The notes beneath the pieces are model-generated. The model did not search any database and was not told the DNA's origin. It saw only the letters and a program-made list of their open reading frames with translations. Made by a program: the position numbers and the translations under genes. 64,000 nt of DNA, from positions 94,080 through 158,079 of the forward strand of contig RHPI01001292.1 in the NCBI GenBank assembly GCA_009103225.1, read 5' to 3'. Every line of letters begins with the position of its first letter. Position 1 is the stretch's first letter. Positions 1 through 64,000 of this stretch are shown here, one piece after another. The stretch comes from Chlorokybus atmophyticus. Lineage: Eukaryota; Plantae; Mesostigma and Chlorokybus algae.

Positions 1-61
1 AGGCGCTTCATCCTGGGGTACTCGGCGAAAGCAACACCGCTCACCAAGTTGTTGAGCAAGG
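1..61 (+). mobile_element. Chromovirus (Ty3/Gypsy) pol fragment, end of RT; continues at 16700 after the inserted element
   Basis: Frame 1 reads RRFILGYSAKATPLTKLLSK, typical of the Ty3 RT C-terminus. Removing 62-16695 and one AAGG copy gives agc aag gag gtc aag tgg (SKEVKW), in frame. Confidence 0.85.
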
Positions 62-310
62 TGTCGGGTCGAGGAAAGTCGAGGGTCACGTTGTCTCGTG
101 CAGCTGGAAGGAAAGACATGCTTGCTGGACATGCAACTGCGGCATGCTTTAGCATGTCTGGTGGTGGTAGCAAAAGCAAAAAGATAACCCAGCTCTTGTA
201 ACAGTAGCTGCTTCTTGGAGCACGTCTGCCGATGTGGAGTGGTGCGGACATGTGGAGGGAATCTCCTCCTTGGTGTATATGCTGATGTAGGACACACACT
301 CAACAAGCCA
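62..310 (-). repeat. Element 1 repeat A, outer copy (3' terminus of the element)
   Basis: tgtcgggtcgaggaaagtcgagggtcac...caacaagcca is repeated at 903-1155 (roughly 80-85% identical by eye). Confidence 0.92.
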
Positions 311-900
311 CTGCTATGGGTAGTGCTGTTTACAGAGTTTTTTGATTGAGTGGAAAATGTGTTACACTGTTACGTGAGGTGAATGAGCAAGCAACACGTG
401 AATGCTATGCTCTGACTGATGCCAACAAGCACACCGCAACCAAGCGCATCAAGCTCATAGCAATGAAAAGCACAGTGCACACGAGCATGCACAGACTCTG
501 ACGCGATGAGGGGATTCTTGATAATCAGGACGGCGTGGTCGTAGTTCAAGTCGCTTCACAAGCTCCTAGCTTTCTCACTCATAGTGTCACCAGCTGATTC
601 CATAAACACTGCGACTACTTATACGAGTCAAGTTTTGACTGTTTAAAACACAAGCTAACGGTCATATCGGGGCTGTTCCCACAAGAATTCTCCCTTGATA
701 TGGAACATAACATATAGATGAATTCACAACCAAACAGCTACGCGCGGTGCTTGTGTAGGCCACGATCATAAGCTAGCATAAGGTCATCATCTAGCTACTG
801 GTCAGTGACGCGCGCGGGTCGATATGCTGATAGTTCGGGCGAGTGTCTTGATGTAAGCATGCCTGATGCAGGCTGACACACGAGGACAATAGGCATGGCA
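301..900 (-). repeat. Element 1 repeat B, 3' copy
   Basis: Colinear with 16102-16695 (caacaagcca...gtagtgctgttt...ggcatg(g/a)ca), roughly 85% identical by eye. Confidence 0.92.
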
Positions 901-902
901 GC

Positions 903-1155
903 TGTCGGGTCGAGGAAAGTCGAGGGTCACACATTGTGTCATGCAGCTGGCAGGAAAGACATACTTGCTGAACATTCTACTGCGGCATGCTGTAGCATGT
1001 CTGGTGGTGTTATAAAAAGCCAAAAGATAACTCAGCCTTTGCAACAGTAGGTGCTGCTTTGAGCACGTCCGCTGATGTGGAGTGGTGCGGACACGTGGAG
1101 GAAATCTCTCCCTTTGTACACATGCTGTGCTGTAAGACACACAGTTAACAAGCCA
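903..1155 (-). repeat. Element 1 repeat A, inner copy
   Basis: Direct repeat of 62-310, separated from repeat B by the dinucleotide GC (901-902). Confidence 0.92.
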
Positions 1156-2566
1156 CCCCCCTTGAGCCTCTGGGGAGGTTCCAGCTCCAGAGCTCAGTGT
1201 TCAACGAGTGTGGAGGGCCGTTGGCGCGGCAGTCATCACACCAGTATTCCTCCATGGGTACCGCATCCAGTGGGGGCTCAAAATAGTAGCAATGCAGGCC
1301 CTTGTTGCAGCCATCACAAAGCATCATAAGCGAGTCATCGTCGGCTCTGCCGCAGCGCTCGCAACGTGTGCGGCGGAGCGAGGGTGCTTGATACGCCAAG
1401 ACCCTGCTACGTAAGGGAGGTGACATGGCGCGTAGTTCACCATGTTGTTCTTCAACCTCTTTCTGGTGTACTGGAAATCCCCGGCCAGGCTGGCCGGGGA
1501 GGTCTAGTACTCTTGTGGGTACACATTGAGCACTTGTAGACTGTGCGGACAATAGAGGTGTTAAGCGTGCTTTTAGGGACCTCCATGCGGTAGGCGAAGT
1601 CTCCTGTTTAAAACCGGCGTTGGCGCTCCTTGTAGAAGCCATTGCGCACGCGCTCGTAGCATAGCGTGTCGCGTGCTGCGCAATGCGCAAGTTGTTGAAG
1701 GCCGTAGGGACTGTGCGCTCAAATAGTGCTGCGCGCGTGTTAATGTCATGGTGCATCCAGTCGGGGTCGTCGAGGTTGTTCACCACGCGATCCACCTCCT
1801 GATGTGCACGGAAAGGAAGTAGTAGCAGCGGTCGCCTGAACAGTACGTAGTACGGGCTGTACTCGCGCAGAGCTGCCTGCTTTGACAGTCGATTTCCAAG
1901 AGCCACCCATGGGAGGTGGTCATCCCAAGTATTCTTCTCGTACTCCAGCACATACTTGCGGAGTGCCTATTTAATGGTCTGCACCGTGCGCTCGGCGAAA
2001 CCGTCGGTTTGGGGGTGGTCACGCGAGGTACGGCAATGATCGGTGTAGCACCCATCTAAGAGAGTATCGAACTCCCCTTTGGACTCAGTGCCTTGGTCGG
2101 TGATGACCTCTGCGCAGCTACCAAACCGGCTGAGGACATGTGAGAGGGAGGCTTGAGCCACCCGTCTATAGCTCTTGTTGGGTAGTGGCACCAGCTCCAC
2201 CCACTTGAAGAAATGCTCGATCATCTTTATGATATAGCGGTTGCCGCATGCCGAGGGTGCTAAGTCTCCCAGTATGTCGAGTCCCCATCGATAGAAGAGA
2301 CCTGAGATGGGAAGAGGATGTAATGTGGCGCTGCGCGTGTTGAGGCTGGCGCGCACCATGTCACATTGTTGACAGTGACTTATAAACTCCTGCACCTGCT
2401 TGTACAACCCATGCCACCAGTACTGTGCCCTTACAAGGCTGACGGTGCGCTCGACACCGAAGTGTCGAAGCTCAGTGTGGAGGGCAGTGATGATGCCTTC
2501 ACGTGTGGCCGGTGTTGGCACCTCCTTATCTTCACCATAGAGGAGACGATACAGCTTGTCATCCAC
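1145..2566 (-). pseudogene. Element 1 DDE integrase with C-terminal PHD finger
   Basis: Zinc-binding region H..LRHFG...CQQC; catalytic motifs WGLDILG, ITDQGTE, GFAERTV; PHD CERCGRADDDSLMMLCDGCNKGLHCYYFEPPLDAVPMEEYWCDDC. Stop at 1967-1969 and frameshifts. Confidence 0.9.
1156..1163 (-). promoter_or_regulatory. Putative polypurine tract of element 1
   Basis: Minus strand reads AAGGGGGG directly before TGGCTTGTT, the start of inner A. The tract is short, and the element 3 equivalent (AGGGTGTG) is degenerate. Confidence 0.5.
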
Positions 2567-3099
2567 CCCAGCGGTAGCTGAGTGCGTTGGTTGATGCGGT
2601 CCTTCTCATGCGCACGCATACCAAAGGAAAGAGAAGGATGGCTTGTCCAGCTATATGTCATGCCTGGTGTTGGTGGGTGCCAGCTCTGTGTCATTGGCTG
2701 CTGCATCATGCATGCAGGCTGCAATTGGCTGGTAGCTTCCTTAGGTTTTTATTTCTCGAAGATTGCAGACCAGTAGATTACAACCGATTGCAGATCAGGA
2801 GACCCCTTTAACCTCGATGTCACCACCGCGAGTGGTCCTTGCGCGTGTAGTGGTTGCGGAGCCGGTTGGCTCAAGGGCAGGCATCTCTTTAGTTGTTGCA
2901 GAGGCACCGGCGTCGGTCTTGCGCCCTAAGCGCGATGCGGTGACAGCAAACATGGCAGCCATTGTCGCAGCTGATGATGCAGGGCCGAGCTCATGCCGAG
3001 CTCCAGTTGCATTGTTGGTGCTCAGGTGTGGGTTACGACTGAGTCCATCGGCGTCTTGGTTGGTGAGGCCAGCGCAATGGTTGATCTCAAAGTCATAGT

Positions 3100-4350
3100 T
3101 CTGCAGTAGTAGGGCCCAACGGGCAAGTTTTCTATCAAATGTGGGCCGCTCATCACCTACTTGAGTGGCTGATCATCAGTAATCAACTAAAAGTGTCGGC
3201 CGAAGAGGAAGGGCCGGAAGAAGAAAATAGCCCACACTGCAGCGAGGCACTCTCTTTCGTAGCTGCTGTAGTTGGCCTCCGCACTGTTGTTGCTCCAACT
3301 ACCGTATGACACCACCCGCTTCTTCTTGTTCTTATCGTGATGCACCAGCACGGCTCCCATCCCGAGCTTGCTTCAGTCGGTGAGAAGGATGAAGGACGTA
3401 GTGTAGTCAGGGCGTTGAAGGATGGGTGCTGTAGTGAGCCTGCCTTTCAGCTTCTTGAAGGCCTGCTGCTGCGGCTCCATCCACACGAACTCCACTTTCT
3501 TCGTCAGTAGCTCATTGAGGGGCCGCGCTATCTTTGCGAAGTCCTTCGCGAAGTCCTTCCCGAATCGACGATAGTAGTTGATTAGGCCCAAGAAGGCGCG
3601 CAGGCGCCTGACGTCCGTTGAAGCAGGGATAGCTGCAAGGGCCTCCACTTTTGCCTGCTGTACGTACACCGTGGGGCACAATCATGTGCCCCATGTAGGG
3701 TACCTTGTGAGCGAAGAAGATGCACTTGTTGGGGTGCACAGTCATCCCCACTCCCTTGAGCCTCTCCAGCACCTCCTTGACGTGCTGTAGGTGCTCTTCG
3801 TTGTTGCAGCTGAAGATAAGATTGTCGTCGATGTAGCGCCGCGCGAAGTCCAGCCCTTTCGAGGCTTTGCCCATGACGCGCTGGAACTCGGGGGCACTCT
3901 TCAGCCCGAACGGCATCACTTCTTATGGTGTAACTCTCGGTTGCCTAAAAAGGTCTTGTTCTTGTCCTCATCCTTGATGGCGATTTGGTTGTATCCTTGG
4001 CACATGTTGAGGATGCTGAAGACTGTGCAGTCTCCTACATTGTGAAACATGCCCTATGCTGTGGGCATTGGGTATCCATCTTGTTTGGTCTTGTTGTTGA
4101 GGGGGCGGTAGTCGCCGCACATGCGCCGTTCGGTCCAGTTGCTTGCTCAATCCTTCTTCAATGACATGACCGCCGCGCCTGCAAAGTACGATGTCGATCC
4201 CTCAGTGAGGCCTGCGTCCAGCAGTGCCTTACATCTGTATTCCACCAGATCCTCCTTTGACTTGGAGAGCCCATATTGCCGTCGGAACACCGCCTCCGTG
4301 TCCGCCAGCTCGATGTTCATTGGGTACACTTTCCCAGCTCTTTTACGTTA
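3100..4350 (-). pseudogene. Element 1 reverse transcriptase and RNase H (Ty3/Gypsy type)
   Basis: RMCGDYRPLN, MPFGLKSAP, RYIDD (3825-3836), LRAFLGLINYYRRF, TAPILQRPDYTTSFILLTD; disrupted by stops and frameshifts. Confidence 0.92.
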
Positions 4351-4661
4351 AAGCTGAATTGGTCTCCTCCACCTGTTGAGGAGACCTCCAGCTTCTCTTG
4401 CGTGTACTCCGTGGCAAAAGCACCGGTGGCGTGGTCCCATGACGTTGCGTTGGCAACCACTGGGATGTCTTCCATTGTTACTGCTGCTTGCTAGCAGCAG
4501 TAACAATGGTCCGCCATGTGAGCCACCTCGAGGGCTGTATGAGCTGCCTTGATGTCTGCAACGCAATCAGCCCACCCCCCAACCAGGTGTGCGAGGTCCA
4601 AAAAGAACACTTTGCGGTCCTGCAGCGCAAAGCTCAGCTCCTGCAACCAGACCATGCTGTT

Positions 4662-5620
4662 TTAGTCCATGGCGCGGCCGAGCAGCCAACTTTGCTGACT
4701 GTCGGTTAGTGGGGACCCCGTGATACTGTTGGGGGAAAACCTTATGGCGCGTTCACGCTCGCGTGCATTGGGTTCGTCCAGCTTGCTTGTCGTGGTGTTG
4801 AACACCGTATGCATGCCATCGCCTCCATTGCAGAAAGCATAGGACCCTGGGTAGGACACCAATGTGGGAAGTGCGCGGCGCGGTTGCCCAGGTTGGTTGC
4901 ACTAATGGAAGTGGCTGTGGTCAAGACGTGTGACAGGTTGAGCTTTACGGTCGGGGATGAGGATGTCGTCGACCAGAAGGTTGCGTGGCATGTACTGCGC
5001 GTGTACTCGGCTGTCATCAGCTCTTTTGTGGTGGCCAAGTTTGTCCACTTGGCGCGGACGCGATGTGCACGGGAACCATAGCGCGCTGCGTTCACCTTGA
5101 GTGGATGCTCAAGAACGGAGCATACCTGTTAATAGGTGGAGACTACATGGGGACGCTTGTCGTCCTCAAAGTGCACGTTCTCAATGACGCACCCTAGTGG
5201 ATTGAAGATCTGGTGCTGTTGGAGGAGGTGGCTGATTCTCATCAGCTCCCAAAACAGATCTGAGTGAGTATCGTCAAGGCCGCGGCATGTTCCTGCCCTT
5301 GAGTGTCCTTAACACTCCCATCTAGCTTAAGAAGTCGATGTTGCCGAGGGACAGCAAGAGGTCCTCTGTGATCAATCGGATGTCTTGTGGCAATGCCTTG
5401 AGGCTGCCTTGCAGTGTCAACGAGGGCAATTGCTGTAGATAACGCTCGTGCAGCTGACACAGATGATGCTTAAGGAGTGCTTAAGCGCGTGGGTCAGGGT
5501 CGCAATAATAGTATTTAGTGACTTTCACACCTGTATAAAGGACCGCGGCGAGACCACTGCCGATGTCTCCGAACAATTTCACTACCATGATGCCCTGCTG
5601 CCGCCGAAAGGTATTGAATT
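4662..5620 (-). pseudogene. Element 1 C5 cytosine DNA methyltransferase domain (DNMT3-like motifs)
   Basis: Motif I KLFGDIGSG (~5550-5580), motif II YYCDPD, motif IV WEC*GHSRAG (Cys 5312-5314, stop 5309-5311), motif VI IENV (5174-5182), motif VIII AHRVR, motif IX EPNARERERA, motif X LLGRAMD (4665-4686). Confidence 0.9.
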
Positions 5621-6118
5621 CCGCGACTGCAGTGGCTACCATTTGCTGGCGTTGCACCTTGCAGTGTCCCTTGTAGTTGTGGAAGCGCGAAGTGATCAGT
5701 GGCTGGGTCAGCAAAAGGTACGCGTCCACCTGTGCACGCCAACGGCGTTCGGCAGGGTTTTATAATGCCACCTCAACCGTGGCATCCTCATGCTCCTCGA
5801 TGTTAAGAATGGGAGCGGAGCCGTCTGCGCGGCAAGGGGCTGCGGCGATGGCAGCGACTCTTGTGCGGGCGCTGTCATATGTGGCTGATGCAGCTCCCGT
5901 ATGCGCACGTAACTGCATCTTGCTGTGTGGCAGCCACTTTGCATTGGGCACGCATGCGTGACACCAACACGAGAGGTAGAAAGCCCTGTACCTCTCCATC
6001 ATCTTCATCCCCATGCGGGCGGAACCACGCCCGCTCTGTCCAGCAGTTAAGGCCCATGCCCACGGGGAAGTTGAAGTCCTGTCCAAGCAAAGAAGCTAGC
6101 GGTGGTGACCACGCATTG

Positions 6119-6400
6119 CTAAACGAACTCGGTGTGGGTTGGGTCCAGCCCTGTTAGCCGAATGCAGAAGGCCTCCTTGGTGACCGCCATCACCGCGACA
6201 CGGCTCCCCGTTGCTGTGTCCAATGCGTATGGGCAGGGCATCAGGTCTAAGCTGGTGATGCCAAGGGACCGCGCGAAAAAGCGCTCAATGATGACTGGCT
6301 GTGCTTCGGTGTCCAAAATCACCCGCTTGGGTGCCATGCCTTTAATGGTCACATGCTTGCCTTGGTTGGCTACTGTGGCAGCGTTGGCGTTGATGCGTAG
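6119..6400 (-). pseudogene. Element 1 aspartic protease
   Basis: KRVILDTEAQPVII is a decayed LDTGA motif; followed by ARSLGI and ALDTATGSRV; homologous region in element 3. Confidence 0.75.
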
Positions 6401-7890
6401 CCTCTTGGTGCGGGCTATCGTCACCGGTGCCTCACGTCTCTCAGCTGAAGGTGCTGAGCGCATCATAGCCAGAGCTCCTCTGCCTACTGGATCTTGACGA
6501 CCCCCTTCTTGTCCTCTCCCTCTGCCAAATCAACCTTGTCGTGGTGGTTGGTCGACATGGAGAGGCCTTTGCGCTAGGGTTTCTGGTGCTGGCTGTGGTG
6601 GATGCCGCCTTGAAGAGGATGGGATCATGCCTGCCGCCGTCCCCAATGGTTGTGGAGGAAAGCCCGACTGACCCGGTTTTTGCGGGCCTGCCTCGCGTTC
6701 TGCTTGCTTTGCGGCGTAGGTCCATCAAACAGCATGAGCTGCGTCTTTAACCAATGTCCCTTCCCACATGGATGTGGGCTCTATGTTCACATTGGTCTAA
6801 TGGTGATAGGGCTGCTGGTATACCCCGCGCTGTTGAGATGGACGATGACAAGCATATACATGCACAAGTGCATGCTACAACACCAGCGTTGGGAGTCCAT
6901 ACAAGACCATCTATTGCCATCATGTCCACGGGTTTAATACCCGCCAGCTACACATGCTCTACTGTAGAAGCTACTGCATCTAGCACACTCAACCATAACT
7001 TGCGCTTTAAGTTGCTCCACATAGCTAGCTTTAAAAGCTTTTCAACAAGCTATGGCACACGCTTAATAGTTAAGTAACCACCGAGATACAATTATTCTAC
7101 TGCAGCGCCTGGAAGTCTCCAAACTCCGGACTCGCCGACGCGCCTAGAACCATCTCGCGCCTATACCTCTCATCTTGAGTCGTCTGGAACCTTCTAGCGG
7201 GTATTCCTATATAGAGTGCAAATTGATCGGCTGACTTAGATGTGGGAATACCCTCAACACGCGCAGTAACTGCTGCCGCATGGCGTGAGTGATGGTGGGG
7301 ACTCGCAAGATCCCTGCTATGTAGGCATCCCACCTGCCTTGTACCACGCCCACATTGAGCACGGTTGTGGCGCGCACCCACATGTGCATTGGAGGTCAGT
7401 CTGCTATGCGTGTAGCTCGTGAGCGATGGCGCTGTGCCGGCGTTGCCGTGCTGCTGCTACTCCCGGCAACCGCAGCATTGCCTCCTGCACTCCATTCACA
7501 GTGTCAAGCGCAGTGGTGGCAGCTTCAGCGTATGCTTGCCGCAGCGAGCGGATGAATGCCCCCAACCATGATGCTCTGTTGCCAAAGGTGAACATGGGGA
7601 CAGCGGGGTGATTGGCGACGACTCACATCACGAGTCGTGCTCGAGAGGCGCTGCCTTCTTGCATCCCCATCATCTGTCTTAATGCACTGTCCTCAGGCCG
7701 GTGCAGCATGACTGCTTGCCGTATAAGAGCGGTGCGGAGTTGTTGCTCTCCTACCATACCAGCTTTTCCTCGCTGGGTGGTGTCTCCTTGTGGAGTGAGG
7801 TAACCTCGCCCTGCATCCCGCTGGTCGTCGGGCATACCATCGACCAAGGGGGGCAGTAGCAGGGCGATTACCCCCCTCACTTGTGGTTCC

Positions 7891-8397
7891 TGTTAGCATG
7901 AGCATGTCTTGCACACTGCTTAGTCCAGTCGGCTTGTACATTGGCTAAGGCATGAGCCTGAGAGACACTGCTACTAGTAAGAGCTGATATCGATCAGTCA
8001 TGAGTCTGTAGCAGATATCGAGTCCACTACGCGGAGTATGACCAAGCAGGAGACTCCGGACTTGCTCATGAGGCTGGCGCAGCCTGACGCAGCCAACGCC
8101 TTGGGAGAACGGCGAGAACTCCGCGTATACTTAGCCTTAGGAGGCGTGGCTTAGCTTGTTGAAAAGCTTTGGCTGTAAGCTAGACAACCAAGCTTACATA
8201 TTGGCAATCCGCTGAGTATAGCTCACGCGTTGCTTGCTAAAGTAGACATGTGTAGTCTGGCTGGTATAAAGGCCAACAGAATTAACAAGTTGTTGGTTTG
8301 GGTGAAACCCCTTTGCAAGCCTTGTATGCACGCCTTTTGTGTATGTTCTAATACATGTGTATGCTGTAGTTGGCCAGCGCTAGCTCAGTGTTCAACA
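7891..8397 (+). repeat. Copia 5' LTR
   Basis: Direct repeat of 12427-12933, about 98% identical. Confidence 0.97.
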
Positions 8398-8410
8398 GGT
8401 TATGGGCCCA
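8398..8410 (+). promoter_or_regulatory. Copia primer-binding site, half-tRNA-iMet type
   Basis: GGTTATGGGCCCA directly after the LTR; this is the PBS type of Drosophila copia, Ty5 and Osser. Confidence 0.85.
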
Positions 8411-8508
8411 CACTGCTAGTGGTTCAAGAGAGGAGACAGCACTACAACTAGTGGAAAAGCTGAGCGGAACTGCTACTTGCGGAAGACCTCTGAAGAAGGC
8501 GTGACAAG

Positions 8509-11500
8509 ATGGCAGAAGATGAAGGCTCCAGTGTCAGGTTGTCGGTGGCACCTCCGGACCTGGAGAACTATAGCACATGGAGCATAAAGATGAAGACGCT
8601 CCTAAAGCACAAGGGTTTGTGGAAGTATGCCGATCCCAACGGTGACGCACCTGTAGAGGGTACGCAGAGGTTGTGGTTGGGGAAGAGTGAAAAGGCACTT
8701 GCATTGCTATGCTTGAACGTGAAGGATTACCATCTTGTAATGCTTGATGAGTGTGAGCATGCCTAGGAAGCGTGGCAAAAGCTGGCAGACACATTCAAAG
8801 CAAGCAACAATGCAAGGAAGCTGCAGCTGAGAAGGCAGCTGAACGCGCTGAAGAAGGAGTCAGCGGAGCGTATCTCTAAGTACGCGGGACGAGCAAGGGA
8901 GCTGTGGAAAGACCTCACTTCGATAGGCCACGAGGTGAAGGAGGTGGATCTGGTTTGGGCTATCCTCTCCGGTCTCCCTGAGGAGTACGACATGGTGGTG
9001 ACCGTGCTTGAGACGCAAAGGGAAGAACTCAAGCTCAATGTGGTGCTGCCCATGCTGCTTCAACAAGAAGAGAAGACAGGCAGGAGAAGGGATGAAGCAA
9101 ATTCGGTGGCGTTTGCTGCTTCAAGCTCAAAGAAAGGAAGTCAGGGTGGAGGAGGAGGCTCGTACAATGGTGGCAACAGGAAGGGGAAGGACCACAAGAA
9201 GACCCTCAAGTGTCATCATTGTGGGAAGAAGGGCCACTTCAAGATGGAGTGCCGGCTGTGGTTAGTGGAGCAAGAGAAGGCGAAGGGTGGCGGACACGAC
9301 AACAAGGGTGAGAAACCCATTGCGTTTACATCTGCATCGTCAAGATCTGCAACTGCTTGGGTGCTGGACTTCGGGTGCAACAAGCATCTCACTTTTGACA
9401 AGGAGCAGTTCCAGAGCTACAGGCTTATTGACAAGCCTGTCATGGTCACATTTGGGAGCAGTGAGGAAGCAGCCATTAGCATGGGGGACGTCCACCTCAA
9501 CTGCAGTGTTGACGGAGCGGAGAGGCAAGTGTGCTTGCGCAATGTGTTACATGTTCCCCGAGCAGTTGTTAGTCTAGTCTCAGTGCGTGCTGCTGCAAGA
9601 GCTGGGGCTACGACTGTATTTAAGGGAGACCATGGGCGTGTATTCTTTGATGGGGTCGTGTACATGATTGCCAAAGATTATGGAGGAGGAGAGTATCATG
9701 TGAAGCTTGCTATAGTGCAAGCGTATACTGCATCGACCAAAGAGTCTGCAGCGCAGGTGGCATCGACGATTTGGACATCTCGGCTACGATAACCTCACCA
9801 GGCTGGTGAAGGAAGACATGGTGGTTGGCATCAACATCAAGCCGGAGGAGTTCAAAACCATGCAAGAGGTGTTGTGTGAACCCTGTGTGCTAGCGAAGCA
9901 ACGAAGACTGCCATTCCCAGCATCACAGAGTGTGACAACCAAGCCTCTGCAACTGGTACACTCTGATGTATGCGGACCACTGCCTGTTGCAACTGCTGAA
10001 GGGTACAGGTAATCTTGTACATTCTTGGATGACTATAGCAAGGTTGCGGTGGTGGTGCCCCTGCATTTAAAGTCGGAAGTGTCGGCACAGCTCAAGAAGG
10101 TACTCAACCTACTGAAGAAACAGTCAGAAGAGAAGGTGGTGACAGTGCGATCAGATAGAGGTGGAGAATACATCAGCAAGGAGCTAAAGACCTGGTTGAC
10201 CGAGCACGGGATCACGCACCAATACACGGCACCCTACACCCCGCAGCAGAACGGAGCAGCTGAGAGGCTGAACAGAACCCTGTTGGAGAAAGTTAAAGCA
10301 ATGCTGGTGGACGCAAAAATGCAAGACCATAGGTGGGGAGATGCACTGCTTACTGCAGCGTATGTGCGCAATCGCTCACCGGAAGCATCTCAAGCAAAGA
10401 CACTGTGGGAGCTTTTCACCAAGCAAAGGCCAGACATCTCTATATTGAGGGTTTTCGGCTCTACAGCGTATGTTCTTATCCCCAAGCAACTGCAAAAGAA
10501 GCTGGCGCCCAAGAGACAAAAAGGGCGTGTTTGTTGGCTATGAGTACAACTCAAAGGCCTACCGCGTGCTGCTGGAAGACAACAAGGTGGTGGTGAGTAG
10601 GCATGTGATGTTTATGGAGGAAGGCATCACAGGTGCTGTCCCAGAGGTTGTTGTTGTTAAGGAGGAGGAGGACCCCCACATGGAGGAGTCACCATTCAAC
10701 AACATTCCGCACCCAAAGGACCCAACTACAGATACCAACCATCAGTCTCAGCAACAAGCATTGGAGGAAGAAGCTGTGGAGGTCCAGGAGGAGCCCATGT
10801 ACATGCTGAGGAGCGCAAGACCTGAGGAAGGACGCTGCAAAAGCTTGGCAGCATTAACCAAGGAGGAGGAGCCTACCACATATGAGGAGGCAATGATAGC
10901 CTTAGACACAGAGCTATGGCAGCATGCGATGGACGAGGAGATAGCATCCTTGCACGCCAACGGCGCATGGAGGCTGGAGAAGGTCCCACCTGAAGTGAAG
11001 CCCTTACCAGTGAAGTGGGTGTACAAGATCAAGCACGATGGGCAAGGCCGCATCGAGAGACACAAGGTACAATTGGTGGTGAAGGGGTACTTGCAGCAAG
11101 AGGGCATTGACTTCGATGAGGTGTTCGCCCCTGCTAGTAAGCTTGTAACCTTTCGCACCATGTTTGCACTTGTGGTAGCTGAAGATTGGGAGCTACACCA
11201 CTTGGATGTGAAGACTGCATTCCTCTACGGAGAGTTGGAGGAGGAGATCTACATGCAGCAACCCAAGGGCTATGAGGAGGGAGGACCAGGCACTGCTTGC
11301 AGACTTGTAAAGGCATTGTACGGGCTCAAGCAAGCGCCAAGAGTATGGCACATCCGGCTCACCAAGAAGTTGGAGAAAATTGGCTTCACACCTTCTGAAG
11401 CTGATCCTGGACTCTTCACGCACAAGGAGAAGAAAATCTGGCTGTTGGTCTACGTCGATGACATCATGGCTGCTGCGAAGAAGCTGAAGGAGGAGGAGGT

Positions 11501-12410
11501 GAAGACATCTCTCAAGTCTGCCTTCGACATGAGGGACTTGGGAGAGGCAAAGTTGTTTTTTAGCATGGTGATCGAGAGAAACAGGGACACTAAGACAGTC
11601 AAGATTAGCCAGGAGTTGATGGCGCAATGGATTGTGGAGAAGTTTGGAATGGGAGACGTCAAAGGCAAGGTAATACCCATGTCCGTGGGAGCCAAGCTGC
11701 AGCGAGCAATGAGTGAGACAGAGAACCTCGACAGGAGCAAGTTCCCTTACACTGAGTTGGTTTGGAGCATGCTTTACATGTTTGTGAGCACTAGACCAGA
11801 CATCGCACATGCTGTGGGAGTGCTTGCACGATACGTGTCAGCACCCACCATGGAGCATTGGAGAGCTGCAAAGGAGTTGCTGCGTTATGTGATGGGGAGC
11901 ACAAGCGTGGGCATTCACTTTTGAGAGGGAGCTGGTGCTTGAGACAAAGAGTTGGAGGGCTACTGTGACGCTGACTACGCTGGGGACCTCGACACGAGGA
12001 GGTCAACTACTGGCTACGCGTTCCTGATAAATGGTGGAATTGTTAGCTAGATCGGTAGGATGCAACCTACCGTGGCTGCCTCGGCAGCAGAGGCGGAGTA
12101 CATGGCTGCCTCATCGGCAGTAAAGGAGGCATTGTGGTTGAAGAAGCTGAAGGCGGACTTATGCTACCGTGCAAGCTGCATCAGCATCAACTGCAACAAC
12201 CAAGGCGCAATCAAGCTGCTAAAGCATCCGATTGCTTCAGTCCGGTCAAAGCACATTGACGTGATTCACCACTTCGTGCGCGAGCGTGTGGCAAGGAAGG
12301 AGGTGGCGTTCAAGTACTGCAACACGGAGGAGATGCTGGCTGACTGCATGACCAAGCCTTTGGTGACGAAGAAGTTCCATGACTGCACTAGAGGACTTGG
12401 AGTCTACTAA
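8509..12410 (+). pseudogene. Copia gag-pol polyprotein
   Basis: Zinc knuckle CHHCGKKGHFKMEC, protease AWVLDFGCNKH, integrase VRSDRGGEY and QQNGAAERLNRTL, RT LHHLDVKTAFL and LVYVDD, RNase H SKHIDVIHHFVRE; several stops (e.g. 8764, 11922) and frameshifts. Confidence 0.95.
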
Positions 12411-12426
12411 GCTGCCTGCGTGGGAG

Positions 12427-12933
12427 TGTTAGCATGAGCATGTCTTGCACACTGCTTAGTCCAGTCAGCTTGTACATTGGCTAAGGCATGAGCCTTAGAG
12501 ATACTGCTACTAGTAAGAGCTGATATCAATCAGTCATGCGTCTGTAGCAGATATCGAGTCCACTACGCGGAGTATGACCAAGCAGGAGACTCCGGACTTG
12601 CTCATGAGGCTGGCGCAGCCTGACGCAGCCAACGCCTTGGGAGAACGGCGAGAACTCCGCGTATACTTAGCCTTAGGAGGCGTGGCTTAGCTTGTTGAAA
12701 AGCTTTGGCTGTAAGCTAGACAACCAAGCTTACATATTGGCAATCCGCTGAGTATAGCTCACGCGTTGCTTGCTAAAGTAGACATGTGTAGTCTGGCTGG
12801 TATAAAGGCCAACAGAATTAACAAGTTGTTGGTTCGGGTGAAACCCCTTTGCAAGCCTTGTGTGCACGCCTTTTGTGTATGTTCTGATACATGTGTATGT
12901 TGTAGTTGGCCAGCGCTAGCTCAGTGTTCAACA
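12427..12933 (+). repeat. Copia 3' LTR
   Basis: Preceded by a GCGTGGGAG purine-rich tract; matches the 5' LTR. Confidence 0.97.
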
Positions 12934-14116
12934 GTTCCAACGCCCTTGCTTGGTCAGCAACAGTTGCTTGCCCTAGCTGTGTGACTGTGGTTGGTGTTGG
13001 TGGCACCATGGCAAATGCAGTGGAGATGCCGGCGACATCTGACGGCCCCAAAGGTTGCACTGCAGCGGCGCGTGCTTCTTCGCATGCCTGTCGGCGTGCG
13101 TCAACTTGCGCGGCTTGGTCCTGCCGAAAGTGCTGTGCCTATTCAAGAGCAGCGAACCGTTCTTGGTGACTTCCTTGTGTGAGTCTACGGAGTGCCGGGT
13201 CAGCGCTCAGTGGCATGTTTGAGGTGGCCACCCCGAGGCCTTGCACTCAACAATGCTGAAGTCCGAGCGGGTCCAGCGGTGAGGGCTCAAAGTCAATCTG
13301 TTGCGCTGGCATTGGTTGACGTGACCGGCTAAGTGCGTTTGGCAGCCTCGCATGCAGCGCAAGAAAAACCCGAATTGCTAGCTCCAACAGAGCAGGGCGC
13401 CGGTAAGTAACCCTGAAGAGGTGATCTCTCATTTTGGGAGCCGTGCCAGCTAGAATCTCATCTTTCAACTGTTGTAAGTTGCGCTCCGGCGGTGGATGGT
13501 ATTCGAGCAGTGGTATCGGTAGGATGCGATCATCTCGCGCTACATGCGTTGTGCGTTGCCCCCCTGATGCGTACGCGATGGTGGTGCGTTCGATGTTGCG
13601 TAGAACGGACACCCAAGCGCGCTCTGCTAGCAATCCGCGTGGCACTTGTGACATCAGGGTGCGGAGGAGGGGCCGCGCGGACCCCTGATGGTGTGGTGGC
13701 AGTGGCAGCAGCGGCACACAGAGGTGCGGCAACATCAACTGCAGCAAGAGTTGTGGCACCTGCATTATTCGTGGTAACGGAAGTTGCCGCTGTGAGCGTT
13801 GCAGCAGTCGTGACTGATGCAGTGTCCGCAGCTGTAGCGTGTGGTGCCAACACCACCAGTGCGTTTGTCAGCCATGGCTGCAGCAGCCTCAATGCCGGTC
13901 ATCTTTGGCGCCAATGTGGTGCTAGGTGTATCCGCACTGGCGGCACATGTGGGTGTTGTTGTCGATGGTGTCATAGACGGGGTCATCCCAGCAAGGGTTG
14001 TGGCTGCCGAGCCAGCCCCACTTTTGGCTTCTAAAAATGCTGCTATTAACGATGCGCCAGCCTCTCTGCGCGCACGTTTTTATGGTTGGACACGTGATGG
14101 CGGGGGTGTGTTTCTT

Positions 14117-15800
14117 TCACGTTTCGGTGCCATCAAGGCTCATCGGGCAGCGTAGCAGGCTTGGTAGTTTTGCTCCCTGTTTTCTTCCAGCTGAGCCACC
14201 CGTGCCATGAGGGCCGCGACTTGGTCGACAGCTGGCTGATGCTTTGACATCAGGAGCTCCAACGCGAGGGCGTCCCTCGGGTCCCTTGCGTTGTGGAGGG
14301 CGGTTTTTCCCTCTGTAGTCATTCTCCTCTTTTGAGTGCCGGCGTTGTTGTTGTTGGGGTTGTGGCCACCAGTGTTGTTGTAGCCAACAGCGTTGCTGTT
14401 GTTGTAGCCCCCGCTGTTGTTGTTGCGATAGCCACCAGCGCTGTTGCTGTTGTTGTAGCCAATAGAGGGCCGCAGCTCGCAGAATTTGAGTCAATATACT
14501 GCTTTTAGGAGGCCCGTCTTATGGCAATAGTCGCACAAGGTTGCCATTATCTTCGGTGCACTCCTTTTGGTAGTGCCCATGTCAACCACACCAATGGCAC
14601 AGTACTAGTGACAAGGGCAGCATAAGCTGACCAATTGTTGGTGCGCGTGACTGGAGCATCTTGACTACAGTTTCGTCGAGGGGGCTTAGCACTCGCGCTT
14701 GCTATGGGACGTGAGGCGCTTCGGTTGGTGTCCAACACTGCCTTCTCTCATACACCGCAGGCTTGTGAATGGCTTGTGCAGTCTCAAAAGCTTCCTTGAG
14801 GGTGTAGCCGAGGGGTCTGCTTTAGTTTAGTGTCAAGCGCGTCGACTCACTCAAGATGGGGTCGAACTCAGCCACGTACACCACTGCAGCTGCCTCCTCA
14901 CTGACGACCTTGTAACAGGTGTCCTTCAGTAGTCCTTCCAACCGCAAATACAGCCGAAGACAGTCCTCGTTGGGCTTGCGTCGAAAGCGTCTCAACTCCT
15001 CCACCTTGCTGGTTGTCTAGCGCAGGAAGGTACGCCGCAGTGCCGCGTACAAGTCTTTGAGAGGAGAGCCCGACGTGATAGCACCAACGGTGATGGCTGG
15101 TGCGCGCAACGCCAACGAGTAAAGTGTAAAAAGGCTGCCTCCTTTTAGAGTATACGAACTCAGTGTTTGTGGTACTGGTGTCCCTGTTTTCAAAGCTGCA
15201 ACTTGTTGTTCAGCTTGCTCAGCCTCAAGGATGGCAGCGGTGCGGTTAAACACTCTGGTCTGTCGGTTGGCCTTCTTGACCTCGACCTCTGCAGGTGTTA
15301 GCGAGGCAACAACCAGCTCGACTTCTTCGTCATCTGCCTGTTGCATAGCTGCGGCTAACGCCCCCCAGTGACTGAGGTTGGAGGGACCATTGCTGCTGAG
15401 GCAGCAGCTGCTGGGCTATACGTCGGTGCAGGTGCTACAGTGCTAGCAAGCTCGCCATAGCCATCAACTCGATGCAGCTCAGCAACGGACTTCCACAAAT
15501 CGTGTGCCTCATAATTAAGGTACTGAGCCATGATATGGAATGACACCTCATCTGACCAGTCCTTGTTCTTGGGGGCTTGCTGTCGCATCTTGAAGTGGAC
15601 CTTGATGATGAACTCGTCGAGTGGTGTGGTGCCCGCACGTCCGGGGAAGCGCAGGGAGTTGGTTGAGCTGAAAGGCGCCATTTCATCATTGTCATTGTCC
15701 AAAGGAGGTGGAGAAGCTTAATGGCGAGGAGTGAAGTGGGAGGAGGTGAAGCCTGAGACGGGACGAGCGCCTCTGCTGCTACGGTAACTGCTTCCTTCAT
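14117..15800 (-). pseudogene. Element 1 gag
   Basis: EELRRFRRKPNEDCLRLYLRLEGLL segment, decayed CDYCHKTGLLKAVY knuckle and Asn/Gly-rich repeats; homologous to element 3 ORF 53839-54975. Confidence 0.8.
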
Positions 15801-16086
15801 TTGCTCATTCGTAGGTGAGGTTGGAGGCCGGGCTCCAGTTGCTGAGGTCCTCTTCGTCTATTGGCGAGAATGGGGTGGGCCTGCTTATACAGCTGATGCG
15901 ATAGTGAAAGGGTATAAAGGGTAGAGTGTTTGTGCTCTACGAAGTTATCTCCATGCTGCTACCACTCAACGCACGAGTGCTTCTGCGCACTATGCGATGA
16001 CAGTGATAATGATGCACGAGGATGTATCCAACTGCAAGCTGCACTTCTGATCTGCAGGATGCCACCATACTCAATGTAGCAAAAAG

Positions 16087-16101
16087 GGTGACACTGTGAG
16101 T
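16087..16101 (-). promoter_or_regulatory. Putative self-priming primer-binding site of element 1
   Basis: Minus-strand ACTCACAGTGTCACC directly follows repeat B and is complementary (14/15, the mismatch being G-U) to 16371-16385 inside B. Confidence 0.75.
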
Positions 16102-16695
16102 CAACAAGCCACTATCATGGGTAGTGCTGTTTACACAGTTCTTTGCATGAGTGGAAAATGTGTTACACTGTTAAGTAAGGTAAATGAGCAAGCAACACGT
16201 GAATGCTATGCTCTAACTGATGCCACACTGCAACTAAGCGCACCAAGCTCACAGCAATGACAAGCATAGTGCACACGAGCATGCACAGACTCTCACGCGG
16301 GGAGGGGATTCTTGGTAACCGGGGCGGCATGTTCGTAGTTCAAGTCGCTTCACAAGCTCCTAGCTTTCTCACTCACAGTGCCACCATCCAATCCGGTGAA
16401 CATTGCGACTACTTATACAAGTCAAATCAAGATCGTTCAGAACACAAGCTAACGGTCATATTGGGGCTATTCCCACAAGAAGTCTCCCTCGATATAGAAC
16501 ATAACATATAAGCTGAATTCACAACTGAATAGCTACGCGCAGTACCTGTGTAGGCTACCGTTACGAGCTAGTCTAAGGTCATGGTCTAGCTATTGGTCGA
16601 TGACGCGCGCGGGCCGGTATGCTGTTAGCCCGAGCGGGGGTCTTGATGTAAGCATACCCGATGCAGGCTGGCACACGAGGACAATGGGCATGACA
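16102..16695 (-). repeat. Element 1 repeat B, 5' copy (promoter-bearing)
   Basis: Homologous to 301-900. Minus-strand TATAAG at 16412-16417 lies about 30 nt upstream of the inferred start site at 16385. Confidence 0.9.
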
Positions 16696-19600
16696 AAGGA
16701 GGTCAAGTGGAGTTTGGGGGAGACACAACAAAGAGCCTTTGATGGCATTACGAATGCATCAATGATGCACTGGTGTTGCAAATGCCGGACTTCTCTCAAC
16801 CATTCGAGGTGGTAAGTGATGCTAGCTTGCACGGCACCGGAGCGGTGTTGTTGCAAGATGGACATCCCATAGCCTTCGAGTCACACAAGTTTAGTAACGC
16901 CAAGCGCAACTACACCACCACCGAGCAAGAGTTGCTTGAAGTAACAAACGCCTTGTGGAAATGGCGTCGTTACTTAAAGGAGGTGAAGTTCAGGGTTGTA
17001 ACCAACCACAATCCCCTCATCTACCTTCCCCAACAACCAAGCTTGTCCTGTAGGCAAGCACGGTGGGCCGAGTTCCTAACACGCTTTGACTTTAAATGGG
17101 AGTATAGGCCGGGGAGGATCACTGTTGCGGACCCTCTAAGTAGAGTGCCCGCCAAGCTGCCAAACCTTGGGAACAAAGCTATGACCATTGCGGTGGCGAC
17201 AAGGTCACAAGCACAAGTAATGCCGAGACTTGAATGGGTTAAAGGGAGCAAGTTAGAGCCAACTAGCTTGGAAGCGAGGATAGCAAGTGCTTACCTCATA
17301 AACCGATGGTTCAAGACTTAGACAACTTCGAACTAGTGCAAGAAGGCAACTATTGGTACAAGGGTGAGGCGGTACTGGTGCCGGATGATCGGGGCCTTCG
17401 AGTGGCGTGCATGAGCGAGATGCATGACCCTCGCTACCAAGGGCACTTCGGCATCAAAGAGACCATCAAGCTTGCGCAAAGAAGCTATTGGTGGCCTTAA
17501 ATGACAAGTGACACCAAGGCATATGTGAAGACGTGTGACTCGTGTCAATGCAACAAGTCCACCAATGCATGCAAGAGTGGCTTGCTTGTACCTCTACCCG
17601 TGCCCGATAACACGTGGGAGAGTGTGAGCATGAAGTTGATAATGAAGCTACAAAAGACAAAGCATGGCAACACGGCCATTGTTGTCTTCGTGGATGAGTT
17701 GAGCAAAATGGCTCGCTTCGCCGCATGTAATATGTAGATCAATGCGGTTGAGTTTGCTAGGTTGTTTATGACAAACGTGTTCAAGCTTCATGGACCTTCG
17801 AAGGAGTTGGTCTTAAATAGAAATCCGAAATTCACAGGAGCATTTCGGAAGAGTGTGCATGAGACATTAGGGAATAAGCAATCCATGTCCACCGCATACC
17901 ATCCTCAAAGTAACGGACAAATAGCGAGGATGGACAGAAACTTGGAACAAGCCTTGCGACACTACGTGTCGGCAAGCCAAGACAATTGGGATGAGCTACC
18001 AAATGTAGTGGAGTTTGGCATGAACTCGGCCTACCAAGAATTGGTGAAGGAGAGTCCCTTCTTCTTGAACTATGGCAAACATCCCTGTGCGCCTAGTGAA
18101 AAGGCTTTCGGCAAGAAGGCAAGGGCACCGACCGCGGGAGAGCTTTCCGCACTCAGGGCCACAATAAGTACTTTGCCGACAAGGATCGCCGGGTTGGTGT
18201 TGAGCAACAAGTGTTGCTTAGCACGAAAAACATTACGGTCAAGAGTCGGGGAAGCAAGAAGTTTCTACCCAAGTGGATTGGCCCTTTCGAGGTGCTTGAT
18301 CCCATTGGCGCCGTGGCGTATATGCTTCGCCTCCTGGAGCACTTTAAGATACATGACGTGTTTCATGTATTGTTGCTAAGAGAGTACAAGAGTGATGGTA
18401 GAGTCCGACCCCACCTCTATCCGAGTTGGTGGATGGTGGGTGGGAGTATGAGGTAGAGGCGATATTGGCACGCCATCCTCGTGGTAACAACCGTTCTTTC
18501 GAGTATCTCGTACAATGCAAGGGCTATGGTGCAGAACACAACTCATAGGTCTTAGAGAAGGACTGGGCAAATTTCCAAGAGTTGATGGAGAAATTCCTTG
18601 CAATTAATGGAGATTTAACCCAAGCCTAGCTACCCTCTATGTAGTTATAAGGCCCTTTAGAATGTGCACAAGACGTGTGCAACCCCAAGCCAAACCTATT
18701 AAGTAAGAGTGCACTCGCGAGAGGCACTCATGAAGGTTGGCCACCTTCGTGTCTCGTAGTTTCTCATACATAGTATGTGTCGGCGACCGTTACAAAGTAG
18801 GTGGGGAGGAGTGTAACGCGGCTAGTAGTTATGCTCGAAGTGCTTGGACATATGTGAGATAGACAACCAACAAGCATGTATGCTTGCTGCTACAAGGTAG
18901 ACATTAATGTGGAGCAGTTAGCCACCTATGTCCATATGGTAGATGTTGACATCTTATACGTGGTGTTTATCAGACGGACATTAATGTGGGCTGGTTAGCC
19001 ACAAATGTTTAATATGTAGACGTGTCTATATTGTAGATAAAAACATCTCAGAAGAAAAGCATAGTTAATATCTAATACATGAGTGCAAAAATCTTACAGT
19101 TATTATCTTACAGTTATCATAGCTTCGATCTTGATACCAAAAGCACTTATGTCTGGAGAATACCAGAAGAGACAAGCATGGACATCACACACAAAGGCGT
19201 GGATATCTTAGCAACGAATGTCCACATTGTAGAAGACACTGTGGATATTACACGTGCACTTATCCGGAAGGTGCCAGAAGAGGCAGATGCGTATATCGCA
19301 CGGAAGTACGCTGGTATTGTAGACTGAAATACCGATATTTCAGAGATTGGTATACATAAACTGTGGCCACGACTGTATCCAATGGCCAATACCATGAGAT
19401 AATAGTATAATCTCATGGGTTGCTCATATACTTGGGGTAAGATATCCTTTAAGATGATTGATGTGAGCCTAGTAAGGGCAAGTGCAAGAGTGCTTGTCAC
19501 AAGATGGTTGGCCGTCTTAGATTGCATTATGGTCCGAACGAGGCACCATTGGTGGAAACACCCACTACCCTTAAGTGACTAGATAAGGCAGTAGGCAAGG

Positions 19601-19862
19601 CATGGGAGACTTGGATCTACCTTGCCTTGGCGTGCTCGCTCGTGTGGGACTTCACGTGGGGTGTTCGGGTGAGAGGCCGTTCAAGGGGGTGCCAAAGCTC
19701 TTCAACCTCAAGGTTTGGACGTGTGTCCATATGTAGCACTTGTGTGTGTGAGTGTATACACGGTGTGAGGGTGCTTGCACATGTGTGTGAGTGCTTGCAC
19801 GACGTAGAGTGCATAACCCTCATAGGTGAGAGCTAAGTGCTCAAGCCTAGGGTGGCGTTACA
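16696..19862 (+). mobile_element. Chromovirus 3' half: RNase H, integrase, chromodomain, PPT, 3' LTR
   Basis: VVSDASLHGTGAVLLQ and NYTTTEQELL (RH); MHDPRYQGHFG and PQSNGQ (IN); chromodomain YEVEAIL...EYLVQCKGYGAEHNS* (~18447-18550); PPT GGGGAGGAG at 18803-18811. Confidence 0.92.
18812..19862 (+). repeat. Chromovirus 3' LTR (~1051 bp)
   Basis: Starts TGTAACG right after the PPT and ends CGTTACA (7-bp terminal inverted repeat). The partner LTR lies outside the window. Confidence 0.8.
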
Positions 19863-19879
19863 GGGGACTACACCCTCAT

Positions 19880-20350
19880 GAAGAATTGTTTGCAATATGG
19901 TCCGTTATGTGGATGACATACTCATTCATTCCGAGATTTTAGGATATACATATCATATGTATGTACCGTGTTTAATGGTTAAACACGGTGTTGATAGAAG
20001 GTACTGACCTGAGCACGTGTTACATGTTACGGATGTCGCAAATTGCTTGGTAAAAGTCCCTTTCCTACTTGCATTGTTTTAGCAAACCGTGGAAGCTTCG
20101 TGCACGGCCATTTATAGCAAAAGTAGTTGCCACACTTATATGCAATGCTTGATGCACGCGCACCACATCCACATTTGGATGTTCACAATAGCGGCAATTA
20201 TGGGGTAGTTGTGAGTTGATACACAAGCTTTGCACGCCTCTAGATCTGACCAACCTCAAGTTGACATAGCCACTCAGAGCTACAGTTTAAGACATTGGCT
20301 TAACAAGTTGTGTGATCATATGTTTTGCATTCAATGTACAACGCTGCGGC
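19880..20350 (+). mobile_element. Highly decayed Ty3-like RT remnant
   Basis: RYVDDILIHS at 19903-19932 and a downstream KVPFL-like segment; the right boundary is uncertain. Confidence 0.5.
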
Positions 20351-22028
20351 AGGTTGTACGGTGTCCAAGCAAAGTATATGTACCATACGATTTACAACAA
20401 GGTTCGCGCATTGCGTGGAGCATGAGTCCCATTCCCGCCATTTCATGTTGCCTTGCCTGATTTAGTGTTTGCTTGTGCTATGTGCTTGTCACGTCCAAAG
20501 GACTAGCTTAAGTCACTCTTACTTTCGTACTTATCTGGCCAAAATCCTCACTTGGTACTTCTTACTAACGGTAAGAAGGACTAAGTGATTTCGTATAGTC
20601 ATAGTATGTGTAGCACCTGGCATATGTGCTCATAAGGTCGATTCTTATGCACTCACTGTATAAGGACATATCAGCTACAAGGCATTGTCTATAGTAAGTA
20701 CATGACTGATCAGTGTCAAGCGCAAAGTTGCTCAGGTCGCAAAAGTGTTGCCTATGTTGATGTTTCCGAGGGTGGACAAGGTCAGCCTATGCTGAGTGGG
20801 CAGCGCATAGGTGGCATCCAATGCCTTGTTGGCCTCAGGCACCCGATGTACCAGATCAGAGAGCAATGAGTGGTAAAGCCAGATGTGACTACCATCATGT
20901 GGTGGTGAGGAGTTATTAGCCTAGCAAGATTACTTATGTGTGGGGAGCTTGGATGAAGCTACTGAAGGGGCTCTCTCCATTTACTCCCCTATGGGTTGTT
21001 GCTAGGTTTGTGAGATTTGTGCGTATTACCGTCATTATTCAATGCCTCTTAAGTCGCTTGGTTGTAGTTTCAAGTTCACATGCAGGCAATTTCAACCTTA
21101 ATGTGGAGTCGCCGCTAGCAGCACTGCCCACGCCGGGCAGTTGCTGACAGTGGCGCTGTTATTTTTGGTGGGCTGCTGTGCAAGCTATGGTCGCTTTCCT
21201 TGCTGCAGCCGTTGCCTACATTTCGTGCATGATCGCTGGTGTTTTCCGTTTGTTTGTTCAAACACTAAGTTGTTTGGGGCTTGCCCCAGCCCTTGGCACT
21301 GTGCATTGTTACTTGTCATGGTTATTGAGTATGTATACATCACTGCATACTTTTGTGCTTGGTTCGTTGTGCATATATACTTCAATAACCGCAACGCATG
21401 CAACACTGAAAGTTACATATCCATTACCTATCAATTAAGATTCACACATGTTATACATAGCAATAGCTAGCAATATACAAACCACATCGGTTGAAAGTAT
21501 AAAGCATACCGGACTTCAAAACACTTATCATTTACGTCTTGCCATTGCTGTCAACCGATTAATGCTTGAGGTTCACAAGGATATCTTGCTGCAAACGAGT
21601 ATGAACAACGAATAAATCTTCATTGTGCATTACGCTGCATGTTACATGCAATAAGTTATATACATAGCGGTATACCCCTTTTATATACAATGCTTCTTGA
21701 TACAACCATACTGTAATGTATAGTGCATGATACTTTGTACACAACATGCATTGTTTGATGCCCATGAGTGGCAAGCTGAATATGCGCCAAAAAAAACCTG
21801 CATTGCGAGTTGCGAGCCATGAGATCGCAGCTACCTGCACAATAGCTTGATTTGCGTGGCTACCACAGTTTGTGGCTGCAACAGTTCAGAAGGTAAAAAA
21901 AACAGATTGACCACCATGGTAGGCAGCAGACATGTCAATGGCCGAAAGTGATGCAATAGCAGAGCTGTGCTTGCGTGCACGTGCAAGTGCCTTGGCGAAA
22001 ACAAACCTAGCCTACAAACCTGCGCGTA

Positions 22029-25000
22029 CTAAAGCATCCAAGAAGGTGTGGGGCGTCGCTTTTTTCTGCTATCTCTAGTGCTCTGCAAGGCATACAAAAA
22101 ATGAGCTGGTGGACCCCTTACAAACGTACCCTGACCACGGGCTTGAACCATGTGCAGATGGCGAGGGCATAACAAAGCACATGCACCAGCTAGACACGCT
22201 GACAAATGCCCACATAGGATAAACAGACTGCTCACCATGTATGGATCCGAAGCTGCTGCACCTCGGCCTCTGCCCCGACCTCTTCTAGACACGCCGCCGC
22301 GGGCACTTGAGTGTCCTCCTCGATACGGATAGCGCTCAGGACTGCCTCTGCATAGGCAATATTGACTCATGCACATTGTCTACGGCCAGCAATCTGGCAC
22401 GCAGCTGCATGACATATTGTACCGGTGATGGGCGTAGCCTGGTGGTGAACGTGCAGGTAGTTGTGGTGAAGGTTGAGATGACACGCCGATACCATACATT
22501 CGGAGTGCCTCTATGGCTGCCTGTAAGCAGTGCAACAGCGAATAATCTGAACCAAGCATACAAGGATGGCATGACAGAACGATCACAAAGCACGAATACT
22601 TCATGTAGGGCCATGTAACGGGCCATGTAGAAAATTGAATCACCTGCGCTTCTGCCTCTTGTCTGGTATCACCTTCACCATAGCCGAACACGCGGCCACC
22701 AACATGAACCTATCAAGCGATACATGTTAGCTGTGGTTTACCTGCAGAGGTTACACCCCAGCTCGTGGTAAATTGCACGACAAGGTTGTTATAAACACAA
22801 CACTGGTGCAGAGTGCCGCCCCTAATGTGGAGATTACCTCCACAACGTAACCTCTGCTGCCGACTTCGCTCGACAAGTCATGATATTCAATAGTATCCGA
22901 ACCCCTTTGCAATGCCTGCGGATGCGCATGAAGGCAGCTAAGACAAGTACATACATACATTTTTTTGCATTAAAGGCTGTCAAGCTGACACCATGCAGAC
23001 ACAACAGTGCAGGGCCAGTAGGAGATTGCTGACCCGCATGCAGCGAGAGATAGTTGACCCACATCCAACTAAACTAACATACCAAGATTGCAAGCACGCC
23101 CTTCGGGTCCGCGATGCCTGTTGGACTCGTTGGGCCGCTGACCGGTGAAGGCGGACCGGCGGGTGTCAACACTTGCTGCGCCGGTGTGCGATCCCTTGCT
23201 GTGAGGCAAGACAATATGACCGTCAGGTGTTGTGTCATACAGTATTGCCAACAGAACAGACAGCGCGGCAAGCCCGCAGCAGGAATGCAACGTACAAACC
23301 GCACCGCTCAGTGTGTCAAGAGCGCGCGAAGCAGCGAGCTGCTTGGCCTCTTCTTTTGTGGGCGCAAAGCCGGCACCCAGCAGTTCAGAATTCATCAAAA
23401 CCTGCAGCAACGAGATGCGCTGTTTTTCACACACTGAACCAACCACGATTGACTGGTGCTCATCGCACCTGAACTTGCAAATTCACTACATGTGCCACGC
23501 ACCTCACAGCCGTATCTTGTCCCTGATGTCGATGGGCCAGGCTTCACGAGCGAGTCGTAAACCACCTATTGATATTAAAACAACTTAAGACACCCTGAGC
23601 AAAACGCCTTACCCGCACAAGTGTCCATCCTTACCATTGCGTTGCGATCGGCGGCATAGTCATTGAGCATGGCTACAAAGTTCCGTGGGCTTCCCACACT
23701 TGTGGGCTGCCGAGAAGGGAACTCTGCACCCAAGCGTGTCGCGTGTTGTCTTGTAGGGCCGGGGGGAGTGTCTGTGGGAGGCAGCAAAGGCAACAATCGC
23801 GACGAAGGCTGTTGCGCCGGCTGCTCTGCTGAGCTTAGAGCCGGCGGCATGTTGTCCATTGTGCCATTGGCTGGACCTGGGTGGTCGTCTTCATCATCTG
23901 CAACAGCCATGCGGATGTTGGGTACGCACACATGTTGGGTGGTTGATGCATGTTAGCATTCAAGACACACACAACCACACCAGAAAATGGCTCTAGGTTC
24001 AAGTCGAATGCCATGGCAGGGCGTGACAGAGGGGCATTCCCGTTGGATGCTGCTGAACGCACACGCAAGCAACGAGTCAGCATGCGGATTTCCAAGGTTG
24101 AAACCCACCAAACAAATGCAACGGAGAACCCACTCAAGTGACTTACCTGGAAGGGCTGGAAGAAGTGCCTCTGGCTGAGGCTTTGTTTCCTCAATCTGAG
24201 CAGAAGGAGGAGGAGGAGAGGGAGGAGGAGGCTCTTCAATGACCATAGGCTGCCAGCGTACGAGGTGGTCAGTTCTTAAGACTCGCTTATACGTCAACTC
24301 AGGCCTACAATTACAGTTCATATAGAGAAGCCACCTGTGCATCCGCTGGCTGCGTCTCTGTTGAGGATATCGACCGGCTCAACCTCCCCTGCGAACGGGA
24401 CTCCGTCTCCGGCTCACTCGCATCACCGGCCTGCCCTGCAGGGCCATCTTGCTTCACGATATGTATGTCCTGCTCATACACTCACACCTGTGAGCGCATA
24501 TTGCTAGAACCCACACGGCATTGCGGCCTCCTTGTGAAACCGTCGCATAACATGCATGAAAGGGTTGAGTACCCGCCATTGCAGGAACTCTGTGCAGCTG
24601 GGCTGCCGGGGGAGGGTGTCTGGTTGATCATCAGCAAACACTTTGCCCAGCTCGGCGGGCAGCTTCTCGTCCACATCCCTGTAGGTTGAGCGGATGCGTT
24701 ACCATTCCAACAGTCACACTGTATGCCAGCCTTGGCAAACATGTCACTATCCACACTCCCATTGTTTGCTAAGCTCAGTGCATTACCTGAAGAAAAAATT
24801 CCTCACATTGCACAGAACATTGCGCATCAGGACAGTCGCTGCATTCTCTTCAGTAACCTGCACGCGTGTCCACGTGGTTATCAACTGCCAGACCAACCTA
24901 TATGCTATTGTCACTGTCTTAACAACAAGCAAAAAGCCAACTGAGCAAAGAAACGAACTTCGGCATCTGGGTTGGCATATGGCTGATACGGAGGAGCTGC

Positions 25001-27548
25001 GTAGATGTTGGGGTGATCCTTCTCCTCCCACAAGTTGGGACGGTCATCGAGCACAACAGTCCATGCAGGATGACACCAATGGTCAAGGCTCTTGAAGACG
25101 TTCCGTAGCGACTTCTTGGTATCTGTGTCACAACCGAATCACATGGTTACAAATCTGCGGTCTCTTAACAACCGCGCGCCAACTCAGTGCTATGCCAGCT
25201 TTGAGCTTTGCGCCGAAGCAAGCAGCTTCTTGCCATGCTTTCGCAAGCGCAATCCAATCATCGACAGCTGGCGCAGAGTAGAAAACAGTGTCACCCAATT
25301 GAAAGGTGTCACACCCCACCGCACCCCGCACAAGGGGTCGGATGTTCTGCCTGGGAGCCTGCACTCATGATGCAGCATGTATGATGTAAAACCCACTTCA
25401 GCAACGCGTAAAAGTGTTGCTGTTGGCTAAAGAAACACAGCCACATTCACATGAGCCTTGCCTGATTTGGTGCAGACAACGCGTTCCTGCTGCGCCGCAA
25501 TTTCGATGAGCTCGGCATTCGGGTCCAAAAGTCGCCAGACTTCGTGCGCGTATCTGTGCTCCGCAAGTGTGCACACCCACACGTCGTATCGCCTCCGCCC
25601 TTGCGAACCCGCGAGATAGCGCCTCACGACTTCCCAGAAGGGCCGCACGTGCATAAGCATGCTGGTACCGCGGTCCTGATGTTGCGCATGCACATTGTGT
25701 AAGTGACGGCCCAACGCAACCGTCACAACGCGTGTGAAACCTTGCTAGGCTCACCTCTGGCTCAATTCTGGTCAGCACTGCAGTGCCATCAGGGATGCGA
25801 ATGACCGGGCGTGTGAAGGTCTGCCCGCCGTTGTGAGCACCGCCCTGCACAACCTCCCTGACCGCACGCAGCTTGCGTCCTTCTAAAGTGACAGTGTCAG
25901 TGTCTCTGTACTGTTGCAGCAGGAGGCGGTCTGCCTTCAGCCTCTCCAACTCAGCTTGCCAGCCCGCAACTCGCGATGACTGGCTGTACTCCGCAATGCG
26001 CCGCTGCGAGCACACACAAGTGTGCCCGTCACCACATGCACATATGCATATGCGTGCATACACGCACACACACGCATGAGTAGTCTGCACCATGACCAGT
26101 AGCATTGTTGAACACAGCGTGAGGAGTGCTCACCTGTACCGCCTCGATCTTGTCGTCAAAAGACTTCGTCGAGTTTGCAACCACAACAGTTTCATCCAAG
26201 TCCAGCACCAGCCCCATGCGGCGTTCGACAAGCATCTTGCAAGCCCTTTTGTACTCGCCTTTGCCGCACACAAAGCCCCAGAAAATGGGCGGCCCATTTG
26301 CAGCACGCGCTCGCACGGGCACAAGATGCAGCTCCAGCCCACTCTGCAGCTCAACAATGGCCGTCTGCACAAAGATAGAGCTTAATCAGCAAGCAAGCAT
26401 GGTTTCAACGGACTCTAGGTGCTGGTCAGTATAGTTTGTGTGACAGCTGCACAGCTGGCCTGTCACAGACCGTGAGGCTAACACACAACGCTGCTAGTAA
26501 ACCGCATTGCATGCAGTCAGCATGCTGGTAAGCCCGGGCTGACTGCCAGCAATGCTGTTTGCCAGCAGCTGTGAAACAAGCTTATGGGTGACTGATCTCA
26601 ACAGCAATGAGTGCATTAGTGTACAGGTGTGTGTGTCAGTTAATGAGCTTGCCGTCAGCACTACCAACTGCAAGCTCAACGTAATGGTAAACAACAGCTT
26701 GGTTGTTAGGGGTAACTAGCTGTTGCTGGTTTGCGGCCGCCAACCAAGCTGCGGCTGCATGCTGGTAGCTGAGCTGAGCTGAGTTTCAGCCAGCTGTTAG
26801 GGTTCTCTGGCTCAATGGCCATCCAAACTGTTGAGAATTATGCGGTGTTTGACTGCGCCTTTGCCAGCAGCAGTAGCGCTAGCCAGCTGTCACTCGGACG
26901 GGCCAATCTCTCGCATAGGAGCCTATTCATGCCGTTATCGGCACATTGCTGGAACAGCTGGCAGCCAAGGCCTCCGCTGCTGTGCTGATGTGATGGGCCA
27001 GCAGCTTTGCCGCTGTGTTGGTTGGATGGGTTATGGCAACAGCCGCTAGCTGCGCATGCTTGCCGGCTGCTGTTCAAGCTGCTTAAGCAGCGCGCTTGGC
27101 AGCTGTTGTCGTTGTTGTTGTAGTGGTAATTGTTGCTGCTGGTGTAACTGTCGTTATGAAGTGTGGAATAGAGTTTGGAAGTGGTGGTATGCTTGCCGAC
27201 CTGAGCGTTGTTCAGGCAGAAGTTGTGGAACTTCTGCACCTCGGCGTGGTTGAGCTTGTCTCTGTCGGGGTCGCCGGCTGGCGTGACGTCGAGGACGGGC
27301 CCGCCGCGGGAGATGATATGCAGGATGATGATGGGGTGGAGCCTGGACGGCGGGGCGCTGAGCTCCGCCACCTTCATCTGCCGCTCAAGCTGCCTCTCAA
27401 GCTTGCCCCACGGCAGCAGGATGTTGGCTGCTGCTGCTGAGGCCGATGAGGCGGGCGGGCGAGGCGACACCTTCACAGAGGCCGTCCTCTTGTCCAGGAT
27501 CTGCATGAGAGTATTTAGGGGCTCCGACGGCTCCTCCTCCGCCTCCAT
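22029..27548 (-). CDS. CPL1: RNA polymerase II CTD phosphatase-like protein (CPL1/CPL2 family), multi-exon
   Basis: Catalytic DLDET at 26188-26202; VRPFWEVVRRYL...VWVCTLAEHRYAHEVWRLLDP; CHPAWTVVLDDRPNLW; two dsRBD-like helices (GAGFAPTKEEAKQLAASRAL, GYGEGDTRQEAEAQ). Exon limits and stop are approximate. Confidence 0.85.
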
Positions 27549-28837
27549 GGCGACAAACACGAGGTCGAGGACGAGGATAAGGACGAGGGCGTGAAGGAGG
27601 CAGACAAACAGTGGCTGCGCGGCTACGTGTAAACTCCAGCTCAACCTCAGTGGTGAAATCAGCTGGCTAGGCAGGGGCAAGCGTCAGCTTAAGCTTCGGC
27701 GCGAGAGTCGCCGCCGCCATATCATATGTTGACAGTGACCGCGCGAGGCGTTGGCGTCGTTTGTTTCAGTGGGCGTGAGTGCGCGCCTTTTGCATCGTGG
27801 TTGGGAGCCCCTTTCTGCGGAGTTTGCCGTGCCGTTGATTGGTGGCAGCAGCGTGGAATTCCGGTAGTGTGTGCGCCTAATGAGCCGATGTCTTATTTAT
27901 GTCATGAATTGTGACTATTGGTACCAACATCCTTAACACACTGCGTTATGATGCAAATGACAGCAATAACATCCATGTATAAGAAACACTTAATGCTGAT
28001 TACTCATAATGCGTGTGATATGCAGCAAGTCTGTTGCCGTTGAACTATTACTGACGATTAATGCTGTTACGGCAAACAAGCATTATAATTCATAGGGACG
28101 CAATAACATCAGATCCAAATTTGGCTGATTGCATAACATATTTGATATGGGTTCAGCAACGGTACTAGAAGGATGTCCAATCAATGCAAATGCTCTGCTT
28201 CATTTGCACTATGTGCCAACAATATTGCGAGTTGCTGTATGGTTCATCATATTCCCATGTTGACTGGAACGATAGCTTGATGCACTTGCACTGTGAATAC
28301 AACATTGTAAGTAGGGCAGGGTGTATGAGCTTTTCAATGAGTTGGATGTTGGAGCGCACGCAACATCTAGGCACACAGCAAGCAAGCGGAACCTTTAACA
28401 AGCAAGCAAGTAAGCAAACACGCATAAGGGCAGGGGCACAACCAGGTAAGTGCTCCACCAAAATTTGTGCCGTGGGCGAGGACGAGGGCTGAGGGCGGGG
28501 CAGCAAGGCAAGCAAGCATTTAGGCAGTAGACAACTTGAGGCAACGAGAGATAAGTGTTAAGGAGGTGGGCCCGCAAGTGTATATGCTGTTCAGTGTAAT
28601 ATATAAATATATAGATATATACACTAATTAGCATATAAAACAACCGTAACCATGTGCAGTATGTTGCATAGTCACACATTGCCACATGCCCACAAAATCC
28701 ATAAGCTCATCATTACGTGCGGTGGCATGCCAGCACTGGGTTCAACTTTAGTCTAACTATAACTACTATACCACCCACCCCATTAATCATTGAGGCATGC
28801 ATAATCATACTATCAGCAGCACACAAGTAGGAGCACG

Positions 28838-28841
<4 letters not shown>

Positions 28842-28917
<76 letters not shown>

Positions 28918-29139
28918 CTCGCTCTCGCTCTCGCTCTCGCTCTCGCTCTCGCTCTCGCTCTCGCTCGCGCTCGCGCTCGCGCTCTCGCTCTCGCTCGCGC
29001 TCTCGCTCGCGCTCTCGCTCGCGCTCGCGCTCGCGCTCGCGCTCTCGCGCTCTCGCGCTCTCGCGCTCGCTCTCGCTCTCTCTCGCTCTCGCTCTCGCTC
29101 TCTCTCGCTCTCTCGCTCTCTCGCTCTCGCTCTCGCTCT
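28842..29139. repeat. Compound microsatellite: (CT)n grading into (CGCTCT)n and (CG)-mixed units
   Basis: Directly visible. Confidence 0.97.
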
Positions 29140-29414
29140 GCAGCAAAGACAAACAACGGCAAGCACATGGGCTGGCCACCAATGAAGCCCCCAGCAAACC
29201 AACATAATCAACAACAATATGACATGGTGAGCTGGTTCGATGGGCATGCGGCAATGAACTCGTGGCATTTGACATCACCAGGCGCACGTTGCATTACCAT
29301 TGGAACTCACTCGCAATGAGCCTGCGGCCATTGCGACCATCAAGGCAATGGTGCCCACCTAGGCAAAGGTGCTTGGCCACTTATGCACTAATGTGCGTTA
29401 CAGCTATACTCTCA

Positions 29415-32400
29415 CTACAGTGTTAGCTTCCTTTTTCTGGGCTTGACAGCGCCAGTCCGTTCCCTATCAGCGCCCTCAGGCATTGCATCATCGCTGGACC
29501 CATTTACAGTGAGACTGCGGCTGTGCGGCTTCTTGCGACCAGAGTTTGGTGTCTGCCTGATCTGCTTGCGAACAGGTGCTGCACCGACACCATTGGGATT
29601 CGGTGCTGCTGAGCCTTTTTCTTTGCGCTTTGCTGGTGCCAGGTTAAAGTCGTTAATCGCATCTTCCTTCATGAGTTGCTTGAAAACCTGGAGAGTGGTA
29701 GTAAAATCAGCTGGCTGTTGAGATCACGATTAATGTACCTGTCAATCTGATCTGTACCTGATGGCGCTGTCGGTAGAACTCAAAGCTAGAAGTATCTCCT
29801 GTCAATGGCAATTGACTAGTATCAAATGCTCTTTGCTGATGAAAACTGGTGACTGTTTCGCCTGGCCGCATTGCTTCACTCGGTGAATATTGCTGTATGA
29901 TACCACAGCAGGTTAGCTGCCAACCAATTTGTCCCATCTGCATCAGCAATGCAATCGAGACACCAAACTGCCACATACACCAGCATCAATTTCACTAAAG
30001 CATTATGAAGAACTCCTTCCTGCAGGCAACAGCGAAGGTAATACTCGTCTGCATACCTGGCACCGGCCGTCAGTCAGGCCATAACAAATCTTGATGTGCT
30101 GCTTGAGCAAAAGCAGCAGGGAGAGTGCTACGACATGGTCGCAATCTCTCTGTGTGGCAGTGCACAGGATCAGCAAGTTATATCACAACTGTTGACCAAT
30201 TGCAGGACCCTATGACGTAGTACATACGCAATAGACACATGCAATAGTGCAAACACAAACACACGACCTCCCTTTCATCCACGTGTGCAGCCATCGGAGT
30301 AACAACACCACTGCCACTTACTTGAACCTGAGGCGGCAATGGTATACGGGAGTTGCCAGTGCTGCCATTGTGAACTGGCGCTTCGTGTTCGGATTTGCCA
30401 AAAAACATCTTCAACGAGGACAGCAAGCTGCTGCCTTTGAGCGTGACAATGCGGTTGATGGTGTAGACTATGTACAGGGGTTCATCAAGAAGAGTGAAAG
30501 GCAGAAAGGCTGCAATGCTGACAAGATACCTGCACATGCAAGGTGTTCGACATAAGACGTTGCCTGAACATTTGCCAAGGCGGGGCACATGAGCACAGGA
30601 TGCATAACGGCCAACTCACAGAGCAAAAATGAGCCCGCCATTGTTTTGGCTGGGAGGTTCTTCAAACTTCTGAAGCAGCGCTGAGATGAACTTGTTTCTT
30701 GATGCTCGCGATACACGCATTAGTTTGTACAAACGTGAAAAGCCCTCTTTCAACTCAAGGGTCATGGGGATCTGCGCCGGCTCATGTACAGCCTGTCCGT
30801 TGGCTTGTGCACACAGTGCTCGGCACAAACCAAATGATAACTGAAGCCCATCCCCAAGCTGCGCTTCCAAGAAGGTTGGGTATCTGCGTCAAGTTGCAAT
30901 AAAGAGAGGGCTCAGCCACAGCCTTGCATAGTCACAGGCGAGTTGACTTACTTCTCGTGCAACTTCTCCAATATGTGGTGTGCTGACTTGCGGATCTGCT
31001 CCTCAGGATCAACCACCAGTGAAACTAATCGCGAAATGCATGTCATTGGGTGTACCAAGCCTTGACGCAGCACAAGCTCAACCACCTTCAACGCCATACT
31101 CCGCACGTCCACCACGCAATGGGTAAGGGCCTGGAGTATGTACTGCCAATACAGCTGCCACAGAGTCCAGTAAGCCCCAGGAACAAGGTCACAGCAATCT
31201 GTGGCATGTCTCACATATGGTGGAAGTGCAGTAACCGACCTGCACAACACCGCTGCTGGCACTGGTGTCCCCAGCTCCTGCAGCGACCAGAAGTGCTTCA
31301 TCCGTAGGAGCTTTTCTGATGGACTTGCTCTTGCTTTTTTCCTCAGCAAGGTCGATAGCACCTCCCATGCGTGCCTCATCTTCCTGCAAGAAGTCGCAAA
31401 AGTTTCGCAGCATCTGTGTCTTCAGGCGCGGGTCGCTGCCTTCATCAATTTTTGCGACAACTAGCTTTTCAATACTCGGCAACAGAAGCAGCTTGGGACG
31501 TGCAATCATGATGAAGCCACAGCCTTGCAGTGCACGCTGCTGAATGTCGAACTCTCCTAGCAGCATGTAGTGTTGGTAGACTTGCAGGACCTGCTCGATG
31601 CTTACGCCATTCTCCACGGTTGATGCAGCAGCATCAATGGCATCAGCGTAGTACCGGCAGAAATGCCCCAAGACAAAAAGGCTGCGTAGTACGTGCGCCT
31701 TGAGAGTTGCATTGAGTGCAGCGCTTTGCCCATCATGAAGCACGCCGTAAAATCGTTGGGATAAACCTAGCACTGGAGCAGAAGGAATGGCTTCCAACTT
31801 TGCCAGCGTGCAAAGGCATTTTACAGCAGCGTGAACAGTAAACAGATACGACTGCCGAAGAATCAGTGTGCGCAGCGCCTGTGCCACCCCTTCAGCTAAG
31901 GCTGCTGGCGGCCGCTGAACCAGAGGAAATACAGCGTCCAGGACGGAAATCAAGCTTTGCAACAGCTGTGCCGCTTCCTTCGTAGTGGCAGTGCTCTTCA
32001 GATATGGTAGAAGCGTGCTGGCGTACTGGCAGGGGTCTCTCTCAGGCACGCACAATGATGGGTCTGCTGCACAAAACGCATGCAGTGCAGACATATACGG
32101 AAGCATCCTGGCCTCAACACCTTCCGTTGAGTTCTCTTCCACCTTGAGGATGAGCTCAATCAGGCAGGCACACATTCTCTCGCATCGCTGCCGCACCGGA
32201 CTTGAGGAAGTGGTGTCGCTCGCACTCTTGTCAAGTGCCAATGACCGGCTGATCACAGAGACAAGTGGTGCGTTGGTGGGCAGACCGCTTAGCACAGCAA
32301 CTAACTGTTGTGTTTTTTGCTCCAGCACTCGTGCGGCAGCTAGGTTGCTTGCAATGTTCGAGGCAGAATTTGCATTCAGGTCTGGTTGGCTGGACTCAAA

Positions 32401-35400
32401 CCACATTTGGTGGAACGTTTTTGCTACCAGGTCCTGAGGCAGATCCATAAGAAGTCTATGAGTGGCTCATTGACGCAATTGTTTGGCAGACAGCAGAAAC
32501 ACGCGTCACACACAAGCGCACCTGCAATTGTGGCTCGTTATCAGATATGCGCTGAATGACGCGTGTGCAGGCATCAATGGCCTTTGGGAAATCGGGTTGC
32601 CCTAAGCATATGTCCCGCAGAATCTTGGTCACACGCTTCCTCACGCTCACTCCAGTGTCCATGATTCGTTCGGCCACACGGTCATAGTACTGCGCCATGT
32701 GGAGTCAGAGGGAGAAGTGCCATAAGCAGTACCACAGAACCAACTGGTGAATGTGGGAAGGTTCTAACCTGCAGTGCAAACGAAGGGTTTGCCACAATGT
32801 GTTTGCCAACCAACTCCATGGCCGCATCGCGCACAGAAATAGAGTTGTCCAGAAAGCGAGCCTCCACAGCACGCTGCACGCGCTCTTCACCCAACACGTT
32901 GGGATCTGCTTCAACAATAGCACAAACCTGGCAGTACCAGTTGATTTGTCGCCCACAGTGTGCATTACGCACAAAGGTCATATGCCACTTACCGCCTTGA
33001 GAGCTCGAGCACGCGGAGTTGATTGCCCTTCAAACATCCGCCCCTGAAACATCATTGGGAAAAAGTGTTCATGAGGATGTCAACCCAAAACCATTGCATG
33101 CACTGTTTTCTTGAGTCACAGACACAGTCATACCAGAAGTTGATCCAGTAGGCGATCAAATGATCGAGCAAGCGGCCGCTGCTGTGCAAGCACGCGCACA
33201 ACAGACACAGCTACTCTTCGAGGCATGGGAGTATCCAGGTCCGATGTGGTTCTCGGTGGAACCTCCCACTGCGCTGCTAGCCACTTCCAGCTGTCAGCAA
33301 CTCCAATGTCCTTGCAGGTCTGAGAGATGAAGAACCTGCCAAACAGTGCATGTGTTTACTGATTACAGCCCACAAGCCTATGTTCTCAGTCGTTTGTCTA
33401 CTGCATCTTCCAACCGCAACCCACGAAGATCACCTGCGGGCATACAATGCGTTGGAGTCACTTTCCTTGTGCATAGCGTCTGTGAGGTAGTTGATAATAA
33501 TCTGCCTGCAGACGACAGAAGCATCCGCCTTGTGGAGTGTGCTTTCTTGTTGTTGACCATCTGCAATGGGCGCTGATAACGTTCCACGTGACAGTGCCAC
33601 CGTTTGCTTGGCGGCAGCCAGCCTCTACACATGAATTGCTGTTAGCATAGGCGCGCAACAGTAGTACACAAACAAAAGTATCTCAACGTGAAACATATAG
33701 AAAGGAGAACTTTACCTGTGCCTTCCATCCAGCCCAGAAGGTTCTCATGGCTGGCTCGTCACTGTCAGTGGCAAGCACAGCAGTGCCATCGCTCACGGCA
33801 AGCACTGAGTCTGCTTTCAGTCTGGCAGCCACAAGCCCTACGAACTCTATTGCAAGCAATCGAACTGCACCATCACTTGATTGCAGCCCAGGAGGCCCAA
33901 GAAGTAAGCTGCAGAACACCTGTAGAAAGACAATATGGGTTGCTGTACGCTGATTACAAGACACACTGGGGCGGGGGGGGGGGGGGNNNNNNNNNNNNNN
34001 NNNNNNNNNNNNNNNNNNNNNNNNNNNNNNNNNNNNNNNNNNNNNNNNNNNNNNNNNNNNNNNNNNNNNNNNNNNNNNNNNNNNNNNNNNNNNNNNNNNN
34101 NNNNNNNNNNNNNNNNNNNNNNNNNNNNNNNNNNNNNNNNNNNNNNNNNNNNNNNNNNNNNNNNNNNNNNNNNNNNNNNNNNNNNNNNNNNNNNNNNNNN
34201 NNNNNNNNNNNNNNNNNNNNNNNNNNNNNNNNNNNNNNNNNNNNNNNNNNNNNNNNNNNNNNNNNNNNNNNNNNNNNNNNNNNNNNNNNNNNNNNNNNNN
34301 NNNNNNNNNNNNGGGGGGCATCAGCCTCAAGGTATACCCTAGCGACCCCCCCAATCATTTACAGGCAAGCTGACCTGCAGGACGACGCTAGCAGCTGGCC
34401 ACTCTGGCATGTTCATGACAAGCAGCAGATCAGTCAATATGTTCTCAGTGACGCACTTGGGATCCGTCTCCTGGGACTTGCCTCCGGCCCACTTCTGCAG
34501 TACATGCATCCAAAAATACTTTGACAACTCCAAGGCAGGCTCCCACCAGCCTGCTGCAGCTTGATTGTCATGATTACACCAGCGCAAGAACACCAAGCTT
34601 TCACAACCTCACGATGGTGATGGGCTACAAGGGACATCTTTTCAACTACATACACCATGACATGTAGACGAGAGCGCATCACCTTCAGCTTGATCATCTG
34701 TGGCGCCACTGGTGGGAATGGATACTGCCGCCTGTATGCACTGTAGCAGGAGTGCAACAAACACTTGAATGTGAGATGTGCTGTCATCTTCTGGCAATGC
34801 GTACAAGCGAAGGCCACGCTTGGCAGTTGGCAACTTCCAGAGCGTTGACAACAAACTGTCCATGATAATCAATCTGTGGTCCGGATATTCACTGAAGACC
34901 TGCAGCCACAATTGGTGGTGAGCACATATCAAGCATGACCTTGGCATGTTGCACACACACAGCAAGTCTGATTGTGTGTGCGCTCAGCAAACAGACAGAT
35001 TGAGCGCCTGCTGCCTTGCCGCTAATGCGTACCCCGCAAACAAGGCTCATAGCCTTAAGTTGCAGCAGCTGGATGCCCTCGACGGGCAACGTAGCTACTG
35101 CACTGCTGCAAAGCTGTAAGACAGTGCTGTCTGGTAGTCTCTGCAGGGTTACAAGCTGTGCCAGCATACCCAGCAACGTGCGCAACTTGTGCATGATGTT
35201 GACCGCGACTGCAGATATCCTGGAGTGCATGAGACATGTCAATTTGCACAGTAATCTGGACATTACGGCACTGAGCTATACGCCTCAATGAACGTACCTG
35301 CCTGTCGACCTTCTAGGTTGCAATGCTGCATTGGACAAGGACTTGCGCTTTTTGCCAACTGCCACAGCCTTGCCCGCAGTGTCATTTGCATCGGCACCTT

Positions 35401-37357
35401 CCGGTCCTGCTCACGCAGTCGGCACAAGCTACTGAAGTCCTATCAATAACATCACCAGCAGATGCAGAACCCAAATGTCAGCAGACAAATCCTTACCCTC
35501 TTGGTTCTCAAGAGCTGATCTCGTGTTGATTGGCCGGAAACTAGGGTCAAACGCAGGGAAAATGTTGTGGGTCATGTGGAAGCGAACAACCTCCACAAGT
35601 GTGTCAATGACCTGGCAAGCATCATGCTATCATCTCACAAAAGCAAGTTGTGAGAAACAGTGCTATCAGATAGCTGCTTGCCTCTTCCTTGTACACTTGC
35701 TTGGGCATTCTGGGCGCTGTCAATACTGCAAGGCAAACTTGGCAGGCTTCTAACGCCAGCGTGACTGATTGATATTCAGGAGATCGAACCTATCGCAGGC
35801 AACGGCATCAGTTTGACACATCAACCGAAAACTGCCTCACCCTAAACAACTGCCTTACATCATCCTCTTCGCTAAGCTGGGTTCCCTGCCCAAACTCCAC
35901 CTGCTTCTCCAGTGTCTCAACCAACCGTGACAGGTGCTCCAAAGGCACCTCAGCTAGCTTATCCTTGGAGGCCGCAACAACGACAGCATCATGAAGGCTC
36001 CTCAGATCACAAAAGTCCCACAACTGCTGCTCGTCCACTGTGTCAACCTTGGCAAACAGGTTGTCCAGTAACCGACAGAAGCTGTCCTCCACACTACCTG
36101 CACAGCAATGCACAGCCATGAAGCATGGTACGATGCTGTGAAACACAAACCCCGTGTTGAAACGTTTGCGGCCCATACCATGTAGCTCAGGTGCAGCAAC
36201 CGGCTTGCTGAAGGGCTTGCGGACGGCTGCGGACCTTGGCTTCTTCTGCACATAGAAGTCATCAACTCGCAGAGGCTCTGACTGTGTGGTACCAGAGCCG
36301 GCCCCCTGCAGCAACAGCTCCATCAGCTTGCCAGCGGACCAAAGCACGAAAACCCAGTCTAGTCTCTCAATCTACAACTGTGTAGCGCCACAGTTCAAGG
36401 AGCTGCACCAGCGCTGGGCTGGCTGTAATATACTCGCCGTCAATAACAACGGACCTGTACAACATCCGGGCGTGCAGTGCCACCCTTGTGTGCATTGAAC
36501 AGCCCTCGCAAGTGCTGGGCAAGGGCATCATCCGAGGGAGCGCCAGGGGTGATAGCCTGAAGCTCACCGCTATATGTGGGAGGTGGATGACCTGCAAGGG
36601 GTTGAAGTTGACGAGCAAGGTGGCTGGCAGTGCAACAGCAACGACAGGCAAGATGAATCCGCGCGTAAACATTTCAAACACCCACCTGTCAGGAAGGCTG
36701 CAAAGGCTGTAGGTTCAGCGCTTAGGATTGCTTCCCTGAGGTCACTACCGCCTGGCAGAGGTGACGCGGAACGTGCTGTGCGCGGCTTCCGCAGTGCTCT
36801 GGATGCATTGGATGCAACCACAACGTGAGCAAGCAGTATGATATAATTGAGTGAGTAGTATTGTAAACAACCCTCCACTGTACACGACAAAACCTAGCCA
36901 ACTACACCAATGCGCAGACAATCCTCAAGGTAGTGCATACCTTGTTAAGCTTATGTAGGCTCTGTGCAGTACACTGCTAGCAAGGTCACACTGTTGTGCT
37001 TTACCAAGGCTACATATTCACTTGACAGTACTCTTCCTGCCTAAATGCTGTGCATGGCATACCACCCAACGATAGTAACTACAACACTGATTTGAAAGAC
37101 TCAACATGCGACCAAGATTTTAGGACTTACAGGTAGCTTATGTCTGATTGCCGGAGCAGGTCGGTCACTTGCTGCAGCAATGGGCCGTCAGCTGCAGCAG
37201 CTTGCAGCTCTTGCTGTGTGTAGGGAAGCCCTCCATCCCTTAGAGACAAGTGCTGGCTGTGGCCTCCAAAAATAACTGGAACCGACGGAAGCGGCACTAG
37301 CCTAGTCACATCACTTTGGGAGAGGTTGTGCAACCGGTAAAGGTCGCTCGGGATCAT
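29415..37357 (-). CDS. NIPBL: Cohesin loader Nipped-B-like protein (SCC2/NIPBL), multi-exon; an N-gap lies within the gene span
   Basis: N-terminus NLSQSDVTRLVPLPSVPV resembles plant SCC2; HEAT segments RFLDNSISVRDAAMELVG and DTGVSVRKRVTKILRD; Nipped-B C-terminal LVLRQGLVHPMTCISRLVSL, LPFTLLDEPLYIVYTIN, LLLLLKQHIKICYGL. Confidence 0.92.
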
Positions 37358-37990
37358 TGCAGGCAGGCCAGTTGGTCACACATTCAACCCTCATGAGCCA
37401 GAAGATGTGCTGGCAGCATGCACACAACACGCAAGCAGTGGTTGCTTCTCAGCTCTGTGCGGTAGGATCTCACAGCATTCGACCAACGCAACCAAACAAC
37501 TAGAAGCCTCAGAAGCTCACCAACCTAGCACAACACTCAGCAGCAAAACAGGAGCAGAAACAACAACCCATCACAGGGGACTTGGCTGTGTCGCTGGGAA
37601 TAAGCCTACTGGCTCCTTTGCACCAACCACTTCACCAAGACGGAAGCGGCCAAGCGCATGTCGTCATGCTGCAAAGCAAGCTCCAACACTGCCGCACAGC
37701 AAAGCTGGACAACACTTGATGAAGCTCTAGTGTGCTGCTCCCATCAACAATCACGTCCGCTTAGGCGCACGCCCGCAAAACTTATTGGGCGGGTAACAAG
37801 CACAGGGCAGAAGCGGAATAGCGAAGTCGGTTTGAGCGCGTTAGCTAAAAGTTGTCGCTAATGCTGCTGATTGGCAATGCACAACTCGTGCAGCACAAGA
37901 GGAAGCCACTGTAACAAGCTGCGTTGCCATCGCTATCTGTCGGTAATCGGCGCTGCTGTTCAGAGGCGAATATTTGGCTGCCGTTACCGC

Positions 37991-37991
37991 A

Positions 37992-38023
<32 letters not shown>
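37991..38023. repeat. (GGC)n trinucleotide repeat upstream of the IF-2 start codon
   Basis: Directly visible. Confidence 0.9.
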
Positions 38024-38025
<2 letters not shown>

Positions 38026-38128
38026 CGTAGTCGTCGGAAAGGGTGGCGTCAATTGCGTAGCAGGGACTAGAAGCTGCTCGTCTACATGCTGGCCAGGGCA
38101 GGGGGTTGGCGCTGGCGACGGTGTCAGC

Positions 38129-41100
38129 ATGGAGCGCAGCATGGTGCGGCGGCTGTTGCAGACGGCCAAGGCAGCTGGCACTGTCACAGCTGCCACCGGC
38201 GATCACAGCTTGTGGTCGCGGCTGATGATCAGGAGCTATGCGTCCAGTGCATGGAGGAGTGCTGCGCTAGAGGAGGCAGATGACGACACTGAGCAGCACC
38301 AGCCCGCAGTACCACCCAAGGGCGGCAGCGTAGTTGGGCGCGGGCAAGGGTTTCTGGAGCAAAGGCAAGAGCAGCGTGGTGCTGGATTTGAGCGTGTAGA
38401 CGGCGCTAGCAGCAGCAGCAGTAACCAGAGCAGGGGTAGCTGGCAAGACCGCTTCCGTCAGCGCCCTGTGGCCAGCAATGCCGGCGACGGGTATGCAAAC
38501 CAGAGCAGCACTCAGCCTTGGCGAGGAGGAGATGCATACGGTAAAGTCAATAATGACCGCGGTAGAGGGCAAGAACGCGACAGCATTGGCAATCGGGAGA
38601 CTTTCAGGCAAGCTTTACGCCATCAGGCACCTCGGCAGGGCGGTGTCGACGGCAGGACTTGGAACGATAGTCGAGTTGCTGCGCAAGGTGCTCCTAGGCA
38701 AGAGCAGGCATACAGAAGAACTGAAAACAACTCGCATGGTGGTCGTGGTGCTGGCAGTTGGCAAGATAGATTTCGCAATCGAGACTCGCGTTCTGGATCG
38801 CCTGCTGTTGAGCCACAGCGCAGTGAGAGCTCACCGGCTGCAGGTGCTGCTTCTACGTCTGGCAGGTGCGTCCAACGTTGACTGTTGCGAAACAGGACAC
38901 ATAGTTATAGGTCCAGTAAAGGTGTTACTTTTGCTGTGATGACTTACATAGTTGTTCAGGTGTGCATGTACGTATGCGTGGAAGTGGTAACTCTTAGAAA
39001 CATGCAGTGGTCTTCTAAGTACGATTGTGTCGTCAAAGGTGGTTGGCTTGTTTATGGGCTGCGCAGTGAGACAGCAGATGTATGTCACGTGTGCAGCGGC
39101 TTCTATACAGCCTGTGGTGGAGTAGTTGGGTGTTCCATACCATAGTAGTTGGCAGCAGTTGGTGTGCTGGGTGTGGCAGACTGTAATGCAGTGGTCTGCA
39201 AGCAATAGGGGCAGGCTTGGGTTGGGTGCAGGCTTGTCTAAGCTGTGTATAGCTGAGCTCATTTGCGCCTGTGTTTGATTGTGATATACAAGTGTGTTGT
39301 GCGCTCGGTGCCTGTGTGTTACAGCACTGGTTGTTGGTTTGGTTGTGGGTGTTGCAGGTATGCTGTCTGAACGTCGTGCTCAACAGGGATGCCCACAAGT
39401 ATGCTACGCGTGGCTGGAGACCCACAGCAGCCCAGCCACCGGTTCACGCGTTCAAACAGAAGACTGTGGTCCAGCGACCCAAAGTGATTGACATTCCAGA
39501 GCAAGTGACCATACGGCAGTTGGCTGGTTTGCTTGGTGTAAAACTTGAAGCTGTTCAAGGCGCATTGAATCAACTGGGTGATGAGTGCCCGGAAGTCGAT
39601 GCATACCTGGGGGCTGACAGTGCTGAGCTTGCAGCCATGCAGCTTGGCTTGGACACCAGAAGAGTTGCTCAAAGGTACATAACAGTGTTGAGAATCCCAA
39701 CTCGGTACATTTTCGCACCCTTAGCATGTTGTTCCCTGATCATCTCCCCCCCCCCCCTTCATACCCGTGCGCAGTTCTTGCATGTGCTGCTTTATGCTTG
39801 TGGGTAGGTGCGCATTTGTGCAAATGGCCAAAAGATGTTAGTTGATTGACACAATCACATGTTATTCGGGCGAGTGCATGCGTTTTCCTTGCTTTACAAT
39901 TAATGCCGGTGCTCGAAATGCATGTTGGAATGGGCTATACAGATTGGTAAGCGCATGTTGTGTAACAGGTTTGTGGACGCCGTTGCGGATACTGACAAAA
40001 CACACGCGGCAAGCTTCAAGCCCAGACCCCCAGTTGTCACAGTGATGGGACATGTTGACCATGGCAAGACATCATTGCTAGACGCTCTTCGCAAGACATC
40101 AGTTGCTGCTGGGGAGTTCGGGGGCATTACGCAGCACACTGGTGCATTTGTCGTGCCCTTACCAAGCGGTGCCAGTATCACATTTTTGGACACGCCTGGA
40201 CATGCAGCGTTTACCGCAATGCGTGCTAGAGGGGCTGCAATCACAGATATTGTCGTCCTTGTCGTCGCTGCTGATGATGGTGAGTGTGGTTGCTGTGTTG
40301 ATGTTCGGCTTATGCCATGCTGTCTGAGCCGTGTGCACTGTCCAGCATTGTGCGGTTTATGACATCATAATGTGCATGGCAGGTATCATGCCACAGACGA
40401 AAGAAGCTCTCGAGCATGCCCTTGCCGCGCGCGTACCAATAGTTGTTGCCATCAACAAGTGTGACAAGGATGGTGCTGACCCAAAGCGAGTGCGGCAGCA
40501 ACTTTTGGAGTTGGGTGTTGAGTTGGAGGAAGTTGGAGGTGATGTACAGGTATGTCACTTGATTTGCGTGCTGCTTGATTCCGACATACTTAGTGCTTAC
40601 GCTCGGTGATTGCATTCGCGCGACAACATACAGGTCGTTGAGATATCAGCCAAGACAGGAGCAGGTCTTGATGCACTAGAAGAGGCCTTGTTGCTGCAGG
40701 TAATTTAAGTCGTTTTGTTGCTTATATTGTCTGTTGTTAGGCATGTGGGTTGTTTTACAGTCAACTACATTGTAAGGTAACTCTTCTCTGCAGGCGGAGA
40801 CCATGGATCTGCGCGCAGACCAGGACAGGGACGCACAAGCCGTAGTGGTTGAGTCGCGATTGGACCGAGGGCAAGGCCCCTTGGCTACGGTGATTGTGCG
40901 AAGTGGAGTTATGCGCCCTGGAGCATATGTGGTTGTTGGCACAGAATGGGGACGAGTACGGCACATGTGCGACATGGCAGGACATCAGGTACGCACTTGG
41001 TGAGAGAGGGATACAAAGGTGCACGTTGCTACTTGCCGTTACGTCTAGGTTGCCGACAGTCGGTCTTTGCAGGTAGAGGAAGCCTCACCAGCCACACCAG

Positions 41101-42341
41101 TGGAAATAACAGGTCTGCGGGGTGTGCCCTCTGCGGGTGACGAGTTGCTGGTTGTAGCAAGCGAAGAAAGGGCTCGCAAGGTATTATCAGCTGCTCATGG
41201 CAATTATTCTCGCCCTGCCTCTGGTTGGTTGCCCGCATATTGTAGCTGACGCTGATCACAGTCAAGGCAAATGCAATGGTGGCTCGCAGGTGAGTCAGAT
41301 GCGAACTGAGCGCGCCGAGCAACGCAAGTGGGAGGAGGCTCGTGCGAATGTGCAGCGCACTGCTGAGGTGGCACAAGCTTCAGCTGATGCAGCCAAGGAA
41401 GCTGCGGGTGGTTCTGCTGAGGGCGGTCAGCAGAATCATATGCAGCCTGTGGCAGCCCCCACCCCTCGGCTGGATGTCATTGTTAAAGCGGATGTGGATG
41501 GCACGGCGCAAGCGATTCGTGAGGCCGTGGTAAACATGAGCAGTGAGTTGGTTGAGATCAATATCATTGAAACAGGTGAGTGTATTGATTATTGGTCGGC
41601 TGGTGTGCTGCATGTGTGTTTGTCAGTGCAAGAGAGTGTCCGCTGTGTAGTGAAAGCACTCTCCATTTAGGTTTGGGACCGGTTTCACAGAAGGATGTGT
41701 TGCGAGCGACGGATTTTGCAGCTGCAATCGTTGCTTTCAATGTGCGGGCAGGCGGTGCAGCAGTTGAAGCAGCCGCCAAGCGGGCAGGTGTCGCCATCCG
41801 CCAGCATCGCGTCATATACCATCTGCTTGAAGACGTTTGCAACTTGGCAGCATCCAAGGTTCAGGGTGCGGAAGAGAGTGTCGTTGCCGGCAAGGTGAGC
41901 CATCTTTAGGGTTAAGTTGTCACAGTCTCAGACACTAGTTGAGCCTTTTCGTTGTTATCGGTGCGTGTTCTGTTGCTCATCCAATTGGTGAGGTTTGTGT
42001 GCTCAAGACTGTACTGCTGGCAGGCGGAAATTCTGCAGGTGTTTGAGTTGAAGAGCAAGGGTTCTGCCGTAGCGGGTGTGCGCGTCAAGGATGGATTTAT
42101 GCAAAGAAATGCTCGCTTCCAGCTCTTGCGTAATGGCACCGTTGTGCATGAAGGACTTTGTGCGTCTTTGCGGCGGCACAAGCTGGATGTGGAGCGTGTT
42201 GGCAAAGACACTGAGTGTGGATTGGTGCTTTCGGAGTGGACTGACTACAAAGTGGGGGATGTGCTGCAATGCATACAGATGGTGCAGAAGAAGGCCAAGA
42301 TGGTGCAAGTCCAGGGTGGGGGGGTGCGGTTGGAGTATTAG
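38129..42341 (+). CDS. MTIF2: Translation initiation factor IF-2, probably mitochondrial, multi-exon
   Basis: [15 protein letters not shown] (40048-), [33 protein letters not shown]. The C-terminus [16 protein letters not shown] resembles plant mitochondrial IF-2. The start codon is uncertain (an upstream in-frame start is possible). Confidence 0.9.
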
Positions 42342-43702
42342 TGGAGTATTGTATTATTAGGCATAGAACATGCCATTTGCCTCTGTGCATGTGAGCCATT
42401 GCTTATGCGCAGAGTTGATGCTAGCGAGTTGTGGATTATGAGGGTTGCAATGACCTATATTTGAAATGGCAGCGGGCTGATGCGCACCTGCAACGCAACA
42501 CGTGAGTAGCGCGAGCACATACATGCCCTGCTTCTTGTGCTATATATGTAAAGTAGCCCATGTTCAAGGTAATTTATGACTGCATGTACTAACTTATGCA
42601 ACTAATGGGGTGGTAGAATCTGAGTAGTGGTGTCGCTGTGTAGCCCGGCGGTCAACTTAAAATGTGTTGCTATTAACATGCGTTGAGATATAATTCTTAC
42701 TAACGAGCAGTAGCGTTGTAACGATCTGCTAGATATACGACACGGTGGAAGCGCACGGTCGTCGCGCCGCGGAGTCAATATACCGCATTGTATTGAAGCA
42801 ACTTTGCGTGCACAACGTAATGTCTGAAACAGGCCGCGGGGCAGCATACGTAGTGATAATTGGCGTGTACAGAAATTGCGAGAGGGGTGTTGATGCTATG
42901 TTCATTGCATGCCCTGTGCAGTTGTATTGCGCATATGATGTATATACAAGTACAGTAGCAAGACCGCTAGCAAAGCAACTGTGCAGTGAGCAAGGGAAGT
43001 CGGTGATAGTGAGCTGTCAAGCAACAAAATAGCAAATTGGTATTAGACAAGCATGGCAAAGGCAATGCGCTGGGCCCTTCAGTCTCACGTCAAGCAAGGA
43101 GCGGTAAAGCAAGACAAGAAGCTCTTCACCTGACACAGCAGCGCCACAGCTAGCAAACATGTGTATAAGGTAAAAGAGAGGGTCCCCCAGTAGTTGCACG
43201 CAAGCAAGCGCATAGTCAAGCACACATCATCACGAACAACTCGCGGTTTGTAGTTCAAACCCTAGCGCAAAGGGGGCTGGCTAGCTAAGTGCACACCAAC
43301 CAACCAAGCACGATGCCGACAGCAGGCGCAATAGCAGCAGCAGTGCCTGTTGAGTACAGCGTATGTATACACAACCGTAGTTCTATGGACTTGTGTGCAT
43401 AGGGTACCTGCAATTGTATACACAGTATCACGGACCCAAACACCGGCAGCGGGTAGAAACAGATCAAGTGAAGTGCGTATAGTCAAAACGTTTGCAAGTG
43501 CATCACTACAACGGCCTATTTTATTGTATACATGTAAATTGTAAATGAGGTGAATGTGCAGATTCTATGTACAGGTAATGTGTATGCATGTTAAATCAAC
43601 ATTGCTTATGCGACGGGGTATGGGCTATTGTGAAGGTAGCTAGCTAGCTATAGCTTGTATACATAGCACGATGGTTGTTGAACACTGTGCTTACATTGTA
43701 TG

Positions 43703-44773
43703 TGTCGGATCGAGGAGAGTCAAGGGTCACACTGTCTCGGGCCGCTGCAGGGAAAGACATGCTTGCTAGCCCTGTCGCTGCAACATGTTGTAACCTGTAG
43801 CAAAAGTAAAAGATAACCCAGCTCGGTCACCAACGGTTGGCGAGGAGTGCTTGATGGAGCTGTTCCGCTGTCGCTAAATCACACGGACATGTGAAGGCGG
43901 TGTCCTCCTTAGTGTACATGCTGTGCTGTAGGTCACACAATCAACAAGCCACTACTATAGGTAGTGCTGTTTGCACAGTTTTTTGCATGCGCGGAAAATG
44001 TGTTACACTGTTAAGTGAGGTGAATAAGCAAGCAACTGGTGGATACTATGCCCTGACTAATGCCAACAAACACACTGCAACCAGGCATACCAAGCTCACA
44101 GCGATGACAAGCACGATGCACACACGAGCATGCACAGGCTCTCACATAGTGAGGGGGTTCTTGATAACCGGGATGGCGTGTTCGCAGTTCAAGTCGTTGC
44201 ACAAGCTTCTTTGATTTCTCACTCACAGTGTCACCAGCTGATCCGGTGAACAATGTGACTACTTAGACAAGGCAAATCATGATTGTTCAGAACATAAGCT
44301 AACGGTCATGTCGGGGCTATTACCACAGCAATTGTCACTCGATATATAGCACAACTTATAGCTGAACTCACATTTGAACAGCTACGCGCGGTGCCTGTAG
44401 GCTATGGTCGTGAGCTACTCTGGAGTCATGACCTAGCTATTGGTTAGTGACGCGCGCGCGCTGGTATGCTGGTAGGCCGGGCGATGGTTTTGATGTAGAC
44501 ATGCCCGATAAAGGCTGGTATGCGTGGGCACTAGGCATAACAGCTGTCTGGTCGAGGGTCACATCGTCTCGGGCCGCTGCAGGGAAAGACATGCTTCCTA
44601 GCCCTATCGCTGCAACATGTTGTAACCTGTAGCAAAAGTAAAAGATAACCCAGCTCGGATGGCGAGGAGTGCTTGATGGGGCTGTTCCGCTGTCGCTAAA
44701 TCACACGGACATGTGGAGGCGGTGTCCTCCTTAGTGTACATGCTGTGCTGTAGGTCACACAGTCAACAAGCCA
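43703..44773 (-). repeat. Element 3 A-B-A terminal repeat block
   Basis: The two A copies are similar to each other; B is homologous to 301-900 and 16102-16695; junction CA-GC-TG at 44541-44546. Confidence 0.9.
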
Positions 44774-44799
44774 CACACCCTGAGCTTCTGACGAGGTTC

Positions 44800-46040
44800 C
44801 AGCTCCAGAGCTCGGTTGTTAACGCCGGTGAGGAGGACCGTTGGTGCGGCAATCGTCGCACCAGTACTCCTCCATGGGTATTGTGTCAAATGGGGGCTCC
44901 AGAGTAGCAATGCAGGCCCTTGTTGCAGTTATCGCAGAGCATCGTGAGTGCGTCGTCGCCGGCGCTGCCGCAGCATTCACAACGTGTGCTGCGGCCGGGG
45001 CGAGGGTGCTGGATGCGCGCAAAGCCCGCTATGTAAGGAAGGTAACATGTCGCGCAGTTCACCATGTTGTCTTTCAACCTCTCCCCGTTTTGACCGAGGA
45101 GGTCCAGCACTCCTGTGGGCTACACCTTGAGTACCTTGTAGACGGTGCGGCCCACGGAAGTGTCAAGCGTGTCCTTGGTAGCTGCCATGCTGTAGGCGAA
45201 GTCCCCTGCTTGAAACCGATGTTGGCGCTCCTTGTAGAAGCCGCTTCGCACGCGCTCGTAGCACAGGGTGTCGTGGTGCTGTGCGATGCGCAGGTTGTTG
45301 AAGGCCATCGGGACGGTGTGCTCGAACAGCGTGGTGCGTGTGGTAATGTCGTGGTGCATCCAATCGGGATCGTCGAGGTTGTTCACCACACGGTCTACTT
45401 CCTGCTGTGCACGAACGGGAAGCAATGGCGGACGCCCGAACAGCAGGTAGTATGGGCTGTACTCGCGCAGAGCCGCCTGCTTTGACAATCGGCATTCACT
45501 GAACTTGATAAAAGCCACCCACGGAAGGTGGTTGTCCCAGGTGTTCTTCTCATACTCCAGCACGTACTTGCGGAGTGCCTTCTTGACAGTCTGTACTGTC
45601 CGCTCGGCGAGACCGTCGGCTTGGGGGTGGTCACGCGAAGTGCGGCGATGATTGATGTAACGTCTGTTCAGCAGGGTGTCGAACTCCCCTCTGAACTCAG
45701 TGCCCTGGTCGATGATGACCTCAGCGCAGCTGCCGAACCGGCTGAGGACATGGGAGAGGAAGGCTTGAGACACCCCCCTGCTGCTCTTGTTGGGTGATGG
45801 CACCAGCTCCACCCATATGGAGAAGTGCTCAATCGTGATCAGGATGTAACGGTTGCCACGTTCGGAGGGTGCCAAGTCTCCCAAGATGTCGCGTCCCCAG
45901 CGATAGAAAAGACCGGAGATGGGGAGAGGGTGCAAGGTAGCGCTGCGTGTGTTGAGGCTGGCGCGTACCATGTCACATTGTTGGCAGCGACTGACAAACC
46001 CCTGCACCTGGTTGGACAGCCCATACCACCAATATTGCAC
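44800..46040 (-). pseudogene. Element 3 integrase plus PHD finger
   Basis: RWGRDILG, IIDQGTEF, GLAERTV; CECCGSAGDDALTMLCDNCNKGLHC...EEYWCDDC (frameshifted). Confidence 0.9.
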
Positions 46041-46599
46041 CCTTACCAGGCTGATGGTATGCTTGACACCGAAGTGTCCAAGCTCAGTGTGGAGGGCAGC
46101 GATGATGCTCTTGTGGCTGGTGTTGGCATCTCTTTGTCCTCATCATGGACACGGCGATACACCTTGCCATCCGCCCACCAATAGTGGCGGGTGCGTTAAC
46201 TGACACGATCATTCTCTCGTGCACTCATATTGGGGAAAAGCTGGCCACATTGAAGGAAGGAGAGTGATGGCTTGTCCAGCCATATGTCATGCCTGGTGTC
46301 GGTGGGTGCCCGCTCGGTGTCGTCGACTTCATTGTCGACCGCGTGGACAATGACGTCCCTTAGAGGTGTGGTCACTGTGGGGCCGGTAGACTCAAGGGCA
46401 GGAATCTTCTCTGCTCTTGAGGTGGCGGTGGTGTTGATCTGGCGCCTTGATCGTAGCGCGGCAACAGCAAACATGGCCGCCACGGTGTGAGCTGCTGCTG
46501 TAGGGCCGAGCTCTGCCGAGCTCCGGTTGCATCGTTGGTACTGCGGTGAGGGTTGCGACTGAGGCCATCAGCGTTCTGGTTGGTGAGGCCGGCGCGGTG

Positions 46600-47960
46600 G
46601 TCGATCTCGAAGTCATACTCCTGCAACAATAGAGCCTGGGGAGCAAGTTTCCCTGTGAGATGTTGGTTGGTCATCAGCCGCTCGAGTGGCTGATGATCGG
46701 TGATCAGCTAAAATATCCAACCAAAAAGGAAAGATCTGAAAAAAGAGATAGCCCACACTGCCGCGAGGCACTCCCCCTCGCAGCTGCTGTAGTTGGCCTT
46801 AGCGCTGTTGTTGCTTCGGTTGGCGTACGACACCACCCGCTCCTCCTTGTTCTCATCGTGCTGTGCCAGCACAGCCCCCACTTCAAGCTTGCTCCAGACG
46901 GTGTAGAGGATGAAGGGCTTGTTGTAGACAGGGCGTTGCAGGATGGGAGCGGTGGTGAGCCTGCCCTTTAGCTCCTCAAACGCCGACTGTTGTGGCTCCT
47001 TCCACGCAAACTCCACTTCCTTCTTTGGAAGCTCGTTGAGGGGTCGCGCGATCTTTGCAAAGTCCTTTACGAACCGGCGATAGTAGTTGGCAAGGCCCAG
47101 AAAGGCGCGTAGGCGCGTAAGGTCTGTTGGAGCAGGGATAGCCGCCAAGGCCTCCACCTTTGCCTGCTGTGCGTACACACCGTGGGGCACAATCTTGTGC
47201 CCTAGGTAGGGTACTTTGCAAGTGAAGAAGGTGCACTTCGTCGGGGTGCACCGTCATCCCCACCCCCTTGAGTCTCTCCAGCACTTCCTCGATGTGCTGC
47301 ACATCGAGGAAGTGCTGTAGGTGCTTTTCGTTGCTGCGGCTGAAGAAGAGATTGACGTCAATGTAGCATCGCGCGAAGTTCAGCCCCTTCAAGGCTTTGT
47401 CTATGACGCGCTGGAACTTGGCAGGAGCATTCTTCAGTCCGAAGGGCATAACCTCACTGGTACAGCTGCCGGTTGCCCCAGAAAGAGGTCTTGTGCTTAT
47501 CCTCCTCCTTGATGGCGATCTGGTTGTACCCGTGTTGCATGTCCAGGATGCTGAAGACGGTACAGTCTCCTACATCATAAAAGATACCCTCTGCAGAAGG
47601 CATTGGATACCTGTCTTGTTTGGTTTTGTTGTTGAGGGGGCGATAGTCGCCGCACATACGCCGGTCTGTCCAGTTGCCTGCTGAATCCTTCCTCAGGGGC
47701 ATGACGGTCGCGGCTGCCAAATCCATCGTGGACTCCTCAATAAGGCATGCATTTAGCCGAGCCTTGCACCTCTGCTCCACCAAGTCTTCTTCCAACTTGG
47801 AGAGTCGATACACCGGTTCGGTGTCCACTAGCTCGATGTCCATCTGGTAAACTAAGCAAACGCCCGGTTTCTTCACGCTGAAGCTGAACTGACTTCTCCA
47901 CTTGTTAAGAAGAGCCTCAAGTTGTTCTCGCGTCTGGCCTGTAGCCAGTGGAAATGGCAT
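46600..47960 (-). pseudogene. Element 3 RT and RNase H
   Basis: RMCGDYRPLN, MPFGLKNAPAKFQR, decayed YIDV, LRAFLGLANYYRRF, EGECLAAVWAI. Confidence 0.9.
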
Positions 47961-48185
47961 GGGACCAAGAGGTAGCGTTGGCGACTACTGGGATGTCCTC
48001 CACAGTGACTGCTGCCCACTCCTCCATATAGGCGATTTCCAGCGCGGTGTGTGCCGCTTTGATCTTTTGCCCTCGATCGGCCCACCCCCCCGCCAGGTGT
48101 TCGAGCTCCTGGAAGGACACATGGCGGTCCTGGAGAGCAAAGCATATTTCTAATAACCATACCATGCTGTTCTGGTCCATGGCGC

Positions 48186-49981
48186 CATCACCAATTTGAG
48201 CATGCGTTGATTCAATACAAAATTGGTGTCAATCATTGCGGTATTTATATGAAATCCACTGTGATTATCAACTTCATATCAATTTCATGCGAAGAAGAAG
48301 ACCATATTGACAGCATCACACAATATTGTTCACTATCCATTTGATGCAGAATACATACGGGATCGATGCACCATTGCTTGACAACATTCCATGCAAAATC
48401 CATATTAATGTGTGGTAAAGACCATTATTTCCATACCAGTTGTATGATACCATATGCTGCATTGAATTCATACAACTTCGCACATAGCATATAGTGATTT
48501 GCCCTAACAAGCAGCACTTGTAGCAATGCAGTAAAGATAAACAGAATAATGTTGTTACTAAAACATACAACTTGCTGATATAACACACAACCTATCTACT
48601 TGCTACTCTACCAACATTGTACAAGCTCTACATAAATAACCAATTAAGCAACACCCTACAACCACTAGCAACCACACTACCAGCCATACCAGCACACACA
48701 CACACACACACACACACGCGCGCGCGCCGCCAGTCGGCGCCTCGTGCTGCCGCCGTCGCCATCGCCGTCACCCGCCANNNNNNNNNNNNNNNNNNNNNNN
48801 NNNNNNNNNNNNNNNNNNNNNNNNNNNNNNNNNNNNNNNNNNNNNNNNNNNNNNNNNNNNNNNNNNNNNNNNNNNNNNNNNNNNNNNNNNNNNNNNNNNN
48901 NNNNNNNNNNNNNNNNNNNNNNNNNNNNNNNNNNNNNNNNNNNNNNNNNNNNNNNNNNNNNNNNNNNNNNNNNNNNNNNNNNNNNNNNNNNNNNNNNNNN
49001 NNNNNNNNNNNNNNNNNNNNNNNNNNNNNNNNNNNNNNNNNNNNNNNNNNNNNNNNNNNNNNNNNNNNNNNNNNNNNNNNCCGCCCCCACCGCCACCGCC
49101 TGCATCACCGCTGCACAACTCACAATGCAAAGTCATTCTGAAAAACCTTACTGCAAGCTGTTGACTAATTGCATCCAACGGTCACGCACACAAGTAACGG
49201 ACCTTCCAACGATCGAATCGAGTTCAAGCCATCAGTACAACATTTACCGGGTAGTCCTTTCATCATGCTATACCTGCTCAAGTTTGTACTCAACATTATT
49301 GACCAATAATATATAAATATATACATACGTATGATAAGGTCACCAGTCAGTGCAAGAACAAGAACATTACATTCTTACTTGTGATACAGATATCATAATG
49401 CAATAATCATATTACATGTGCATAGGTATACACATCAACTTACACGCACACATTATGTACACACACACATGCAGGCAGGCGCGCACGCGCACACACACAC
49501 GCACACGCACACGCGCACGTACACGTACAATTGCAATCAATACTATTCTGCATACACACATGACACAATATCGATATGTAAGTCAATATTGACTTGCATG
49601 TGGACAATGTTGTCAAATTACATGTTGTTGATCAATGGCCCTTTTACTGAATCCACGCCACATCGAGGTAAGTTGAGTACGTATTGAAACAATACAAGAT
49701 TGTCAATGAATTGATACAAATTACACACAGCATATATCATTGACTGTTGTTGTTTAACATTAATATGCAATGCATCCGCACAAACTCAATACTTATGAAT
49801 GTGATACTATTTTAATGTTAAGTCACTCAATCAATACGATACCCAATGCGTGCAATCAACATCAATATCATTACAATGTAAATTTTGTATGTATTGCATA
49901 TTGAATGCTATCAATTCAACCACATGTATGCATGCAATGCTAATATCCGTGTGAATTCAATGTACCCTCAGATTGGTGACG
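48186..49981. mobile_element. Non-autonomous DNA transposon (MITE-like) inserted into the element 3 DNMT; contains a 303-N gap
   Basis: 15-bp imperfect TIRs CATCACCAATTTGAG (48186-48200) and CTCAGATTGGTGACG (49967-49981); 3-bp TSD CGC; AT-rich interior. Excision restores LLGRAMD. Confidence 0.8.
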
Positions 49982-50920
49982 CGCGTCCCAACAGCTGACA
50001 TTGCTGACTGTCGGTCAGCATGGAACCCGTGATACTGCATAGAGAGAAGCCCATGGCGCGTTTGCGCTCACATGCATTGGGTTCCTCTAGTTGGCCTGTG
50101 TTAAAATCTAACACCATGCCTTCGCCGTGGTTGCAAAAGGCGTATGATCCTGGGTAAGACGACAGAGTGGGGAGCGCACGACGTGGTTGACCAGGCTGGT
50201 TGCACTAGTAGAAGTGCTGGTGATCGTGTCGGGTGACTAGTTGTGCTGTGCGCCCAGGGTCTAAGATAGTGTCGACGGTGAGATTACGTGAACGACTGCT
50301 GTGCAGATATTCAGCAGCAAAAAGATCCTCGACTGTAGTTAGGTTGGTCCACTTGACGCGATGAGCACAGGAGCCATGACGCGCTGCGTTGATTCTGAGA
50401 GGGTGTCCCAGTAAAGAACACACCTGTCGAAAGCTGTTGGCCACGTGATGGCGGTTATTGTCCTCGGAGTGCACATTCTCGCCTATGTATCTTGGAGGCC
50501 TTGACAGCTGGTTGTTCTGCAGAATTTTGAGAATACGCATCAGTTCCAAGAACAGTTGCGAGCGAGAATCAGCGGGTCCTTGGCCTCTGCCTGCTCTGGA
50601 GTGTCCTTGACACTCCCATCCTGCTATTAGCAGGTCGATGTTGCCCACTGCCAGGAGGTGATCCGCAGTGATTGAATGGATGTCCTATGGTGCCTTCAGA
50701 CTGCCTTGCAGTGCCGATAGCGGCAGTCGCTGCGGGTAGCATTTGTGTAGGTGGCGCAGGTGGTGGCTCAGGGCAAGCTGTGCGTGTGGATCAAGGTCAC
50801 AGTAGAAGTACTTGGTGACCGTCGCGCCGATGTTGAGGACCGCGAGGAGGCCACTACATATACCTCCAAACAATTTCAACACGGTGATGCCTTGTTGTCG
50901 ACGGAATACGTGAATTCCTA
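49982..50920 (-). pseudogene. Element 3 C5 cytosine DNA methyltransferase domain
   Basis: KLFGGICSG (~50850-50880), IDLLIAGWECQGHSRAG (Cys 50610-50612), GENV (50472-50480), AHRV, EEPNACERKRAMGF, LLGRA. The N-terminal part is in frame with the protease in ORF 50685-52130. Confidence 0.92.
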
Positions 50921-51379
50921 CTACTCTAGTAGCCACCTGGTGTTGCTCCTGGACCGCAGCTTGGTCCTTGTAGAGAGGGAACCGTGAAGTGAGCCGTGGT
51001 CTGGTCAATAGTAGATGTGCGACCACTTGTGCGCGCCAGTGGCGTTCCGCTGGATTCTGGTGGGCCACTTCTTCAGTGGCATCTTCCTGAGACTCGTCGT
51101 ATGGAATAGGAGAGTCTTGGTCAGAGTTGTGGGTGATCACCGCAGATGATCTGTCAATGGTTGTGAAACCCGATATGTGGGTGGCTGTCGCAGCTGACCT
51201 GTTAGTGGTTGTCGACAACAACCTGTAGGTGGCTGTTGCAGCTGACCTTCGGTGCGAGCGAGTGCAAGCCACCAGCTCGAGAGGCAGATATCCTTGAACC
51301 TCTCCATCCTCCTCATCCCAATGAGGACGAAACCATGCCTTCCCTGTCCAGCAGTTCAGCCCCAAGCCAACAAGAAAGT

Positions 51380-51720
51380 TGAAGTTATGTCTCAGCAATA
51401 GGTCGAAGGATCCTGCATCGCTGACCACACACTTCTGTATGACCTCGGTGCTGTGAGACCGGTCCACTCCCGTCAAGCGAATGCAGAGGGCTTGCTTGGT
51501 GCTGCCAATCACCTTGTCACGGCTGCCGTTTGCTGTGCCGAGCATGTATGGGCATGGCATCAGCTCAGCGCTGGTGATGCCAAGGTCGCGTGCGAGGTAA
51601 CATCCGATGATGACAGGCTGGACTTCAGAGTTCAGCATCACACGCTTGGATGCTCGTTTAATGATAGTGACATGCTTGCCTTGGTTGGCAATCATGGCTG
51701 CGTTTGCGTGGATGCGCAGC
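51380..51720 (-). pseudogene. Element 3 aspartic protease (active site decayed)
   Basis: KRVMLNSEVQPVII aligns with element 1 KRVILDTEAQPVII; DAGSFDLLL flap-like motif. Confidence 0.7.
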
Positions 51721-53838
51721 CGCTTGAATCGTCGGTAGCGTGTGCGTGGGGTGCCTGCTGCTTTAGTCTCCTCCAATGGTGTCGAGCGCAGTGCGGCAAG
51801 CGCCCCTCGACCAGCTGGGTCTTGAGAACCTCCTTGACTGCGGCCTGGCCCGAACCGTTCTTGTCCTGGCTGTTGGTATACGCGCTGCGGCCTAAGTGCT
51901 GACGGTGCTGCCTGTGGTTGCCCTGTTTGTGGTGCAGGGGGATTGCGCCTCTGTGTGGCCGGGGTCATTCTTGGCGGCTTAGCCAGTGGCTGTTGAGGAA
52001 ACCCTAAAGGACCGAGTGTTTGTGGGCCCATCTCCCGTGCAGCCTGTTCTTTCACATAACTCCAGCGTACTGCATAAGCTGCCTCCCTCACCAGTGTACC
52101 TTCCCATGTGGCTGTTGGATTGTTGACCACGTCACTCTAGCGGTGATTCTGAGGCATGGGCAGAAGATACACTGCGCGCAGGAGCCGCGCTCTTATGTCG
52201 TGGGTAATGGCGGGAACCCTTGGGATCTCTGCCATGTAGGCATCCCATCTGCCATTGACCACCCCCACTTCCAGCACCATTGTTGCTCGTGCCCGCACAG
52301 TGAGGTAAATCTCTTGCTGTCGGACATGCTGCTTATAAGCAGCTGCGATGCGTCTGCGTTGCCGCACTGCTTCCACCACTGGCAACCTTAGCATGGCCTT
52401 TTTAGCTCCGTTTAAGGTGTCAGTGGCTGCCGAGGCAACCTCGTCATAGGCTTGCCATAGTGAGCGCAGGCAAGCGTCCAATTAGAACAATCCGGTGCCG
52501 AATGCGAACAGGGGGATTGCGAGGTGATTGGTGACTAGCCAAGTCACCAGTCTTGCTCGAGCTGCACTACCACCTTCTTGCATCCCCAACATCCATCTCA
52601 AGCCAATGCCTTCTTGTCGATGTAGCATGGTTGCTTGTCGCAACAGGGCGGTGCGAAGTTGCTGTTCTCCGATCAAGCCTGCTCCATCCCGTTGTATACA
52701 CTCTTGTGGTGTGAGGTAGCCTCTCCCTAGATATCGTTGATCTTTAGGCAAGTCTTCCAACAAGGCGGGTAGCAGCGGAGCGATCACCCCCCTGGTTTGT
52801 TAGGCCGGCGCCCTCGCCTGATCAATGTCGGGCTCACCGACGAGGGGTGTTGTGCTGAATGATGGGCTAGCGACTGTTGGTTGAAGAATGGAAGCGCGAG
52901 CAGCGGTAAGGGCTTGCGCTCTTGCATTGATCGTTGCCGTTTGATCCTGCCGCTAGGTGAACGTCTGTTCGAAAGCGATGTAGCGCTCATAAAGCCAAAC
53001 GGTATTTAGGGGTCTCAGTGCTTCGTTGTCACCCAAAGGCATATCGGCTGTATCAGCGATGTGCTGCTATACGTTGGGTTGCCGGTCTTAATACGTGTCC
53101 AGCGGGCTTGGCTCGAAAGGTTTACAACGGATGGGTGCGGGCTGGCGTGGCGCAGTCTAAATGTTGTTATGCAGAGTCCAGAACAACTGTAGTGCCAACT
53201 CCAATATAACAGGTTGTTCAGATCACAAAGACGTGGTCTCGCATGGGAGGCGCCGTGCCGGCAAAGATTTCATCCTCTAGTTGCCGCTGAGTCTGTTCTG
53301 GCAGGGTGTGATATTCACGCAGTGGGAAGACGCGATCACTGCGTTCAACGCGCGTTGTGCGCTCTCCTCCGCGCCCAAAAATACAGGGTAGTGGGATCTG
53401 CTCCACGCATGATGGTCTCCCATGCGCGCTCAGCTTGTTGACCTCGCGGGACAGCTTGAGTAACGTCGAGGACGGGCAATGTAGCTGCGCGCGTTGCTGC
53501 ATGGCAGCGGGTTTGACGATGGCACTGTCGGTGGTTGCGAGAGTGCTGCTCAGTGGCGCGAGAGTGGTCTAAGCGCTCGCTGACACCGGTGGCCCTGCAG
53601 TTGGAGCGGGACCGGTGCGACCTACTGCTGCAGGGTCGGTGACAGCAGTGGCTGTCGTTAGCGTGCTCACCAGTGTTGGCGTCACGGCGCTCACTAATGT
53701 ACCAACGTCTGGTGCAACTGGAGTAGTTGCTGCTGACGTTAACGGAGTTGACGTCGTAGCCGGTGTAGCTGTTGCTGCTGGTGCAGCACCACTGGTGGCT
53801 TCAGAGGAGGTAACTGCTGACGATGTTGCGGCTTCCCC

Positions 53839-54975
53839 TCAAACTCGTCGGGATGGTTGAACGCGTGACGGAGTGCTGGCGTCTCCCGTGCGCTTCGCAG
53901 CCATGAGTGTCCACCGGGAAGAGTAGCAGGCACGGTAGTCCTGCTCCTTGTCTTCCTCCAAGCGTGCCATACGCGCCATGAGGGCAGCCACATGGTCATT
54001 AGCTGGCGGGTTGGCCGGAGCCTTGGCGGCAACAGCAGCAGCGCGCGGACATCCTTCCAGTCCCTTGCGCTGAGGAGGACGATTCTTCCCCCTGTAGCCT
54101 TGCTCTTCCTTGCGAGCGTTGACATAGCTGTTGGTGTTGTTATGGTCTCCGATATGGTTGCTGTTGTAGCCACCAGAGTTGTTGCCGTTGTGGCCTCCAG
54201 TGTTGTTGCTGTTGTAGCCACCAGAGTTGTTGCCGTTGTAGCTGTTGGCGGATCTCAACTCAAAGAACTTAAGCCAGCACACTGATTTCAAGTGGCCTGT
54301 CTTGTGACAGTAGTCGCAGACCAGAGTTGAGTACTTTTCGGTGCACTCCTTTTTGTAGTGCCCATGCCGTCCACAGCGATGACACAGCACAGGGGCAGGC
54401 AAAGCAGTATGCACTGACCATTTCCCTTTGTCGCGTGCTGGTGGAGCGTTCCGGCCACGTTCGCGGTGAGGGGGCTCGGCAGTTGTGCTGGCTACAGGCC
54501 GTGAGGCGCTGCGGTTGGTGTCCAGCACTGCATTCTCATACACCAAGCGCTTATGGATGGCTTGTGCAGTCTCGAAAGCTTCTTTGAGCGTGTAGCTTAG
54601 GGGCCTGCTGTAGTTTAGGGTCAGGCGCGTCGACTCGCTCAGGGTGGCATCCAACTCATTGACATATACCACTGCAGCCGCCTCGTCACTGACAATCTTG
54701 TAGTCAGTGTCCTTCAACAGCCCTTCCAGTCTGGAGTACAGGCGTAAAGGGTCCTCATTGGGCTTGCGTCGGAACCGCCTCAACTCCTCCACTTTACTAG
54801 TGGTCTGCGGTGGGAAGGTGCGACGAAGTGCAGCGTATAGGTCCTTGAGCGAAGAGTCAGAGATGGCAGCACCTACAATGATGGCTGGTGCGCGCAGTGC
54901 GACTGACCCGAGGGTGAAAGCACTGCCTCCCGCACGAGAGCCAGGTATTGCCAAAGGTATGGGTGTGCCCACCAA
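53839..54975 (-). pseudogene. Element 3 gag C-terminal part with two CCHC zinc knuckles
   Basis: CHRCGRHGHYKKEC and CDYCHKTGHLKSVC, followed by GGYNSNN repeats. Confidence 0.85.
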
Positions 54976-56266
54976 TGTGCAAACAATTGGCCCAACTACG
55001 ATGATGTTTATAGAAAAGTCGTGGTAGCGTAGCAGACAGCAGATTGACTGCCCCTCAGCCCTTTATATTGTGGCTGAGTGCTTTGCTGGTTATGTGTTGC
55101 GGTTCTCCATGAGTGGTTGTCGTGGTTGAGGCTTGCTATAAAAAAGTATAGGCATTGAAGTGCCATAAAAAATCGTTGGTGCTACTGCATAATATTGTTG
55201 TTGCTTGTATTTGTACCTACCCCAACCATAACATTGATGTTGCCAATTATGGTATATATGCATGTCGTGTTGGAGGGATCCGCCGCGGAGGGGTCACTTA
55301 TGGGTAAAGCAGACATCATCATATTACATGAAGGCAGGCAATCACTTACAAAACAACACAACAACTAATACACATTAACCACCATACCTACCAAGCAGCC
55401 TGGTTGAGCTTATTAATAAAGCTCAATTAGGTTAGACTAGGGGGCAGGCTCCTATATTCGTGCCGCAATGAGTGTAAGGCAGGACGGGGCAGATTGAACG
55501 CAGACTAGCGATAAGGCAGCGCTCATTTGCACTTGCAAGGTAGCGCAGAAACGTAAAGGGGGTGGTTGGTTCAGATCATGACCAACTCTGAACTTACAAT
55601 GTTGGTGATATCTTTGCAGCTGCTTGCAACGATGCCAACGAAACTTTTACATAATAATTGGCAACCAGACGCGCGCGTGCACACTTGTGCTGTTGGGGAA
55701 CAAGTGTGGATGCATGCATGTTTAACGAGGTGAGCAGTAGAGCAGAGCACTGCATGCATGGAACCCTGTGGTCGAGCACATATGCGAATGTGGGTGATGT
55801 TGCTGTGAGACTGGTGTGTGTAGAGTGTGAGAGCCCATAATGAAGGCAAAGCACTCATTGCATGCACATAGTAATACTAGTGTAGCGGCAGAATAGGGCC
55901 CGGGGGGTCGTAATAATTTGTGCTGGGCTGCTCTTTGCTTGCTTGCCGCTGCTGGCACACCATGCGTATGTGCGCCTGATTTGCGAATTAACTTATACCC
56001 TATGCTGCATTATTCTTTAAGCCTTCTGGACACACCAAGACCTATCAACAACAACGTGCACAACTTCTCTGCTTACGCATTGCGCACACTTGTGCCGAGT
56101 GTAATGCAGTCATAATCGTGCTGAGTTGGCCGAGTTGCAAGGCGATCAGTGCAAAGCAGGCTCATGTGCTCAGCGTACCAGTAGGCCGGTGGCGGAGGTG
56201 GGAGCTGGGCGGCGGCGGCGGCGGCGGCCTCCTAAAGCAGTTGGCTCTCGTCGTTAGCGTCTAGGC

Positions 56267-59200
56267 ATGGCCAAGCGAGCGCCGCAGGCAGCGCATCCGC
56301 TTGAGGCCGCTCTCGGCAGGTCAGACGGTAAGCGTGCGCAGCCAATTGCCCCTCAAACTGCGTTGGACTGTGACTGATGGCCCGTAGTAATTAGCACTTG
56401 GCAGCTGCAGTACTGTTACATAAAACCGAAGTGGTGGGTGCGAGTAGATGTCAGGGTTGCGCAATCAGCATCGGCCGGGATGCACAACAGATTTCTGTAC
56501 ATGCATGCGGCACCGTGACTGTCATGTTTACTTGTGCTCGTCTTTGTGTGTGAAATTGAGGCCGCTCACTGGCTTTATCACTTAGTGTGACCACCAGCTT
56601 TACTGTCTAAAGAATGGCCAATCTGCTTGCGCAATCGGAGAGGGTGAGAACCGTCTGTCTCTGCTTCGTAACAGTGGTAGGGGTTGTTATGGGTTTGATT
56701 GTTGGCGATTTGTCTTGTTTTGTGCAGGAGTTGTTGAGCAGAAGTCATCGTATTTGGTTATGTTGAGTAGTCCTTTAGGTGGAGATAGGCATGAAGCAAG
56801 CTTGCAAAGTAACAAACGCATCATTTCTCAATGTGAAAGAAGTCGATGCATGTCAGCAAGCCCTTGCATGTCCTGCAGCCATGCTCACGTGCATGCCCGA
56901 CACAGTCAGTGTGATCTTGAAATTATCGCAGTACAGTACCTTTGTAGCTGTTATCCAGTGGTAAATGCAATACAGACTAGTGATGTTAATTTCGTGCTGC
57001 AGGAGATGTATGGCTTCAAACTACCCTTTCAGCGCACGACATAGCCGCCCGCGCCGCCCGCAGCTGGCAAATGCTCTCCACATTTACCCCCTTAACCGCA
57101 TCACCCACTACAGCTACTACAACCTGCACGCCCCTTTCACCCGCGGTAAGACCCAACAACCCCACATGTCAACCCTACATGTTGTCTCAAAGCACCATCT
57201 GTAACACTTTCACCTGCAGGTAGGTGGGACTTTGCAGTTTCTGCGGCAAGCACGCTACTTTGTGGACATAAGCGACAACAATGCGAAGGCACTGTTGGCA
57301 TTGTTGTCCTTCCCAACATCAACATTAGATGTTGCCAGCAAAGAGGCGGCGCTGTTAGTTCTTGCCGTGTGGCTTCGCAGATTGTCTCAGAGAAAAACAC
57401 TTTCCACATTGGAGCCCGCAATTGTCAGCGAGTGCGTGAGTCAAGTGGTAACATTGTTGGCATCCACCGACACGCCTAACGTCCTCCTGCCTGTGTGCGT
57501 ACTCGTCCTTGGAGCTGCCCATGCTGGTACACGCGTTGCGAGCAAAGTCGTGGTGCAGTCGTGCACACAACACACCAACACATGATGTTGCGCAGCATTA
57601 GCGTGTCCAGACTCGACGCGTGGCGAGTGCGCCCGAAGCCTTTGTGATGCACTACGCAACCGCCCTACAGACTTGACGTAAGCACATACCATGTTGATTT
57701 GGTGGTAGTCATGTGTTGTTCTGCACACATGGATACCAGATGTGCTAGCGAGCTAATGTTTACGCATGCTTTCACCATAGGGTGGCAGGAAGGTCTTCTG
57801 AGCTCCTTGCGGGCGTCGGCTATGTCATGAGTGGCGTACGGGGTGAGCTGCTGGCGGAGTTGGTGCGGCTCACGCTCACGCTGTGGAGGCGTGCATACGA
57901 ACACCATGCTGGGAATGAGGGTGACATCAACATTGCGCAAAGAGAAAGCGTCAGGCCGCCATGGCCGCCATTGCGAGATGGTCAACGCCTATGCAAGATG
58001 GTGAGATATCGTGCATATATGTGTTGTATGTGTGCCTGTGTAAGTGTGGACGTGCGCGTACATGCTTGAGTGCGTGCAGGTGTAGTTGTGCTTGTGCGCG
58101 TGTGTGTGTGCACAGATACATGCATGCGGAGCGTGCTTATGTTATCTCTTTCAGATGGAGTACTTGACGTCATCACTGGCGAGGCAAAGTAGTTCCCATG
58201 CGGGAGTGACGAAAGAAGACATAAGGGCGGTCTTTAACGAGTGTGATGCGGCAGTATGCGCGCATGCAAGCAGTAACAACAACAGCGCTGGCATTGATGA
58301 CCTCTGCTGCGCTGCCGTGACCGCCGCTGCAGGCATCCTGTGCGGCTTGCTGGCTGGTGAGAGCGTGAGCAGTCACAATGTGCGAATGTTGTGCACAACA
58401 CAACCAACGTGAACCTTGTTCTGTGTTGAAGGCCGACTCGGGACGGGTGCTGTTGTGACAGCAGGCGATGTTGTCACAGAAGCACAGGCAAGTGCATACA
58501 TGCATGCATTGGTACAGCAACCTGTGCGTAAGCACATACGTGTGTCATACATGTTGCGCTGAGAGATCACAAGCGATACATAACGTCGGCGTTTCGGTTG
58601 TTTCAGGATCTACTGCTGGCTGCAGCGGGCCGTGCTTGCGATTTCAACCACCATCCCTTGGCAGTAAGACACCAACGACCTACTATTACAAATGATTATC
58701 ATCATCACTATCACCATCATCTTCACCATCATCACTTTCATCCGACAGGTGCATTTCCGCAGCACAGTTGCGCTGTCTCTCCTCCACTGCGACGCCCGCG
58801 GGGTCTCGCTAGCGAGGCCAGATTCTCATCAACACAGCGGTGAGGCGCTCGCATGCGTGCAAACAGCGCTGTTCTCCGACGCCATCGGCACGCGGTGGTT
58901 CCATCGCACGCCATCGTCAAATTCAGCACACCTCTTGCAGGGTCTGCAACAACATGTGGGCGATGCGTTGTTCGAGAGCACGGGCGCACTCTGCCGTTGT
59001 CTGTGCAAGCTGTTTGCTGCAGCGTCACCTGTCGATCGACGTTTGACTCTGGAGGCTGTGCATGCGTACGTGAGGGACTTGCATGAGGTGAACTGCGCTC
59101 GGCAGTCTTCTGGCAAGCAGAGGAAACTTGACGATGCTAGTGACAACTACGGCAACAACAGCCATGACACCCACAACGTTGTTTTCAAGCAAGCTCTTGA

Positions 59201-59318
59201 CATGGCCTTCCTTTCTGTTGTTGCTCTCTACAGTGGAGCTCAGCTAGACTATGCACAAGACCCTCTTCTGCCCTCACAGGTACCAGTACCATTAGCATCG
59301 TGCGTGCTCTGCACGGCA

Positions 59319-59354
<36 letters not shown>

Positions 59355-60703
59355 TTGTTGCTGTTGACTACTCATGCAGGTTCTTGACGCGTTGGCGTAC
59401 ATGGATTTTGCTAAGCTGCCTTTTAAGCCTCACGGTGCTCTCATAACCAACGCTGCAGCCAACATGAACGCCGCTGCAGTGGCAAACTTTGCTGCACACA
59501 TGCCAGAGTACAAGCACACAACACACCCAAGTAGGAATCGCACTTTGCATCACAGGCCACCCATCAGCGAGGGGCAAGCCAATGCGTGTAGCTGATCGAT
59601 GTTGCTGAGTAACTCAGGTGATGGTGTGGAATGGAAAGACGACAGAGTCCTTTCCTCGCGCGTGTCATTCTTCTTTGCAATCCTATCCGCGCATGCACGG
59701 CTGTTGCAGGAGGATATTATTGCCGCTCGCATCGCACCGGTAATGTTCCTCTACCTTCATCATGCAGATGAAAAGTGCCGCTCCGCCTCTCATGCGATGT
59801 TTCGAGCCATTGCACGGACGTGCGATGTTGATGAATCGGCGTCATCTGAGTTGAAGCGAACGAACATTGCTGAACGTATGGCGCCGTTTTACATAAAACG
59901 AGTGCTAGCGGTGAGTAGTAGAGAGAACAGAAGCGTGTGTGAGTGCGTGTAGGCGTGCAGGCGTGCAGGCATATGTGTCACACAACATATTCTTATACAG
60001 GTGTATCCGGGATTGACTTTGTATGATGCGCTTGTGGCCAGCGTGGGCGTTGTCTTCCGAAGCGCCTTGCCGCCCGGGAGCCCCGTCGCCGAGCACTGCG
60101 TGCGCCTGTTGGTCATGCGCATGCAGGAGCTGGAGGCAAGCACCACCACCACCACCACCACCACCAACAACAACAACAAAGACAGCAACGAGGAGGTTTG
60201 CTTGTGTTGTGTGTCTCTGATTGATGCACCTCCTGTGCTGAAGGCTTTCTATGCACACAGGAGAGTAGCAAAGCGGCGGATCAGCTAAGAGTGTTGTTGT
60301 TTCATCTGGTGCGCATCATCGATGTCAAGGTGAAGCTGTATATATCAAAGATGCCATAGCAACAGGTACAATGTCATGTACGTAAGAGCTTAGGTTATCT
60401 GTGAACAGCAGAGCCTGTCCATGTTGTTGCAAGCGATTGGACACTTGATTGAAAACAGCGATGAGGCCATGCAGTCGGCGTCGGTGTCGGCACTTTATCA
60501 GGTGCGTAAGGCTGTGAGTTGCAGACATAATCTTTGCAGGCAGCCCATGGCTAAAACATTGTTTTGCCATTATGCTTCAGGTTGTGGCAGCAAGTTCAGA
60601 TTATGCGCGCAAGAGCCATCTTGTGTTGTGGTACAACCGTCTGTGTCACCACTTGCAGAGTGCCAATGGACGTGATGTAGTTGTGCTCAGGAGTAAGTAT
60701 TGA
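56267..60703 (+). CDS. HEAT/ARM-repeat protein of unknown function, plant-type, multi-exon
   Basis: GT-AG exon chain from ATG 56267 to TGA 60701-60703. APVMFLYLHHADEKCRSASHAMF...FYIKRVLAVYPG...LPPGSP resembles, from memory, the Arabidopsis At1g73970 family; not verified by search. Confidence 0.65.
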
Positions 60704-61002
60704 GCTTTCTGGTGCACATGCACAATGTTGTGATGGGTTGTGTGTAAAAAATGCTAAGTGTGGTCGGATGCAATGTAGCTCCTGTGACATTGTACGTCAA
60801 CATGGTGGTGAAATTCACTAGTTGCTGTCCGCAAGTTATACTACACCACACTCTATATCATGTATTCATGGTTATGTTTGCATCGACTTATTCGCAGGAT
60901 AAGCTATACCAGTATTTACTTCCTTCTGTAAGTACTTACAAAAGGAAGCAAACACGGGACAGCAGGTCGACTTGATAAGGCACTCTTTTCTTGCCTAGTT
61001 GT

Positions 61003-61660
61003 TTAGCAAACCACCGAGGAGTAAGGGCACCAACTGTTGCCGTTGTTGCTGCGGTCAAACTTGTCTATCTGCGAGGAGGCTGCAAGTAACATTGTCATGA
61101 GACTGAGCAATCAGCATGTGAGCGTGTGCGTAAGTGCGCATGCCTATGCGTGTATTTGTGTCGCAGCTGCCCAACAACGCACAAGGCACAGGCACAAGTA
61201 CACTTACGGCTGGATGCTCTGAGAGCGGCGATGAATTTGGCCTTCACCTCATCAACAAGGAACGGGCACCTGGTCTGGTACGCATTCAGCAGTGCAGCTA
61301 CCGCCTGAGCCCCCAGCTTGTCATACTGCGACACCACAAACACAACACAATTTCAAGCATCACCACCATAGCAGATTTCTGGTTGATTAAGGTGTTCGTG
61401 TGCGTACAGGTGTGCCGCTGCTGTACGGGGCCTCGAGTGCATTATGAAGGGTGTAAGTGGAAGGGTAGCGGGAGTCTATGAGGTTACACTCTGTTTGATT
61501 GGTGGCGAAGGCGGCCTTCAGTTGTGTGGAGAAGTGGTATTCGGATGGCCAACGGCATTTAGAGGTGGTGGATGACCAGAATGACAGAGGGCATTCTTGC
61601 GAACCGCGCGGCCTATTGAACAGAGAGCAATTACGGTTGCACGCACACATGCATACCCCG

Positions 61661-61720
<60 letters not shown>

Positions 61721-63203
61721 NNNNNNNNNNNNNNNNNNNNNNNNNNNNNNNNNNNNNNNNNNNNNNNNNNNNNNNNNNNNNNNNNNNNNNNNNNNNNNNN
61801 NNNNNNNNNNNNNNNNNNNNNNNNNNNNNNNNNNNNNNNNNNNNNNNNNNNNNNNNNNNNNNNNNNNNNNNNNNNNNNNNNNNNNNNNNNGGACGGGGGG
61901 CCTGGGTTGGAAGATGTTTGCCTGCATGTACATATGTAGAAGCGCGTGCATGTGTAGACTGCTTGCGAACCTGTCAGGCTGAATGTAGTCGAGGCGAATA
62001 AAGTAGTTGTCCGGAGCGTTAACCTTGTTGATGTGATGGTCTTTGACAGCAGGCGGGTAGAGGATATCGATTCCGCCGCAATTGGTGTCGGAGACCTTGC
62101 GTAACTTCACGCGCTGCGAGCTCAGGCCCAGCGGCACAGAGCAGCAGCACGGTGATGCCGATGTTGAGGTCTTGTTGCAGTACTTGGGACAGATGCTGCC
62201 GCAGGACACCTGGCAGCCTCCGGAATTTACTCGTGCTCCATTGGTGTCAAACGTGTTGAAGCGCCCTGCTCGCACACCACGATGCAGACAGTATATGTAT
62301 AAGAAGCTATGTTTATGTGCGGGTGCGCATACAAATGTGCGCATATGTGCTCATATACACGCACTTGCTGTATCAGTAGCAAGAGAGAGAGCTCATATGC
62401 GTGCATGCACACTTGCAATGAGTGCAGGCTTTGACCTACCTTGCACGGATTGGCCGTATGCCACAAGCACATTGCGCCCGTTGATGCTGTAGGGGCTTCC
62501 AATGGTGGAGAGCTTCTTCGGGCCGTTATCGCTGCTGCCGCTTCGCGGGCAGGCGTACGTGGTGAGGTTGTTGTTGTGGGCACTCTCTATAAGGATGTGA
62601 TCCCGCTTCAGCTGTGTGCAACCACATACGCGCCACTGGCCAGATGCAACGTGGGCACATGGCCAAACGAGCACGCGAGGCGATACTCTGCGGGCCCGCA
62701 GCCCTCGTCGATGCTGAACGGCCACGCGATCGTCAAGGACCCGCATGAAGAACGACACACAGCGGCCTGTTAAGCGCTGAGGGCGTTGACGAGTCCACTC
62801 CTGTGTACATGTTGCTTGCAGGTGAGATGGGTGAGATGGGGCAACACATACACACGCACAGACACAGACACGCGCAAGCAAGCAGGCGATTGTACGCATG
62901 CATACACGCATGCGCACACTCACGCATGTGCCTGCGCAAGCTCATATCACACTGTACAGTGGCAGTATGTGCATGAAAGGAGTTCAACTGTATACAGCAA
63001 AGTTCGGGAAGTGTGCATGTGTATGAGTTTACGTCGTGTACGATGACTTTACAGCCCGAGTCGGCGAGTGCTCGAATGCCGTTGGCGAAGGCAGCCTGGC
63101 CTCCAGTGGCAGTGTGGAAGGACAGGAGTGAGCCGGGTGCGTGCACGTGCGCGTATTGGCTTGCTCGCAAGTGGGCACGTGTGTGCCACACACAGTGTCC
63201 CAC
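61003..63203 (-). pseudogene. Subtilase (S8/S53-like) fragment with Cys-rich C-terminal extension, disrupted
   Basis: APGSLLSFHTATGGQAAFANGIRALADSGCKVIVHDV (~63030-63150); GLVNALSA* with a premature stop and a frameshift; later exons CQVSCGSICPKYCNKTS...CCCSVPLG; putative stop at 61003-61005. Confidence 0.6.
61670..61720. repeat. (GA)n microsatellite beside an N-gap
   Basis: Directly visible. Confidence 0.95.
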
Positions 63204-63209
63204 GCAAGC

Positions 63210-63958
63210 ATCTCACCTTTCCGATACACGTGCGCGGGTATGGACTTGTCAACGGCCAAAGTGCATACCAAGCAGCCGTGTGTCGTTCATCATGTGGACC
63301 CGTGACCATCGTGTGGCCGCTCAGCATCGACGAGGGCTGTGGTCCTGAAGAGTACCGGCTTGTGTGTGCGTTCGGCGTGCGGCCCTTGGTGGGTCTGGCT
63401 AGTGAATACTATCTGGTGTCGCAATCGAGACACGATCACATCCTCATAGAGAGTGCGTGTAAGAACGCCCTCACCACGCATGCCTGCTTCGGCCACGACA
63501 GCGACTTTGGCTTCAAGCAACTATCAACGAATGGCAGCCCATACAGCATCAACGGCGCCAACGTTATGATGGCATACGGCAGCGGCGTGCAAGGTAAATG
63601 AACATGCATACACAAACATGCACAAGTGCAATGGTCTCAACTTGTGCATCGTGGTGCGTGTGCAGGGCAGTTCAACACGTTTGCTGTTAATGGCGACAGC
63701 ATGAACTCCGAGGGCTGCCAAGCCTCTTGCGGCAACAGTCCGTTGTATTGCAACAAGACCTCAGCGACGGCAACATCGTGCTGCTGCTCCGTGCCGTTGG
63801 GTCCGAGCTCGCGATGAGTGAAGCTGCGCAAGGTGGCCGACACGAGCTGCGGCGGGTTGGATATCCTCTACCCGCCCGCCGTTCAGAGTGGGAGCATCAA
63901 CAAGGCCAATGCCAGAGAACTATTAATTTGTTCGTCTTGACTACACTCAGCCCAGCAG

Positions 63959-63960
<2 letters not shown>
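63210..63960 (+). pseudogene. Inverted paralogous fragment of the subtilase C-terminal region
   Basis: GYGLVNGQSAYQAAVCRSSCG...DHILIESAC...GSPYSING and CQASCG...CCCSVPLG match the minus-strand copy; same intron position; in-frame TGA at 63815-63817. Confidence 0.65.

Positions 63961-64000
<40 letters not shown>
63961..64000. repeat. (TC)n microsatellite at the window end
   Basis: Directly visible. Confidence 0.95.

Follow-up and report, generated by a model that had tools for sequence, protein, structure and literature searches.

The window, a 64,000-nucleotide stretch of the Chlorokybus atmophyticus genome, carries on its minus strand two copies of one retrotransposon family (Table 1). Copy 1 lies inside another Gypsy element, and its 16.6-kb span includes a nested 5-kb Copia. 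Read on the minus strand, it consists of a terminal repeat (B1), gag-pol, a G-rich tract, a repeat of a second kind (A1), the dinucleotide GC, and then a further copy of each repeat (B2 and A2). The A and B repeats were also recovered independently by further within-window repeat searches. Copy 1 opens with TGTCATGCC at 16695 and finishes with CCCGACA at 62, giving termini of the form TGTC...GACA, and is flanked by a 4-bp duplication. At the internal joint, the GACA that closes A1 at 903 is followed by GC (902-901) and by the start of B2, TGCCATGCC, at 900, while AAGGGGGG stands directly 5' of A1. When positions 1-61 are joined to 16700 onward, an unbroken connector frame of the Gypsy RT/RNase H region is regained (...PLTKLLSK joined to EVKWSLGETQQRAF...), and this restoration of the host frame identifies copy 1 as a clean, simple insertion. 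Its repeats have diverged by 15%, and the copy is an old, degraded member of a green-lineage clade of Ty3/gypsy-type (Metaviridae-like) LTR retrotransposons.

Table 1. Features of the two copies, each listed 5' to 3' on the minus strand, save that the terminal repeats of copy 2 run in order of position.
Feature	Position	Strand	Evidence and remarks
Copy 1: target-site duplication, 5' side	16696-16699		AAGG on plus strand (CCTT at 16699-16696 on minus strand); host frame restored on excision
Copy 1: B1, 5' terminal repeat	16112-16695	-	starts TGTCATGCC; conserved TATAAG and conserved TGTAA inside; BLASTN of 16102-16695 with 301-900 (B2), 84.9% over 601 nt, E 0
Copy 1: about 25 nt after B1 repeating the start of A (TGGCTTGTTGACT...GTGTCACC)	16085-16111	-	place expected for a primer-binding site; alignment
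Copy 1: 5' untranslated and gag region, degenerate	12934-15857	-	72% identity to copy 2 at 53853-54896
Nested Ty1/copia, interrupting copy 1 and not part of it	7891-12933	+	508-nt LTRs, 98% identity; 5-bp duplication GTTCC
Copy 1: protease region	6122-6529	-	weak aspartyl protease match (Asp_protease_2, E 0.0036); same relative place in P0278
Copy 1: C5 cytosine DNA methyltransferase domain, frameshifted	4644-5603	-	tblastn with P0278 residues 971-1286
Copy 1: Ty3/gypsy-type reverse transcriptase and RNase H, fragmented	3029-4314	-	RVT_1 2.3e-15, RT_RNaseH_2; tblastn
Copy 1: integrase, HHCC zinc domain and DDE core	1673-2605	-	Integrase_H2C2 9.7e-16, rve; invariant H,H,C,C,D,D,E in alignment
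Copy 1: PHD finger, integrase C-terminus	1229-1363	-	PF00628, E 7.7e-7, 29.5 bits against a cutoff of 24; ORF end at 1148
Copy 1: G-rich polypurine tract (AAGGGGGG), abutting A1	1156-1163	-	read from the sequence
Copy 1: A1, internal copy of A	903-1155	-	TGGCTTG start, CCCGACA end; BLASTN with A2, 85% over 253 nt, E 4e-78
Copy 1: A-GC-B joint, GACA-GC-TGCC	897-906		degraded version of the palindrome GACAGCTGTC shared across the clade; proposed integrase cleavage site
Copy 1: B2, internal copy of B	311-900	-	BLASTN, alignment
Copy 1: A2, 3' terminal copy of A, GACA end	62-310	-	BLASTN, alignment
Copy 1: target-site duplication, 3' side	58-61		AAGG on plus strand (CCTT at 61-58 on minus strand)
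Copy 2, same family	43703 to about 54930-55000	-	BLASTN, Pfam, tblastn, alignment
Copy 2: gag	53842-55062	-	CCHC knuckle (zf-CCHC, Pfam)
Copy 2: methyltransferase	49980-50900	-	DNA_methylase PF00145, E 2.9e-9 (Pfam); 313-aa tblastn match to that of P0278, single frame
Copy 2: unaligned 1.8-kb stretch	48185-49981		contains an N gap
Copy 2: RNase H and reverse transcriptase	46375-47984	-
Copy 2: integrase	45123-46139	-
Copy 2: A2	43703-43951	-
Copy 2: B2	about 43952-44542	-	separated from A1 by GC
Copy 2: A1	about 44545-44773	-

The coding content comprises a gag with CCHC motif, a weakly matched protease, reverse transcriptase, RNase H and an integrase with HHCC and D,D35E signatures, together with a Dnmt-like C5 methyltransferase in pol and a C-terminal PHD finger. 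The Pfam domains of pol run in the order RVT_1, RT_RNaseH(_2), Integrase_H2C2, rve, which is the PR-RT-RNase H-IN order of Ty3/gypsy elements, and the integrase residues H17, H22, C52, C55, D84, D144 and E179 are invariant across the alignment with relatives, with D-35-E spacing. For the nearest intact relative, P0278, the top PDB match is Ty3 Gag-Pol (7q5b, E 5e-92; 4ol8, 5e-72). The methyltransferase that is readable in a single frame in copy 2 is frameshifted in copy 1. A C5 DNA methyltransferase within a Gypsy pol polyprotein, and DIRS-like split repeats in company with Gypsy domains, are features of the KnitGypsy-Dnmt3 kind, and both occur here. No tyrosine recombinase (Phage_integrase, Pfam) was detected among the scanned pieces of the window, in the intact relatives P0080 and P0278 or in the L004 ORFs, nor was a convincing tRNA-type primer-binding site identified after B1 in any family; the window sequence at that place begins TGGCTTGTTGAC. 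An earlier note, made from the letters of this DNA, had described a Ty3-type element with a DDE integrase, the B-gag-pol-A-B-A layout, the TGTC...GACA ends with their AAGG duplication and the restored host frame, and all of these were borne out by the repeat comparisons, the reading of both flanks and the domain matches. Its repeat coordinates likewise held, the overlap of B and A at 301-310 now being read as the first 10 nt of A (TGGCTTGTTG), which also follow B1; the note had overlooked the methyltransferase, the PHD finger, the nested Copia and copy 2.

The anatomy of the termini combines features of two orders of retroelement. As in Ty3/gypsy elements, TG...CA ends are accompanied by a target-site duplication within the 4-6 bp range, AAGG in the window and CGGC and GGGC in two relatives (L005 and L006) from Scenedesmus sp. 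PABB004. The internal region is not enclosed by two complete co-linear LTRs, the 5' end being B alone and the 3' end A-GC-B-A, and the layout is instead the A1-int-B1-A2-B2 of DIRS-type elements. The lack of target-site duplication that marks the DIRS order is contradicted by 4-bp duplications at three independent insertions, for which the probability by chance is about (1/256)^3. Copy 2 repeats the A-GC-B-A arrangement of copy 1 at its 3' end, its two A copies being 95-97% identical; its 5' B1 was looked for and not found in the window, so that the window's own genome supplies just one full-length copy. Both Scenedesmus elements are organized as B-int-A-GC-B-A, with repeats 98.9-100% identical. 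The A-GC-B joint of the window occurs also in L001, L003, L004, L005, L006, L009, L010 and L011, and the A/B joint is palindromic, (G/T)(A/T)CA-GC-TGTC, in every relative examined. A G run equivalent to the window tract lies 5' of A in L003, L004, L005, L006, L009 and L010; in L003 (a K. nitens scaffold), L004 (a metagenome contig), L009 and L010/L011, CA-GC-TG stands some 120-250 nt downstream of this G-run polypurine tract, and the Haematococcus sequence L001 carries the CA-GC-TG palindrome as well. The start of B (its first ~10-15 nt, TGTCAKGC...) is conserved among relatives whose integrases are just 40-53% identical. The B-int-A-B-A layout is thus a feature of the family and the clade, and it suggests that these elements integrate by way of a DNA circle.

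The relation between these repeats and the two enzymatic systems that act on them can be read from their boundaries. As reverse transcription would define it, the LTR is A-GC-B, since A begins right at the G-rich polypurine tract and B runs up to the internal region. Integrase used other ends, namely the TGTC... that opens B and the ...GACA that closes A. Within the LTR the two stand back to back as the palindrome GACA-GC-TGTC, and hence the integrated copy takes the form B-int-A-GC-B-A with its 4-bp duplication. This layout matches exactly a two-LTR circle, with LTR A-GC-B, opened at the A/B joint of the 5'-side LTR, as had been surmised from the window alone. From this anatomy of integrated copies we infer, with a probability of roughly 0.6, that the cDNA is circularised, that integrase nicks the inherited palindrome, and that the opened circle is then inserted. 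Transcription would initiate and terminate within B, where TATAAG and TGTAA are conserved, and reverse transcription would yield a linear AB-int-AB cDNA, whose end joining would create the two-LTR circle and with it the B-to-A joint. Integrase would then nick 3' of each CA in the palindrome of the LTR beside the 5' end of the internal region, leaving CA-3'OH ends and 2-nt 5' GC overhangs, the same product as that of ordinary retroviral 3' processing, and would insert the opened circle with a 4-bp stagger; A2 and the A missing upstream of B1 would represent the two halves of the cut LTR. Integrases of PFV and HIV-1 are reported to cut two-LTR circles at their palindromic LTR-LTR junction (PMC1180852, PMC1905944). 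In L004 the end of B adjoins the start of A, and L005 and L006, which are 99.9% identical over 10.7 kb, show a cluster of 4 differing positions exactly at the B-to-A2 joint, their A-GC-B joints being identical; from this single pair, the comparison suggests that the B-to-A joint may be remade by end joining in each cycle. Cutting of the circle's other, identical palindrome should produce B-A-B-int-A copies, and none was seen among 4 informative ends, a bias that the circle model does not explain.

Other histories could lead to the same arrangement. Replication in the manner of DIRS and Ngaro elements, with a DDE enzyme substituted, would start from a transcript beginning within B1 and finishing within A2; the single-stranded cDNA would have its two ends aligned on the internal A1-GC-B2 joint and sealed, producing a templated rather than an end-joined circle for integrase to open. 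The layout is that described as A1-int-B1-A2-B2 for split-direct-repeat DIRS elements (PMC8969392, PMC5890265), and the ~25-nt repeat of the A start after B1 in the window family, which hints at a templated step and would be superfluous to the circle model, could serve such a transfer. Yet this repeat is absent from the Scenedesmus elements and from L004, the B2-to-A2 joint, on this scheme inherited through RNA, should be no less stable than the flanking sequence and is instead the sole differing spot in the near-identical Scenedesmus copies, and the placement of the polypurine tract exactly at the A1 start in every family agrees with the usual priming of the plus strand for an A-GC-B LTR; we regard this route as unlikely. 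An altered order of events, wherein integrase cuts the 5' LTR palindrome of linear AB-int-AB cDNA and integrates the new ends, with host end joining of A start to B end only later, predicts the same product, duplication and variable B-to-A joint, and the sequence alone reads identically under either order. It would, however, leave the chromosome held solely by the intasome until repair, and we consider it about as unlikely.

It is harder still to credit an ordinary two-LTR Gypsy element altered in the window by a one-off rearrangement, tandem-LTR recombination or mis-assembly. The N gaps of the window assembly and the age of copy 1, with its 15% repeat divergence, lend this some plausibility. 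It is contradicted by the recurrence of layout, palindrome and 4-bp duplication across copy 2 and independent assemblies of other organisms, by the layout reported for K. nitens (PMC5890265), and by the exact restoration of the host frame on excision. Scarcely more credible is a tyrosine-recombinase element of the DIRS/PAT/Ngaro kind whose recombinase was missed or lost and whose integrase came from something else. The repeat layout speaks for it; against it are the Ty3-like RT-RH, the presence of a 4-bp duplication and TG...CA ends, the lack of Phage_integrase matches noted above, and the intact single ORFs of P0080 and P0278, in which integrase lies in frame order with RT-RH.

The layout was not new to the literature: the legend to Fig. 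4c of de Mendoza et al. 2018 (Nat Commun 9:1341, PMC5890265) describes KnitGypsy-Dnmt3 of Klebsormidium nitens as having DIRS-type repeats and Gypsy domains; neither a duplication, nor a palindrome, nor a mechanism is given in that paper. Like ours, this element has a C5 methyltransferase of Dnmt3-like type within the polyprotein of a Gypsy-type pol (PMC5890265), and on scaffold L003 of K. nitens a G run, A and GACAGCTGTC-B follow one another in the same way after an IN-PHD ORF; the best K. nitens relative retrieved has an integrase 53% identical to that of the window element and no nucleotide similarity, and no DNMT-bearing K. nitens copy was retrieved. Split-direct-repeat elements of the DIRS order (PAT, Ngaro, TOC1/TOC3, SymbioDIRS-Dnmt3) share the A1-int-B1-A2-B2 layout, an assumed circular intermediate and, in some, a methyltransferase, but possess a tyrosine recombinase and lack target duplications, whereas the window element has a DD35E integrase, TG...CA ends, a 4-bp duplication and Ty3-like RT-RH-IN. 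Canonical Ty3/gypsy elements, including green-algal ones with PHD fingers (Gypsy-7a_cRei, REM1; PMC9940879), agree with it in gag, PR, RT, RH, IN, polypurine tract, TG...CA ends, short target duplication and PHD accessory domain; they differ in having two complete LTRs and an integrase acting on linear cDNA ends, where the window element has integrase ends back to back in the LTR and a circularly permuted copy. In the two-LTR circles of PFV and HIV-1 (PMC1180852, PMC1905944, PMC4372172) a DDE integrase cuts a CA...TG palindrome and regenerates integration-competent ends, the palindrome being made by end joining and the route minor or debated. In the window clade, by contrast, the palindrome comes as an inherited part of the LTR, it is the B-to-A joint that would arise by end joining, and the element would depend on this route. 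Bacterial copy-out-paste-in elements (IS3/IS911, IS30, IS256) likewise apply a DDE enzyme to a circle in which just 2-3 bp separate the abutted ends of the element; they are DNA transposons that lack both LTRs and reverse transcription.

What is added here to the Klebsormidium legend of 2018 is that the layout holds across a whole clade, together with the palindrome and the 4-bp duplications at three insertions. The broader proposal, which we hold to be evenly poised, is that in this green-lineage Ty3/gypsy clade the integrase recognition ends have moved inside the LTR as an inherited CA-GC-TG palindrome, making integration from an end-joined two-LTR circle obligatory. If so, these elements would couple retroviral-type reverse transcription to an integration step akin to that of IS-type circle junctions, in a layout convergent with that of DIRS/Ngaro elements, and the Dnmt and PHD domains that they carry might act on the circular cDNA or on the choice of target.

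Comparison of the window with itself gives the two pairs of direct repeats, and the order B-internal region-A-B-A, that the earlier note had described for the minus-strand element at 62-16695 (copy 1): A2 (62-310) matches A1 (903-1155) with 85% identity (E 4e-78), and B2 (301-900) matches B1 (16102-16695) with 84.9% identity (E 0). As that note had also held, the outer ends are of the TGTC...GACA type and a 4-bp target-site duplication flanks both of them. If the element is removed and a single copy of the duplication retained, a Gypsy RT/RNase H connector reads across the joint without interruption (...PLTKLLSK/EVKWSLGETQQRAF...), in agreement with the proposal that excision restores the frame of the host; copy 1 is a clean insertion inside another Gypsy element. 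The divergence of its repeat pairs (15%) indicates that copy 1 is old. The host element (1-61 and 16700 to about 18450, plus strand) encodes an RNase H, an HHCC-DDE integrase and a GPF-type integrase C-terminus, and is frameshifted at several places.

Minus-strand stop-to-stop pieces of the window, scanned against Pfam, contain a gag zinc knuckle, a weak match to an aspartyl protease, RVT_1 with RT_RNaseH/RT_RNaseH_2, Integrase_H2C2 with rve, and a PHD finger at the extreme C-terminus; in copy 2, a second member of the family (43703 to about 54930, minus strand), a C5 cytosine DNA methyltransferase (DNMT; PF00145, E 2.9e-9) is also found. The integrase-PHD reading frame of copy 1 ends at 1148. 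Aligned with six relatives, the integrase shows no variation in its HHCC residues or in D84, D144 and E179 (D-35-E spacing). The closest intact relative, the metagenome protein P0278, carries CCHC, PR, DNMT, RT, RH and IN in a single ORF, and its top PDB matches are Ty3 Gag-Pol (7q5b, 5e-92) and Ty3 RT (4ol8). Pfam detected no tyrosine-recombinase domain, either in the pieces from the window or in intact relatives. Together, the Ty3 matches, the Integrase_H2C2 and rve domains and this last result identify the element as Ty3-type, its integrase being of the DDE kind, as first proposed from the sequence. The DNMT and PHD domains had no place in that account. Two domain orders occur in the clade, PR-DNMT-RT-RH-IN (the window element and P0278) and RT-RH-DNMT-IN-PHD (most relatives), and in either position about 70-100 residues of upstream sequence travel with the DNMT. 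The 483-aa region preceding the DNMT gave no match in a similarity search.

Features of the window elements and of related loci (positions are those of the window for copies 1 and 2 and the nested element, and of the respective locus otherwise)
Feature	Position	Strand	Reading
Copy 1, 5' end	16695	-	first bases TGTCATGCC
Copy 1, 3' end	62	-	last bases CCCGACA
Copy 1, target-site duplication	16699-16696 and 61-58	-	CCTT (minus-strand reading), at both ends
Copy 1, A1-B2 joint	903 to 900	-	A1 end GACA at 903, then GC, then B2 start TGCCATGCC at 900
Copy 1, run adjoining first base of A1	1163-1156	-	AAGGGGGG
Copy 1, DNMT	4644-5603	-	frameshifted
Copy 2, DNMT	49980-50900	-	nearly complete, single frame
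Nested Ty1/copia in copy 1	7891-12933	+	508-nt LTRs 98% identical; 5-bp duplication GTTCC; TG...CA ends
Scenedesmus sp. PABB004, insertion 1 (L005)	B1 8760-9309; A1 20301-20498; A2 to 21251		B1, A1, GC, B2, A2; duplication CGGC
Scenedesmus sp. PABB004, insertion 2 (L006)	B1 14338-14901; A1 26198-26397; A2 to 27150		B1, A1, GC, B2, A2; duplication GGGC
Metagenome contig (L004)	208 of 795-nt unit		(A-GC-B)-internal-(A-GC-B)-(start of A); GACAGCTGTC at this position
K. nitens scaffold (L003)			IN-PHD stop, G run, ~125 nt of A, GACAGCTGTC, B
Related contig L009			ATGACAGCTGTCAT after G run, palindrome position
Related contigs L010/L011			GTCAGCTGTC after G run, palindrome position

The split-repeat layout extends beyond copy 1. 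Copy 2, which is 66-80% identical to it along its length, has the same 3' end (internal region, G-rich tract, A, GACA-GC-TGTT, B, A, flank), with two A copies that are 95-97% identical; neither B1 nor the B-start motif was found for its 5' end within 54930-64000. Both insertions in Scenedesmus sp. PABB004 (GCA_014905635.1) have the layout complete, with 4-bp duplications and a G run before A1; identity between their repeats is 98.9-100%. These copies bear out the claim that the layout belongs to the family, and show it in the wider clade. A 1.8-kb AT-rich stretch of copy 2 between DNMT and RT (48185-49981) is unaligned and absent from copy 1; it contains an N gap (48778-49080; other N runs of the window lie at 33987-34312 and 61721-61890) and may represent either an insertion or a fault of assembly.

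In a full HMMER search, the integrase query matched thousands of relatives, many of the long ones also with DNMT and PHD. The best integrase matches of the window element are 53% identical or lower (K. nitens, Calypogeia, metagenomes), and its nearest K. nitens relative reaches only 53%. Integrases of the clade are just 40-53% identical, yet B has kept its first 10-15 nt (TGTCAKGC...); with the architecture shared across the fetched loci, this makes the layout and the palindromic A-GC-B joint features of the clade. In the metagenome contig L004 the end of B adjoins the start of A. Two additional ORFs (661 and 192 aa) lie there between IN-PHD and the polypurine tract (12150-14759); they gave no Pfam match, and ORFs of this kind would not fit into elements of the window family. 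The ends of two other contigs overlap (L009, 1-298 and 11391-11688, 97.7%; L010, 1-139 and 12785-12923, 99.3%), and both read internal-A-GC-B-internal and close on themselves, as tandem, circular or collapsed copies would. The palindrome is also present in Haematococcus (L001). This genus stood at the top of the representative search, a rank inflated by two integrase copies; the hit itself is 42% identical. In Haematococcus lacustris the integrase region is duplicated in tandem with 100% identity (L001, 24384-29482 and 30409-34505, and the equivalent in L002), and B is present again beside the palindrome as an inverted 1.1-kb duplicate; rearrangement of the copies or an artefact of assembly may account for these duplications, and the two loci were taken only for presence of the palindrome. 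The Calypogeia locus (L007) consists of 99% repeats, densely nested and lying in both orientations. The closest relative to share the domain order of the window element (L008) is truncated downstream of its integrase, and no repeats are seen there.

In the textbook view, LTR retrotransposons and retroviruses use the termini of a linear cDNA for integration, and circles with two LTRs lead nowhere. In the present clade, the polypurine tract marks the first base of A as the point where the reverse-transcription LTR begins, and B is followed directly by the internal region; the LTR defined by reverse transcription is therefore A-GC-B. The termini of the integrated copy are the first bases of B and the last bases of A. 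Two motifs in B, a conserved TATAAG that lies about 270 nt in and a TGTAA that is fully conserved and lies some 60 nt short of the end, imply that B1 alone could drive and terminate transcription. RNA would then run from B1 to B2, and ordinary reverse transcription would yield a linear AB-internal-AB cDNA, whose ends would be joined to create a B-A joint. The integrase would next nick after each CA in the palindrome of the LTR located 5' of the internal region, leaving recessed CA-OH ends with 2-nt GC overhangs, like a 3'-processed retroviral end, and insertion would follow with a 4-bp stagger. Cutting of such palindromes has precedent in the integrases of PFV and HIV-1, as described in PMC1180852 and PMC1905944. 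About 25 nt directly 3' of B1 (16085-16111, minus strand) match the beginning of A except for a 4-nt insertion, at the position expected for a primer-binding site; this repeat is confined to the window family and absent in other families. No tRNA-type primer-binding site was recognised.

The two Scenedesmus insertions, 99.9% identical over 10.7 kb, bear most directly on how the second joint arises. Their A-GC-B joints are identical, and their B-to-A2 joints differ in a cluster of four positions (CCCTG/TGTGCAGC versus CCCTATCC/TGTGCAGC); both B1 ends read CCCTGTTC. Such a difference would be unexpected for a templated, inherited joint and, in this one pair, is probably the product of cDNA-end joining. 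Homology between the end of B and the start of A was rejected as a general mechanism, being 10-25 nt in the window family, whereas Scenedesmus and L004 have just 3 nt of it or lack it. A circle would hold two identical palindromes, and a cut at the other one would give B-A-B-internal-A. All four informative ends (copy 1, the 3' end of copy 2 and both Scenedesmus insertions) are of the replicable type, an outcome with a chance of about 1 in 16 if palindrome cutting were unbiased. The earlier interpretation of the structure as an opened two-LTR circle gains support from sequence comparison, and obligatory integration from an end-joined circle, by way of an inherited palindrome, is a plausible mechanism.

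Split direct repeats are taken to be characteristic of tyrosine-recombinase elements, and such elements are classified by them. The clade shows that a DDE integrase and this layout can coexist; in its anatomy one joint is palindromic and inherited, the other is variable and end-joined, and the duplication has 4 bp. LTR finders that need two complete LTRs will miss or mis-annotate its elements, and DIRS classifiers may mislabel them. The question of circles as integration precursors, an old one, can now be tested directly in algae with near-identical, probably active copies. The belief that the layout lacked prior description does not hold: De Mendoza et al. 2018 (PMC5890265) described from Klebsormidium nitens a Gypsy element whose pol carries Dnmt3, KnitGypsy-Dnmt3, to which the legend of their Fig. 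4c assigns Gypsy domains and the repeat structure of DIRS retrotransposons, much as in the window element. That work contains no discussion of target duplication, of the palindromic joint and its conservation, or of mechanism. In the literature searched, the name was not found in other papers, nor was any further description combining split direct repeats, an integrase and Gypsy; the "LTR subparts" of the Chlamydomonas v6 paper are ordinary LTRs. The kind is therefore already known, if barely characterised, and the window element adds a member, while the mechanistic reading (end-joined circle, inherited palindrome) appears to be new as far as this literature extends.

The Ty1/copia element nested in copy 1 is the younger of the two, with gag, IN and RVT_2 ORFs largely open; a similarity search with its RT gave no match above 65%. 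Elsewhere in the window, 28782-29197 is a dense tandem repeat array with short periods of about 8-12 nt.
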